The notes: generated by a model from the sequence alone, not told the origin. A stretch of 64,000 nt of DNA from Acidimicrobiales bacterium (GCA_963667505.2 OY763490.2:3312343-3376342); one strand, 5' to 3'. Positions 1-64,000 are shown, counted from the first letter of the stretch. Program-made: numbers and translations.

Positions 1-1
1 C

Positions 2-1438
2 ATCAACAGCCTGGCGCTGGGCGCGGCCGCCATGCTGGAGGAGTACCCGGTGGAGTCGCTGGTGCCCGGCGACGTGCTGATCACCAACGACCCGTACAAG
101 ACCGCGGGCCAGCTCCTCGACGTGACCGTGCTGGTGCCGGCCTGGCGGGTGCCGGCCACCGGAGGCGAGGCCCGGCTGATCGCCCTGTTCGGCTCCACCA
201 TCCACCACACCGACGTCGGCGGCTACGGCATCGGCGCGGGCGGCCGGGACTGCTTCGAGGAGGGCCTGTGGATCCCGATCTGCCGGCTGATGCAGGGCGA
301 CGGTGCCGGGGGCTCGCAGCGCAATCCCGACGTGTGGAAGTTCATCCTCTCCAACGTCCGCCAGCCCGACCACATGGCCGGCGACCTGCACGCCCAGATG
401 GCCTCGGGCGAGGTCGGCGCCCAGCGGCTGGCCACCCTGTGCGACGCCCACGGCCTCGACGACATCGAGGACCTGGCCGACGAGATCATCGAGCGGTCCG
501 AGGCGGCCACCCGGTCCACCATCTCCGAGCTCGACGCGGGCAGCTACGACGCGTCGGCGGTGCTGGACCTGGCCGACGGCAGCCGGGTCGACATCGTCTG
601 CACGATGACCGTGGACCCCGACGCCGGCGAGATCCTGGTGGACTACGAGGGCTCCAGCGACGCCAGCCCGTGGGGCATCAACGTGGTCCGCAACTACACC
701 CACGCCTACACCACGTTCACGGTGCGGTCGGTGCTCAACCCCGACATCCCCAACAACCACGGCAGCCTGGCCCCCATCAGGATGCGGGCGCCGGAGGGGT
801 CGGTGGTGCACGCTGTGCCCCCGCAACCGGGCACGGCCCGCCATGTGGTGGGCATGTTCCTGCCCAACGCGCTGCTGAAGGCGCTGGCCCAGGTGAAGCC
901 CGACGGGGCCATGGCCGAGGGCGCCGGGGCGGTGTGGACCATGCAGGTGAACGGCCACCACGACGACGGCAGCCCGTTCATCACCGCCATGTTCACCTAC
1001 GCGGGCGGGGTGGGGGCCAGATCGGCCAAGCCCGGCCTCGACGCCTGCTCGTACCCCACCGGTGTGTCGGCGGTGCCCATCGAGGTGGTGGAGGCGTCGG
1101 CGCCGGTGCGTTTCATGCGCAAGGCGCTGCGCCCCGGCTCCGGCGGCGCGGGCGAGCAGCCCGGCGGCCTGGGACAGGTGATCGAGTTCGAGGTGGACAC
1201 GGCCCGGCCGTGGCAGCTCAACGCGGTGACCAGCCGTCTCACCGAGCCGCCCCAGGGGATCTTCGGGGGCGAGCCGGGCGCGGCCGGGTCGTTCCAGGTG
1301 AACGGCGAGCCGGTCACCACCCAGACCCGGATCACGCTCCAGCCGGGCGACACCGTGCGGCTGGAGCTGCCCGGCGGCGGCGGCTACGGCGAGCCGCAGC
1401 CCGACCCGTCGAACGGCTCGGATCGGCCCCAGCCGTAG
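2..1438 (+). CDS. hydantoinase B/oxoprolinase family protein (HyuB-like), 5' end outside window
   Basis: Frame of ORF 32..1438 stays open to the window edge. It has an ITNDPYKTAGQLLDVTVLVP region and a C-terminal LPGGGGYG, typical of the N-methylhydantoinase B / oxoprolinase family. Confidence 0.85.
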   Translation: MNSLALGAAAMLEEYPVESLVPGDVLITNDPYKTAGQLLDVTVLVPAWRVPATGGEARLIALFGSTIHHTDVGGYGIGAGGRDCFEEGLWIPICRLMQGDGAGGSQRNPDVWKFILSNVRQPDHMAGDLHAQMASGEVGAQRLATLCDAHGLDDIEDLADEIIERSEAATRSTISELDAGSYDASAVLDLADGSRVDIVCTMTVDPDAGEILVDYEGSSDASPWGINVVRNYTHAYTTFTVRSVLNPDIPNNHGSLAPIRMRAPEGSVVHAVPPQPGTARHVVGMFLPNALLKALAQVKPDGAMAEGAGAVWTMQVNGHHDDGSPFITAMFTYAGGVGARSAKPGLDACSYPTGVSAVPIEVVEASAPVRFMRKALRPGSGGAGEQPGGLGQVIEFEVDTARPWQLNAVTSRLTEPPQGIFGGEPGAAGSFQVNGEPVTTQTRITLQPGDTVRLELPGGGGYGEPQPDPSNGSDRPQP

Positions 1439-1457
1439 CGCCGTGCCTGGTCTCGGC

Positions 1458-1510
1458 CCGCTTTCTTCGCGTTCTTCGGTGCATATGACCGGTTTCTTCA
1501 AAGAAAGCGG
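1458..1510. promoter_or_regulatory. perfect 10-bp inverted repeat CCGCTTTCTT / AAGAAAGCGG with a 33-nt spacer, just upstream of the ligase start codon
   Basis: Read directly: 1458-1467 is the reverse complement of 1501-1510. The region is locally AT-richer than its surroundings. It could be an operator or a weak terminator of the upstream gene. Confidence 0.25.
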
Positions 1511-1513
1511 TCG

Positions 1514-3067
1514 ATGGCGATGAGCGACTGGACTGCGCCGATCATGTTCGCCTCGGTGTGGGACCGGGCTGTGGCTGACCGTCCCGACGACACGTTCTTG
1601 GTCTTCGAGACGCCCGCCGGCGATGTGGCGAGCTGGACGTACGGCACCTTCGACCAGGCGGTGGATCGGGTGGCTGGCACGCTGGCCGCGCTGGGCGCCG
1701 AGCCGGGCGCGGCGGTGCACCTCGCGTTGACCAATTCGCCGACGTTCGTGGCGGCGTGGCTGGCCGCGTCGCGTCTGGGCGCCTGGATCGTGCCGTCCGA
1801 CCCGATGGGCCGCACTCCCGAGCTGGCCGGGCACATCGAGCGCACCCGCCCGTCGGTCGGCCTGTGCGCCGGTGCCCGAGCCGGCATCTACCGGGCTGCG
1901 GTGGCGGAGGCGGGTCGGGCCGATCTGCCGGTGATCGAGATCGATGAGGCCGACACGACGCTGGCCCTCTTCGACGCCGCGCCCCTGGCCGCCTCGGAGC
2001 GACCCGAGCCGAGGCCGCGCGACCGGGCCGCGGTGATGTTCACCTCCGGCACCACCGGGCGGCCCAAGGGCGTGGAGATCACCCAGGCCAACTACGCCTT
2101 CGCGGGCAAGGTAATGGCCGAGGCGGCCGGCCTCGCCCCCGACGACCGCCAGTTCGTGGTGCTGCCGCTGTTCCACGCCAACGCCCAGTACTACTCGTTC
2201 GCCTCGGCTATCTGGACGGGCGCGAGCGTGGCTCTGATGTCCGCCTTCTCGGCGTCAGGGTTCCTGCCCGCCGCGGCCCGCCACGGCGCCACCTGCGCCA
2301 GCCTGTTCGCGGCGCCGATCCGCATGATCCTGGCCCGCGGCGGCCCGGCGGAAGGAGTGCGCCTGCGCCACTGCTGGTATGCGCAGAACATCGCAGCCGA
2401 CCAGTACTCCATGGTGGCTCAGTGGTTCGGCTGCCGGCCCCGCCAGCTCTACGGCATGACCGAGACCATCCCTGCGGTGCTCACCGACGAGGCCGCCGAC
2501 CCGCACCACGCCTCGATGGGCCGGGTGTCGCCGGGCTGCGCGGTGGACGTTCAGGACGGGGCTGGAGCCTCGGTGGAGCCCGGAGTGGTGGGCGAGGTGG
2601 TCGTGGGCGGCGAGCCTGGCACCACCCTGTTCGCCGGCTACCTCGACGCGCCCGACATAACCGCGGCCAGCTTCCGCGACGGCTGGTTCCGTACCGGCGA
2701 CCGGGCGGTGCGCGATGAGACTGGACGCCACTACTTCGACGGCCGGCGCTCGGACGTGCTCAAGGTCTCCGGCGAGAACGTGTCCATTGTCGAGGTCGAG
2801 TCCACCCTCTCAGAGCACCCGGCGGTGCTGGAGGCAGCTGTGGTGGGCCGACCCGACGACATCCGCGACGAGGTGCCGGTCGCCTTCGTGGTGTCCGCCG
2901 ACGCGGCGTCCCCGCCGTCGCTCGAAGATCTTCATGCCTGGTGCCAGCAGCGCCTCGCCAAAGCCAAGCGCCCCGCCAGCATCACCCTGATAGACGAACT
3001 GCCCCGGACCAGCGTCGGCAAGATCCGCAAGTTTCTGTTGGCCGAACAGGCCACTAACTTGCAGTGA
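1514..3067 (+). CDS. AMP-dependent synthetase/ligase (acyl-CoA ligase family)
   Basis: Carries the MFTSGTTGRPKGV AMP-binding motif, GYLD..TGD and a C-terminal SVGKIRK. ATG at 1514. Confidence 0.85.
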   Translation: MAMSDWTAPIMFASVWDRAVADRPDDTFLVFETPAGDVASWTYGTFDQAVDRVAGTLAALGAEPGAAVHLALTNSPTFVAAWLAASRLGAWIVPSDPMGRTPELAGHIERTRPSVGLCAGARAGIYRAAVAEAGRADLPVIEIDEADTTLALFDAAPLAASERPEPRPRDRAAVMFTSGTTGRPKGVEITQANYAFAGKVMAEAAGLAPDDRQFVVLPLFHANAQYYSFASAIWTGASVALMSAFSASGFLPAAARHGATCASLFAAPIRMILARGGPAEGVRLRHCWYAQNIAADQYSMVAQWFGCRPRQLYGMTETIPAVLTDEAADPHHASMGRVSPGCAVDVQDGAGASVEPGVVGEVVVGGEPGTTLFAGYLDAPDITAASFRDGWFRTGDRAVRDETGRHYFDGRRSDVLKVSGENVSIVEVESTLSEHPAVLEAAVVGRPDDIRDEVPVAFVVSADAASPPSLEDLHAWCQQRLAKAKRPASITLIDELPRTSVGKIRKFLLAEQATNLQ

Positions 3068-6000
3068 CGGCGTCAGCGATGCGGTGGAGGGCTCGGCGGA
3101 GCAGGCCGCAGGTTGCTTCTACCTTCCATACGTTGTCAGGCAGGGGGTTGGTGTCTCGTACCCAGGCCCAGGAGGCCTCCCGGAGCGCGTCACGGTCGTG
3201 GAGGCTGGCGCCGACCAGGCGCTTCTCGGCGGGCTCGGCCCGGTACGGCTTGGGTGCCACCGCGCCAAGGGAGACCCGGGCGTCGGCGATGGTGGTGCCG
3301 GCGTCGTCGAGCTCCAGCGACACCGCAGCCGAGCACACCGCGAAGTCGCCCGCGTAGAGCCTCAGCTTCTCGAAGGCGGCCGGGCGGCCCCGGGCGGCGG
3401 CGGGCACCTCCAGCATCGTGAGCAGCTCGCCGGAGCCCAGGTCGGGCTCGCCCGGGCCCGCGTAGAGTTCGTCGATAGCGCGGCGCCGCAGCGGCTTGGT
3501 GCCCGTCGGCAGGCTGCAGGCGACCGCGTCGAGGGCCAGCAGGCCGGTGGCGAGGTCCGACGGGGTTACGGCCTGGCAGCGGTGGGCGCCCATCACCGCG
3601 TGGTGGAACCGGTGGTCGCCCAGCACCGCGTAACATGGGGACCTCCAGCCGGCGCGCTTGTAGCAGTCGAAGCCGTTGCGGTAGAAGGCGCAGCGCTTGT
3701 CCTGCAGCAGGTTGCCGCCCACCGTGGCCAGCTCGCGGATCTGGCTGGTGGCCAACTCCTCCAGCAAGTCGGCCAGCATCGCGTCGCCGGGCGGGATCGG
3801 CGGCGCGGGCGCGGCGGTGCCGGGTGCTGCTAGGCGGCGGCGCAGATCCTCGAGGATCACGGCTGCGCCGATGCGCAGGTCGCCTTCGGGCGTCTCGTCC
3901 AGTCGGCCGAGCTCGCGGATCGAGGTGGTGTCGATCAGGCGAACCGGCGCGGCCAGCCCCTGCGCGCGGGCGACCAGCAGGTCGGTTCCGCCGCCGATGT
4001 AGCGGGTACCGCCCCCGCGGTCCGAACAGGCCGCGGTGGCCGCCTCGGGGCTGGCGGGCCGTTCGATCGACTCGATCGGCGGCGGGCCGTGCCCGGAGCC
4101 GCGCCGGCGGGCCAGGCGGTCGAGGAGCTTGAACAGGCCCTTGCCGTAGAGGCTGCGCACCAGCCCTATCCAGATGACCTCCAGCCCCAGCGCGCCGGTC
4201 GGCGACCTCCCCCGGGCCGTGCGGGCAGTGGACGTGTGAGGGTTCAGATGGGGCAGCAGCTTGTCGGGGGTGACCGGCACCTCGCGGACGCGCACGCCGG
4301 TGGCGTGGGCCACCGCATTGGCCACCGCGGCCGGCGCGGGCACCACGCCTATCTCGCCGATGCCCTTGGCGCCGTAGGGGCCGGCCGGGTCGTGACCGTC
4401 GAGCAGTACCGCCCGGATCGGCGGAAGGTCCGCGGCCCGGGGCGCCCGATAGTCCAGCAGGCTGGGATTGACGAGGCGGCCCTGCTCGTAGACGAGCTCC
4501 TCGCCGAGGGCCGCGCCCAGTCCCATGGCCATGGCGCCGACCGCCTGGCCCTCGGCCGCGGCCGGGTTGAGGGCCGTGCCCGAGTCGTGCACCGTGACCG
4601 CGTCGAGGACCGTCACCTGGCCGGTGGCGTAGTCGACGTCTACCTCCACCGCCTGCACGCAGAACGAGTAGGCGGGCGAGAAATGGCCCCGGCCGTGCTC
4701 CTTGTCCATCTTGTCGACGTCGGTGAGGTAGCTGCCCTCGGTCCGCAGGCGTCCGTCGGTCGAGCCCTCGGCGAGAGCCACTAGGTCTCCTATCGGCACG
4801 GCGTCGCCGTCGCAGCGGGCCTCGCCGTCGACCAGCTGCACCCGGTCGGGGTCGGCTGCGAACTTGGCCGCGGCGGCCTCCCGCAGGGCTCCGGCCGCGT
4901 TGCGGGCGGCGTCGGCGGTGGCGTGGCCGCTCCACATCGTGCCCCTCGACGACCATGCCCCCAGGTCCTGGGGGGCGTCGTGGCTGTCCATCATGGTCAC
5001 CGACACGTCGTCGAAGGCGACGCCCAGCTCCTCGGCCGCGATCTGGCGCAGCAGCGCGGCCTGGCCGGTGCCGGCGTCGGCGCCCGCGAAGCACACCCGC
5101 ACCGCTCCGTCGTCGCCGACCTCCACTGCGGCCTCGCTCAGCTCGGAGTGCTCGAAGGCGTTGGCGCCTGACACATGGATCGCGGCGGCTACGCCCACAC
5201 CCCGGCCGCGCCCGCCCTGCGCCCGCTTGGCGTCCCAGCCGATCTCGGCCCGGGCCCGCTGCAGGCACTCGGCCAGGCGGGTCGAGCCGAGCCGCCAGCC
5301 GGTGATAGTCACGTCTCCCGGCTCGGGAGCGTTGCGCAGCCGCAGGTCGATCGGGTCGATGTCGAGCTTGTCGGCCAGCTCGTCGATCTGGGACTCCGTC
5401 GCGAACGTCATCTGCGGGTTGCCGTAGCCCCGGAACGACGCTCCGGGCTGCTTGTTGGTGTAGACGAGCGACACGGCTGTCTCGCAGCCGCCCAGCCGGT
5501 ACGGCCCGGCGGCCAGCATGGTGGCGTAGATCGCCACCGACGGCCCGGCGTGGTTGTAGGCGCCGTTGTCCACTGTCACATAGCCGTCGCGGTGGGTGAG
5601 TGTGCCGTCACTGCGGCCGCCGGTGGAGAGATCGACACGGAAGGAGTGGCGCACGGCCGTTGCCGCGAACTCCTCGTCGCGGTCGAGCACCAGCCGCACC
5701 GGCCGCTTCGTCCGCATGGCCAGCGCGGCCGCGATCACCTCGTGGCATCCGGCCTTGGCCTTGGCCCCGAAGCCGCCGCCCACGGCCACCGGGTGGGTGC
5801 GGACCTGGTCCATCTCCAGGCCGAGCATGTGGGCGACCTCCTTGCGCACGAAGTAGGGGGCCTGGGTGGACACCCACAGATCGAGCCGCTGGTGGACCGG
5901 GTCCCAGCGGGCCAGCACCGAGTGCGGCTCGAGGCACACGTGGGCCGCGGGGCTGTAGGCGTAGTGGCCGCTGACCACGACGTCGGCGGCGGACCGGGCG

Positions 6001-6488
6001 GCGTCGGGGTCGCCGTAGGCGCGTACGGTCTGCAGGGCCAGGTTGCCCGGCGCGTCGTCGTGGACCGTGGCCACGCCACCGAGACGGGCGTACGAGGCCG
6101 TGACCGCGCTCGGGCGCGGCCGGTAGTCGACGTCGATCAGGCCGAGGGCCGCGTCGGCCTCGGACCGGGTTCGGGCGGCCACCGCGGCCACTTCCTCGCC
6201 CACGAAGCGGACCCGGTCCCAGGCCAGCGCCGACCGGTCGCTGAACGGCGCCCCCAGATGCAGGTAGGTGCGGTCGGGCAGATCGTCGGCGGTGATCACC
6301 GCGGCCACGCCGCTCGCGGCGGCGGCATGGGCGGTGTCGATGCTGCGGATGTCGGCATGGGGGTGAGGGCTGCGCAGGATCCGGGCCTCGAGCGTCCCGG
6401 TCAGCGAAACGTCGGTGGTGTAGACCGCGCCGCCCGAGGTCCGCTCGTCCCACCCGTCGGGCCGGATCCGCCGCCCGAGCACGGTCAA
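3054..6488 (-). CDS. xanthine dehydrogenase/aldehyde oxidase family molybdopterin-binding subunit fused in frame to a FAD-binding subunit
   Basis: Start reassigned from the track's 6662 to TTG 6488 (TTGA overlap with the stop of the 2Fe-2S gene) or GTG 6482. The N-terminal ~780 aa have the Moco large-subunit pattern (AVGGGFGAKAK). The frame continues without a stop through a ~60-aa linker into a CoxM/PaoB-like module. Confidence 0.8.
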   Translation of the reverse strand: MTVLGRRIRPDGWDERTSGGAVYTTDVSLTGTLEARILRSPHPHADIRSIDTAHAAAASGVAAVITADDLPDRTYLHLGAPFSDRSALAWDRVRFVGEEVAAVAARTRSEADAALGLIDVDYRPRPSAVTASYARLGGVATVHDDAPGNLALQTVRAYGDPDAARSAADVVVSGHYAYSPAAHVCLEPHSVLARWDPVHQRLDLWVSTQAPYFVRKEVAHMLGLEMDQVRTHPVAVGGGFGAKAKAGCHEVIAAALAMRTKRPVRLVLDRDEEFAATAVRHSFRVDLSTGGRSDGTLTHRDGYVTVDNGAYNHAGPSVAIYATMLAAGPYRLGGCETAVSLVYTNKQPGASFRGYGNPQMTFATESQIDELADKLDIDPIDLRLRNAPEPGDVTITGWRLGSTRLAECLQRARAEIGWDAKRAQGGRGRGVGVAAAIHVSGANAFEHSELSEAAVEVGDDGAVRVCFAGADAGTGQAALLRQIAAEELGVAFDDVSVTMMDSHDAPQDLGAWSSRGTMWSGHATADAARNAAGALREAAAAKFAADPDRVQLVDGEARCDGDAVPIGDLVALAEGSTDGRLRTEGSYLTDVDKMDKEHGRGHFSPAYSFCVQAVEVDVDYATGQVTVLDAVTVHDSGTALNPAAAEGQAVGAMAMGLGAALGEELVYEQGRLVNPSLLDYRAPRAADLPPIRAVLLDGHDPAGPYGAKGIGEIGVVPAPAAVANAVAHATGVRVREVPVTPDKLLPHLNPHTSTARTARGRSPTGALGLEVIWIGLVRSLYGKGLFKLLDRLARRRGSGHGPPPIESIERPASPEAATAACSDRGGGTRYIGGGTDLLVARAQGLAAPVRLIDTTSIRELGRLDETPEGDLRIGAAVILEDLRRRLAAPGTAAPAPPIPPGDAMLADLLEELATSQIRELATVGGNLLQDKRCAFYRNGFDCYKRAGWRSPCYAVLGDHRFHHAVMGAHRCQAVTPSDLATGLLALDAVACSLPTGTKPLRRRAIDELYAGPGEPDLGSGELLTMLEVPAAARGRPAAFEKLRLYAGDFAVCSAAVSLELDDAGTTIADARVSLGAVAPKPYRAEPAEKRLVGASLHDRDALREASWAWVRDTNPLPDNVWKVEATCGLLRRALHRIADAVTAS
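3057..4046 (-). other. FAD-binding (CoxM/PaoB-like) module of the fused hydroxylase, with a four-Cys block
   Basis: Last ~330 aa: RYIGGGTDLL FAD motif, then DKRCAFYRNGFDCYKRAGWRSPCYAV...HRCQAVTPSD (Cys codons between about 3579 and 3692). Confidence 0.7.
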
Positions 6489-6943
6489 GGACAGTTCCCC
6501 GCGCTGTCGGCGACCGCGGCGACGACGCCCTTGTAGCCGGTGCAGCGGCAGAAGTTCCCGGCCAGCGCCCGCCGCACCGCCTCGGAGTCGGACCCGTCGC
6601 ACTCGCCGGACGCGACGAGCTGGTAGGCCCGCACCACCAGTCCGGGCGTGCAGTAGCCGCACTGCAGCCCGCCGCAGTCGGCGAGCGCCTCCCTAAGCCG
6701 CGCCGCGTCCTCGGCCAGGCCCTCGACCGTGCGCACCGGCTCGTCCACCCGCGCGGCCAGCACGAGACACGACGGCACGGCCCGGTCGCCGACCAGCACG
6801 GTGCACGCCCCACAGTCGCCTCGTCCGCAAGCCTCCTTTGCGCCGGTCAGGCCCAGACGGTCGCGCAGCACGTCGATAAGCCGCGCCGCAGGAGAGACAT
6901 CGACCCGAACCGGCTCGCCGTTGAGCATGAGGCGGACCATCAC
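6485..6943 (-). CDS. (2Fe-2S)-binding small subunit of the molybdo-hydroxylase
   Basis: CGRGDCGACTV and CGYCTPG...CRCTGY cluster motifs, 152 aa. Its stop overlaps the large-subunit start. Confidence 0.9.
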   Translation of the reverse strand: MMVRLMLNGEPVRVDVSPAARLIDVLRDRLGLTGAKEACGRGDCGACTVLVGDRAVPSCLVLAARVDEPVRTVEGLAEDAARLREALADCGGLQCGYCTPGLVVRAYQLVASGECDGSDSEAVRRALAGNFCRCTGYKGVVAAVADSAGNCP

Positions 6944-6955
6944 GGTGGTGGCGGG

Positions 6956-8203
6956 TCAGCGTCCTTGTGCCGCGGCGACATTCTCGGCGGCCTGGTAGCG
7001 CTCCATCAGCCACTCGGCCAACTGCGAGCGGAAGAAGTCCTGGCCGCTGAGCGGACCTTGGGGCGCGAAGCGCGACGCCATGCCCCGCTGGCTGGCCACC
7101 GCCACCGGCATGTCCTGGTCGAAGAAGAGCTCCAAGCCCCGGACGTGCTGCTCGAAGAGCTGGTCGAACAGCTTCAGCTTGGTGGTGGACTCCGGGAACA
7201 GGAACCCTGAGGTCATCATCGACGAGTCCGCTCCGCCGGGCTGCACCGCGATCCAGTGGACCGAGTCGCTGTGGCAGCCGATCAGCAGAGTGGGGGCCAC
7301 GTAGAGGTACACGACGTTCCAGCGGTCGTCCTCGTCGAGCGTCGGGATGGGCGGGAACAGCGCCGACTGGGTGGGGTTCATGCCCCGGTCCTTGAAGCCG
7401 GTGCGGCCCCGGCCGCCGATGCCGACCGAGCCCGGCGCCAGCGGCGGGAACGTGCCCGCCAGCAGGGTCTCGTTGCCGGTGTCGGCCTCGGTGAAGTCGT
7501 ACAGCGAGGCGTGCAGCCGCAACGAGTGGTAGGCGTCCATGAAGTTCTCGGCGAAGACCTTCCAGTTGAACGGCAGCGGCAGCAGCTCGGGCTCGGTGGC
7601 GGCCATGTCTTCGAGGCAGTAGGGGGCCAGCATCTCGTCGAAGTCGGCCAGCCTCGGTCCCAGCGGCTCGGGGTCGGGGGCGAACGAGCAGAACACGAAG
7701 CCCTGCCACTCCTCCACCGCAAGCCGGGGCAGGGAGATCTCCGAGCGCACGAAGCCGGGGCGCTGGTGCATTTCGGGCGCGCCGACCAGGCGGCCGTCGA
7801 GGTCGTAGGTCCACCAGTGGTAGGGGCACCGGAAGTTGCGGGTGGATCCGCTGCACTCCGGCGGCGGATCGAACCACTCACTCTTGGGCCGCTCGTCCGG
7901 CGCGGTGATGCACATGGCCCGGTGCTGGCAGATCGAGGACATCACGTTGATCCGGCTGTCGCGGTTGCGCACCACGATCACCGGCTCGCTGCCCAGCAGG
8001 GTGGCCGTGAAGTAGTCGCCGGGCTCGGGCACCTGGCCGGACCGGCCCACGCACAGCCACTCGGTGTCGAACACGGCGGCCTTCTCGAACTCGTAGAAGT
8101 CGTCGTCGGTGTAGCAGGCGGGCGGAAGGCCCACGGCGACATCCACGGACCGGGCCGCGGGCTCGATGTCTTCTAGCGGTATGGGACTGCGGGTTGGAGC
8201 CAT
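6956..8203 (-). CDS. Rieske (2Fe-2S) non-heme iron oxygenase alpha subunit
   Basis: Start taken at ATG 8203 (MAPTRSP). The track's upstream extension to 8725 is Ser-rich antisense of the neighbouring acidic repeat. Rieske ligands CQH...CPYH are present, and the C-terminal catalytic domain pattern is present. Confidence 0.8.
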   Translation of the reverse strand: MAPTRSPIPLEDIEPAARSVDVAVGLPPACYTDDDFYEFEKAAVFDTEWLCVGRSGQVPEPGDYFTATLLGSEPVIVVRNRDSRINVMSSICQHRAMCITAPDERPKSEWFDPPPECSGSTRNFRCPYHWWTYDLDGRLVGAPEMHQRPGFVRSEISLPRLAVEEWQGFVFCSFAPDPEPLGPRLADFDEMLAPYCLEDMAATEPELLPLPFNWKVFAENFMDAYHSLRLHASLYDFTEADTGNETLLAGTFPPLAPGSVGIGGRGRTGFKDRGMNPTQSALFPPIPTLDEDDRWNVVYLYVAPTLLIGCHSDSVHWIAVQPGGADSSMMTSGFLFPESTTKLKLFDQLFEQHVRGLELFFDQDMPVAVASQRGMASRFAPQGPLSGQDFFRSQLAEWLMERYQAAENVAAAQGR

Positions 8204-8393
8204 GAACGCCCCCTGGCGGCGGTGAGGCCAAGCTAGCCGTTGCCGGGCGAGGCCTCGAAGCCGGGGAGGCGGCGCCCGCTCTCGGTCGCCTCCGGTGGGA
8301 CACAGGCTCCGAAGCGGTGCTACAGTCCGCGCCTGTATACAAGCCTCGGCGGCCCGACTGCCGGGGCACAGACGGTTCCACACTGGAGGGAAC

Positions 8394-9701
8394 ATGAGAC
8401 GACACTCCTTTCGATGGCTGGTAGCAGCGATCGCGGCCTTCTCGCTGGTCGCGGCGTCCTGCGGCGGCGATGACGACGACTCCACCGTCACCCCTGCGGC
8501 TTCCGAAGAAGAGCCGATGGCCGAGGACGAGCCGATGGCCGAAGAGGAGCCGGCGGCCGAAGAAGAGGCGGCGGCCGAAGAGGCCGAAGAGGAGCCGATG
8601 GCCGAAGAAGAGCCGATGGCCGAGGACGAGCCGATGACCGAGGAAGAGGAAATAACCGAGGCCATCGAGGAGTCCGACATAACCGACATCGCGACCCTCG
8701 ACATGGACACCAACGGCGACGGCAAGGTGATCCTCGGCGTGGCCGCGGCGGGTCCGCGTGACGACGGCGCCTACTACCAGGCCCTGGTGGACGCAGCCGA
8801 GGAGATCTCGGCGGCGCAGGGCTGGGAGCCGCCAGTCGTGGTCGACAACATAGAGCCGGCGGTGGCTGCCACGGAGCTTGAGAACCTCGTTGCTCAGGGT
8901 GTCGACATCATCGCCGTCGGAGCGGGCGAGATCTCTGATCCGCTGCCGGACCTGGTCGAGCAGTATCCCGACGTGTTCTGGTACTGCAATTGCGGCACCG
9001 GCTTCCCCCAGATGGACGGCGTGGCCCTAAGCACAAACGACGGCGCTGAGATCGAGTACGTCGTGGGCGTCGCCGCCGGCCTGATCCTCCAGGAGCGGGG
9101 TGGCGACACTGCGTACATGATCGGCTGCTGCGACCTCGGCTTCGAGGTCGAGACCGAGCTGGCAATGCGCCTGGGCCTCAAGGCGGTGGATCCCAGCTAC
9201 GACGTGGTCTACACGCCGACGGGCAACTTCCCGTTCGACTTCGACAACGTGGCCGGGGCAACCGAGGCGTTCAACGTCGCCCTCGACGCGGGCATGGATT
9301 TCGTCTACCCGTACCTGGGCGGCGCCCACGAGCCTCTGGTTCAGTTGGCCAACGAGAACGGCGTCCCGGTGACGAGCGCGGGCGCATCCGACGTGTGTTC
9401 GCGGACCGACCTGCACTGGGACATGGCCGCGCTGTTCGACGGCGGCGACTTCGCCCGGGCCGTGTTCCCGCTCATCGTGTCGGGGCAGTTCGAGGAGGGC
9501 AGCATCTACAAGTTCGCGGTCGGTCGGGATCCGGAGGTCGGCGCGCTGATCTGCAATCCCACGCCGGAGCAGAAGGAGCTGCTGGACCAGGCCCACGCCG
9601 ACGTCTGGAACGGCTACTGCCTGGCGGAGTTCGACATGATCAGGGCCATCGCCTACGGCGGCGTCGAGATGGAGGCCCCGCTGACCTGCTCGGACGCCTG
9701 A
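8394..9701 (+). CDS. BMP-family (PnrA-like) ABC transporter substrate-binding lipoprotein
   Basis: ATG 8394 is preceded by GGAGGG. Signal peptide plus lipobox LVAASC. Acidic repeat linker followed by a BMP/basic membrane protein-like body. Confidence 0.75.
   Translation: MRRHSFRWLVAAIAAFSLVAASCGGDDDDSTVTPAASEEEPMAEDEPMAEEEPAAEEEAAAEEAEEEPMAEEEPMAEDEPMTEEEEITEAIEESDITDIATLDMDTNGDGKVILGVAAAGPRDDGAYYQALVDAAEEISAAQGWEPPVVVDNIEPAVAATELENLVAQGVDIIAVGAGEISDPLPDLVEQYPDVFWYCNCGTGFPQMDGVALSTNDGAEIEYVVGVAAGLILQERGGDTAYMIGCCDLGFEVETELAMRLGLKAVDPSYDVVYTPTGNFPFDFDNVAGATEAFNVALDAGMDFVYPYLGGAHEPLVQLANENGVPVTSAGASDVCSRTDLHWDMAALFDGGDFARAVFPLIVSGQFEEGSIYKFAVGRDPEVGALICNPTPEQKELLDQAHADVWNGYCLAEFDMIRAIAYGGVEMEAPLTCSDA
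8506..8655 (+). repeat. in-frame tandem acidic repeat (EEPMAE-type) in the lipoprotein linker
   Basis: Repeated gaagagccgatggccgag-type units encode EEEPMAEDEPMAEEEPAAEEEAAAEEAEEEPMAEEEPMAEDEPMTEEEE. Confidence 0.8.
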
Positions 9702-9739
9702 GCGCTCCCTAGGGGCCACCGCACCCGAGAGACCGCCAT

Positions 9740-11356
9740 ATGGCTGATCAGCGGACGGCGGGAACGGAGGTTCCCGCCGTCCGTCTCTCCACGATCTCCA
9801 AGTCGTTCGGGGCCATCGTGGCCTGCGACCGCGTTGACCTGACGCTTCACCGCGGCCGGATCCACGGCATCCTCGGAGAGAACGGCGCGGGCAAGTCCAC
9901 GCTCATGAAGGTGCTTATAGGACTGGTGCTCCCAGACGGCGGCACCATCGAGGTGGACGGCGAGCGCTGCCAGATTCGGGATCCCCACGACGCCGCAGCC
10001 CGCGGGATCGGCATGGTCCACCAGCACTTCAGCCTGGTGGAGCCGCTCACGGTGTGGGAGAACGTGATGCTGGGCGACACCGGCCGGTTCGACGCGGCTG
10101 CCGCCCGCCGGCGAGTCGGCGAGATCAGCGAGCACTACGGCCTGGGAGTCGACCCGGACGCCAAGGTCGAGGAACTCTCGGCCGGGGTCCGCCAGCGCGT
10201 CGAGATCATCAAGTGCCTGCGCCGTGATCCCAGCATCCTGATCTTCGACGAGCCGACCTCCGTGCTGACCCCGGGCGAGTCGGAGCGGCTCTTCGATGTG
10301 CTGCGGCTGGCCGTGCGGGAGGAGAACCGGGCGGTGGCCCTAGTGAGTCACAAGCTCGACGAGATCCTCCACGCCACCGACGAGGTGACCATTATGCGGT
10401 CCGGTGCCGTGGTGAGGCGGATGGAGACCTCGGAGGCGGATGCGCCCATGCTGGCCAGGGCGATGGTCGGTCGGGAGGTCTCGCTCCGGTCGGAAGCGTC
10501 TGCGCTGGGCCTCATCGAGACGGTCGTGGCCGGCGTCGACGACGTCGACGACGCTCGACACCAGACGGCAGGCGACGCCGGGGCCGAATCCGAGGCGCGG
10601 GTGCCCGCGCTCCGCCTCCGAGACGTCGAGGCCCGCGGCCCCGACGGGCGGGTCGCCCTCGACGGTCTGAGCGTCGACGTTTTCGACTCCGAGATCGTGG
10701 GCGTGGCCGGCGTGGAGGGCAACGGCCAGGCCGCACTGACCGACTTGCTGTCGAGCCTGTTGAACGCGGAGGCGGGCACGGTCGAGGTCGACGGCCTCAG
10801 GGTGCAGCCGGGGCGGCCGGGCGCCATGTCCAGAGCGGGCGTGGCCGTCATCCCCGAGGACCGCCACACTTCCGGCTGCGTGCTCGACATGACCGTGGCC
10901 GAGAATCTGTTTTTGGTGGACATCGAGAAGATCGCCACCCGCGGGATCTACGACCCGGCCGTCATGCGACGGGACGCGGCCCGCCTCATCGACGACTTCG
11001 AGATCCAGACGGCTGGTCCGGACGCCCCGTTCTGGTCGCTCTCGGGCGGTAACCAGCAGCGAGTGGTGCTGGCCCGGGAGTTGAGCTACTCGCCCAAGGT
11101 GCTGGTGGCGGCCCAGCCCACCCGGGGGCTTGATGTGGGCGCCATCGAATGGATGACCGACCGTCTCCGCAAGGTGGCCGAGAGCGGCGTCGGGGTGCTG
11201 CTCATCTCGAGCGAACTGGAGGAGATCCTGCAGCTCTCGCACCGCGTCGTCGTGCTGTTCCGCGGTCGCATCATCGGCGAGATGGACAGAGCCGATGTGG
11301 ATCTCGAGGAGCTGGGCCTGCTGTTGGGCGGCGCCAGCGCCGAGGCAGCTGCCTAG
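9740..11356 (+). CDS. ABC transporter ATP-binding protein (duplicated ATPase, sugar/nucleoside type)
   Basis: GENGAGKST Walker A, LSAGVRQRVEI signature, and a second half with LSGGNQQRV. 538 aa. Confidence 0.9.
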   Translation: MADQRTAGTEVPAVRLSTISKSFGAIVACDRVDLTLHRGRIHGILGENGAGKSTLMKVLIGLVLPDGGTIEVDGERCQIRDPHDAAARGIGMVHQHFSLVEPLTVWENVMLGDTGRFDAAAARRRVGEISEHYGLGVDPDAKVEELSAGVRQRVEIIKCLRRDPSILIFDEPTSVLTPGESERLFDVLRLAVREENRAVALVSHKLDEILHATDEVTIMRSGAVVRRMETSEADAPMLARAMVGREVSLRSEASALGLIETVVAGVDDVDDARHQTAGDAGAESEARVPALRLRDVEARGPDGRVALDGLSVDVFDSEIVGVAGVEGNGQAALTDLLSSLLNAEAGTVEVDGLRVQPGRPGAMSRAGVAVIPEDRHTSGCVLDMTVAENLFLVDIEKIATRGIYDPAVMRRDAARLIDDFEIQTAGPDAPFWSLSGGNQQRVVLARELSYSPKVLVAAQPTRGLDVGAIEWMTDRLRKVAESGVGVLLISSELEEILQLSHRVVVLFRGRIIGEMDRADVDLEELGLLLGGASAEAAA

Positions 11357-11377
11357 ACCGGGGGACAGGGGGTCGAC

Positions 11378-12547
11378 ATGAGCGAGCAGCAGACGCCGCC
11401 GCTGGCCGCCGAAGGTCCCGACGTCGGGTCGGACGAGGCTGCCAAGGAGGCGCACGCGCCCTCGCGGCTGCGTGAGGCCGGGGTGGCTGCGGCCATGTAC
11501 CTGGGATGCATCGTCGTGGCCCTGCTCGCATCGGCGATCATCGTGTGGGCGACCGGAGGTTCGTGGCAGGCCGTCTTCTCCGCCCTGCTCGACGGCAGCC
11601 TGCGGGCCCCCGGACGGTGGGGAGAGACCATCGGCATCGCCATCCCGTTGGTGGTGGTGGCCCTGGGAACCGCCATCAACGGCCGGGCCGGAGTTGTCAA
11701 CATCGGCCAGGAGGGCCAGCTGATGATCGGCACGGCCTTCGCCACCTACGTGGGCGTGCGCCTGGGCGGTCCCGGACCGGTGGTAGTGATCTGCCTGCTC
11801 ATCGTGGGGGCCCTCGCGGGAGCAATGTGGGCGGGCATCGCCAGCTGGCTCCTCTATTGGCGGCGGGTGCCGGAGGTGCTCACCACGCTGCTGCTGATAA
11901 CGGTGGCCTCCCAGATCGGCGGCTACGCGTTGAAGGTCGACTGGCTGCTGCTGGCTCCGTTCCGCGAGGACCGCTCGGTTCGCAACCAAGTGAGCGACCA
12001 GCTCGCCAAGGACACCCGGCTGCCCCGCATCGACATCTGGGGCAACGATTTCCCGATCAGCTCCATCGCGGTGGTGCTGATGGCGGTGATCGTGTTCCTG
12101 CTGTTCAAGCGCAGCGTGTGGGGCTTCCGCATGGGCATGCTGGGCCGCAACGCCCGCACGGCGCAGCGGGCCGGCGTTTCGACGGTCAAGTACGGCACCA
12201 CCGCCATGCTCATCTCGGGCGCGTGCGCGGGCCTGGCCGGGGCCCTGATGCTCTCCGGCGGCGACTTCGGGAACTACCGGTTCACGCCCGGCTTCGCCAA
12301 CAACATCGGATGGGAAGGGCTGCTGGTGGCGCTGGTCGCCCGCTCGCACCCCGTCGGCATCGTGGTGGTGGCCTTCAGCTTCGCCGGACTGCGGGCCGGC
12401 TCCGGTTTCCTGGCCGCCACCGGGGTCGAGCGCGAGATCTCCCAAGTGGTCCTCGCCCTACTGGTGCTGGCGCTGCTGGTGCCACCGGCCATCCTGTTCA
12501 TCCGCGAGCGCCGCCGCGCGCTGTCGGCCACCAGAGACAGGACCTGA
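11378..12547 (+). CDS. ABC transporter permease (BPD_transp_2 type)
   Basis: Multi-TM hydrophobic protein directly downstream of the ATPase. ATG 11378. Confidence 0.8.
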   Translation: MSEQQTPPLAAEGPDVGSDEAAKEAHAPSRLREAGVAAAMYLGCIVVALLASAIIVWATGGSWQAVFSALLDGSLRAPGRWGETIGIAIPLVVVALGTAINGRAGVVNIGQEGQLMIGTAFATYVGVRLGGPGPVVVICLLIVGALAGAMWAGIASWLLYWRRVPEVLTTLLLITVASQIGGYALKVDWLLLAPFREDRSVRNQVSDQLAKDTRLPRIDIWGNDFPISSIAVVLMAVIVFLLFKRSVWGFRMGMLGRNARTAQRAGVSTVKYGTTAMLISGACAGLAGALMLSGGDFGNYRFTPGFANNIGWEGLLVALVARSHPVGIVVVAFSFAGLRAGSGFLAATGVEREISQVVLALLVLALLVPPAILFIRERRRALSATRDRT

Positions 12548-12550
12548 CCG

Positions 12551-13486
12551 ATGGGAGGCTTCTTCTCCGCCATAGCCGACGTGGTCGCCAACGACGTGAC
12601 CTATTCGGGCGCCATGCGCTTCGCCGCGCTGCTCGCATTCGCCGCCATCGGCGAGACCATCGCCGAGAAGGCCGGCACCCTCAACATCTCCCTGGAGGGG
12701 ATGATTCTGGGGGGCGCCTTCGCCGGGGCGCTGGGCATGCACCTCACGGAGTCGGTGACGGTCGGGCTGATCTTCGCCACCGTCGTCGGGGTCGTGGTGG
12801 CGTCGGTGCAGGCCAACATGAGCCATCGGCTCACCGCCAACCAGTTCGTGGTCGGGCTGGCTCTCAACACCCTGGTGCTGGGCATCGCCAGCTTCCTGAA
12901 CACCAGCATCCAGCCGGTGTCGAGGGCCGCGCACCGGTTCGAGATCCCCGGCGTGTCGGAGATCCCCCTGGTGGGCGACGCCTTCTTCAATCAGCCTTGG
13001 CCCCTGTACTTGGTGTACCCGATGATCCCGGCCGCGTGGTGGCTGCTGTACCGCACCCGGTGGGGCCTCGAGGTGCGGGCGGTGGGCGAGAACCCGCAGT
13101 CGGCCGACGTGTCGGGCATCGACGTCAACAAGCGCCGACGCCAGTCCATCTACATCGCGGGGTTCACGTCCGGACTGGGCGGCGGCTATCTGGTGCTGGG
13201 CCAGATCGGGCGGTTCGAGGACGCCATCGTCGGCGGCCAGGGGTTCATCGCCATCGCCGCGGTGATCTTCGGCGGATGGACCATGCGGGGCGTCATCGGC
13301 GGGTGTCTCCTGTTCGGCACGGTCAACTCGTTCCGGCTGACTCTGCCAACCGTGGGTCACGAGCTCAATTCCGAGCTCCTGTCGGCCGCGCCGTTCGTGG
13401 TGACCATCGTCACCGTTACCTTCTTCGCCCACCGCACCCGCGAGCCTCGGGCACTGGCCCAGCCCTTCGTACGCGGCCTCACCTAA
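12551..13486 (+). CDS. ABC transporter permease (second membrane subunit)
   Basis: Multi-TM protein of 311 aa, 3 nt after the previous permease. Confidence 0.8.
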   Translation: MGGFFSAIADVVANDVTYSGAMRFAALLAFAAIGETIAEKAGTLNISLEGMILGGAFAGALGMHLTESVTVGLIFATVVGVVVASVQANMSHRLTANQFVVGLALNTLVLGIASFLNTSIQPVSRAAHRFEIPGVSEIPLVGDAFFNQPWPLYLVYPMIPAAWWLLYRTRWGLEVRAVGENPQSADVSGIDVNKRRRQSIYIAGFTSGLGGGYLVLGQIGRFEDAIVGGQGFIAIAAVIFGGWTMRGVIGGCLLFGTVNSFRLTLPTVGHELNSELLSAAPFVVTIVTVTFFAHRTREPRALAQPFVRGLT

Positions 13487-13590
13487 GTTCCGGTGCTCAC
13501 CCAGGCTCGAGACCCAGGCTCGATCGGCCTCACCTAAGCTCCGGCTCCTCCCCCAGGCTCGAGCGGCCTCACCTAAGCTCCGGATTCTCA
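13474..13590. repeat. three tandem copies of the permease 3' end including its TAA stop context (CGGCCTCACCTAAGYTCCGG)
   Basis: Copies start at 13474, 13525 and 13564. CCCAGGCTCGAG is also reiterated between them. Confidence 0.85.
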
Positions 13591-13605
13591 CCGGGAAGGA
13601 GCGGC

Positions 13606-14601
13606 ATGAAGACGGTTCCCACTATCGACATCAGCGGCACTCGCAACGGCAACGGTTCATCGCCGGCCAGGGTGGAGGAGGTGGGGAGGGCCCTCGACGA
13701 GGCCTGCGCCACCAGCGGATTCTTCATCGTCACGGGCCATGGCGTGTCATCCGGGCTGATCGCGGAGGTGATGGAGGTGTCGCGGCGGTTCTTCAGTCTG
13801 CCGCCCGAGTCCAAGCAGAAGGTGGCACCGCCCGGCCCTCACCACTTCCGCGGCTGGCTGGGCCTCGACACCACGTCGCTGGCGGCCACTCTGGGTGATG
13901 ACGAGGCGCCGCCCGATCTCTGCGAGTCGTTCAACGTGAGCCGATTCGACGATCCGGAGATCTGGGCCCGGGCCCATGTCGAGGAGGCTGAGGCCACGTT
14001 CCTGCCCAACCTGTGGCCGGAGGAGCCGCCTGAGCTGCGGCCCGTGTTCGAGCGCTACTACGCGGTGATGGAGCAGTTGTGCATGGACATGCTGCCGTTG
14101 TTCGCCCGGGCGCTGGACCTGCCCGGCGACTGGTTCAACGACAAGGTCGTCGACCACACCGCCCTGCTGCTCATCAACTGGTACCCGCCCGCGGAGACCG
14201 TCCGCCCCGGACAGCTGCGCAGGGGTGCCCACACTGACTACGGCGCGTTCACCATGGTCGCGGCCGAGCAGATCCCGGGCCTGCAGATCTTGGTGGACGA
14301 CCAATGGACCGACGTGCCCATGGTGCCGGAGTCCTTCGTCGTCAACCTCGGTGATCTCATGGCCCGCTGGACCAATGACCGGTGGGTCTCGACCCTGCAC
14401 AGGGTGGTGATCCCCGACGGGGCCGACCAGCACCGGGACCGGGTGTCGGTGCCGTTCTTCTTCCAGCCCTCGTACCGGGCCCGGATCGAGACCATCCCCA
14501 CAACCATCACGCCCGACCGTCCCGCCAAGTACGGGCCGGTCCTCTCCGGGGAGTGGATCAGGGCCAAGAATCTGTCGATGCTCGAGGAGCGGGATTCCTA
14601 A
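13606..14601 (+). CDS. 2-oxoglutarate/Fe(II)-dependent oxygenase (isopenicillin N synthase family)
   Basis: ATG 13606 after GGAAGGAG. HTD...H iron triad (GAHTDYG, STLHRV) and RVSVPFF 2OG-binding motif. The upstream part of track ORF 11506..14601 is a shadow frame. Confidence 0.85.
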   Translation: MKTVPTIDISGTRNGNGSSPARVEEVGRALDEACATSGFFIVTGHGVSSGLIAEVMEVSRRFFSLPPESKQKVAPPGPHHFRGWLGLDTTSLAATLGDDEAPPDLCESFNVSRFDDPEIWARAHVEEAEATFLPNLWPEEPPELRPVFERYYAVMEQLCMDMLPLFARALDLPGDWFNDKVVDHTALLLINWYPPAETVRPGQLRRGAHTDYGAFTMVAAEQIPGLQILVDDQWTDVPMVPESFVVNLGDLMARWTNDRWVSTLHRVVIPDGADQHRDRVSVPFFFQPSYRARIETIPTTITPDRPAKYGPVLSGEWIRAKNLSMLEERDS

Positions 14602-14641
14602 GCATCAGCGTGGGCGCCGGCTAGTCCTGCTGCTGGCGGCG

Positions 14642-15259
14642 GTGGCGATGGCCGTCAGCGCGTTGGGAACGGTGGCGCTCGGCACAGCCGCCCTCCTCGA
14701 CCTGGGTCCGTTCGCCCCCACCGAGCCCCGGGGGCTCAAGGTGGTGGACCGACTGGACGACTGCCGCGACGCCGGCCTCGACAGGGGCGAGGGCTGCGAC
14801 GCCGGCGCCGACATCGAGGCGATCAGCCTCCAAGTGTCCGACGGGGACGTCCTGGCGGTGGAGCTGCGACTCACCGAAGCCCCGGACCTCGGCCCGTCGC
14901 TGGCTTGGACGGCCGAGTTCTACGTGGACGCCGCCAACGCCCACACCGACGGCGGCGTGATCTGCGTCCTGTCCAACGTCGCGCCCGACGCCGCCGGGGA
15001 TCAGGCGCCCGGGATCCAAACCGCCTCCTACGCCCTGGATCCGAACACCGTCCCTCGCCGGTCGCTGCCCGCCGGCGCCTGCAACGGCAGCCTCCAGGAC
15101 GCCTCTGCCAAGTTCTGGATCAATGTCGCCGGCCAGCCCGACGAGACGCAGTTCCGGGTGGTCGGACTGGTGCGGGTCGAGCACCCCGACGATCGTGGCC
15201 GCCTCGGCTCAGAGGACGACTTCCTGGCCCGCGCGTCGCTGGCTGACCTCCGGCGTTGA
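14642..15259 (+). CDS. hypothetical protein (possible secreted protein)
   Basis: GTG start with a hydrophobic N-terminus. Non-shadow amino-acid composition. No family recognised. Confidence 0.35.
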   Translation: MAMAVSALGTVALGTAALLDLGPFAPTEPRGLKVVDRLDDCRDAGLDRGEGCDAGADIEAISLQVSDGDVLAVELRLTEAPDLGPSLAWTAEFYVDAANAHTDGGVICVLSNVAPDAAGDQAPGIQTASYALDPNTVPRRSLPAGACNGSLQDASAKFWINVAGQPDETQFRVVGLVRVEHPDDRGRLGSEDDFLARASLADLRR

Positions 15260-15330
15260 CTGGCGGGGCGGTTCGCTGGATTCGGGCGTTGACTGGCGGG
15301 CCGGATTCCGGTCTCGGGCGTTGACCGCCT
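15250..15330. repeat. three tandem copies (~32-34 bp period) of the preceding gene's stop context GGGCGTTGACYGSC
   Basis: Copies at 15252-15268, 15284-15300 and 15316-15329. The first contains the TGA stop at 15257-15259. Each copy contains a TTGAC -35-like pentamer. Confidence 0.8.
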
Positions 15331-15348
15331 GAGTGGCCTGTCAGTAGC

Positions 15349-16272
15349 GTGGCGAAGATGTACGGCGCGGCGCCGGCCTCTCACCTGAGTGCGGAGGCCC
15401 GGGAGTTCTTGGCGAACTACCGGGCTGCCGGAGGGGACTTGGACTTGGCGGATCCGAAGGCGGTGGTCGGGGCCCGGCAGGGCTCCCTGGCCGGCTGGGT
15501 CGCCCACAACGAGGGGCTCGACGGACCGTGGGTCAGCCGGGCCGCCACGGTCGCCGACGTGCCGGTGGTGAGCTTCGCCGTGGACGAGCAGGCCTTGGCC
15601 GCCGATCAGGTGATCGTGCATATCCACGGCGGGGCGTTCATCCTGGGCTCGGCGGTGGCCAGCGCGGCGTTCGCAGTGGGTGTGGCCCAGCGTGCCGGAC
15701 TGCCGGTCGTGTCGGTCGACTACCGCCTGGCCCCCGAGCACCGCTGTCCGGCCGCGGTCGAGGACGTCGTCAGCGTCTGCCGAGGCCTGGCCGAGTCGCA
15801 GCGTGTGGCGGCGGTCTTCGGGGAGTCGGCCGGCGCGAACCTGACCCTGGCCGCCGCGGTAGCCCTGCGCGACCAGGGTGCGGCGCTCCCCGACCGTCTC
15901 GGCCTGCTGTCCCCGTGGGTCGATCTCACCTGCTCGGGCGACACGTACAGCACGCTGGCCGCGTCCGATGCGGTGCTGGGCCCCCTCGACAGTGCAGGCA
16001 CCGCCGCCGCCTACGCAGGCAACGGCACGGCCAGCCCGGAGGCCTCGCCGCTGTTCGCCGACCTGGCCGGGCTGCCGCCTGCGCTCATCCAGGTCGGCAG
16101 CCGCGAGCTCCTGCTGTCGGACTCGTTCCGGCTCGAGACAGCGCTCCGCCGTGCCGGTGTCGCCGTCGAGCTCAATGTATGGGACGGCCTCTGGCACGGC
16201 TGGCAGCGCCTGTACCAGATCCCCGAAGCCGGCCAGGCCCTAGACGACCTAGCCACCTTCCTCACGAACTGA
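15349..16272 (+). CDS. alpha/beta hydrolase, hormone-sensitive-lipase-type esterase
   Basis: HGGAF oxyanion motif, GESAGANL nucleophile elbow, C-terminal His region. Confidence 0.8.
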   Translation: MAKMYGAAPASHLSAEAREFLANYRAAGGDLDLADPKAVVGARQGSLAGWVAHNEGLDGPWVSRAATVADVPVVSFAVDEQALAADQVIVHIHGGAFILGSAVASAAFAVGVAQRAGLPVVSVDYRLAPEHRCPAAVEDVVSVCRGLAESQRVAAVFGESAGANLTLAAAVALRDQGAALPDRLGLLSPWVDLTCSGDTYSTLAASDAVLGPLDSAGTAAAYAGNGTASPEASPLFADLAGLPPALIQVGSRELLLSDSFRLETALRRAGVAVELNVWDGLWHGWQRLYQIPEAGQALDDLATFLTN

Positions 16273-16338
16273 CGCCCGGGTCGCGGTCAAATCCGATTGT
16301 CCCGACGATCCGGGCCATCCTGGATCGGGCATCGCCTC

Positions 16339-16620
16339 TCAAGACGGGGGGTCTTCGGGTTCGGGGAGGTCGGGTTCGGGTGGGTCGGGGAAGCCGATTC
16401 GCAGGTAGCCCTCGATGCGGGCCAGGCGCTGGCCGTTGTGGGACACCTCGGTGCACAGCTGGCCGATGGTCCTGCTGAACTCCGTGCGCAGTTCGGTGTT
16501 GGCCTGGTTGAAATCGTCGCGCAGTTTGTCGGTGCTGCGCTGTTGGTGCCAGATGATCGTCAGTACTGCCAGCGCCACGGTGGCCAGCTGAGCGAGGGTG
16601 ACGGCTGCTTCGGCGCTCAT
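16339..16620 (-). CDS. small membrane-anchored coiled-coil protein, paralogue 1 of 3
   Basis: N-terminal TM (LAQLATVALAVLTIIW), coiled-coil, and the C-terminal NGQRLARIEGYL motif shared with 18503..18841 and 18828..19133. Confidence 0.55.
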   Translation of the reverse strand: MSAEAAVTLAQLATVALAVLTIIWHQQRSTDKLRDDFNQANTELRTEFSRTIGQLCTEVSHNGQRLARIEGYLRIGFPDPPEPDLPEPEDPPS

Positions 16621-16697
16621 GGGATCACCCTACCTCCATTTGGACTGACAATAACTCAATATTATGAAAATTGCTCTAACTTGCGCGGTTGGAGCGG

Positions 16698-17702
16698 TTA
16701 GCTGGTGGCGATGTGGGCTACTTCGGTCAGGAGCTCGCGGTTGGCGGCCGGGCCGGGGGAGATGATGTTGACGAAGAAGGCGTGGAGGTCGTGGGCGCTG
16801 ATGAGGTGCTGGAGTTGGCTGCGGCACTGCTCGGGGGTGCCGGCGATCTGGTACTCCGACACCAGTTCGTCGGTCACGAGGCGGCCGACGGCCTCGGGGC
16901 CGCCCTGCTCGAAAGCGTGCTTGAGGCCGGCGATCTCCGTTTCGCTCAGGCCGAGGTTCTTGAGGATCCGGGGCGGGCTGTCCATGATGGCGTAGCCGTA
17001 GAGGTGCTTGGCCTCCTCGATCATCTCGGGCTTGTAGGCCAGCCGGTCGAGGTAGACCCGGGTGAGCGGAGCACTCGCTCCGGCGGTTCCGGCTCTCGCT
17101 CCGGCCGCGGCCTTGCGGGCCTCGTTGGCGATCTCGAAGGCGTCGGCTAGGTCGGACTTGACCATCAGCACCAGACCGTCGGCGCGGGCGCCGGCCAGAG
17201 CGAGCATCCTTTCGCCCCGGGCCGCGACCCAGACCGGGATCGAGTGCGTGCCGGTGGTTAGCTGGGCGCTGTCGAGTGTGAGTCGCCGACCCTGCCAGGT
17301 CACCGGCTCGCCCTGCCACAGCAGCCTGAGGGTCTCGATGGTGTCGGCCATCATCGCCAGCGGAGCGGCCCGCTCCAGGCCGATCGGGTGCAGCACCATG
17401 GTGCCGCCTGCAACCAGCGTGACGAAGGCCCGGCCTCCGCTCATCTCGTCGATGGTGGCGATCGCGGCCGCGGTGGCCGCCGGGTGACGGGTGTAGGGGT
17501 TGGTGACCGGGCCCAGCCGGATCGTGCTGGTGGTCTCGGCTGCGGCGCCCAGCACCGCGTACACGTCGAGCATCAGGCCCTCGTCGGCCACCATGCAGTA
17601 CGAGTATCCGAGCTCCTCGGCCAGCACGATGATGTCGATCAGCTCGGCCGAGCCCATAGTCGGCACGATCTGCAACCCCAGCGCGATGCCGTCGGCGCTC
17701 AT
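16698..17702 (-). CDS. LLM-class (luciferase-like) oxidoreductase resembling F420-dependent methylene-H4MPT reductase (Mer)
   Basis: The block LGPVTNPYTRHPAATAAAIATIDEMSGGRA closely follows the Mer/LLM-F420 pattern. 334 aa. Confidence 0.75.
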   Translation of the reverse strand: MSADGIALGLQIVPTMGSAELIDIIVLAEELGYSYCMVADEGLMLDVYAVLGAAAETTSTIRLGPVTNPYTRHPAATAAAIATIDEMSGGRAFVTLVAGGTMVLHPIGLERAAPLAMMADTIETLRLLWQGEPVTWQGRRLTLDSAQLTTGTHSIPVWVAARGERMLALAGARADGLVLMVKSDLADAFEIANEARKAAAGARAGTAGASAPLTRVYLDRLAYKPEMIEEAKHLYGYAIMDSPPRILKNLGLSETEIAGLKHAFEQGGPEAVGRLVTDELVSEYQIAGTPEQCRSQLQHLISAHDLHAFFVNIISPGPAANRELLTEVAHIATS

Positions 17703-17775
17703 GGCTGCGCTTCTGCGATGTTTCGGATGGCGTTGCTCATGGTGCCTCGGCCTGCCGGTTCGCGCATGGGACGGA

Positions 17776-18495
17776 TCATGGCTGCTCCTGCCAGGGGTCG
17801 TGGGGCGGTCGGATCACGACCGGGCCGATGTCGATGCGGCGGTCGGATCCGAGCAGGTCGGCCACCAGCTCGCCCACCCCGGCTGCGGGCATCATGCGGG
17901 CCCGCACCGACTCGGGAGCCTTGCCGTCCCACAGCTCGGTGTCGATCTGGGCGGGACACAGCGTGATCACCCTGATGCCGCAGTCTCGTCCCTCCAGCCG
18001 CAGCACCTCGCCCAGCGCGTTGAGGCCGCCCTTGGAGGCGGCGTAGGCGGCGTTCCCCTCGAACGCCTGCACCGCGGCGATGCTGCTGATCAGGACGATC
18101 TGACCCCCGGCCGCGGCCAGTGCCTCCCAAGCGGCCCGAGTCAGGGCCATGACCGCGCCCAGGTTGACGTCGAGGACGCGCTGCCAATGACCGGGGGTCG
18201 CCTCCGGCACGGCCGCCTTGTCGAACACGCCCGCGCTGTGGACGATCACATCAATGCGGCCCTGGGCTGCCAGCGTCTCGGTGATCGCCCGCTCAGGCTC
18301 GCCGGGTTCGGTCAGGTCGGCCGCCAAAGTCGTGGCCGTCGGGCCCAGTTCCTCGGCCACGGCCCGCAGCCGGTCCTCGCGTCGCCCCACCAGCACGCTG
18401 CGGACGCCCCGAGCCGACAGCGCAGCCGCGCAAGCCAAGCCGATGCCCGAGCCGCCGCCCGTCACGACCGCGACCGGAGCAGGCCGAGACGTCAT
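17776..18495 (-). CDS. short-chain dehydrogenase/reductase
   Basis: VVTGGGSGIG Rossmann motif and YAASKGG catalytic motif. Start at ATG 18495 (alternative 18516). Confidence 0.85.
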   Translation of the reverse strand: MTSRPAPVAVVTGGGSGIGLACAAALSARGVRSVLVGRREDRLRAVAEELGPTATTLAADLTEPGEPERAITETLAAQGRIDVIVHSAGVFDKAAVPEATPGHWQRVLDVNLGAVMALTRAAWEALAAAGGQIVLISSIAAVQAFEGNAAYAASKGGLNALGEVLRLEGRDCGIRVITLCPAQIDTELWDGKAPESVRARMMPAAGVGELVADLLGSDRRIDIGPVVIRPPHDPWQEQP

Positions 18496-19092
18496 CTGGG
18501 GATCACTCTGCGGCATCGTCCGGGACGCCGATCCCCAGGAAGCCCTCGATGCGGGCCAGCCGCTGCCCGTTCTCCGACACCTCGACCCGCAAGTCGCCGA
18601 TCTCGGTGCCCAGCTTGGTCTCAAGCTGGCTGATCTCGGCTCTCAGTTCGGTGCGCAGGCTGTCCGTGGTCTGCTGCTGATTCCAGATGATGGCCATCAC
18701 TCCCAGGACGACGGCGAGCAGTTGTGCGACAGGGATGAGCTGCGGCCAGCGCGGCGCCACGGTGCCTGCATCCGCCATGGCGGCTGCTTGGCGCACGACT
18801 GCGGGGTCGGCGACGGTCATCTGGGGATCACTCTGCGGCATCGTCCGGGGCGCCGATCCCGAGGAAGCCCTCGATGCGGGCCAGCCGCTGCCCGTTGTCC
18901 GATACCTCGTTGCGCAGTTCGCTGATCTCGGCTCTCAGTTCGGTGCGGAGGTTGTCGGTGGTCTGTTGCTGATTCCAGACGATGGCGAACACTCCGAGCA
19001 CGACGGCGAGCAGTTGTGCAACAGGGATGAGCTGCGGCCAGCGCGGCGCCGCGGCTGCTTCGGGCACCGCTGCGGGGTCGGCGGTGGTCGCC
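18491..19092 (-). repeat. tandem ~325-bp duplication carrying the small coiled-coil gene
   Basis: GTCATCTGGGGATCACTCTGCGGCATCGTCCGGG recurs at 18491 and 18816. The units are alignable throughout with one 33-bp indel. Confidence 0.85.
18503..18841 (-). CDS. small membrane-anchored coiled-coil protein, paralogue 2
   Basis: Has WPQLIPVAQLLAVVLGVMAIIWNQQQTTD and ENGQRLARIEGFLGIG. Alternative start at 18820. Confidence 0.55.
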   Translation of the reverse strand: MPQSDPQMTVADPAVVRQAAAMADAGTVAPRWPQLIPVAQLLAVVLGVMAIIWNQQQTTDSLRTELRAEISQLETKLGTEIGDLRVEVSENGQRLARIEGFLGIGVPDDAAE

Positions 19093-19133
19093 GAGCCTTC
19101 GCCCGGAACGTTGAACGCCTCTGACGCGGCCAT
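18828..19133 (-). CDS. small membrane-anchored coiled-coil protein, paralogue 3
   Basis: Start taken at ATG 19133 (MAASEAF). Near-identical TM and C-terminal motif to paralogue 2. Confidence 0.55.
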   Translation of the reverse strand: MAASEAFNVPGEGSATTADPAAVPEAAAAPRWPQLIPVAQLLAVVLGVFAIVWNQQQTTDNLRTELRAEISELRNEVSDNGQRLARIEGFLGIGAPDDAAE

Positions 19134-19212
19134 GCCGAAACCATAGCCTCTCAGGTGTTCAATGCAACACAATATCTTTAGATACATCTCCGAACATGGA
19201 AATCGAAGGTAC

Positions 19213-20178
19213 TCACGGCTGGCCGAAGAAGGAGGCGGCTAGCACGTCGTAGTTGATGCGGCCGGCGCTGTAGGTGCGTCCGCTGGCCAGGTTGGTGAGA
19301 TGGATCTCGGCCGGGGAGTGCAGCTCGATGGGGATCTCGTAGAAGTCCCGACCGGCGTCCTCGTAGATCTCGATGAACGGGCGCCCGTAGGCAGTGCTGG
19401 CCGCGGACACCACCCGGTCGACGATCTCGGCGCACTGGGCGTCGTCGGCCTCGACGGTCACGTTGGCGATCCCGCCGTAGAGCAGGCTGTCGTTGATGCG
19501 GCCCATCGAGACCAGGTCGTCGTCCACCAGCGGCGGCACCACCCCCAGCCCGTAGGCGTAGCGCAGGCCCCGCAGGTCCATGCCCTCCTCGGCCAGGCGG
19601 TGGATGGACTGCTCCACGATGCGGGCCGCCACCTGCACCGCGGTGACCAGGCTGCGGTTGGGGGCGAACAGCACGTACAGGTCGGCAGGGCCGACCCGGC
19701 AGGCCGAGGCGATCATGTCGGCCATCTCCACCGGCACCGGATCGGACGTCTGAATGGCCACCACCGACTCGTGGTGGTCGTCGCGGTAGTCGGTCCACTC
19801 GAAGTAGTGGTCGAGGCTGTCGCGGTTCAAGGCCCGACCCGGCCCGGCCAGGATGGCGGCGTGCTCGGTGCCGGGAGCCTGCAGGCGCCATCCGGCGATC
19901 TGCGAGGCCACGCAGGCCTCGATGGGATGGTCGATCATCACCCGCACCGCGGTGAGCATCCGCCCGGCCAGCTCGAACGGCTCGTAGCTCACGATCCCGA
20001 GCCCGCCCAGGCTGGCCAGCGTGTAGAGCTGAGCGGCCCGCCAGCCGCCCTTGGCCTCCAGGCCCATGTCGATGACGGTGGTGCCGTTGTCGAGCCGGTC
20101 CACGGCCACGCCCAGCGCGTCGGCCTCGTCCAGGATGAGCCGCACCGTCCTCATCGCCTCACGGTTGACGCTGATCAT
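19213..20178 (-). CDS. mch: methenyltetrahydromethanopterin cyclohydrolase homologue
   Basis: 321 aa. N-terminal SVNREA...LDNGTTVIDMG, then MGRINDSLLYGG, YGRPFIEIYE..DFYEIP, and the tail LASGRTYSAGRINYDVLAASF match the Mch pattern as I recall it. Confidence 0.7.
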   Translation of the reverse strand: MISVNREAMRTVRLILDEADALGVAVDRLDNGTTVIDMGLEAKGGWRAAQLYTLASLGGLGIVSYEPFELAGRMLTAVRVMIDHPIEACVASQIAGWRLQAPGTEHAAILAGPGRALNRDSLDHYFEWTDYRDDHHESVVAIQTSDPVPVEMADMIASACRVGPADLYVLFAPNRSLVTAVQVAARIVEQSIHRLAEEGMDLRGLRYAYGLGVVPPLVDDDLVSMGRINDSLLYGGIANVTVEADDAQCAEIVDRVVSAASTAYGRPFIEIYEDAGRDFYEIPIELHSPAEIHLTNLASGRTYSAGRINYDVLAASFFGQP

Positions 20179-20211
20179 GTCTGCCTCCTGACTCGCCTGC
20201 CCGGAGCTCCC

Positions 20212-20988
20212 TCAGGCGGGGGTGGACTCGCGGGCGCCGAGGGCCGCGTCCACCGGGATGATCGCGCCGTTGAGGTAGCTGGCCTCGGGCGAGGCCGCGA
20301 ACAGGATGGCCGCGGTGATCTCCTCGGGACGGCCGAAGCGGCCCTCGGGGATGTGGCGCTGCACCGCGGCCTGCACGTCGGGGTCGCGCATCCCGGCCAG
20401 CAGCGCCTCGGTGGCGATCAGCCCGGGGGCCACCGCGTTGACCCGCACGCCCTTGGGGCCGAGCTCCAGGGCCATCGCCCGGGTCAGGCCCTCGACTGCG
20501 CCCTTGGAGGCGATGTAGGCGCAGCGGTTGGCCACGCCTAGCCGGGCCAGGATCGAGCTGAGGTGGACGATGGCGCCCTGGCCCCGCTCGGCCATCCCGG
20601 CGGCCACCAACTGGCTCAGCTGGAACAGCCCTCTCACGTTGGCCAGCCATACGGTGTCGAAGGCCTCCAGAGAGAGGTCGAACATCGACGAGCGGTCGAT
20701 CAGCGCCGCGTTGTTGACCAGGATCGACACCGGCCCCAGCGCGGCCTCGACCTCCCTTGCGAGTCGGTCGACGTCGTCCTCGCGGCCGATGTCGGCTTGG
20801 AAGACCTCGGCCTCGCCTCCCGCATCGATGATGGCCTGCCGAGTGGAGATAGCGCCGTCGGCGTCGTTGCGGTAGTTGACCGCGACCAGCGCCCCCTCGG
20901 CTGCGAAGGCCTTGGCGGTGGCCGCGCCGATACCGCGCGAGGAGCCGGTGACCAGCACGGTGCCGCCGTCGAAGCGGTCAGGCCTCAT
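20212..20988 (-). CDS. short-chain dehydrogenase/reductase (FabG-like)
   Basis: VLVTGSSRGIG, NNAA, and YIASKGAVEGLTR motifs. Confidence 0.85.
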   Translation of the reverse strand: MRPDRFDGGTVLVTGSSRGIGAATAKAFAAEGALVAVNYRNDADGAISTRQAIIDAGGEAEVFQADIGREDDVDRLAREVEAALGPVSILVNNAALIDRSSMFDLSLEAFDTVWLANVRGLFQLSQLVAAGMAERGQGAIVHLSSILARLGVANRCAYIASKGAVEGLTRAMALELGPKGVRVNAVAPGLIATEALLAGMRDPDVQAAVQRHIPEGRFGRPEEITAAILFAASPEASYLNGAIIPVDAALGARESTPA

Positions 20989-21075
20989 GTTCGGCCTCCT
21001 CGCGCGGGGATGTGGTGACGTGCTCGCGGGCGTTGTCGCCGGACTCGAGGTGGGGCCTCATGTCCGGCCTCCTCG
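20981..21075. repeat. 22-bp duplication of the SDR ribosome-binding/start region (GGCCTCATGTYCGGCCTCCTCG) 73 bp apart
   Basis: Copy 1 at 20981-21002 contains the SDR ATG. Copy 2 at 21054-21075 contains the lipoyl-gene stop. Confidence 0.8.
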
Positions 21076-21333
21076 GATGGCGGCGGCCTCGGCCTCGTCG
21101 TCGGCGATCACGGCCAGCACCGTGCCCACGTCCACGGTCTCGTCCTCCTCCACCAAGATCCGGGCCACCACCCCGGCGCAGGGTGCCTCCAGTTCGTTCT
21201 CGACCTTCTCGGTCTCGACCTCGGCGATCATCTCGCCCTCCACCACATGGTCGCCCTCGTCCACGTACCAGGCCACCACGGTGCCGTCCTCCATGGTCAG
21301 CCCCCACTTGGGCAGGATCACGTCTGTGCTCAT
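21058..21333 (-). CDS. stand-alone lipoyl-attachment domain protein (E2 lipoyl domain only)
   Basis: 91 aa. ILPKWGLTMEDGTV..., and AEVETEKVENELEAP with the candidate lipoyl-Lys43. No peripheral-subunit-binding domain and no catalytic acyltransferase domain. Confidence 0.75.
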   Translation of the reverse strand: MSTDVILPKWGLTMEDGTVVAWYVDEGDHVVEGEMIAEVETEKVENELEAPCAGVVARILVEEDETVDVGTVLAVIADDEAEAAAIRGGRT

Positions 21334-21372
21334 CGGCGACTCCTCATCTTTGGGCCGTGGCGGTCCGCCGGG

Positions 21373-22502
21373 TCAGTACTCGGCGGCCTTGGCGATGGCC
21401 GCGGCTATGTCGTCGGTGTCGGGGAGGACTACTTCCTCTAAGGGCACCGAGAACGGAATGGGGGTGTCCAGGCCGTCCACCCGCACCACCGGGCCCCGCA
21501 GGTCGGCGAAGCACTCCTCGCTGATGCGGGCGCTGAGCTCGGCGCCGAGCCCGCCGATGCGGGGCGCCTCGTTGGCCACCACCGTCCGGCCGGTCTTGAC
21601 GGCCGAGGCCAGAACCGTCTCAGCGTCGTAGGGCCTGATGGTACGCAGGTCCACCACCTCGACGGACACGCCGTCGGCTGCGGCCCGCTCGGCCGCCTCC
21701 AGCGCCATCGGCACCATGCGCATGGCCGCCACCACCGTCACGTCGGTGCCCTCCCGGGCCACCGCGGCCTGCCCCAGCGGGACGGTGTAGTAGTCGGGGG
21801 GCACTTCGGCCCGGCTGCGGTACAGGGCCTTGTGTTCCAGGAAGAGCACCGGGTCGTCGCTGTCGATCGACGCCAACAGCAGGCCCTTGGCGTCCACCGG
21901 GTTGGACGGCGCCACGATCACGATGCCAGGCACGTTGAGGAACCAGCCCTCCACGCTTTGGGAGTGGTGCGGGCCGCCGCCGAACCCGCCCCCGCAGGCG
22001 GTGCGGATCACCAGCGGCGCGGTGAACTGGCCGTCGAACATGTAGTGGAGCTTGGCCACGTTGTTGACCACCTGGTCGTAGCACTCGGCGATGAAGTCGG
22101 CGAACATGATCTCGGCCACCGGGCGCATGCCGACCATGGCCGCGCCGGCGCAGGTGCCGATGATGGCCGCCTCCGACAGCGGCGTGTCGCGCACTCGCTC
22201 CGGCCCGTACTTGGCCAGCAGCCCCTTGGTGACGCCGAAGTCGCCGCCCATCTCGGCGATGTCCTCGCCGATGAGGAACATCTCGGCGTGCTTGTCCATG
22301 GCCAGGTCCAGGGCGTTGTTGAGGGCCTGGGTGAAGCTGGCCTTGCGCACCCGGTCGCGGCCCTTGCGCGGCTTGCGCCGGGCCCGGCGCTCCCGCGGCG
22401 CGCCCTCAGCGCCGGCAGGCGGGGCCTCGGCGGTTGCGGCCTGCGCGTCGGCGGAAGGGGTCTCGGCTGCTTCGGCGGTTGCGGTCGTGGTCTCGGCGGC
22501 GG

Positions 22503-22506
<4 letters not shown>
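21373..22506 (-). CDS. 2-oxo acid / acetoin dehydrogenase E1 component beta subunit, with an N-terminal Ala/Thr/Glu-then-Arg/Lys extension
   Basis: Start at ATG 22506 (ATGA overlap with the E1 alpha stop). The core from FTQALNNALD..FLIGEDI onward matches the transketolase-like pyrimidine-binding and C-terminal domains. Confidence 0.8.
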
Positions 22507-23480
<974 letters not shown>

Positions 23481-23548
23481 GACGGCTCCTCCTGTCTGGT
23501 CAGCTACAGGGACTGATCTGAGACGCTATCGAGCGGATACCCGCGCAT

Positions 23549-23600
23549 CGAAATTGGCGACGAAACCGCCCTCCCAGGGCGCAAATCGCCACCAATTTCG
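23549..23600. promoter_or_regulatory. imperfect palindrome (CGAAATTGG ... CCAATTTCG arms) between the flavin reductase stop and the E1 alpha start
   Basis: Read directly: 9-bp perfect arms at 23549-23557 and 23592-23600, with further partial complementarity inside. Confidence 0.25.
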
Positions 23601-23614
23601 TGCTGGTGGGGCTG

Positions 23615-24301
23615 CTAGCCGCCGTCAACCGCGGCGTCGGACGAGTCGGAGTACTCGTCCCACGGGATGCGGGGCAGGAAATAGGCGCCCTCGTCCACGG
23701 TGCGCAGGAAGGTCCGCAAGCCGAGCCGGGCGATGGCGCCGAGGCGCAGCGGGTCGATGCGGCCCCGCTCGTCGCATATCGACGAGTCGTAGGCCACCCA
23801 CACCACCTCGCCGATCACCAGGTGGACCTCGCCGAAGACCCGGCCCGGCGTTCCGAGGTCCACCACCTGGTGGACCACACACTCCAGGCGGGCCAGCGCC
23901 TCGCCGACGGCGGGGGAGCTGACCTTGGTAGCCGGCACCGGCGTCCATCCGGCCAGCTCGAACTCGTCGACCTCGCTGGGGGCCTCCATGGCCACCGTCT
24001 CGATGTCGTCGCGGAACGCCTCGCCGGTGACGTTGATCACGAAGTCGCCCGACGCCATGGCGTTGAGGTAGGTGTGCTTCAGGCTGCCGTCCTCCAGCAG
24101 CCCCATGGTGACCCCCACCAGCATCGGGTCGCCCGTGATGGGCAGGTAATAGCTCATCGGGGCGACGTTGTTCACGCCGTCGGGGCTGCGGGTGGACACC
24201 ATGGCGATGGGACGGGGCACGACCAGCTGCGAGAGCATGAACTGGCGGTCCATGGGCGGGTTCACAGCCGGGTCGAAAGTGACGGTGCGCTCGGGATCCA
24301 T
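23615..24301 (-). CDS. flavin reductase-like (FMN-binding split-barrel) protein
   Basis: PRPIAMVSTRSPDGVNNVAPMSYY pattern. Start at ATG 24301 (track alternative 24358). Confidence 0.75.
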   Translation of the reverse strand: MDPERTVTFDPAVNPPMDRQFMLSQLVVPRPIAMVSTRSPDGVNNVAPMSYYLPITGDPMLVGVTMGLLEDGSLKHTYLNAMASGDFVINVTGEAFRDDIETVAMEAPSEVDEFELAGWTPVPATKVSSPAVGEALARLECVVHQVVDLGTPGRVFGEVHLVIGEVVWVAYDSSICDERGRIDPLRLGAIARLGLRTFLRTVDEGAYFLPRIPWDEYSDSSDAAVDGG

Positions 24302-24395
24302 CGGTTCGGCGTCCTTCTCGGCCCTCTCTCCAGGCCGTCTCGGCGTCCGGTGTCTCAAGTGCCGTGCGGTTTGCGGGGTGCTGCCGCGGTCGGCT

Positions 24396-25565
24396 TCAGG
24401 CCCCGTTCGTAGGCCAATGACGGCGGTAGCGCCTCACCAGCCAGCGGTTGAACTGCACCAGGGTCTCCTCCTGCCACGAGTAGCGGCCCCGGGGGGCCAA
24501 GTGCGAGTTGAGGCCCTTCTGGGTCATGGTGTCGGCGTAGATGTCCTGCACGTTGAAGTTGTTGACCCCGGCCTCGGCTGCCTCGAACAGGTACTCGAAG
24601 AGCGGGTCCTCCAGCGCGGCGGGCTCCAGGCAGTAGCCGATGTGGATGGTGATGTGGCCGGTGTCCTGGGGGCTGATTATGAAGTAGGCCACCTCGTCGG
24701 GGACGATGGCCAATGCCAGCGTGGGCGGGATCAGCACGAAGCCGCCCCGCTTGCGCTGCTCGTCGGTGAGGTTGGAGAACACCGGCAGGATGCAGCGCTG
24801 GGTGGGGTTGAACGAGCTGTCGATGTCGGTGAAGTGCTGGATCCGGCCGATGGCGCCGTCGGTGTCGTCCCAGTCGAGGAAGTCGTTCATGTGGCTCGGT
24901 GCGAACGTCTGCAATGGTCCGTGCAGCCTGCTGGCGTGGTACGGGTCGTTGAAGTTCTCCATCATGACCTTCCAGTTCCACGGAAGATCCGGGATCGTCT
25001 TGCCTTCCAGGGTGGTGGTGGACTCCAGCCCGTAGTTGGCGAGCATGTCGTCGATCTTGGTCATGGTGGGGCCGAACGGGGGAGCGTCATGGTCGAAGTT
25101 GGCCATGATGAACCCGTGCCAGATCTCCACCTTGAGTTGGGGCAGCGGATGCTCGGACCGGTCGAAGCCGACGGCCCGGTCCATGGCCGGCGTGCCCAGC
25201 AGGGTGCCGTCGAGGCCGTAGCTCCAGTGGTGGTAGGGGCAGGTGAACCGACGGCAGTTGCCCGAACCCTCGGCGATCACCATGCCCCGATGGCGGCACA
25301 CCGCCGACATAACCCGCAGCTCGCCGTCAGAGTCCCGGGCCGCGATCAGGGGCTCGCCCGCGATGGCGATGCAGCGGAAGTCGCCCGGCTCGGGCAGTTG
25401 GTCGGTCCGGCCCACGCAGAGCCACTCCCGCTGGAAGATGGCCCGCCGCTCGAACTCGTAGAACTCCGGCGACGTGTAGAGCTCGGGCGGTAGCAGCCTG
25501 GCCTCGTCCACCGGCCCGATCGATTCCTCGAAGCTGGCCAGGAGTTCGTCGGTCAGCACCGTCAT
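24396..25565 (-). CDS. Rieske (2Fe-2S) non-heme iron oxygenase alpha subunit
   Basis: CRHRGMVIAEGSGNCRRFTCPYHHW Rieske motif. Start at ATG 25565 (track alternative 25604). Confidence 0.85.
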   Translation of the reverse strand: MTVLTDELLASFEESIGPVDEARLLPPELYTSPEFYEFERRAIFQREWLCVGRTDQLPEPGDFRCIAIAGEPLIAARDSDGELRVMSAVCRHRGMVIAEGSGNCRRFTCPYHHWSYGLDGTLLGTPAMDRAVGFDRSEHPLPQLKVEIWHGFIMANFDHDAPPFGPTMTKIDDMLANYGLESTTTLEGKTIPDLPWNWKVMMENFNDPYHASRLHGPLQTFAPSHMNDFLDWDDTDGAIGRIQHFTDIDSSFNPTQRCILPVFSNLTDEQRKRGGFVLIPPTLALAIVPDEVAYFIISPQDTGHITIHIGYCLEPAALEDPLFEYLFEAAEAGVNNFNVQDIYADTMTQKGLNSHLAPRGRYSWQEETLVQFNRWLVRRYRRHWPTNGA

Positions 25566-25604
25566 TGCTGGTGTTCTCCCTAGGTCTGCTCGCGTGCGGG
25601 CCAA

Positions 25605-25677
25605 GCCCCTTCGGCGCTGAACCTAGTCGGCCCGTGTTCGGGGGCGGGCCCCTTCGGCGCAGAACCTAGTCGGCCCG
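25605..25677. repeat. two ~30-bp direct repeats (GCCCCTTCGGCGCWGAACCTAGTCGGCCCG), period 43 bp
   Basis: Copies at 25605-25634 and 25648-25677, in the intergenic region upstream of the Rieske gene. Confidence 0.8.
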
Positions 25678-25717
25678 CCCGCACCGCCTCATATCGGAGC
25701 CGGGTCTGGCGGAGGCG

Positions 25718-26077
25718 CTAGAGCCGCAACGCGGGCAGCTGCTTCAGCTCCTGATTCCGCGGGTCCACCTCGATGCCGGCCGACTCCAGCGCGACGACGC
25801 CGAGCAGGGGCTCGACGTCGTCGTCGCCGAAGAGGACGGTTGTCGCGGCGTACTCGCCCATGAGCTCGATGTCCGCGCCGGCGACATCGAACTGGGCGGC
25901 GCTGCCGTCAGCCAGTACGTAGGCGCGCCTGCCTCGGGGTTCCAGGCCGATCTCCTCCAGATGCCGCCGTGGCACGAGGGTGTCGGTCGCGCCGGTGTCG
26001 ACCAGGAACAGGCCCTCCCACGATCGCTCCCGGTCGGCCGGGTTTCGGACGGTGACGGTGACATGGATCGCTCCCAT
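25718..26077 (-). CDS. retropepsin-like (clan AA) aspartyl protease domain protein
   Basis: 119 aa with LVDTGATDTLV (DTGA active-site motif) and a size typical of bacterial single-domain retropepsin-like proteins. Confidence 0.6.
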   Translation of the reverse strand: MGAIHVTVTVRNPADRERSWEGLFLVDTGATDTLVPRRHLEEIGLEPRGRRAYVLADGSAAQFDVAGADIELMGEYAATTVLFGDDDVEPLLGVVALESAGIEVDPRNQELKQLPALRL

Positions 26078-26116
26078 GGGTGTTCTCCTCTCGTTTGCGG
26101 ATCGTGCGTGCTCTGC

Positions 26117-26314
26117 TCACACGACGAGTGCGACGGTTACCAGCGCTCCCGTGAAGGCGGCCACCATCATCAGGGCGACCCTCATCATCGTCTTGGTCAG
26201 CTCCGCGATCTCCTTGTGGATCACGGCGATCAATCTGGACTCGAGCGCCTGCAAGTCCTTGGTGGTGGCCAGCGTGTCGGTAGGCACGGCTGGGTTGGGG
26301 GCATCTACGGCCAT
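26117..26314 (-). CDS. small tail-anchored coiled-coil protein (DUF1640-like pattern)
   Basis: 65 aa. TKDLQALESRL coiled segment followed by the C-terminal TM MMRVALMMVAAFTGALVTVALVV. Confidence 0.4.
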   Translation of the reverse strand: MAVDAPNPAVPTDTLATTKDLQALESRLIAVIHKEIAELTKTMMRVALMMVAAFTGALVTVALVV

Positions 26315-26433
26315 TGCATCAATCCTTCCATACCGGTTCCTTCACGGCCGATCGTAGCGTGGGATGATCGGGATGCAATGTAAAGAATGGAAATATCTTA
26401 GCCAGCAGTCAAACCAGCTGACACGGGCTGATC

Positions 26434-28164
26434 CTAGATGGTCGTCAGGGCTTGCTGAAGGGCGGTGCCGATCTTTAGGCATAGGGCGTCGGCGTGGGGT
26501 GGGGCGACGATCTGGATGGCGGCCGGGCGGGTCTCGTCGAGTGCGGTCGGCATCACGAGGGCGGGCTGGCCGGTGACGTTGAAGGGCAGGAGGGTGCGGG
26601 CCACCTTGTCGAGCCAGAGACGGTCGCCGTCGTCGAAGAAGGTGGCCGGGTCGGGTGCCGAGGTCGGCGTGGCTGCGGTGACGATCACGTCGGCCTGCTC
26701 GAAGGCCGCGTCGAGGTCCTGCTGGACGAGGCGGCGGACCCGCAAAGCCTTCAGGTAGTCCGCGGCGCCGGTGCGGGCGCCCGCGGCCAGCCGGCACGCC
26801 GCCGACGGCGTGAACTCGCCGATGCGGCCCAGGTTGCTCGCATGGTGGGCGGCGAACTCCACGACGGTGATCACCCAGGCGACGATGCCGGCCAGCTCCG
26901 CATGGGGGATCGACACCGTGATGACCTCGGCGCCTAGGCGCTCCAGCTCGCCGACGGCCGCCTCGACGGCTGCGGTCATGGCAGGACTGCACCCGTCAGC
27001 CAGCCAGCCGTCCACCACGCCCACTCGCAGTCCGTGCAGGCGGACCAGGCCATCGGGCGCCGGGGCGCGAGACTGCTTGGCACGGGCCGATCCCGCTCTG
27101 CTGGCCGCAGTCCCGGCGGCGCGGTAGTCGGGGACCGGTCGACTCGACGAATAGGGATCGGCGTCCGAGCGGCCCGCGATCACGCCCAGCACCAGGGCCA
27201 GGTCCTCGACGGTGCGAGCCATGGGCCCCACATGGTCGAGCGTCCAGGACACGCCGAAGACGCCGTCGCGGGGCACCCGGCCGAACGTTGGCTTGATCCC
27301 GCTCACGCCGCAGTACGACGACGGCACCCGGATCGACCCGCCGGTGTCGGTTCCCAGCGCCACCGGGAACAGCCCGGCGGCCAGGCCCGCAGCCGACCCC
27401 GACGAGCTTCCGCCCGCCCACCGGCCCGGCGCGGCCGGATTGACCACGCCGTCGCCGGTCTCGTCGCCGAAGGCGAACTCCGGGGTGGTGGTCTTGGCCA
27501 GGATCACCGCGCCCGCCTCCCGCAGCCGGGCCACCACGGCGGCGTCGGCGGACGGGACCCGGCCCGCGTGCAGCGGCGATCCGGCCTCGGTGGCCAGCCC
27601 CGCCGTGTCGATGATGTCCTTGATGCCGACGGGCACGCCCTCCAGCGGCCCCGCGTCACCGGCGCTCCACCGCCGGGCCGACCGGGCCGCCTGTTCTCGG
27701 GCCGTGCCATCGAGGCTCACAATCGCGCCGATCTCGCCGTCGAGTTCGTCGATCCGAGCCAGGCATGCATCCACCGCTTCGACCGGATCGAACCTCCCGG
27801 CCCGGTACCCGTCCAGCAGGGCCGCGGCGCTGAGAGCGGTGAGGTCGTCGTCGGCCCGCGCCGTCCTGCTCCCTGGCGAGAGATGGGACTCCTCGCTGGC
27901 CCCGACTGCGACCTCTGGTGCTCTACCGTCCGCGATCCAGCGGTAGCCAGCGGCCGGTCCGACGGTCTCGGGGAACGGCTCGTCCAGCGAGCGCAGCGCG
28001 GCCAGCTTGTTGCCTAGCGTGGCCTGCGCGGCCGCCGCGGCGGCCAGAATCCCTTCAGGGATCGCGACCGCTCCGTCGGTCACTGTCCAGTCGCTGGCCA
28101 CGGCCGAAACGTAACCGAGCCGCACTCGATGCGCCGCAAGGCGGCACTCCGCCGAGCGCGCCAC
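26434..28164 (-). CDS. amidase (amidase-signature family) with a possible ~100-aa N-terminal extension
   Basis: GGSSSGSAAGLAAG signature and GIKPTFGRV. The start is uncertain. The canonical amidase core begins near LTALSAAALLDGYRAG. Confidence 0.8.
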   Translation of the reverse strand: MARSAECRLAAHRVRLGYVSAVASDWTVTDGAVAIPEGILAAAAAAQATLGNKLAALRSLDEPFPETVGPAAGYRWIADGRAPEVAVGASEESHLSPGSRTARADDDLTALSAAALLDGYRAGRFDPVEAVDACLARIDELDGEIGAIVSLDGTAREQAARSARRWSAGDAGPLEGVPVGIKDIIDTAGLATEAGSPLHAGRVPSADAAVVARLREAGAVILAKTTTPEFAFGDETGDGVVNPAAPGRWAGGSSSGSAAGLAAGLFPVALGTDTGGSIRVPSSYCGVSGIKPTFGRVPRDGVFGVSWTLDHVGPMARTVEDLALVLGVIAGRSDADPYSSSRPVPDYRAAGTAASRAGSARAKQSRAPAPDGLVRLHGLRVGVVDGWLADGCSPAMTAAVEAAVGELERLGAEVITVSIPHAELAGIVAWVITVVEFAAHHASNLGRIGEFTPSAACRLAAGARTGAADYLKALRVRRLVQQDLDAAFEQADVIVTAATPTSAPDPATFFDDGDRLWLDKVARTLLPFNVTGQPALVMPTALDETRPAAIQIVAPPHADALCLKIGTALQQALTTI

Positions 28165-28184
28165 GTTGAGGACTGCCTTGTGAG

Positions 28185-28577
28185 TCAGTCCGGTAGTTCG
28201 ACTTCGCAGCGGATGCCGTCTGCCCGTGCCAGTCGCTGGTCATAGGTCAGCAGCGTGGCGCCTATCGTCTCAGCGAGGGCTACATAGGCCGCGTCGTACA
28301 CGGTGAGGTTGTCGCGCAGCTCCCAGCAGCGTGCCAGCAGCGGTTCATGAGGAACGCGAGTGACGGGCAGCACAGCCAGGTGCCGCAACCCGCTGCGAGC
28401 GAGCGGCTCCGCCAGTTCCCCCCGCCGAACGAGCCCCCTCAGTGCCGAAGTCACTTCGAGGTCGAGCACATGCGGCGCCAGCGCGGCCTCCTTCGTGATG
28501 CGGCGCAGCACCTTGAGGTTCCGCTCGCTCGATCCAGCCACCGCCTCCGTGGCCACGCTGGCGTCGACGACAATCAA
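28185..28577 (-). CDS. vapC: PIN-domain toxin VapC
   Basis: MIVVDASV N-terminus, 130 aa, with a 4-nt overlap with the upstream antitoxin gene. Confidence 0.8.
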   Translation of the reverse strand: MIVVDASVATEAVAGSSERNLKVLRRITKEAALAPHVLDLEVTSALRGLVRRGELAEPLARSGLRHLAVLPVTRVPHEPLLARCWELRDNLTVYDAAYVALAETIGATLLTYDQRLARADGIRCEVELPD

Positions 28578-28816
28578 TGCGACTCGCGATCGGCCCGAAT
28601 GATCTCCACGATCATGCTCGAATCCAAGTGCGTCTCACCATGAGAAAGAGCCTCTACCCGCTTGCGAGCGAGCATCTCCTCGGCGCTGGCGAGATCCGCC
28701 TGTCGACAGATCGCGTCAAGCATGTACTGTTGCAACGACTGGCTGGCCGCGGCAGCCCGGATCCTGAGCTTGCGATGGACGTCCTCGGGCACGTGTTTGA
28801 TCTGGATGGTGGCCAT
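28574..28816 (-). CDS. vapB: antitoxin VapB (FitA/Arc-like ribbon-helix-helix)
   Basis: MATIQIKHVPEDVHRKLRIRAA N-terminus typical of FitA-like antitoxins. 80 aa. Confidence 0.75.
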   Translation of the reverse strand: MATIQIKHVPEDVHRKLRIRAAAASQSLQQYMLDAICRQADLASAEEMLARKRVEALSHGETHLDSSMIVEIIRADRESH

Positions 28817-28891
28817 TCAAGCACTGTAGCGCCAAAGCAGCGCCAACAGCGCTAGATCAGAGCTAGTTCGGGTCACCTCAGGTGGTGGTGG

Positions 28892-29602
28892 TCATCGCCC
28901 CCCATCCTCGTAGGCGACCGCAGCGGCGAAGCGCTCTGTGCCGATGTTGTGGAGCCTCCAAGTGACATCGGGCACCTCAGCGAACCGGAAGGAGCCGCTC
29001 GCAGCGCCTTGGCGCATGGTCTGGGGGATCTCGAAGCTGGCGACGTCCATTGAGAGGCCTGTTCCTAGGGCCTTGCTGAGGGCTTCCTTCATCGTCCACA
29101 GGTCGAGGAACAGACGGAGCTTGCGGCTTCCGCCGGCCGCGGCCATGTCGGCTCGTTCATCAGGGCCGAAGACCGCCTCGACCAGCGTGTCGAGGTTGCG
29201 CTGCGGGACCCGCTCCTCGACATCGACGCCCACCCGGCCGCGGGAGGCCAGCGCGATCAGGCCGTGCTGGCCGCTGTGGCTGACGTTGAAGCCGATGGGT
29301 GCCCGGAGTCTGTTGACGGTGGCGAAGGGCTTCCCGTGCTCGGCCGTGTCGAATGCGAGCTTGCGGTTGGCGCAGCCCAGAGAATCACAGAGCAGCGAGC
29401 GCAGAGACGCCCGGCACAGGACGTACCGGCGTCTGGCACCAGTGTGCTGGAAGCGGTGCGCTCTACGCCGCTCCTCGGCGTCCAGCCATGCCCAAGCCGC
29501 CCTCTCGTTGGCTTCGTGGCGCACCAAGTCGACATGCACGACAGTGACGCCGTCGAACTGCGTGAACGGCTGCCACCAGTCGCCGACGAGGCCGAGCGCC
29601 AC
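28892..29602 (-). CDS. 4'-phosphopantetheinyl transferase (Sfp type)
   Basis: FNVSHSG, GVDVE and WTMKEALSKALGTG motifs. Confidence 0.8.
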   Translation of the reverse strand: MALGLVGDWWQPFTQFDGVTVVHVDLVRHEANERAAWAWLDAEERRRAHRFQHTGARRRYVLCRASLRSLLCDSLGCANRKLAFDTAEHGKPFATVNRLRAPIGFNVSHSGQHGLIALASRGRVGVDVEERVPQRNLDTLVEAVFGPDERADMAAAGGSRKLRLFLDLWTMKEALSKALGTGLSMDVASFEIPQTMRQGAASGSFRFAEVPDVTWRLHNIGTERFAAAVAYEDGGR

Positions 29603-29685
29603 GGCGGCGGGCCTCTATGGGGCTCCCGGGACTAGGCGACCCGGGGCGTTGCGACGGGATCCGCCCGATTGTCTCAGCCGGGCGG

Positions 29686-29928
29686 TCAGGTGCGGGCGTC
29701 GAGGTAAGCGACCAGATCGCTCGGCGTCAGCAACTCGCCGAACTCCTCGGCTGAGATGTCGATGCCGAACTCCTCGCACACGAGCTTCCAGAACGCCACG
29801 ACATCGGTGGAACTGACTCCCGAATCGACGATGCTGCGATCGTGGTTCAGCGGCTCACCCGGCTCCCTGCCCTCGATATGCAGGTTGTCGTCGATCAGAG
29901 TTCGAATGCGGTCCTCGGTGTTGGACAT
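29686..29928 (-). CDS. free-standing acyl/peptidyl carrier protein
   Basis: 80 aa with four-helix-type spacing. The candidate Ppant serine lies in VDSGVSSTDVV. Confidence 0.7.
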   Translation of the reverse strand: MSNTEDRIRTLIDDNLHIEGREPGEPLNHDRSIVDSGVSSTDVVAFWKLVCEEFGIDISAEEFGELLTPSDLVAYLDART

Positions 29929-30001
29929 ATGATGTAATATCCTTCCTTGTCATGCCTCTGTGAGCATGGCTAATGATGGTTATCACGTAGCCGGTGCAAC
30001 G

Positions 30002-30985
30002 TCAAGCTGCGAGCGTACTCCGTATCAGCCTTCGGTCGCGGTCGCTGAAGTAGGCACACTCCGCGAGGAGGTCGCCGTCCTTCGCTCCGGCTTCGGCGAT
30101 CTCGATGTGCTGGCGGGTGGCCGCCTTGTAGGGGAAGATTCCCTTGGCGTACTGCTTGGCGGGGAACTCCAGGGCCTGCGCCCGGTTCAGGTCGTAGCGC
30201 GAAGCCGCATCGATGAAACGCAGCACGTACGCGGCGCGATGCGAGAGCTCTCCCTCGCCGAGCATGACGCTCCGGTGGGCGACCGTCTTGTTGAACAGGA
30301 GCACATCGCCGGGATCGAAGTCGTCCTCCACCTGGTGCACCTCGAGAAGCTCATCCATCAAGGGGGAGTTCAGGATCCCCTCTCTGAGGCCGCTGTAGTC
30401 CACAAGACTCGTCCTGGTCCCGGACCGTTCTCTGGCCTTGAGCACCTCGACGACCGCCAAGTCCGCCGAGTAGACGAACTCGCCCGGCAGCACATGCTGA
30501 GGAACGTAGGCCATGCCGCCGCGCTGTCCGCTGGCATCTATGGGCTGCAGCGGCGCCCACAGCGTGCATCCGAAGTCCTCGGCGAACTGGAAGCCGAAGC
30601 TCTGCACGCCGACATGCCACGGAAACCCCTTGTTGACGTTCTTCTCGACCTCGAAGGACAACTCGAAGGTGAGAAAGAGGTCGTGGCCTGCCAAGCCGGT
30701 CAGAGCCTGCCGGAAATAGGGGCGCTCCAACAGCTCGAAAAGGTCGGTCTTGGCGGCCTCGAAGTCGTACTGCACCTTGCTGAACAGGGCGTTCTTGCCG
30801 CTGTAGGAGTTGGCGGCGCTGCGGTTCAACTCGATATCGGTGCGATTGAGCAGCATGCCGACCACGCTGGCATTCAGGAATCCCTCGAGCTTGACGAAAC
30901 CGTCGCGCTGGAATTGCTCCTTCTGCTCGTCGGTGACGACGAACTCGTTGTCGAAGGGATGGCCGGTCACGATGGGCTCAGGCAA
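30002..30985 (-). CDS. PhyH-family Fe(II)/2OG oxygenase with HxG at the first iron-ligand motif (candidate halogenase)
   Basis: N-terminal TDEQKEQFQRDGFV PhyH pattern. WHVG (His124, Gly126; nt 30608-30616) sits where PhyH hydroxylases have WHxD. Distal His in NKTVAHRS and Arg in RAAYVLRF. TTG 30985 or GTG 30970 start. Confidence 0.6.
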   Translation of the reverse strand: MPEPIVTGHPFDNEFVVTDEQKEQFQRDGFVKLEGFLNASVVGMLLNRTDIELNRSAANSYSGKNALFSKVQYDFEAAKTDLFELLERPYFRQALTGLAGHDLFLTFELSFEVEKNVNKGFPWHVGVQSFGFQFAEDFGCTLWAPLQPIDASGQRGGMAYVPQHVLPGEFVYSADLAVVEVLKARERSGTRTSLVDYSGLREGILNSPLMDELLEVHQVEDDFDPGDVLLFNKTVAHRSVMLGEGELSHRAAYVLRFIDAASRYDLNRAQALEFPAKQYAKGIFPYKAATRQHIEIAEAGAKDGDLLAECAYFSDRDRRLIRSTLAA

Positions 30986-31880
30986 GTCCGGCTGGCGCCA
31001 GGAAGCCGCGCATGGCCTCCACGCACTTGGCGGGCTGCTCCAACTGGAGGAAATGAGTGGCGTCGGGCAGGAAGTCGTAGTCCACGGTCAACATGTCGCT
31101 CAGGTCCAGAGTCGGCAGGTAGGAGTACGGCAGCGTCGGGTCGGCGCCGATCACCTTCGTGGGGCACTGCAGGGCCGAGAAGTCGACCAGCACCGCGAAG
31201 AGCCGCGCGTGGGCGATGATCTGCGCTTCATGCTCCCGCGGGCATCTCAGCTCGAAGCCGGAGCCGTCCTCGGACTCGCGCAAGGTCGTCGTCGCCATCA
31301 GGTCGATCACACCGGGCACGGTGTGCTTGAACGTGGGCATGAAGCCGAGCAGTTCCATGTAGTCCTCTCTGGTCTTGAAGCTCGGCGCTCGTCGGCTTGC
31401 CGCCTTGGCTGTCCGTTCGGCTGCCTCGTCGAACTCGTTCCTGGTCGCGCCCGGTTTGCGCAGGGGAGGATCGAACAGGATGAGGGCCGAGAGCCGGCTG
31501 CCGTTGGTGGGGGACAGCAGCGGCGCAAAGGACGAGACGGAGTGGAACACCCCGACCTGCGGCTTGGCGCCGTAGTGGCGGTCGATCTCGTCGAGGATGC
31601 GGTCGTGGTCGCTGACGAAGGTCGGCACGCTGTGGTTCGAGAGGGGACCGACGGCATTCCAGCCGTGGCTTCTCAGGTCGTAGACGACAAGGTCGAAGTC
31701 CTCGGTCAGCAGTGACCAGAACGGGTAGTAGAGATCAATCGACAGGCCGTTGCCGTGGCTGAGAATGAGCCGGGTGCCTTGGGGGTTGCCGTGGCGGCGC
31801 AGCACAATGGTCGTGTCCTCGTCCACCCGCACCTCGTGGGCGGACCGCGGCTCAGGGATGGCCCAGACAGGGTCTGACAT
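30978..31880 (-). CDS. alpha/beta hydrolase fold protein, paralogue A
   Basis: SHGNGLS oxyanion region, GVFHSVSS elbow, DATHFLQLE His region. Start at ATG 31880 chosen by alignment with paralogue B (track alternative 31976). Confidence 0.7.
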   Translation of the reverse strand: MSDPVWAIPEPRSAHEVRVDEDTTIVLRRHGNPQGTRLILSHGNGLSIDLYYPFWSLLTEDFDLVVYDLRSHGWNAVGPLSNHSVPTFVSDHDRILDEIDRHYGAKPQVGVFHSVSSFAPLLSPTNGSRLSALILFDPPLRKPGATRNEFDEAAERTAKAASRRAPSFKTREDYMELLGFMPTFKHTVPGVIDLMATTTLRESEDGSGFELRCPREHEAQIIAHARLFAVLVDFSALQCPTKVIGADPTLPYSYLPTLDLSDMLTVDYDFLPDATHFLQLEQPAKCVEAMRGFLAPAGLA

Positions 31881-32012
31881 GATGAGGCCGAAAGATTCGA
31901 TCCTGCGCCGAAGCCATGCTTGAGAGGCCCCTTCGTTGTCGGACGGTTCTTGGGGAGGCCGCGACCCTACTTCCAAGCCGTCCGAACTACTCGCACGGTT
32001 GCCTCAGCGCGT

Positions 32013-41774
<9,762 letters not shown>

Positions 41775-41841
41775 CGGTGAACCCCCCGCCTCGCGCGCAG
41801 ATGGTAGTGGCCGAGGGTCGAGCCGAATCAGGCGTCCCGGG

Positions 41842-43590
41842 CTAGCTCGTCGACCTGACTTGCACGGTGACGATGTCGAGCCCGTGGAACTTCTGATGGT
41901 GCACCGACGAGGCGTAGTGGCGCAGCAGCTGCAGGGAGATCTCGCCGCCCTCGACGCCCTGGGCGCCCTGGGCCTCCTCGCTCAGGTACGCCAGCCGGTC
42001 CTCGAGGTTCTCGTCGTCGAACACGGCCAGGAACTCCAGCTCGATCACTGGTCCGCTGGGGCGGGCCTCGATGATCAAGCGGGGCGCCTTGTCGGCTCGC
42101 CCGTCGCTGCTCTGCTGGAGGCTGATCAGCGTCTCCTCCGCGGCGGCGTGCAGCCGCTGTGCCGAGGCGTCGTCCCAGCCCGCGGCGGCGGCCACCGGAT
42201 CGAGGAACTCGACGATGTCGGGCACAGAAGCCAGGTCCAGCCCGACCTCGAGCCGCCTCCGGCCGCGCGGGCCGGTCAGGTTCAGGAACACCGTCATCGC
42301 CACCGCGGCGACCGCGCCGGCCAGCAGCCCGTTGTCCAGAAGCTTGCCCCAGGTGCCCCCCAGCGTGTCGGCGATGATGGTCTGCTGGTCGAGGCCGGCC
42401 CCGAACGCGAACGCCAGTCCGGCCACCAGCGCCTTCTGGCCGTCGAGCCCGTCCTGCACGACCGACCGCACCCCGCCCATGAAGATCAGCGCGATGGCGG
42501 TGAGCACGTAGGCCGCCATCACCGGGCTGGGAATGGTCAGCAGGACGGCGGTCGCCTTGGGGAGAAACGCCAGCGCGGCCAGGGCCCCGCCGATCACCCA
42601 CCCGGCGCGCCGGGACGCCACCCCGGTGAGGCTCGTGAGCGACACGCTCGTGGACGAGTAGACGGTGGTGGGCGGCGCCCCGGCGAGGCCGGAGAACAGG
42701 ATGCCGAGCCCGTTGGTGTTCAGGGAGCCCTGCACGACCCGGAAGTCGGTGGCCCTCGGCCTGCGCCGGCAGGCCTGCTGCACGGCCACGCAGTCGCCCA
42801 TGTTCTTGACGCCGCCCACCAGGGTGACCACCACGAAGGCGGGCAGCAGGGTCCAGAAGCCGATGCCAGGCGTCAGGTCGATCCCCGGAAATCCAGCGTC
42901 GGGAATTCCGGCCCAGGGGGCGTCGGCCACCGGTGAGGCGTCGTAGGTGCCGAGCGGGATCGAGACGGCGCAGCCCGCGGCCAGGCCGACCACCGGTGAC
43001 CAGAGGCGCCAGGCGCCGGTGGCTCGAAATGCCATCGCCGCGGTGACGGCCAGCGTGACCAGGGTGATGGCGGGGCCGGCCGCGTCGGGCGCGCCCTCGG
43101 GCACCTCCTGGACCCTGTCGAACGCGACCGGCAGGATCGTGACCGCGATCAGCATGAGGACCGTGCCCGACACCACCGGCGTGATCACCCTGCGCAGCAG
43201 CGGCAGCCACAGCGCCAGCGCCACGTAGAACAGCGCCGCCGCGGCGGTGAGGCTGGCCAGCAGGGGCGGCCCTCCCTCGTTGAGGGCCAGCACCGAGACG
43301 GCCACGAAGTTGGGGGTGGTGCCCATGATCAGGATGTGGCCCGCGCCGAACCGCCACCACCTGGTCGCCTGGAGCGCGGTCAGGGTTCCGGCGATCACCA
43401 GCGAGGCGAAGACGGCCCATTGGAGGTAGCGGTCGTCCTGGCCGCCGGCTCGTGCGGTGACGGCCACGATCAGCACCAGCGGCGCCAGCGCGAGGACCGC
43501 GCCCTGCAGGCCCACCGCGGCCAGCACCGGCGCCGGGCACGGCTCGTCGGGCTCGAAGCGGATCGAGTCGTTGGTGCCCGGAGCGCTCAC
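41842..43590 (-). CDS. NCS2-like (xanthine/uracil permease family) transporter with a C-terminal ~143-aa soluble domain, paralogue T1
   Basis: ITPVVSGTVLMLIAVTILP and TGVASRRAGWVIGGALAALAFLPK...IPSPVMAAY follow NCS2 signatures. Soluble tail at 41845-42273. Confidence 0.65.
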   Translation of the reverse strand: MSAPGTNDSIRFEPDEPCPAPVLAAVGLQGAVLALAPLVLIVAVTARAGGQDDRYLQWAVFASLVIAGTLTALQATRWWRFGAGHILIMGTTPNFVAVSVLALNEGGPPLLASLTAAAALFYVALALWLPLLRRVITPVVSGTVLMLIAVTILPVAFDRVQEVPEGAPDAAGPAITLVTLAVTAAMAFRATGAWRLWSPVVGLAAGCAVSIPLGTYDASPVADAPWAGIPDAGFPGIDLTPGIGFWTLLPAFVVVTLVGGVKNMGDCVAVQQACRRRPRATDFRVVQGSLNTNGLGILFSGLAGAPPTTVYSSTSVSLTSLTGVASRRAGWVIGGALAALAFLPKATAVLLTIPSPVMAAYVLTAIALIFMGGVRSVVQDGLDGQKALVAGLAFAFGAGLDQQTIIADTLGGTWGKLLDNGLLAGAVAAVAMTVFLNLTGPRGRRRLEVGLDLASVPDIVEFLDPVAAAAGWDDASAQRLHAAAEETLISLQQSSDGRADKAPRLIIEARPSGPVIELEFLAVFDDENLEDRLAYLSEEAQGAQGVEGGEISLQLLRHYASSVHHQKFHGLDIVTVQVRSTS

Positions 43591-43609
43591 AGCGGCACGG
43601 TCTCCGTGC

Positions 43610-44542
43610 TCAGGCCAGACCGACCGACGCCAGGAAGCCGCGCAGCGCGGCGGCGCAGTCCGCGGGCTTCTCGAGCTGGAGGAAGTGGGTGGTGTCGGGC
43701 AGGAAGTCGTAGTCCACGGTCACCATCTCTCGCAGGTCCAACGGCGGCAGGTACGTGTAGGGCATGACCGGGTCGCCTCCGATGACCTTGGTGGGGCAGC
43801 GGAGGGCCTCGAAGTCGACCAGCACTGCGAAGATGCGGGCGTAGGCGATGATCTGGGCCTCATGCTCGCGGGGGCACCGTAGTTCGTAGCCGTAGCCGTC
43901 GGCGCTCTCCCGCAGCGTGGTCCGGGCCATCAACTCGTACATGCCGGCGACGGCGTGCTCGAACTTCGCCAGCGAGCGGAGACGGTCGGCGAAGTGCTCC
44001 CTGGTGGCGAACCGGAAGGAGCGGCGCTGGGCGATCTTGGCGGCCCGGTCGGCGGCGTCGTCGAAGGGGGTGCGGTCCGCGCCGGGCTTGCGCATCAGCG
44101 GGTCGAACAGGACGAGCGCGTCGAACCGGCTGCCCTCGGTGGGCGACAGCAGCGGCGCCAGCGCCGAGACCGAGTGGAACACGCCCGCCTGGGGCTTGGG
44201 GCCGTAGCGGCGGTCGATGGCGTCGAGGATGCGCTCGTGGTCATTGACGAGGTCGGGCACGGTGTGGCCCGCCAGCGGGCCGACCGGGTTCCAGCCGTGG
44301 CTCCGCAGGTCGTAGACGACGATGTCGAAGGTGTCGGTCAGCCGCGCCCAGAACGGGTAGTACAGGTCGACCGACAGTCCCACCCCGTGCGACACCACCA
44401 GCCGGGTGCCCAGCGGGTTGCCGTGCCGGCGCAGGACGATGGAGGCGCCCCCGTCCGCCTCGACCCTGCAGATCGACAGCGGCTCAGGAACAGGCCACGC
44501 CACCCCCGATCCCACCGGCCCAACCGTACCGGGCGCCGACAC
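43610..44542 (-). CDS. alpha/beta hydrolase fold protein, paralogue B
   Basis: Alignable end to end with 30978..31880. Shared blocks: IVLRRHGNP.GTRL, DLRSHGWN, GVFHSVS, LRCPREHEAQIIA, CPTKVIG, VDYDFLPD.THFLQLE. Confidence 0.7.
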   Translation of the reverse strand: MSAPGTVGPVGSGVAWPVPEPLSICRVEADGGASIVLRRHGNPLGTRLVVSHGVGLSVDLYYPFWARLTDTFDIVVYDLRSHGWNPVGPLAGHTVPDLVNDHERILDAIDRRYGPKPQAGVFHSVSALAPLLSPTEGSRFDALVLFDPLMRKPGADRTPFDDAADRAAKIAQRRSFRFATREHFADRLRSLAKFEHAVAGMYELMARTTLRESADGYGYELRCPREHEAQIIAYARIFAVLVDFEALRCPTKVIGGDPVMPYTYLPPLDLREMVTVDYDFLPDTTHFLQLEKPADCAAALRGFLASVGLA

Positions 44543-44560
44543 GGCTCCCGAGAGGGCCGG

Positions 44561-46309
44561 CTAGCCGCCCGCCCCGACGTGCACGGTCACGACGTCGAGG
44601 CCGTGGAACTTCTGGTGATGCACCGCCGACGCGTAGTGCCGCAGCAGCCTGAGCGAGATCTCTCCCTCCTCCAAGCCGTCGGTGCCCTGGGACTCCTCGC
44701 TCAGGTAGGCCAGCCGGTCCTCGAGGTTCTGCTCGTCGAACACGGCCAGGAACTCCATCTCCACCGCGTCTTCGCCGAGGCGCGCCTTCACTATCAGCCG
44801 GGGCGCGTCGTCGCTCGGGGCGTCGTCCTGCTCCAGCAGGCTCATCAGGGCCTCCTCGCCCGCGGAGCGGAGCCGTTGCGCGGCCGCTTCCTTCCAGCCG
44901 ACTCTGGACGCGAAGCGGGCGAGGAACTCGTCGATCTCTGTGAGCGCCGACATGTGGAGCCTGGACTCGAGCCGCCCGCTTCCCTTCCGGTCGGCGATGT
45001 TCAGCAGGCGTGTGATGAGGATCACGACCAGCGCGCCGACCAGCATGCCGTTGTCGATGAGCAGCCCCCATGGGTCGCCCAGCGTGTCGGTGCCGATGGT
45101 CTGGTTGTCGAGGCCCACGCCCAACGCGAACGCCACCCCTACCGCCAGCGTCTTTCCGGCGGAGAGGCCGTCGCGGATCACAGTCTGGATGCCGCTCACG
45201 AACACCAGGCCGATGGCGGTCAGCACGTAGGCCGCCAGGACCGGGCTGGGGATGGACAACAGCACTGCGGCCACCTTGGGCAGCAGCGCCACCGTCGCTA
45301 GCAGCGCGCCGATCCAGAAGCCGACGGCGCGTGCCGCCACTCCGGTGAATTGCACCAGCGACGAGCTGAACGACGAGTAGACGGTCGTTGGCGGGGTGCC
45401 CGCGAGGCCCGAGAGCACAATGCCGAGCCCGTTGGTGGCGAGTGATCCCTGCACCAGCCGGAAGTCGGTCGCCCGGCGCCGGCGCCGGGAGACTTGCTGA
45501 ATGGCGACGCAGTCCCCGATGTTCTTCATGCCGACCACGAGGGCCACCACCACGAATCCCGGCAGCAGCGCCAGGAACTCGGGGCCGGGAGTCAAGTCGA
45601 GTCCAGGGAGGCCGCCGTCGGGCAGGCCCGCCCATGCCGAGTCCAGGATCGGCCCGAGCTCGTATGCCCCGAAGGCGGCGGCCACGACGCAGCCGGTCGC
45701 CAGGGCCAACAGCGGCGACCAGACCCGCCACAAGCCGGTGAGCCGCGTCGTCAGCAGGAGCATGGCGATGAGCGTCACCAGCGCCACCACCGGGCCAGCG
45801 GCGGCGGGCGTGTCCTCGGGGATGTCCTGCAGCAGGTCGATCGCTATGGGCAGGATGGATGCCGCGATCAGCATGAGCACCGTGCCCGAGACTGTGGGCG
45901 TGACGATCCGGCGTAGCAGCGGAAGGCGCGAGGCCAGAGCGAGGTAGCACAGCGATGTCGCCACGGTGAGGCTGGCCAGCAGGCCCGGGCCGCCGACGGT
46001 GAGGGCCAGCACCGAGACAGCCACATAGTTGGGGGTGGGTCCCATGATCAGGATGTGGCCCGCGCCGAACCGCCACCACCGGGTGGCCTGCAGCGCGGTG
46101 AGGACTGCGGACACAATCAAGGAGGCGAAGATGGCCCAGGCCAGGTAGCCGTCGTCCTGATCGCTGGCCCGGACGGTGATGGCCACGACCACCACGATCG
46201 ACACCAGAACCATGGTCAGCCCCTGAGCGCCGACGCCGAGAGCCAGCCGCGGCGGGCAGGGCTCGTCCGGCTCGTAGCGAATGGCGTCGTCGGCGTTCTG
46301 GGCGGTCAT
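44561..46309 (-). CDS. NCS2-like transporter with C-terminal soluble domain, paralogue T2
   Basis: Shares IRYEPDEPCP, LQATRWWRFGAGHILIMG, FLAVFDEQNLEDRLAYLSEE and LLRHYAS.VHHQKFHGLD with T1 and T3. Tail at 44564-44992. Confidence 0.65.
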   Translation of the reverse strand: MTAQNADDAIRYEPDEPCPPRLALGVGAQGLTMVLVSIVVVVAITVRASDQDDGYLAWAIFASLIVSAVLTALQATRWWRFGAGHILIMGPTPNYVAVSVLALTVGGPGLLASLTVATSLCYLALASRLPLLRRIVTPTVSGTVLMLIAASILPIAIDLLQDIPEDTPAAAGPVVALVTLIAMLLLTTRLTGLWRVWSPLLALATGCVVAAAFGAYELGPILDSAWAGLPDGGLPGLDLTPGPEFLALLPGFVVVALVVGMKNIGDCVAIQQVSRRRRRATDFRLVQGSLATNGLGIVLSGLAGTPPTTVYSSFSSSLVQFTGVAARAVGFWIGALLATVALLPKVAAVLLSIPSPVLAAYVLTAIGLVFVSGIQTVIRDGLSAGKTLAVGVAFALGVGLDNQTIGTDTLGDPWGLLIDNGMLVGALVVILITRLLNIADRKGSGRLESRLHMSALTEIDEFLARFASRVGWKEAAAQRLRSAGEEALMSLLEQDDAPSDDAPRLIVKARLGEDAVEMEFLAVFDEQNLEDRLAYLSEESQGTDGLEEGEISLRLLRHYASAVHHQKFHGLDVVTVHVGAGG

Positions 46310-46313
46310 CGGG

Positions 46314-48122
46314 CTAGCCCGCGGCGTTGACCTGCACGGTCACCACGTCCAGTCCGTGGAACTTCTGGTGATGCACCGATGAGGCGTAATGCCTCAGCAG
46401 CCTGAGCGAGATCTCGCCGTTCTCCGTGTCGGAGACGCTCTGTGACTCCTCGCTCAGATGGGCGAGGCGGTCTTCTATGTTCTGCTCGTCGAACACCGCC
46501 AGGTACTCCATCTCCACGGTCGCCCCGCTGTTGCGGGCGACCACGATCAGACTGGGAGAATCGTCGGCCGAGTCGGCGACCGGGTGTTCGTCGTGTTGCC
46601 GGGCTGGGCCTGGCGGCGCCTCCTCGTTCGGGCGGTCGCCCTGGTCCAGCAGGCTCATCAGCGTCTCCTCGCCGGCGGCACGAAGCCGCTGCGCGGCGGC
46701 GTTGTTCCACCCGATGTCGGCCGCGAAGCCGCGGAGGAACTCGTCGATCTCGTTCACGGACGAGGGATGCAGGTCGACCTCGAGGCGCGCCCGCCGGCCT
46801 CGGCTGGACAGCTCCGCGAGCCGGGTCAGCACCACCGCGGCCACCGTGCCGGCCAGCAGGCCGTTGTCGAGCAGCGGCGCCCATGTCTCGCCCAGCACTT
46901 CGGCGCCGACGGTCTGGTTGTCCAAGCCCACGCCCAAGGAGAACGCGAGCCCTACCGTGATGGCCTTGCCCCGGTCGAGGCCGTCGGCCACCATTGCCTG
47001 GACGCCGCGCCCGAACAGCACTCCGATGGCAGTGACCAGATAGGCGCCCATCACCGGGCTGGGGATGGCCAGCAGCACCGCGGTCACCTTGGGCATCAGC
47101 GCCAGCATCACCATGATCAGCCCGATGGCGTAGCCGACGCGGCGGGCGGCCACGCCGGTGAGGCTGATCAGCGAAGGGCTCGACGACTCGTAGACGCTGG
47201 TGGGCGGCGTGCCGGCGATGCCCGACATCAGTATTCCGAGTCCGTTGGTGTTGAGCGATGCCTGCACCAGCCGGAAGTCGGTCACCCGGGGCTTGCGCCA
47301 CGACAGCTGCTGGATGGTCACGCAGTCGCCGATGCTCTTGACGCAGCCCACTAGGGAGACCACCACGAACCCCGGCAGCAGGGCCCAGAACTCGACGCCC
47401 GGGGTCAGATCCAGTCCCGGGAATTCGGCTGCGGGGAGCCCGACCCATGCGGCGTGACGAATGTGCTCGACGTCGTAGGCACCGAACGGCACCGCCGCCA
47501 GGCACCCGGAAGCGATGGCCATGAACGGCGACCAGATACGCCAGGAACCTGAGACCCGCACGGACAGCACCACCACCGCGGCCAGGGTCACCAGAGCCAC
47601 CACCGGGCCGGCCGCGGCGGGCGCGTTCTCGGGCACCTCGTCCACCCGGTCGAGCGCGACCGGCAGGATCGTGGCCGCGATCAGCATGCACACCGTGCCC
47701 GACACCACTGGCGTGATGACCCGGCGCAGCAGCGGGAGCCAGAGGGACAGCACGGTGTAGAAGATCCCGGCAGCGATGGTGAGGCTGGCCAGCAGGGTCG
47801 GACCGCCCGCGGTCAGCGCCAGCACCGCGAGCGCCACGTAGCTGGGCGTCGGCCCCATGATCAGGATGTGGCCGGCGCCGAGTCGCCCGAAGCGCCCCGC
47901 CTGCATCGCAGTCAGCAGTCCGCCGATGATCAGCGAGGCGGCCACCGCCCACGTGAGGTAGCTCTCGCCCTGGTTGCCCGCCCGGGCGGTGATGGCCACG
48001 ACCAGCACCATCGTCGTCAGCGCGAGCATCACTCCCTGGGCCCCGACGACCAGCGCTATCAGGGGCGGGCAGGGCTCGTCCGGCTCGTAGCGGATGGCGT
48101 CCTCAGACTGCGGAGCGCTCAT
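46314..48122 (-). CDS. NCS2-like transporter with C-terminal soluble domain, paralogue T3 (20-aa insertion in the tail)
   Basis: Same conserved blocks as T1 and T2. Tail at 46317-46805. Confidence 0.65.
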   Translation of the reverse strand: MSAPQSEDAIRYEPDEPCPPLIALVVGAQGVMLALTTMVLVVAITARAGNQGESYLTWAVAASLIIGGLLTAMQAGRFGRLGAGHILIMGPTPSYVALAVLALTAGGPTLLASLTIAAGIFYTVLSLWLPLLRRVITPVVSGTVCMLIAATILPVALDRVDEVPENAPAAAGPVVALVTLAAVVVLSVRVSGSWRIWSPFMAIASGCLAAVPFGAYDVEHIRHAAWVGLPAAEFPGLDLTPGVEFWALLPGFVVVSLVGCVKSIGDCVTIQQLSWRKPRVTDFRLVQASLNTNGLGILMSGIAGTPPTSVYESSSPSLISLTGVAARRVGYAIGLIMVMLALMPKVTAVLLAIPSPVMGAYLVTAIGVLFGRGVQAMVADGLDRGKAITVGLAFSLGVGLDNQTVGAEVLGETWAPLLDNGLLAGTVAAVVLTRLAELSSRGRRARLEVDLHPSSVNEIDEFLRGFAADIGWNNAAAQRLRAAGEETLMSLLDQGDRPNEEAPPGPARQHDEHPVADSADDSPSLIVVARNSGATVEMEYLAVFDEQNIEDRLAHLSEESQSVSDTENGEISLRLLRHYASSVHHQKFHGLDVVTVQVNAAG

Positions 48123-48344
48123 CGCTCTGTAAGTAGTTGAACATTTCTCGCATAGATATGTAGATGTGTAGCACGCGCGCCGACGGTTGCTCAGGAAGCT
48201 CTCGGGACCTCAGCCCAGAGGCGCCGGACGGCCATCGTCGCGATCCCGGCAGCCGGCCCGGACGACTCAGGCAGCCCGCCGCGCGGACCTCCTCGGCTGG
48301 GACGGGCTTGGACTCGGGTTCGGGGGCTCCGGTAGGGTCGGGGC
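48123..48344. promoter_or_regulatory. divergent intergenic region with an AT-rich island and a tandem 8-mer TAGATRTG
   Basis: The AT-rich stretch 48127-48172 contrasts with the flanks. tagatatg is at 48153-48160 and tagatgtg at 48161-48168. It lies between the minus-strand permease/PKS array and a plus-strand Rieske gene. Confidence 0.35.
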
Positions 48345-49526
48345 GTGATCGCGGACTTGGAGCACGAGCCGATCGTGGAGCGGCTGCGGCGCACGGCGGG
48401 CGAGACGGCCGGGCTGGTGGACGCCCCGCTGGCGAGCCCGATGCTGCAGCCCTACGAGGTGTACGACCAGGAGCTGTTCGACCTGGAGATGGTGCGGGTG
48501 TTCGCCCGGTCGTGGGTATGGCTGGGCGACACCGAGGACCTGGCCGAGCCCGGCGACTACATCACCGGCACCATCGGCTACCAGCCGGTGATGGTGATCC
48601 GCCAGGAGGACGGCTCGGTGCGGGGCTTCCTCAACAACTGCCGCCACCGGGCGTCGGGGCTGTTGTTCGAGCCGGCCGGCAACTGCGGCAAGACCATGAC
48701 CTGCCCGTACCACAACTGGGCCTACGCCATCGACGGCCGCCTTGTCGGCATCCCCGACCGGGCCCGCATGTACCCCGACGGGATGCCCGCCGAGGACTAC
48801 GGGCTGGCCCCGATCCGCATCGAGGTGGCCTGGGACAAGCTTGTGTTCGGCTGCCTGTCGCGGCGGGCGCCGTCGTTCCGCGAGTGGATCGCCCCGCTGG
48901 CCGAGCGCTACGACCTCTACAAGTTCGGCAGTTTCACCCGCTACTACCGCGAGCTCGACGAGACCTACCCGATCAACTGGAAGGCCTTCGCCGAGAACTC
49001 CAACGACGACTACCACGTCCGCTTCGTGCACCGGCGCCTCAACAAGCTGCGCAAGCAGATGGACACCATCGTCCGTTTCGAGGGCCGCACCTGCAGCGGG
49101 TTCAAGCCCCACGCCGACGATGACGACGCCGCCGGCGGGCGCACCGACCTGACCTCCGAGCAGCTCCTAGGGCACTACGCCGACTTCATCTACCCCAACC
49201 TCACCCCGCTGCCGTACCCGACGCAGCTCATCCTGGTGCGGGCCGACCCCGTGGCGCCCGACCGCACCCGGCTGTTCAGCCGCATCTACGGGATCGACAA
49301 GTCCATCGAGGAGCAGGACTTCGAACTCGACCGTCTTGCCGTCACCAACCTCGAGGACACCAACATGGTGACCGAGCTGATGAAGAACCTGCGGTCGCCG
49401 TTCTACCGGGTGGGGCCCGCCTCCAGCTGGGAGGGCCGTGCCGCCCATGTCATGAAGCTGGTGCGGACCGACGTGGCCACGCCGCTGGCCGACGACGAGT
49501 TCACAGCCCCGCGGTCGACGGCATGA
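48345..49526 (+). CDS. Rieske (2Fe-2S) non-heme iron oxygenase alpha subunit
   Basis: CRHRASGLLFEPAGNCGKTMTCPYHNW. GTG start at 48345. Confidence 0.85.
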   Translation: MIADLEHEPIVERLRRTAGETAGLVDAPLASPMLQPYEVYDQELFDLEMVRVFARSWVWLGDTEDLAEPGDYITGTIGYQPVMVIRQEDGSVRGFLNNCRHRASGLLFEPAGNCGKTMTCPYHNWAYAIDGRLVGIPDRARMYPDGMPAEDYGLAPIRIEVAWDKLVFGCLSRRAPSFREWIAPLAERYDLYKFGSFTRYYRELDETYPINWKAFAENSNDDYHVRFVHRRLNKLRKQMDTIVRFEGRTCSGFKPHADDDDAAGGRTDLTSEQLLGHYADFIYPNLTPLPYPTQLILVRADPVAPDRTRLFSRIYGIDKSIEEQDFELDRLAVTNLEDTNMVTELMKNLRSPFYRVGPASSWEGRAAHVMKLVRTDVATPLADDEFTAPRSTA

Positions 49527-49583
49527 GCGGCGCCGCGTGACCGACACGACATGAGCTGGCGCCGCGTGACCGGCACGACATGA
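49523..49583 (+). repeat. 29-bp tandem duplication of the stop/start junction (ATGAGC.GGCGCCGCGTGACCGRCACGAC)
   Basis: Units at 49523-49551 and 49551-49579, then the aldolase ATGAGT at 49580. Creates two mini-ORFs (MSGAA*, MSWRRVTGTT*). Confidence 0.85.
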
Positions 49584-50365
49584 GTGCTCCGTTCTCGGCC
49601 GTGTCGGCCGGCAAGCGTCGTCGCTTCCGTCACATCTTCGGCGACGACGGCAGGGCCGTGTTCGTGGCTATGGACCACCCCGCCTACATGGGCATGGGCG
49701 TGGTGCCCGAGGCGGCGGCCGCGATCGCCGAAGGCGGCCCCGACGCGATCCTGGCCACTTGGCAGCTGGCTCGGGCCCGCCCGGAAGCATTCGCAGGCTC
49801 GGGACTGGTGCTGCGGGTGGACGGCGGCATCTCCGACCTAGGCGAACCTCCTGGCTCCGACACCACGTCGCTGCTGTACTCGGCCGAACAGGCCATGGTG
49901 CTGGGCGCGGACGCGGTGGTGCTCATGGTGTTCCCCGGCACGCCCGACGAAGACCGCTCACTCGCCCGCCTCGCCCGCCTCGCCGCCGAGTGCGAACTGC
50001 TCGGGCTGCCGGTGATGGCCGAGTCGATACCGGGCGGCTGGCCCCGCACCGTGCCCTGGACTGCGGAGAACGTCGGCCGCGGCGCCCGCCTCGCCGTCGA
50101 GCTCGGCGCCGACATCGTCAAGACCATGTGTCCCGGCGCCCCCGAGGAGTTCGCCGCGGTGGCCGACGCCTGTCCCGCTCCGGTGGTGGCGCTGGGCGGT
50201 CCCAAGGTGGACGACGAGGACCAGGTGGTCGCGCTGGCCCGGGGGGTGGTGGAGGCCGGTGGCGCAGGCGTGGCCTTCGGCCGCAACGTCTGGGGGTCCG
50301 ACGACCCGGCCGCACTGGTGGGCCGCCTGCTGGAGGCCGTCCACGTCGCCGACGGCGCTAGCTGA
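49580..50365 (+). CDS. class I aldolase family protein (DhnA/FbaB/LsrF type)
   Basis: FGDDGRAVFVAMDHPAYMG and GADIVKT (candidate Schiff-base Lys) pattern. Confidence 0.7.
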   Translation: MSAPFSAVSAGKRRRFRHIFGDDGRAVFVAMDHPAYMGMGVVPEAAAAIAEGGPDAILATWQLARARPEAFAGSGLVLRVDGGISDLGEPPGSDTTSLLYSAEQAMVLGADAVVLMVFPGTPDEDRSLARLARLAAECELLGLPVMAESIPGGWPRTVPWTAENVGRGARLAVELGADIVKTMCPGAPEEFAAVADACPAPVVALGGPKVDDEDQVVALARGVVEAGGAGVAFGRNVWGSDDPAALVGRLLEAVHVADGAS

Positions 50366-50458
50366 CGGGAGGCTGGGTGCCGCCGATGGTTGCGCAGCCG
50401 GTGTCGGAGTCCGCCGCGGCGGCGACGGCCGCGGCGTGAGGCTCGCAGAGTCCCGCTG

Positions 50459-51025
50459 ATGGCCCAGCAGACGGCGTCGGCAGTGGACGATGATCTCTAT
50501 AGGCGCCTCGCGGGCTTGGCTTCGGCCGAGGCGGCCGACCGGGGGCCTGGGCACCCCGAACTGCGTCCTGCGGTCGAGCAGGCCCTCTACCACGAGGCCA
50601 GGCTGCTCGACGAGCGCCGCTACCGCGACTGGCTGGAACGGTTCACCGACGACTGCGTCTACTGGGTGCCCCTCGACCCCGACGCAGACCCCCGCACCCA
50701 GGTGTCGTACCTGCTCGACGACCGGCGCCGGATGCAGGACCGGATCGGGCTGCTGGAAACAGGATGGGCCCACGCCCAGGAGCCGCCGTCGCGCACCTGC
50801 CGCATCGTGTCCAACGTGGAGGCGTGGCCGCTCGACCCCGGCGGCGAGACCCTGGCCCGTTGCTCGACGGTCGTGTGGGAGCACCGCAAGGACCGGCTGA
50901 CCCCGTTCGCCAGCCGCAACGACTACGTGCTGGCCTCGCTGGGCGACGAATGGGCCGTCAGATACAAGATCGTGCGGCTGGTGGACTGCTCCGGCGACGT
51001 GCGCAAGTTCTCGTTCGTGCTATAG
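50459..51025 (+). CDS. aromatic-ring-hydroxylating oxygenase beta subunit (NTF2-like)
   Basis: ALYHEARLLDERRYRDWLERFTDDCVYWVP pattern. ATG 50459. Confidence 0.8.
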   Translation: MAQQTASAVDDDLYRRLAGLASAEAADRGPGHPELRPAVEQALYHEARLLDERRYRDWLERFTDDCVYWVPLDPDADPRTQVSYLLDDRRRMQDRIGLLETGWAHAQEPPSRTCRIVSNVEAWPLDPGGETLARCSTVVWEHRKDRLTPFASRNDYVLASLGDEWAVRYKIVRLVDCSGDVRKFSFVL

Positions 51026-51057
51026 ATGCGGCCAGAACACCGAAGCGAGGTGCCGAC

Positions 51058-52371
51058 ATGACCGCTCTCGACACCCTGGTCCAGCCTCACCGGGTCCATC
51101 GCTCGATCTACACCGACGCCGAGGTCTTCGGCGCCGAGATGTCCAAGGTCTTCGGTGGAGCCTGGGTCTACCTGGCTCACGAGAGCCAGGTGCCCGAGCC
51201 CAACGACTTCATGGTGTCGCGCCTGGGGCTGCGCCCGCTCATCGTCACCCGCGACGATGACGGCGGCCTGCACGCCCTGTTCAACCGGTGCGCCCACCGG
51301 GCCTCCACCGTGTGTCAGTCCGATTGCGGGTCGGCTCGGCGCTTCCAGTGCTCCTACCACGGCTGGACCTACTCCAACCGCGGCGACCTGGTCAACGTGC
51401 CGTTCGGCGACGGCTACCCGGCCGACTTCCACAAGGAGGACCACGGCCTGGCCCAGGTGCCCCGCCTCGGCACGTATCGGGGTCTGATCTTCGGCACCCT
51501 CAACCTCGACGCTCCGAGCCTGGCGGCGTGGCTCGGCCCGGCCGGTCCTCTGATCGACGGATTCGTCGACCGGTCGCCGTCGGGACGCATCGAGGTGCGC
51601 AACTGCCAGCGCATGATCTACCAAGGCAACTGGAAGCTGGCCTGGGACAACGCCGGTGACGGCCTGCACCCCACCTTCGCCCACCGCAGCTTCCTGATCC
51701 TCAACGAGCGCCAGCACGGCGGCGCCCGTTCGCTGTCTCAGTTCAAGGCCAGCCCCGACGACACCGACATGTACGGCGCCGACCTCGGCAACGGGCACAT
51801 GTTCGTCGACCAGCGGCCCGGCCTCAGCAAGTCCTTCTGGGAGACGCAGCGGCCGGTGCCGGGCCGGGAGTGGTACGCCGAGCGCATCGCCGAGCGCCAT
51901 GGCGACGACGCGCCCGAGGTGCTGGAGACGGCGCCGGGCTCGATGATCAACCTGTCGATCTTCCCCAACCTGCTAATCAAGGGCAACCATCTCGAGACGG
52001 TCGATCCCGTCGGCGTGGGCGAGACCCGGCTGCACACCTGGGTGGTCGCGGCGGAGGGCGCGCCCGAAGAGGTGAACGTGCTGCGAATGCGGATCGCGGA
52101 GGACTTTCCCAGCCTCGGGAATCCCGACGACCTGGAGATCTTCGAGCGCTGCCAAGAAGGCCTGGCCATCGCCGAGGTCGAGTGGGTGGACATGAGCAAG
52201 GGGCTCGGCCACGAGGCCGAGGAGGTCGCCGCCGACGGCTTGAGGAGGGCGCCGGTCACCCATGAGGGGCCGATGCGCGGCTACCTGCGGGCCTGGCTGG
52301 CGCTGATGTCGGCCGACGTGAAGCTCACGACCGCGGGCCCGGGCGAGGTCACCTGCGAAGTGGCCGCATGA
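51058..52371 (+). CDS. Rieske ring-hydroxylating oxygenase alpha subunit
   Basis: CAHRASTVCQSDCGSARRFQCSYHGW. ATG 51058. The track's upstream extension to 50764 was discarded. Confidence 0.85.
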   Translation: MTALDTLVQPHRVHRSIYTDAEVFGAEMSKVFGGAWVYLAHESQVPEPNDFMVSRLGLRPLIVTRDDDGGLHALFNRCAHRASTVCQSDCGSARRFQCSYHGWTYSNRGDLVNVPFGDGYPADFHKEDHGLAQVPRLGTYRGLIFGTLNLDAPSLAAWLGPAGPLIDGFVDRSPSGRIEVRNCQRMIYQGNWKLAWDNAGDGLHPTFAHRSFLILNERQHGGARSLSQFKASPDDTDMYGADLGNGHMFVDQRPGLSKSFWETQRPVPGREWYAERIAERHGDDAPEVLETAPGSMINLSIFPNLLIKGNHLETVDPVGVGETRLHTWVVAAEGAPEEVNVLRMRIAEDFPSLGNPDDLEIFERCQEGLAIAEVEWVDMSKGLGHEAEEVAADGLRRAPVTHEGPMRGYLRAWLALMSADVKLTTAGPGEVTCEVAA

Positions 52372-53078
52372 CGCCGCCCGGTGCGGGCGGAGGGCCCCGC
52401 GGGCGCCTTGTGCGGGAGATGGTCGTGCCGCGCTGTGGGGGACGGGCGGTGGAGGTGCGGGCCGGGCAGGTGCTCAGGATTGTGGCGCTGGACGGCCCCC
52501 AGGTGGCCGACACCGCCTTCCTGGCCCTCGACAACCCGCGCGAGGGCTACCACGCTGGCCAGACGGTGGCCCTCAACATGCTGGCCGGCACCGGGACCAT
52601 GCGGCGCGTCACCACCCTGTGGTCTCGCCCGCCCTACGAGCGGCTGATGCTGACCGTCGTCGATGATCCGGTCGGGGTGCACTTCGCCTGGAACGGCGGC
52701 CGATGCTCGCAGGGCGTGTACGCGGTGCGCGACGGCATCGAGTCCGGCCACCGCACCTGCCAGGGCAACCTTGAGGAGGCGGTCCGGCCCTGGGGAGTGG
52801 ACCCCGACCTGATCCCTGACGTGTTCAATGTGTTCATGCGCACCGATGTGGAGGACGAGGCGAGGCTGGTGTTCCGGCAGTCGCCCGCGGCCGCAGGCGA
52901 TTACATCGATCTGCGGGCGGAGATCGACGTGCTGGCCGCGGTGTCGGCCTGCCCCAGCGAGACATCGGCCTCCAACGGGGGCGAGCCCAAGCGCATCGGC
53001 CTCGAAGTGTGGGCCGAGGACTGGGATGGCCCGGTGGCTGGCGTATCGTCCGGCCCGGCGTCCGGAGAAGGGAAGTGA
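52368..53078 (+). CDS. DUF1989 (urea-carboxylase-associated family) protein
   Basis: VPRCGGRAVEVRAGQVLRIVALDGPQVADTAFL pattern. ATGA overlap with the oxygenase stop. Confidence 0.6.
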   Translation: MTPPGAGGGPRGRLVREMVVPRCGGRAVEVRAGQVLRIVALDGPQVADTAFLALDNPREGYHAGQTVALNMLAGTGTMRRVTTLWSRPPYERLMLTVVDDPVGVHFAWNGGRCSQGVYAVRDGIESGHRTCQGNLEEAVRPWGVDPDLIPDVFNVFMRTDVEDEARLVFRQSPAAAGDYIDLRAEIDVLAAVSACPSETSASNGGEPKRIGLEVWAEDWDGPVAGVSSGPASGEGK

Positions 53079-53083
53079 CAGCC

Positions 53084-53389
53084 ATGGTGAGAATGGTCCG
53101 CAAGGCTCAGGTCGACTCCAGCGACGTGGCCCGGGTGCGCGAGTGGATCCAGCGGTACACCGGCTATATGGCCGCGGCCGACCCCGACCGGGTGACGGTC
53201 ACGTCCTGGATGGAGGCCTACGGCGCCTACGGCAAGGTGTATTGGATGATCGACGCTCCCGACCTGGGCACTCTCGACGAGTTCTTGGAGGGGCTGCCCG
53301 CCGAGGAGGGATACCGGGACATCCTCAAGGCGGGCAGCGAGTTGTTCGTCTCGGGCCAGACCAGCGACATGCTGCTCAAAGAGGTCTGA
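53084..53389 (+). CDS. hypothetical small protein
   Basis: 101-aa ORF with non-shadow composition, tightly packed between its neighbours. No family recognised. Confidence 0.4.
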   Translation: MVRMVRKAQVDSSDVARVREWIQRYTGYMAAADPDRVTVTSWMEAYGAYGKVYWMIDAPDLGTLDEFLEGLPAEEGYRDILKAGSELFVSGQTSDMLLKEV

Positions 53390-53452
53390 GTCCTAGGCTT
53401 GCCTCCCTGTCGGGGCGGGTCCGCGATCCTGCCCCGTCCAGGCGGAGCAGCC

Positions 53453-54679
53453 ATGGCTGACAGTGAGACTTCCCGACGCGGTGCGCCGCGCCGGCGCCGG
53501 GGCGCCGACCGCGGCCTGCTGCCGTTCCAGGTGCTGATGGGGGTGACCGCGGCGGGCATCGGCGGGATCGTGACGGTGCTCGGCGAGCTGCGCGACGAGC
53601 TCGAGTTCAGCGGGACCGGAGTGGGCGTGATGGTGGCCAGTGGCTTCGTGGCCGCCTTCGTGTCGCAGATGACCCTGGCCCGACTCGCAGACGTGGGCCA
53701 CGCGCGGCTGATGGCGGCTGCGGGGATCGGGCTCAGCGCGGGATCCATGCTGGCGATGGTCTTCGCCGTGGATCTCACCTCCTGGGTCGTCAGCAGGGCT
53801 GCTCTCGGGTTCGCGGGCGGCCTGATCCTGCCGGGAGTGCGCAGGGCCGCCTCGGTGCACGATCCGGCCCGGGCGGGCGAGAACCTGGGCCGGATGGTGG
53901 TGGCCGAGACCACCGGTTTCATCTTCGGCCCGGTGATGACGGCCTTGCTGGTGTGGATCGGCGGGATCCGGGCGCCGTTCGCGGTGTTCGCCGGAGCCAT
54001 GCTGCTGTTCCTGCCGGTCGCGTTGCGCCTGCCCCCCGACCGCGGCCTCCTGGACGTGGCCCGGCGCACCGCGTTCGACCTTCTGACGCTGCGGCGCCTG
54101 CAAGGCGCGCTGATCATGGTCGGCGGCTACTTCATGATCATTGGCGCCTGGGAGGCGGTGCTGCCCGTGATGTTCGCCGACCGGGGCGCCGGCGCGGTCA
54201 TGACCGGCATCGCCTTCACCATGGTGGCCCTGCCGATCATGCTCGTGGGCACTCGGGCGGGACGCCTGGCCGACCGGGTGGGACCGGTGCGGGTGGCGAT
54301 GGCGGGCCTCGTGGTGGTGAGCCTGGTCACCATGACCTACGGCGTCATTCCGGGAGTGGTCCCGGTCACGGCCGCCATGGTGCTGGTCGGCTTCGGCGAC
54401 GGCTACGGCTTCACCGCCGCCCATGTGGTGGTGGCCCGGGCCGTACCCGAGCAGCGCCAGGCGGCTGCGCTCGGCCTGATGGGCGCGGCCGAGGTGGCCG
54501 GGGCGGCCGTCGCCGCGCTCCCGGCCGCCTGGCTGTACGACAGCTTCGGGTCCGGCCCCACTTGGGCCACAGTCGGCCTGACTGTGCTGGCGCTGGTGGC
54601 CGTGGGCTGGCTGCGGATGCGGGGCACGGTGCCCGAATCAGGCCCCGACGCCCCTGACTCGGGCCGGTGCGACGGCTGA
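53453..54679 (+). CDS. MFS transporter
   Basis: About 12 hydrophobic segments and the LARLADVGHARL loop 2-3 motif region. Confidence 0.75.
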   Translation: MADSETSRRGAPRRRRGADRGLLPFQVLMGVTAAGIGGIVTVLGELRDELEFSGTGVGVMVASGFVAAFVSQMTLARLADVGHARLMAAAGIGLSAGSMLAMVFAVDLTSWVVSRAALGFAGGLILPGVRRAASVHDPARAGENLGRMVVAETTGFIFGPVMTALLVWIGGIRAPFAVFAGAMLLFLPVALRLPPDRGLLDVARRTAFDLLTLRRLQGALIMVGGYFMIIGAWEAVLPVMFADRGAGAVMTGIAFTMVALPIMLVGTRAGRLADRVGPVRVAMAGLVVVSLVTMTYGVIPGVVPVTAAMVLVGFGDGYGFTAAHVVVARAVPEQRQAAALGLMGAAEVAGAAVAALPAAWLYDSFGSGPTWATVGLTVLALVAVGWLRMRGTVPESGPDAPDSGRCDG

Positions 54680-54700
54680 AGTACGCTTCGACGCAGGCTC

Positions 54701-55306
54701 ATGGGGACACGGGACGCTTCGAGTCCCGAAGCCCTGATCGCCTTGCGGAAGCGGGGAGCAGCGATGGACGTCGACGAACTGGTCCGGCGGATTGTGGACG
54801 CTTCGGCCGATGGGGGCATCCCGGCGGTCCGGGAGGAGGTGGACCGCCTGATTGCGGACCCGGCCGGCCTGCGCCAGGCGATCCCTGAGCCTGACCTTCC
54901 GGTACTGGCGCCGCTCTATGAGTCCGAGGACATCACCATCATGAACGTCGTGTGGGGTCCGCGGATGTACATCGGTCCCCACGACCATCGGATGTGGGCC
55001 TGCATCGGCATCTACGGAGGCCGGGAGGACAACCAGCTCTACCGGCGCGAGGGCGGGTCGATCGCGTCGAGCGGCGGGCGCAGCGTCGAGGCGGGCCAAT
55101 CGATCTCGCTCGGCGACGCGACCGTGCACTCGGTCCACAACCCGCTCGACCGGCTGACCGGCGCGATCCACGTCTACGGCGGCCCGTTCCTCACCCAGCC
55201 GAGGAGCGAGTGGGACCTGGAGACGCTGACGGAGCGGCCGTCGGACGCCGCGCGGTCGAGGCGATACTTCGAGGAGGCGGCGAAAGCGATGACGTCGGAG
55301 GCCTGA
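54701..55306 (+). CDS. cupin / cysteine-dioxygenase-like double-stranded beta-helix protein
   Basis: GPHDHRMWACIGIYGGRE ... ATVHSVHNP metal-ligand-like pattern. The start is uncertain (an alternative ATG lies near 54764). Confidence 0.5.
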   Translation: MGTRDASSPEALIALRKRGAAMDVDELVRRIVDASADGGIPAVREEVDRLIADPAGLRQAIPEPDLPVLAPLYESEDITIMNVVWGPRMYIGPHDHRMWACIGIYGGREDNQLYRREGGSIASSGGRSVEAGQSISLGDATVHSVHNPLDRLTGAIHVYGGPFLTQPRSEWDLETLTERPSDAARSRRYFEEAAKAMTSEA

Positions 55307-55311
55307 GCGTA

Positions 55312-56484
55312 GTGCCCGGCCCCCAGACGCCTCCGTTGGCCGGGCTGCGGGTGGTGGAGCTCGCCCATGTGGCCTCCGGTCCGTTCGCCGGGATGCTGCT
55401 GGCCGACCTCGGCGCAGACGTGGTCAAGATCGAGTCCCCGGCAGGCGACATGATGCGCGGCTGGCCGCCGGTGGAGACCGGGGCCGACGGCACGCCCTAC
55501 AGCCACAACTTCGCATCCCTCAACCGCAACAAGCGCAGCGTCTCTCTCGACCTCAAGGACGAGGGCGACCTGGCGCTGGCGAAATCGCTGATCGCGAGGG
55601 CCGACGTGGTCGTTGAGAACTTCCGGCCCGGGGCGCTCGACAAGCTCGGCCTCGGATATCGGGACGTCTCCGCCCTCAACGACACGGTCATCTACTGCTC
55701 GGTGTCGGGCTACGGCCAGCAGGGGCCGTTAGCGGCCCGGGCCGCCTTCGACGTCGCCATCCAGGCCGCGTCAGGCCTGATGAGCGTGACCGGCGACGAG
55801 GACGGCGGCCCCGTCAAGTGCGGTGTGCCGGTGGCCGACTTCGTGGCCGGGCTGTACGCGGTGGTGTCGGTGCTGGCCGCGGTGCAGGCCCGCGACCGCG
55901 ACGGCGTCTCCGTCCATATCGACTGCTCGATGCTGGGCGCGCTGCTGGGCGTGTCCGCGCTCCAGACCAGCGAGTACTTCGGCACCGGGCGGGCCCCGGC
56001 CCGGCTCGGCACCGCCCATCCCCGCAACGCCCCGTACCAGGCCTTCCAGGGTGCCGACCGGCCGTTCGTCATGGCGGCCGGCAACGACCGGATGTGGGCC
56101 GACCTCTGCGCGCTGCTGGGCCTCGAGGATCTCGTCGAAGACGAGCGGTTCGCGACGCAGGCGGCGAGGGCCGCCAACCACCGGGAGCTGGCGGAGATCC
56201 TCAACGAGGCCATGAGGACCCGGACGGCCGCGGAGTGGATCGAGGTCCTCGACGATGCCGGTATCGCGTGCGCTCCGGTCAACGACTTCGCCGAGGCCCT
56301 AGACGATCCGGCCACTCTGGCGCTCGACCTCGTGCGGGAGCTAGAGCTGCCCAACGGGATCATCACCCAGACGATCGCCTATCCCGTCGCCATGTCGACG
56401 CACCGCTCCGAGGTCGTCGTCGGGCCGCCCGCGCTGGGAGCGCATCGCGACGAAGTGATCGCCGACTGGCTCGACGACGGCTGA
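55312..56484 (+). CDS. CoA-transferase family III (CaiB/BaiF) protein
   Basis: LAGLRVVELAHVASGPFAGMLLADLGADVVKIESP. GTG 55312, in frame with track ORF 54952..56484. Confidence 0.85.
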   Translation: MPGPQTPPLAGLRVVELAHVASGPFAGMLLADLGADVVKIESPAGDMMRGWPPVETGADGTPYSHNFASLNRNKRSVSLDLKDEGDLALAKSLIARADVVVENFRPGALDKLGLGYRDVSALNDTVIYCSVSGYGQQGPLAARAAFDVAIQAASGLMSVTGDEDGGPVKCGVPVADFVAGLYAVVSVLAAVQARDRDGVSVHIDCSMLGALLGVSALQTSEYFGTGRAPARLGTAHPRNAPYQAFQGADRPFVMAAGNDRMWADLCALLGLEDLVEDERFATQAARAANHRELAEILNEAMRTRTAAEWIEVLDDAGIACAPVNDFAEALDDPATLALDLVRELELPNGIITQTIAYPVAMSTHRSEVVVGPPALGAHRDEVIADWLDDG

Positions 56485-56522
56485 CCGCGCTCTGCTTCGT
56501 CGCCGGGAAGCCCCCTGGATCG

Positions 56523-57626
56523 TCAGAGGCCGGGGAAGTCTCGCTTGGCGATCAGGCAGTGGACGCCCTTGACGTCGTTCACCACCTGGCTGACCTCGAA
56601 GTCGGCGGCGCAGCTCAGGTATGCGTAGGCGACGTAGCGGGGCAGGCCGAGGCGGGTCTCGCAGAAGCGCAGAGCCTCGCGCACCGCGTTTCTCATCGCT
56701 TCGTCCAAGTCGGAGTGCAGGCCGACGGGTATCCAATGGCTTTCGGTCTCGGCCAGCGGGTTCTCGACCAGGCCGCAGGCCCGGCGGGCCTCGGCGCCGC
56801 GCAGCACCGACAGTCGCATATCGGCCCTCAGCGAGCCCTCCAACGCGGTGAGGGCCACTTCGCCGTTGCCCTGCGCGAAATGCGGGTCGCCCACCGCGAA
56901 ACCGGCGCCGGGAACCTGCACCGGCAGGTAGAGGGTGGTGCCGCTCACCAGGTGCTTGATGTCCAGGTTGCCGCCGTGGCCGCCCGGTGGGCGGGTGGCG
57001 ACCGGCTCGGACGTGTCCGGCGCCACTCCCATCATCCCCAGGAACGGCGCCACCGGGTAGCGCACCGCCCGGTCCTGGCCGTAGCGCAGCACGGCCGTGC
57101 CGCTGACCGCGTCTCCCTCCACTTCGGTGAACACCGACACCGTGCCCTGCGGCGCGCTGGGCGTGAGCGTGTCGGCAGGCTCGCTGCCGTCGGGCATCTC
57201 GCCGGGCAGCGCACCCAGCCCGTGGCGGTTGGACGTGACGCCGTAGGGCACCCGCAGTGCGAAGCCGAGCAGGTCCACCCGCAGCAGGTCGCCGGGCTCG
57301 GTGCCCTGCACTTCGACGGGGCCGGTCACGACGTGGGGTCCGTCCACGCCGAAGGTGTGGTGCACGTTCCAGGCGACCTCGACGGCGTCGTGTAGCACCT
57401 CAAGCCGCGGCACGCCCCGGGCCGCGAAGAAGGCGACGGGATCGCGGCCCTGATCTTCGAGGATCCCCTCATGTGAGAGCGTGTCGACCGTGATGACCGT
57501 CCCGTCGTTGACCGACAGCACCGGTGGCGTGTCGACGTTGGGCCACCAGCCCCAGCTGATCGTCTCGGGCGTTGCGGGGAGGTAGTGCTCGCCGCAGATA
57601 CGGCCCTCGCCCGGATTCAGGATCAA
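56523..57626 (-). CDS. acetamidase/formamidase family protein
   Basis: The N-terminal PATPETISWGWWP..., the TVDTLSHEG region, and the C-terminal DFEVSQVVNDVKGVH pattern. Confidence 0.75.
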   Translation of the reverse strand: MILNPGEGRICGEHYLPATPETISWGWWPNVDTPPVLSVNDGTVITVDTLSHEGILEDQGRDPVAFFAARGVPRLEVLHDAVEVAWNVHHTFGVDGPHVVTGPVEVQGTEPGDLLRVDLLGFALRVPYGVTSNRHGLGALPGEMPDGSEPADTLTPSAPQGTVSVFTEVEGDAVSGTAVLRYGQDRAVRYPVAPFLGMMGVAPDTSEPVATRPPGGHGGNLDIKHLVSGTTLYLPVQVPGAGFAVGDPHFAQGNGEVALTALEGSLRADMRLSVLRGAEARRACGLVENPLAETESHWIPVGLHSDLDEAMRNAVREALRFCETRLGLPRYVAYAYLSCAADFEVSQVVNDVKGVHCLIAKRDFPGL

Positions 57627-57709
57627 GGCTCCACGCTCCGAGTGGATGGCCTGTGACTCATCAGCACCGGCTGATTCTCGCGCGCGCTGCGCGGCCTAGG
57701 CTCGGTCGC

Positions 57710-59131
57710 GTGACGGCCCAGACTTCGGCGCCCACAACGCCGCCCCTTGCCGGACGGGCGACATTGCTGGTGACCGGGGGCGATGTGGTGACCATGAACG
57801 CGGCCCGCGAGGTGCTGCTCGGGGGCGCGGTCGCCGTGACCGGCGACGTGATCGCCGCGGTCGGGTCGAGCACGGAACTGGCCGGGCGATACCCCGAGGC
57901 CGAGGTGATCGACGCCACCGGCTGCGTGGTCACGCCGGGCATGGTCAACGCCCACCAGCACCTCACCGGCGATCCCCTCATCCGCAGCTGCATCCCCGAC
58001 CTGCTTCCTCCCGGCGCCTCCATCTTCGAGTGGTCGGTGCCCGCCCACGGCGCCCACACCGGCGACGACGACGAGCTTTCTGCGGTGCTGTCCTCGGTCG
58101 AGAACCTCGCCAACGGGGTGACCACGGTGGTGGAGGCGGGCACGGTGGCCAATCCCCACCGGGCCGCGGCCGGAATGCGCCGGGCCGGCATCCGCGGCAC
58201 CATGGGCGCCTGGGGCTGGGACATCGAGGAGGGCCCGTTCACCGGGCCGGCGGACGAGATCCTCGACCGTCAGCAGGCGGTGGTGGAGGCGTTCCCGGCG
58301 GGCGGACTGGTCGAGGGCTGGGTGACCCTTGTGGGCCACGACCTCGCCTCCGACGAGCTGCTGGCCGGGGCCGCCGACCTGGCCCGCGAGCTGGGCACCG
58401 GCCTCACCATGCACATGTCGCCCACCTCGTCCGATCCCGAGCGCTACTTGGCCCGCACAGGCCGTCGGCCCCTGGCCCACCTCCACGCGCTGGGCGTGCT
58501 GGGGCCGCACCTGCTGGTGGGCCACGGCGTCTGGCTCGACAACGCCGAGGTGGAACTGGTGCTGGAGACCTCCACCGCCATCGCCTACTGCCCGTGGGCC
58601 TACCTGCGCCTCGGTCAGGGGGTGGCCGGGCAGGGCCGCCACGCCGAGATCGTGGAACGGGGCGGCCGGGTGGCGCTGGGCTGCGACGCCTCCAACGCGG
58701 GCGACACCTGCGACATCCTGCGGACCGCGGCGCTGGCCGCCGGCCTGGCCCGCGACACCCGGGTCGATCCGGAGCGCTTCGGGGCCCACACCGCCTTCGA
58801 GCTGGCCACCATCGCCGGGGCGGCCGCCATCGGCATGGACGACCGGATCGGCAGCCTGGAGCCCGGCAAGCAGGCCGACATCGTGGTGCACGACACGTCG
58901 TCGCCAGCGTGGATGCCGCGGGGCGAGACCGTCCTGCAGCTCGTGTGGGGCACCGACGGACGCTCGGTGCGCGACGTGCTCGTGGCCGGCCGTCCCGTCG
59001 TTCGCCACCGCGAGTGCGTGAGCGTGGACGTCGCCGGGCTGCGGGCTGAGGCCGTCGCCGCCCAGCGCTCGCTGCTGGAGCGGGCCGGTCTGGAGATCCC
59101 CCATCAGTGGCCCCACATCGACAGTCACTAG
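57710..59131 (+). CDS. amidohydrolase (cytosine/guanine deaminase-chlorohydrolase type)
   Basis: VTPGMVNAHQHL metal-binding motif and GCDASN late motif. GTG 57710. Confidence 0.8.
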   Translation: MTAQTSAPTTPPLAGRATLLVTGGDVVTMNAAREVLLGGAVAVTGDVIAAVGSSTELAGRYPEAEVIDATGCVVTPGMVNAHQHLTGDPLIRSCIPDLLPPGASIFEWSVPAHGAHTGDDDELSAVLSSVENLANGVTTVVEAGTVANPHRAAAGMRRAGIRGTMGAWGWDIEEGPFTGPADEILDRQQAVVEAFPAGGLVEGWVTLVGHDLASDELLAGAADLARELGTGLTMHMSPTSSDPERYLARTGRRPLAHLHALGVLGPHLLVGHGVWLDNAEVELVLETSTAIAYCPWAYLRLGQGVAGQGRHAEIVERGGRVALGCDASNAGDTCDILRTAALAAGLARDTRVDPERFGAHTAFELATIAGAAAIGMDDRIGSLEPGKQADIVVHDTSSPAWMPRGETVLQLVWGTDGRSVRDVLVAGRPVVRHRECVSVDVAGLRAEAVAAQRSLLERAGLEIPHQWPHIDSH

Positions 59132-59152
59132 AGGCCGACAGCGAGGAGCGTC

Positions 59153-60169
59153 ATGCACGTAGCAGTGGTAACCGGACCAGGCGAGGTCGAACTCCGGAAC
59201 GAGCCCCGGCCTCGGCCTGGTCCCGAGGATGTGCTAGTGGAGGTGGGCACCTGCGGGCTGTGCACCATGGAGCGCCGCCTGTTCGCTGGCACCAAGCCCA
59301 TCTATCCCGTCGCTCCGGGGCACGAGGCCGCGGGCCGGGTGATCGAGGCGGGCGAGGCGGTGGCGTCGCTGCCGGGGGCGCCGCGGGTCGGCGACCTGGT
59401 CACCATGGACCTGCTGACGCGTTGCGGAACCTGCCACATGTGCCGCCGGGGCCGCAGCGCCCTGTGCAAGCGGCCCCAGGGCGGGCAGCTCAGCGACGGC
59501 ACCATCTCGATGGGGGCGGGTCTGGCCGAGGTCGTGCGGGTGGCCGCGGCCCAGACCTACTGCGTCGGCGAGATCCCCGTGGAGCACGCCGCCATGGGCG
59601 AGCCGCTGGCCTGCGTGGTGCACTCGGTGAGGCTGAGCGGCTTCCGGGCCGGCGACCGGGTGGCTGTGATCGGGGCGGGCTACATGGGCCGGCTGCACCT
59701 GGCTCTGTGCCGGGCGTGGGGTGCGAGTTCCGTGGGCCTGATCGACGTGAGCGACGAGCGCCGGGCCGAGGCGGCCGAGGCCGGAGCCGCCAGGGTGGCT
59801 GGCCCTGACGACGTAGCCGGGTGGCTGGGCCAGCACGACGTGGTGTTCGTGACCGCGGGTGTGCCGGGCGCGGTGGAACTCGCCCTCGACCTGTGCGACG
59901 ACGCCGGCGCGGCGGTCCTTTACGGGGCCTTCCCCAAAGACATCATGGCGTCGGTGGGAGCGGACCGCATCCACCATCACGAGCTCTCGATCATCGGCGT
60001 GTTCAGCCAGGAGCCCGAGGACTGGCGCACGGCCGCGGGCCTATTGCGGTCCGGCGCGCTGGCTGCCGACCTCGACCGTCTGGTGACCGCCCGCTACCGC
60101 CTGGACGAGGTCGCCGACGCCATGGCCCTGGCCGCGTCGCAGCCCGTCTACCGGGTCATGGTCGGCTGA
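59153..60169 (+). CDS. zinc-dependent alcohol dehydrogenase (MDR family)
   Basis: GLCTMERR, GHEAAGRV, and the structural-Zn Cys cluster CGTCHMCRRGRSALC. Confidence 0.85.
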   Translation: MHVAVVTGPGEVELRNEPRPRPGPEDVLVEVGTCGLCTMERRLFAGTKPIYPVAPGHEAAGRVIEAGEAVASLPGAPRVGDLVTMDLLTRCGTCHMCRRGRSALCKRPQGGQLSDGTISMGAGLAEVVRVAAAQTYCVGEIPVEHAAMGEPLACVVHSVRLSGFRAGDRVAVIGAGYMGRLHLALCRAWGASSVGLIDVSDERRAEAAEAGAARVAGPDDVAGWLGQHDVVFVTAGVPGAVELALDLCDDAGAAVLYGAFPKDIMASVGADRIHHHELSIIGVFSQEPEDWRTAAGLLRSGALAADLDRLVTARYRLDEVADAMALAASQPVYRVMVG

Positions 60170-60332
60170 CCCGGCGGTGGGCACGGGACTTGGAGCGGTG
60201 CGCCCGGTTGACATCGGTGTCGGCTCCGCGCGGCGAGCCGGCGGGACGGGGACGTGAAGCAGTGAGTGCGGTCGTTGTCGGTGTCGGCATGCGGTTACGG
60301 CCCGGCCCGGCGTTGGCGGGGGGAGAGTCGCG

Positions 60333-61661
60333 GTGAGCCCCGTCGTGGTCGGCGTCGATCTGGGCACTGGGGGAGCGCGGGCCGTGGCGCTGGCGCCCGA
60401 CGGGGACGTGAAGCTGTGGATGTACGAGCCCTTCGAGGGGGTCGCGTCGTGGCCCGCGGGACGGGCATACCCCGCGGCCTGGCTCGACGGCCTGGGCCGG
60501 CTGCTGGCCGGGGTCGACGACTCAGGCTTGGACGTCGCGGCCGTGGGAGTCGGCGGGCAGAGCCCCACTACCGTTCCGCTGGCGGCCGACGCCCACGGTT
60601 CCGACGCGGTCGGGCTGGCCGCCACATGCCGCCATCCGGCCGGCAACGGCCTGGGCCGCACCGAGCACCATCTCGCCCAGCTTGACTTCCTCAGCCACGA
60701 GCTGGGCCGCCCCCTGGCCGGAGCGCAGATCTGGGACTGGGCACTGCGCTGCCTCGGCGCGGGCGACGTCCAAGGGCTCTGGCCCGGCGAGGAGACCATC
60801 CCCGGGTACGGGGAGCGGGTGGAGGTCGGCACCGTCATCGGGCACTGCGACGGATCGCTGGGCCTGGCCGCGGGTACGCCGCTGGTGAGCGCCTCCAACG
60901 ACGCCTATATGAGCTTCTGGGCGGGCGGCCTGTTCACTCCTCGGCGGGGCCACGATCCTGGTGGCCGCACCGGCGGTCTGGGCGTGGCCGTGGACGCCGC
61001 GCAGCGGCCCCCGGAGATGCTCGGGTTCTTCAGCCCGGTGGCCGGGGTGGAGGTGGTCGGCGGGGCCACCAACGGCCACGGCCAACTCCTTGAGTGGTGG
61101 TCGGCCGTCTCGGGCCGGCCCCTAGACGAGCTGCTGTCGCTGGCGGCGGGCGTGGCCCCAGGCGCGGGCGGGATCGTGGTGCTGCCCTACCACGACGGCG
61201 AGAGGTCGCCCCGGTGGGAGCCCCGCCTGCGAGGGGAGATCCACGGGTTGACCTTCAACGCCGGGGTAGCCGAAATTGCCCGGGCCGTGCTGGAGGCCGC
61301 CGGCTACGGCCTGCGGCACATCCATGAGGACCTGCGGGCTTCCGGCGTGGAGATGGACGTCATGTGCTGCGGCGGGTCGCCCGCGCTGAGCCGTCTGTGG
61401 TGCTCGATCAAGGCGTCGATCCTGGAGGTGGCCGTGGACGTGCCCGACCGGCCCGAGCAGCTCTCGGCCCACGGCTGCGCCCTGACCGCGGGCGCGGCGC
61501 TGGACTGGTGGGACACGGTCGGTGCTGACACCCCGGACTCCTGGCCGTTGGCGACCATGACCCGCATCGAGCCGTCGCCCGAGCCGGCCTACCGCGGCGG
61601 CTACCAGCGATTCGTGGCCCTCGGCGACGCCGCTGCTGCCCGCCTGGGCGGCACGGTCTAG
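60333..61661 (+). CDS. FGGY-family carbohydrate kinase
   Basis: VVGVDLGTGGARAV N-terminal ATPase motif and the C-terminal GGSPALSRLWCSIKA region. Confidence 0.7.
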   Translation: MSPVVVGVDLGTGGARAVALAPDGDVKLWMYEPFEGVASWPAGRAYPAAWLDGLGRLLAGVDDSGLDVAAVGVGGQSPTTVPLAADAHGSDAVGLAATCRHPAGNGLGRTEHHLAQLDFLSHELGRPLAGAQIWDWALRCLGAGDVQGLWPGEETIPGYGERVEVGTVIGHCDGSLGLAAGTPLVSASNDAYMSFWAGGLFTPRRGHDPGGRTGGLGVAVDAAQRPPEMLGFFSPVAGVEVVGGATNGHGQLLEWWSAVSGRPLDELLSLAAGVAPGAGGIVVLPYHDGERSPRWEPRLRGEIHGLTFNAGVAEIARAVLEAAGYGLRHIHEDLRASGVEMDVMCCGGSPALSRLWCSIKASILEVAVDVPDRPEQLSAHGCALTAGAALDWWDTVGADTPDSWPLATMTRIEPSPEPAYRGGYQRFVALGDAAAARLGGTV

Positions 61662-61769
61662 CGTGGCCCGAGACGGAACCGGGCCCCGCTTGTCGCCCAT
61701 GACAGGACAGGTGGCTCCACACAGACAACGCCACGTCAACAGCTCGACTACTACGAAGGAGCGACCAGC

Positions 61770-62162
61770 ATGGTGAACCCCCTCATATTCGTGGACCTGC
61801 CCACCCCCGACCCGGAGGCCACCTCGCAGTTCTACGAGAAGCTGTTCGACTGGAAGTACAAGCGCCGCCCCGCCGGGGAGTTCCACGAGGTGCTGCCGGG
61901 CGTCAAGCCCAATCTCGGCATCCACCTGGAGACCACCCCCGTCAGCGGGCCGGTGCCCCGGATCTATGTGATGGTGGCCGACCCGCCCGACCGGCTCGCC
62001 CTCGCCATGGAGATGGGCGCCACCAAGATGTGGGACGAGGTGTACTGGGAGGAGTTCGACGCCCGCCACGCCGCCTTCCGCGACCCGTGGGGCAACGAGG
62101 TGGTGCTGTGGCGCAACAAGGGCACCTACGTGCCCGGCTCCGCCTCCGAGAAGAACGCCTGA
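61770..62162 (+). CDS. VOC (glyoxalase/bleomycin-resistance fold) family protein
   Basis: 130 aa with FYEKLFDWKY and a C-terminal DPWGNEVVLW pattern. Confidence 0.7.
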   Translation: MVNPLIFVDLPTPDPEATSQFYEKLFDWKYKRRPAGEFHEVLPGVKPNLGIHLETTPVSGPVPRIYVMVADPPDRLALAMEMGATKMWDEVYWEEFDARHAAFRDPWGNEVVLWRNKGTYVPGSASEKNA

Positions 62163-62188
62163 CCGCTCCCGGCTCAACCTAGCCGCCA

Positions 62189-62235
62189 AATTGACTTAGT
62201 TTTCTACACTATTTGGCGAAAACTAAGTCGATTTC
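62189..62235. terminator. AT-rich 17-bp-stem hairpin between convergent genes (candidate bidirectional terminator), nested inside a second GC inverted repeat
   Basis: GACTTAGTTTTC (62194-62205) pairs with GAAAACTAAGTC (62219-62230) across a 13-nt loop. The stem is extendable with flanking A/T. The outer pair CCCGGCTC / GAGCCGGG is at 62169-62176 / 62242-62249. Confidence 0.4.
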
Positions 62236-62249
62236 GGCTGGAGCCGGGT

Positions 62250-62792
62250 TCAGCCCAGGACCTGCTCCACCGAGAACTCGACATTGTTGCCGTCGGGGTC
62301 CTTGATCAGACAGATGTAGCCCACGTCGGGGTTGCGGTACATCGGGCCGAGCACCAGGCAGCCGTCCTCGGCGGCCAAGCGGGCCACCTCGTCCACCTCG
62401 TCCCGGCTGTCGAGGGAGATGCCCAAGTGGGCGATGGACGTGAGGAACCCGTACTCCTCGATGATGTCGCCGGTGATCTGCTTGGGCAGAGCCCCCTCCA
62501 TCAGCACGATCACGAAGCGGGCCGCTCCCGGCTTGGTGATGTCGCGCTCGTTGGCCAGCCAGGCGGTGCGCATCCTGGTCTCGGGGTCGTGGCGCTCGGA
62601 GACCTTCACCAAGGTGGTGAACTTCTCATAGAACGCCAGCGTGTCGTCGAGGCTGCGCACCGGCAGCGCGATGTGGGTGAGCAGCGACGGTGGCGGCTCG
62701 GGCCCTGAGGTCACGGCCCGGGCGGCGGATGAGACGGTTTCGGTCATTTCGCGACCACCCTTGGCTTCGCCGTCCCTTGACGGTTCAGACAT
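62250..62792 (-). CDS. VOC family protein
   Basis: THIALPVRSLDDTLAFYEKFT and DPDGNNVEFS. The start is uncertain. Confidence 0.65.
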   Translation of the reverse strand: MSEPSRDGEAKGGREMTETVSSAARAVTSGPEPPPSLLTHIALPVRSLDDTLAFYEKFTTLVKVSERHDPETRMRTAWLANERDITKPGAARFVIVLMEGALPKQITGDIIEEYGFLTSIAHLGISLDSRDEVDEVARLAAEDGCLVLGPMYRNPDVGYICLIKDPDGNNVEFSVEQVLG

Positions 62793-63936
62793 TACCGGCG
62801 AAACGGGCCGAGGGGCCTGTCCGAGGCGCAGGCGCCCGGTAGGGGCGGGACTTCAGGGCCTCGTCGTCGATCTCGATCCCGAGGCCCGGCTCATCCGGCG
62901 GGGTCAACGCTCCGTCGGCCACCCGGTCCGGGACCAATGGGCATCCAGGGGCGACCGCGGCCCAGCACTCAGCCAGTGGGTAGGGATACTCGAGCAGGTC
63001 GATCGAGGGGGACGCCGAGGCCAGGTGCAGGTTGGCCGCCAGCGCGACCGGGCCCGAGGCAGTGTGGGGCACCACCCGAACGCCGGCTCGCCCGCCTGCG
63101 GCCGCGATGCGCATGGCCTCGGACAGCCCCCCGCATGTTGAGGCGTCGGGCTGCAGGACGCCGGCCCGATTCCTGCGTATCGCCTCCTCGAACTCGGCGA
63201 GGCCGAACATGTGCTCCCCGCAGGCGACCGGCACCGCCGACCGGGCCGCCACCGCATCCATCGCCGGGGGCGACTCCTGCAGCACTGGCTCCTCGAACCA
63301 CTCGATGCCCAGATCGGCCAGTTGCTCAGAGACGGACAGCGCGGTGTCCACCGTGAAGTTCTCGTTGCCGTCGATCATCAAGGCCACCGATGGGTCGAGC
63401 CGCTCGCGCAGACCCGCCAGGATCTCCAGATCGCTCTCCCAGTCGACTCCTATGCGCATCTTCACACCCCTCACCCCTGCCCTCAGCAGTGGGTCGAGCA
63501 GTTCGAGGTGCCAGTCCGGATCCCCCTCCTCCAAGAACACGCTCGACGCGTAGAGCGGCACCGGGTCCAACGATCCGCCCAGCATCACTGCCACCGGCTC
63601 GCCCCGGGCCTTTCCGAGCGCGTCCTGCAACGCCAACTCCAGGCCGCTGAGGGCTTGGGCGGCCACCCAGGTGTGACCGAGCCGGCGCCGTGTCCAGCTC
63701 CGGAGCTTGTGCATGAGCCGGTCGATGGCGTCCAGTTCCTCGCCAACCAGCAGTGGGGCGAAGGCGTCGGCCACGGCCGCCTCGATGACCGACGCATAGG
63801 TCAGGCCGAAGCTGTCGCAGGCCTCGCCCCATCCCACGATCCCGCTGTCGGTGGTCACCCGCATCAGGCAGTACGAGAGCGGCTCGCGGTCGTGGTCGAA
63901 GGTGAAGCCGAGAGCCTCGGCGCTGGCGATCCTCAT
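62785..63936 (-). CDS. enolase-superfamily enzyme (mandelate racemase/muconate lactonizing family)
   Basis: N-terminal capping-domain pattern (VGWGEA) and barrel motifs (MIDGNENF, WFEEP). 383 aa. Confidence 0.8.
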   Translation of the reverse strand: MRIASAEALGFTFDHDREPLSYCLMRVTTDSGIVGWGEACDSFGLTYASVIEAAVADAFAPLLVGEELDAIDRLMHKLRSWTRRRLGHTWVAAQALSGLELALQDALGKARGEPVAVMLGGSLDPVPLYASSVFLEEGDPDWHLELLDPLLRAGVRGVKMRIGVDWESDLEILAGLRERLDPSVALMIDGNENFTVDTALSVSEQLADLGIEWFEEPVLQESPPAMDAVAARSAVPVACGEHMFGLAEFEEAIRRNRAGVLQPDASTCGGLSEAMRIAAAGGRAGVRVVPHTASGPVALAANLHLASASPSIDLLEYPYPLAECWAAVAPGCPLVPDRVADGALTPPDEPGLGIEIDDEALKSRPYRAPAPRTGPSARFAGNV

Positions 63937-64000
63937 CCTCTCATCCTTTCACGTCGCAGGGACCGGCTCCGGTCCGGCCGAGACCGTCGTGGTGAGCTTC

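Follow-up and report, generated by a model that had tools for sequence, protein, structure and literature searches.

Why does a PKS locus of an Acidimicrobiales bacterium hold three large permeases, each extended by a soluble C-terminal domain? The stretch of 64,000 nucleotides analysed here (GCA_963667505.2 OY763490.2:3312343-3376342; hereafter the window) contains three NCS2-like permease genes, T1, T2 and T3, to which a first-pass annotation had attributed a dedicated uptake, export or sensing function. The answer that we favour, and consider reasonably probable, is that they encode accessory SupE-type permeases of a sup-type PKS cassette, in which an NCS2-fold transporter for something other than a nucleobase is joined to a pseudokinase tail.

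The permease genes and their cassette

The three open reading frames are on the minus strand with exactly the lengths first reported (582, 582 and 602 aa; Table 1). They share 60-62% pairwise identity over their full length, an alignment that puts their likeness far beyond chance, and all the sequence blocks quoted for them are present, namely IR[FY]EPDEPCP, GW..A.AQRL..A.EE.L.SL, FLAVFD[DE][EQ]N[LI]EDRLA[YH]LSEE and GEISL.LLRHYAS.VHHQKFHGLD.VTV. Their GC3 of 0.89-0.93 is a coding signature that fits a 70% GC genome. Long opposite-strand or out-of-frame ORFs, such as 41530-42936 (+) and 41828-43540 (-), were rejected as high-GC artefacts, and no overlapping long ORF of the region passed the GC3/GC2 coding filter.

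The genes had been described as a tandem triplication. T3 and T2 do adjoin, with 4 nt between the stop of T3 and the start of T2, but an alpha/beta-hydrolase gene splits T2 from T1. Likewise, three related copies exist, but a recent local triplication is rejected by the neighbour-joining tree, in which T1 branches apart from T2 and T3: T1 is orthologous to the copies of Ca. Aldehydirespirator (83-84% identity) and the other two fall in another Acidimicrobiia clade. T3 has its closest relatives among Acidimicrobiaceae MAG proteins (75-77% identical), while its identity to one protein from an ENA contig reaches 96%. Judged from their sequences, T1, T2 and T3 are old paralogues.

The gene order is T3-T2-hydrolase-T1-PKS, the PKS starting 67 nt downstream of the T1 stop, and from T3 through the PPTase gene everything lies on one strand with gaps of at most 73 nt. 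The PKS, presumably of the Sup type, has the domains KS-AT-DH-cMT-ER-KR-ACP, then a second KS. The hydrolase that separates T2 from T1 has FHSVS where a GxSxG elbow is expected. The operon-like run also includes a PhyH-like gene that belongs to no conserved neighbour cluster. Pfam searches of the window revealed no STAS, sigma-factor or partner-switching genes. ABC and MFS transporters and Rieske oxygenases surround the cassette.

Table 1. Location and supporting matches of the permeases and cassette partners in the window
Feature	Position	Strand	Length	Evidence
T3, putative SupE-type permease	46314..48122	-	602 aa	PF00860 E 1.9e-33
T2, putative SupE-type permease	44561..46309	-	582 aa	PF00860 E 3.2e-38
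Alpha/beta-hydrolase, cassette partner between T2 and T1	43610..44542	-	310 aa	Abhydrolase_6 E 3e-10
T1, putative SupE-type permease	41842..43590	-	582 aa	PF00860 E 1.9e-36; UraA alignment
T1 tail (aa ~445-582), predicted degenerate GHKL/RsbW-like domain	41845..42258	-		AF2 + Foldseek + hhalign
Monomodular type I PKS	32013..41774	-	3253 aa	Pfam domains
Second alpha/beta-hydrolase, paralogue of 43610-44542	30978..31976	-	332 aa	Abhydrolase_6; neighbour cluster 2
PhyH-like dioxygenase, weak match	30002..30985	-		PhyH E 6e-4, below cut-off
Discrete acyl carrier protein (ACP), cassette partner	29686..29928	-	80 aa	PP-binding E 3e-7
4'-Phosphopantetheinyl transferase (PPTase), cassette partner	28892..29614	-		ACPS E 2.4e-18

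The membrane core and its C-terminal tail

The membrane part is of the NCS2 family (PF00860; TCDB 2.A.40) and not of SulP. Pfam Xan_ur_permease matches residues ~25-400 of T1-T3 with E-values of 1e-33 to 1e-38 and covers profile positions ~3-383 of 389, a family-wide full-length match, and the only PDB sequence matches of the permease core are UraA, UapA and SVCT1. The SulP-STAS architecture, named at the outset as an example of a finding that would overturn the NCS2 reading, was rejected: neither Sulfate_transp nor STAS has a Pfam match in T1-T3 even at E<=1, and the tail has a GHKL fold. Each permease is predicted to be a secondary transporter with 14 helices, built on the NCS2/UraA fold with the 7+7 inverted repeat of NCS2/NAT proteins such as UraA, XanQ, UapA and SVCT1, from which T1-T3 differ in the additional C-terminal domain of ~145 aa and in a PKS cassette as genomic context in place of purine/pyrimidine metabolism. 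The full-length AF2 model (mean pLDDT 56) is too poor for the pocket, the docking of the tail or a fold search.

Of the "NCS2-type membrane motifs" originally noted, the PF00860 core holds, but the canonical nucleobase-binding residues are absent. NCS2 proteins carry the TM10 signature [Q/E/P]-N-x-G-x4-T-[R/K/G]; in T1-T3 its first two positions are Thr and Ser, and only the ...LTG end is kept. Alignment with UraA pairs E241 with K262, H245 with D266, E290 with S313/T314 and N291 with S315, the TM8 Glu being a Lys here; the TM8 Asp equivalent to UapA D360 is kept. Across 27 core-clade sequences, there is no variation at K262, D266 and S315 and almost none at N263 and S312. The pocket residues with which UraA, XanQ and UapA bind nucleobases are replaced, so the substrate would not be a nucleobase. 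Because E241 is Lys and E290/N291 are Ser/Thr-Ser, the label "xanthine/uracil permease" is probably wrong for T1-T3, which would imply a systematic mis-annotation of thousands of database entries. It is indeed very unlikely that T1-T3 are ordinary xanthine/uracil permeases placed beside a PKS by chance. In public databases the annotation is "uracil-xanthine permease family protein" or "xanthine permease XanP", and the best NCBIfam model is TIGR03173 (pbuX), but the scores stay far below the curated cut-offs (170-176 bits versus 414, under half, for pbuX; 151-156 bits versus 291.8 for TIGR00801, ncs2). Together with the loss of the base-binding Glu and Asn and a PKS-cassette linkage conserved across several phyla, this leaves the nucleobase reading largely refuted.

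The tails are ~140-160 aa long and start near residue 440; in T3, the NCS2-fold core spans aa ~23-435 and the RsbW-like tail aa ~445-602, with an extra 20 aa inserted in the loop after helix 2. An initial resemblance, seen by eye, to RsbW/SpoIIAB-type HATPase_c_2 domains is supported by three lines of comparison. The AF2 model of the T1 tail (pLDDT 78, pTM 0.75) forms a Bergerat (GHKL) alpha/beta sandwich with the order beta-alpha-alpha-beta-beta-alpha-(lid)-alpha-beta-beta, and its top 19 Foldseek matches in the PDB are all RsbW, SpoIIAB or UsfX (E 4e-7 to 6e-4, probability 1.0), with 8ih8, 6m36/6m37, 8jzt, 1l0o and 1th8 leading (E 4e-7 to 1e-5) and TM values of 0.55-0.82. HATPase_c_2 is the only recurrent, albeit weak, Pfam match, in 5/19 and 5/27 tails (best E 7.9e-4 among 46); in T2 it extends over residues 455-564 (E 0.12), its 12.8 bits falling short of the PF13581 gathering threshold of 27.4. 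Profile alignment by hhalign against RsbW and SpoIIAB gave a weak E-value of 0.089 at first and a suggestive one of 2.4e-4 with 46 tails. Sequence and profile searches of the tails against PDB chains returned nothing meaningful. The model-based comparison supports the fold of an anti-sigma-factor kinase.

In the hhalign register, the catalytic Glu is matched by the family's EE pair and the N-box Asn by a Ser; the Asn position is occupied by S, T, C, A, I, V, G, L or M and never by N (143/143 tails). The G1 box DxGxG is absent and reads FDEEN, and the G2 box GxxGxG (GGLGL) reads GEISL, its glycines replaced by Glu and Ser, which bears out the early remark that obvious G-boxes are missing. With neither the Asn that binds Mg-ATP nor the glycine boxes, the tail is a predicted pseudokinase, which can almost certainly no longer bind ATP. 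That it still works as RsbW does, as a serine kinase or ATPase that phosphorylates a partner, is scarcely tenable in the face of these losses and of an ATP-lid region that is short and of low confidence in the model, although the GHKL fold is there and the equivalent of the catalytic-base Glu is kept in 140/141 tails. T1-T3 tails thus resemble RsbW, SpoIIAB and UsfX in fold, size, secondary-structure order and the Glu of the N-box helix, but are joined covalently to a transporter, and the sup-type loci revealed no cognate sigma or STAS gene nearby.

A close parallel is SulP/SLC26-STAS, which belongs to the same structural superfamily and likewise has a cytosolic C-terminal domain derived from a bacterial partner-switching system. 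The two differ in the membrane domain, NCS2 rather than Sulfate_transp, and in the tail, which has the kinase/anti-sigma fold (RsbW/SpoIIAB) and not that of the antagonist (SpoIIAA/STAS). T1-T3 would represent a second type of UraA-fold carrier with a recruited partner-switching domain, complementing SulP-STAS. By this analogy, a regulatory or dimerising role of the appended domain is plausible and indeed most likely: the tail would be a regulatory and/or dimerising module beneath the transporter dimer, possibly binding a protein partner.

Distribution of the fusion and proposed relation to SupE

The permease-tail fusion is common, forming 652 clusters at 50% identity and occurring at no fewer than 560 places in species-representative genomes; according to record titles, its carriers are MAGs of sponge symbionts belonging to several phyla. 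The fusion is nevertheless cluster-associated, and the suspicion that a frequent fusion might be unconnected with such clusters does not apply. Of 78 loci from species-representative genomes, 55 had a PKS, hydrolase, ACP or PPTase gene within 10 kb of the permease. The PKS (neighbour cluster 1/37) occurs in 38 of these 78 loci, the hydrolase (cluster 2) in 32, the ACP (cluster 3) in 20 and the PPTase (cluster 4) in 19. The gene directly downstream of the permease, considered in 74 loci, is the hydrolase in 16, the PKS in 15 and the ACP in nine, and the gaps between permease and hydrolase are mostly 12-71 nt, with one overlap of 35 nt. The linkage does not extend to the entire family, which is not PKS-specific: its divergent members occur in non-PKS contexts, and of 27 divergent representatives just 14 have the pocket Lys.

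The sup cluster, which we take to comprise five genes, has a matching layout of PKS, ACP, PPTase, hydrolase and permease. In the window, a monomodular KS-AT-DH-MT-ER-KR-ACP PKS accompanies the permeases, with ACP, PPTase and hydrolase genes alongside. We infer that the cassette is a sup cluster and that T1-T3 are equivalent to SupE, both being permeases of ~560-600 aa beside the monomodular PKS of sponge symbionts; the comparison is one of description and context, and the window differs in carrying three permease copies and two hydrolases. No protein named SupE or SupA appears among the homologues of T1, T3 and the PKS KS1. SupE (ABE03914) from the sup clone pAPKS18 is listed simply as a permease (PMC3908369, Table 1) and was named in 2007 (Fieseler et al., AEM 73:2144, as cited in PMC3908369). 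Contrary to the initial opinion that permeases are not normal components of PKS clusters, one has long been known in this cluster type (PMC3908369, Table 1). Neither the NCS2-plus-pseudokinase architecture nor the loss of the nucleobase site is described in the literature searched, where the 2007 account is represented by its citation in PMC3908369, and the combination of NCS2 core and dead-kinase tail seems undescribed for this long-known permease.

The sup-type PKS dominates PKS surveys of high-microbial-abundance sponges, and in one study sup-type KS made up >99% of KS amplicons (PMC4245539). A conserved permease that is probably no nucleobase carrier, spans several phyla, is often duplicated and bears a pseudokinase would provide handles on the product and role of the sup system.

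Possible substrate, transport direction and tail function

As for the substrate, an organic solute linked to the PKS pathway is most likely, and it is probably an anion. According to the preferred reading, the permease would export an acyl or keto-acid product, which the cytosolic alpha/beta-hydrolase would release from the PKS or the discrete ACP. Against export, NCS2 proteins are known as importers and we know of no NCS2-fold exporter. Moreover, the proposed product of the Sup PKS is methyl-branched fatty acids (PMC4245539), for which a need for export is not obvious.

Import of a precursor appears nearly as likely as export of a product. The permeases may take up a compound derived from the host or seawater, for instance a starter acid, that the PKS would extend once it is attached to the discrete ACP; the hydrolase would process the compound taken up or serve as an acyltransferase. 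We regard this full scheme as possible, though well short of probable. Apart from the uptake function of all characterised NCS2 members, it is favoured by five Chloroflexota loci (L036, L052, L062, L067 and L075) with a permease-ACP-PPTase-hydrolase unit and no PKS within 10 kb; these loci also contain acyl-CoA dehydrogenases, an enoyl-CoA hydratase and a P450. Multiple permease copies would also fit the expanded uptake systems near the cassette (ABC, MFS, Rieske oxygenases). However, the cassette includes no adenylating or CoA-ligase enzyme for activating an imported acid, and the close adjacency of permease and hydrolase suits release followed by export equally.

It is unlikely that T1-T3 are primarily transceptors, whose tail would tether a STAS protein or a sigma factor to the membrane and free it according to substrate state, controlling the PKS operon. 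The fold recovered by Foldseek is specifically the one of anti-sigma kinases, whose partners are sigma factors and STAS proteins, and the near-invariant tail motifs EE, N and SLRLLRH are at the surface, suggesting a conserved interaction site. Two anecdotal cases point the same way: on the swf fosmid, the swfA-adjacent 557-aa permease, 44% identical to SupE, is flanked by two anti-anti-sigma (STAS) genes (PMC3908369, Table 1), and the divergent family member P0168 lies ~4 kb from a STAS/RR-SpoIIE/HATPase_c_2 module. On the other hand, no STAS or sigma gene came to light in the window or the sup-type loci (phmmer with SpoIIAA and RsbV as queries, a search of low sensitivity, gave no STAS match among six-frame ORFs from the window and the 78 loci), and the membrane pocket is strongly conserved, as in a working transporter.

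Less probable still is a mirror image of SulP-STAS, in which the nucleotide-dead anti-sigma-kinase tail would capture free STAS proteins or a sigma factor at the membrane depending on the transport state. If true, SupE-type permeases would be transceptors coupling a host or pathway solute to expression or activity of the PKS system that is most abundant in sponge microbiomes.

The permease genes and a probable sup-type cassette

The ORF list confirms the three permease paralogues T1, T2 and T3 as minus-strand genes, within the range and with the lengths given in the first-pass annotation (see table). Their GC3 of 0.89-0.93 and their codon-position GC follow the pattern of real genes in a sequence of about 70% GC; pairwise identity is 60-62% over the whole length, and the conserved blocks that had been quoted for them are all found in the alignment. 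The ORFs that overlap them on the opposite strand or in other frames, 41530-42936 (+), 41828-43540 (-), 43955-45301 (+), 44484-46079 (-) and 46306-47952 (-), have Arg/Pro/Gly-rich translations without the coding GC3 pattern and were rejected as high-GC artefacts. The permeases form one run, as had been noted, but they are not strictly tandem: a hydrolase gene separates T2 from T1, and the order is therefore T3 - T2 - hydrolase - T1 - PKS, followed in the direction of transcription by a second hydrolase, a PhyH-like gene, ACP and PPTase. All genes from T3 to the PPTase share one strand, with gaps of at most 73 nt.

Coordinates of the permease, hydrolase and PKS genes in the window
Feature	Position	Strand	Description
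T1	41842-43590	minus	582 aa, ORF
T2	44561-46309	minus	582 aa, ORF
T3	46314-48122	minus	602 aa, ORF
alpha/beta-hydrolase between T2 and T1	43610-44542	minus	310 aa
PKS	32013-41774	minus	KS-AT-DH-cMT-ER-KR-ACP, then second KS
Second alpha/beta-hydrolase	30978-31976	minus	paralogue of 43610-44542

The fusion of this permease with its C-terminal soluble domain (the tail) is common. A search with T1 returned 1270 related clusters at 90% identity; of the 120 matches listed, only a few are shorter, and the others are full-length with the tail. T3 returned 2723 clusters at E<=1e-50. With the tail profile, 652 clusters at 50% identity were retrieved from 1.84 billion representatives; the tail is C-terminal in every case, and the proteins are 540-600 aa long when complete. 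At least 560 places came from a scan in which each species was represented by a single genome. The best 78 loci are all from MAGs, whose titles indicate sponge symbionts of several phyla, namely Acidimicrobiia (Ca. Poriferisocius, Poriferisodalis, Aldehydirespirator), Chloroflexota/Dehalococcoidia, Latescibacterota, Gemmatimonadota and Vicinamibacterales; the window is closest to Ca. Aldehydirespirator (T1 83-84% identical).

The first-pass annotation had allowed that the fusion might be common and not associated with a cluster; the former holds, the latter does not. When the neighbour genes predicted in these 78 loci, together with those in the window, were clustered, an alpha/beta-hydrolase of about 301 aa was found in 32 of the 78 loci, a PKS of about 3000 aa in 38 (C-terminal pieces counted), an 81-aa ACP in 20 and a PPTase in 19, and 55 loci have at least one of these four partners. 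As the next gene downstream of the permease, 16 of 74 loci have the hydrolase, 15 have the PKS and 9 have the ACP; permease and hydrolase are mostly 12-71 nt apart, and in one case they overlap by 35 nt. Two permease copies, mostly adjoining each other, occur in 16 loci. The permease is linked to hydrolase, PKS, ACP and PPTase in an operon-like manner.

The cassette of the window matches the sup cluster of the literature, whose monomodular PKSs are ubiquitous in, and restricted to, high-microbial-abundance sponges, with methyl-branched fatty acids as the proposed product (PMC4245539, PMC9864124). SupE is the best match (44% identity) of a 557-aa permease encoded just upstream of swfA (PMC3908369). 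The name SupE is absent from the homologue lists of the T1, T3 and PKS KS1 searches, and it is by strong inference that we assign T1-T3 to the SupE-type permeases. Because a sup-cluster permease was reportedly known as early as 2007 and databases contain many of these proteins, the fusion permeases of the sup cassette are not a new system.

Several further features of the cassette and its surroundings were observed. No neighbour of the permease is more constant than the hydrolase family; both window hydrolases have GVFHSVSA where the GxSxG nucleophile elbow is expected, and their best PDB relatives are remote esterases or putative hydrolases only. In the PKS, a Pro/Glu/Ala-rich repeat (EPEPQPAARPEPE...) forms the linker after the ACP (about 33891-34022). 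The second KS (about 32013-33890) is complete, with Cys-His-His motifs intact by eye (TACAS, HGLGT, NIGH) and with a KS-AT linker but without a second AT; together with the discrete ACP it looks like a split second module. At the cassette end, a FitA-like antitoxin and PIN-domain toxin pair (VapBC-type) is encoded at 28185-28816 (-), and such a pair directly adjoins the permease in the Acidimicrobiia loci L001, L002, L003, L027 and L040 (clusters 22 and 25). The block at 48345-56484 (+), divergent from T3, encodes in turn a Rieske oxygenase alpha subunit, a DeoC-type aldolase, a ring-hydroxylating beta subunit, another Rieske alpha subunit, DUF1989, an MFS transporter and a CoA-transferase. 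Many Acidimicrobiia loci, and the ENA contig L079, share this block in synteny with the cassette.

A remodelled NCS2 pocket

The NCS2-type nature of the membrane part, first recognized from its motifs, is supported by Pfam Xan_ur_permease (PF00860), which covers residues ~25-400 of T1, T2 and T3 (E 1e-33 to 1e-38); the same scan gave no SulP assignment. By sequence search the solved relatives are UraA, UapA and SVCT1 only, and the scores are only about half as high as the curated NCBIfam cut-offs demand for ncs2 and pbuX. In public records, proteins of this family are named 'hypothetical protein', 'uracil-xanthine permease family protein' or 'xanthine permease XanP'. In the HMMER alignment, the residues that hold the base in UraA are replaced (E241 by K262, H245 by D266, E290 by S313/T314 and N291 by S315). 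Among 27 core-clade sequences K262, D266 and S315 are invariant and N263 and S312 nearly so: T1-T3 are NCS2-fold carriers with a remodelled, conserved pocket. Because these residues are replaced, and because the TM8 Glu and the Q/E/P-N with which the TM10 signature begins are essential to nucleobase recognition in the NAT family, we conclude from the pocket residues that the substrate should not be a nucleobase. With Lys in place of Glu the charge is reversed, which suggests an anionic or zwitterionic solute. The pocket varies among 27 representatives of more divergent family branches (14 have K, 5 have E), and different clades of the family probably carry different solutes.

The tail and its degenerate ATP site

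The tail profile matched no PDB sequence, and HATPase_c_2 appears only as a sub-threshold Pfam match, in the T2 tail (E 0.12), in 5 of 19 core tails (best E 0.0026) and in 5 of 27 divergent tails (best E 7.9e-4). An AlphaFold2 model of the tail, built from 19 tails (pLDDT 78, pTM 0.75), has the element order beta-alpha-alpha-beta-beta-alpha-(disordered loop)-alpha-beta-beta. In a Foldseek comparison of this model with the PDB, the first 19 places are all taken by anti-sigma-factor kinases (E 4e-7 to 6e-4, probability 1.0, TM 0.55-0.82), among them M. tuberculosis UsfX (8ih8, 8jzt), B. subtilis RsbW (6m36, 6m37) and SpoIIAB (1l0o, 1th8, 1tid, 1til, 1thn), followed by histidine-kinase ATP-binding domains. 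Profile-profile alignment of 46 tails with RsbW, SpoIIAB and one bona fide HATPase_c_2 protein (E 2.4e-4) fixes the register, in which a near-invariant Glu-Glu pair falls on the N-box Glu and a Ser on the Asn that binds Mg-ATP. In a motif census of 143 tails representing the whole family, the latter position is S (80), T (31) or else C, A, I, V, G, L or M, and Asn in none; the G1 box DxGxG has become FDEEN or more degenerate, and the G2 box GGLGL has become GEISL. The resemblance to RsbW/SpoIIAB without ATP-binding G-boxes, originally guessed by eye, is thus upheld by the fold match and the degenerate boxes. Since a kinase fold is combined with loss of the N-box Asn, G1 and G2, the tail is, as predicted from model and motifs, a GHKL-fold pseudokinase.

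The tail motifs are EE...SL, ENLEDRLA and SLRLLRHYASSV; the new invariants that are specific to the family (EE, the Asn of ENLEDRLA, and SLRLLRH) suggest a conserved role other than ATP turnover. By homology with the UraA topology, the tail would lie on the cytosolic side. In the T3 tail (46317-46790, -) the loop that joins helix 2 to strand 2 is lengthened by an insertion of 20 aa (EAPPGPARQHDEHPVADSAD-like), and the length of this loop varies across the family.

Proposed role and divergent relatives

The carrier would move an organic solute related to the pathway, and we slightly prefer that it exports the acid presumably released by the adjoining hydrolase. The PKS lacks a thioesterase domain, and by eye no signal peptide is obvious in the hydrolase. 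A role in precursor import is almost as likely, since the known NCS2 proteins are importers, and since some Chloroflexota loci have permease, ACP, PPTase and hydrolase without a nearby PKS. The closest functional analogue of the tail may be the STAS domain of SulP/SLC26, a domain derived from partner switching that sits under a dimeric UraA-fold carrier and has regulatory and dimerising roles. Both systems are UraA-fold carriers with an appended domain of partner-switching origin; however, that of SulP/SLC26 is STAS, whereas T1-T3 carry the fold of the opposite partner, the anti-sigma kinase. In the swf fosmid the SupE-like permease is flanked by STAS genes (PMC3908369), and a partner-switching module (STAS / response-regulator-SpoIIE / HATPase_c_2) is encoded some 4.3 kb away from the divergent family member P0168 (locus L082, 1-1738 and 6001-7629); from these contexts, the tail might bind STAS proteins. 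The window has no partner-switching genes of the STAS, RR-SpoIIE or HATPase_c_2 type, and a low-sensitivity search found no STAS genes in sup-type loci. That the permease is a membrane-tethered partner-switching 'transceptor' seems improbable.

Three aspects appear undescribed in the searchable literature: the sup permease as an NCS2-fold protein without a nucleobase site, its degenerate RsbW/SpoIIAB-like domain, and the fusion as a multi-phylum hallmark of sponge symbionts tied to the sup cassette.

Other divergent family members are in assorted non-PKS contexts. P0242, a further divergent member (L080, 1-1686 and 6001-7662), is about 4.3 kb from a 2329-aa PKS of SwfA-like size (KS-AT-DH-ER...), with IS66-type genes between. 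In L084 (1-6866), the gene just upstream of a divergent member encodes a protein of >3500 aa that contains SRCR, fibronectin-III, Calx-beta and SWM repeats, a eukaryote-like repeat protein of a kind often reported in sponge symbionts. Loci L005 and L065, one labelled Vicinamibacterales (Acidobacteriota) and the other Dehalococcoidia, have near-identical gene content over 20 kb, which is due either to recent horizontal transfer or to a binning error. Both have a second family member, 39-41% identical and with pocket Q/A instead of K/D, and one MaoC-like gene lies between it and a SulP transporter gene.
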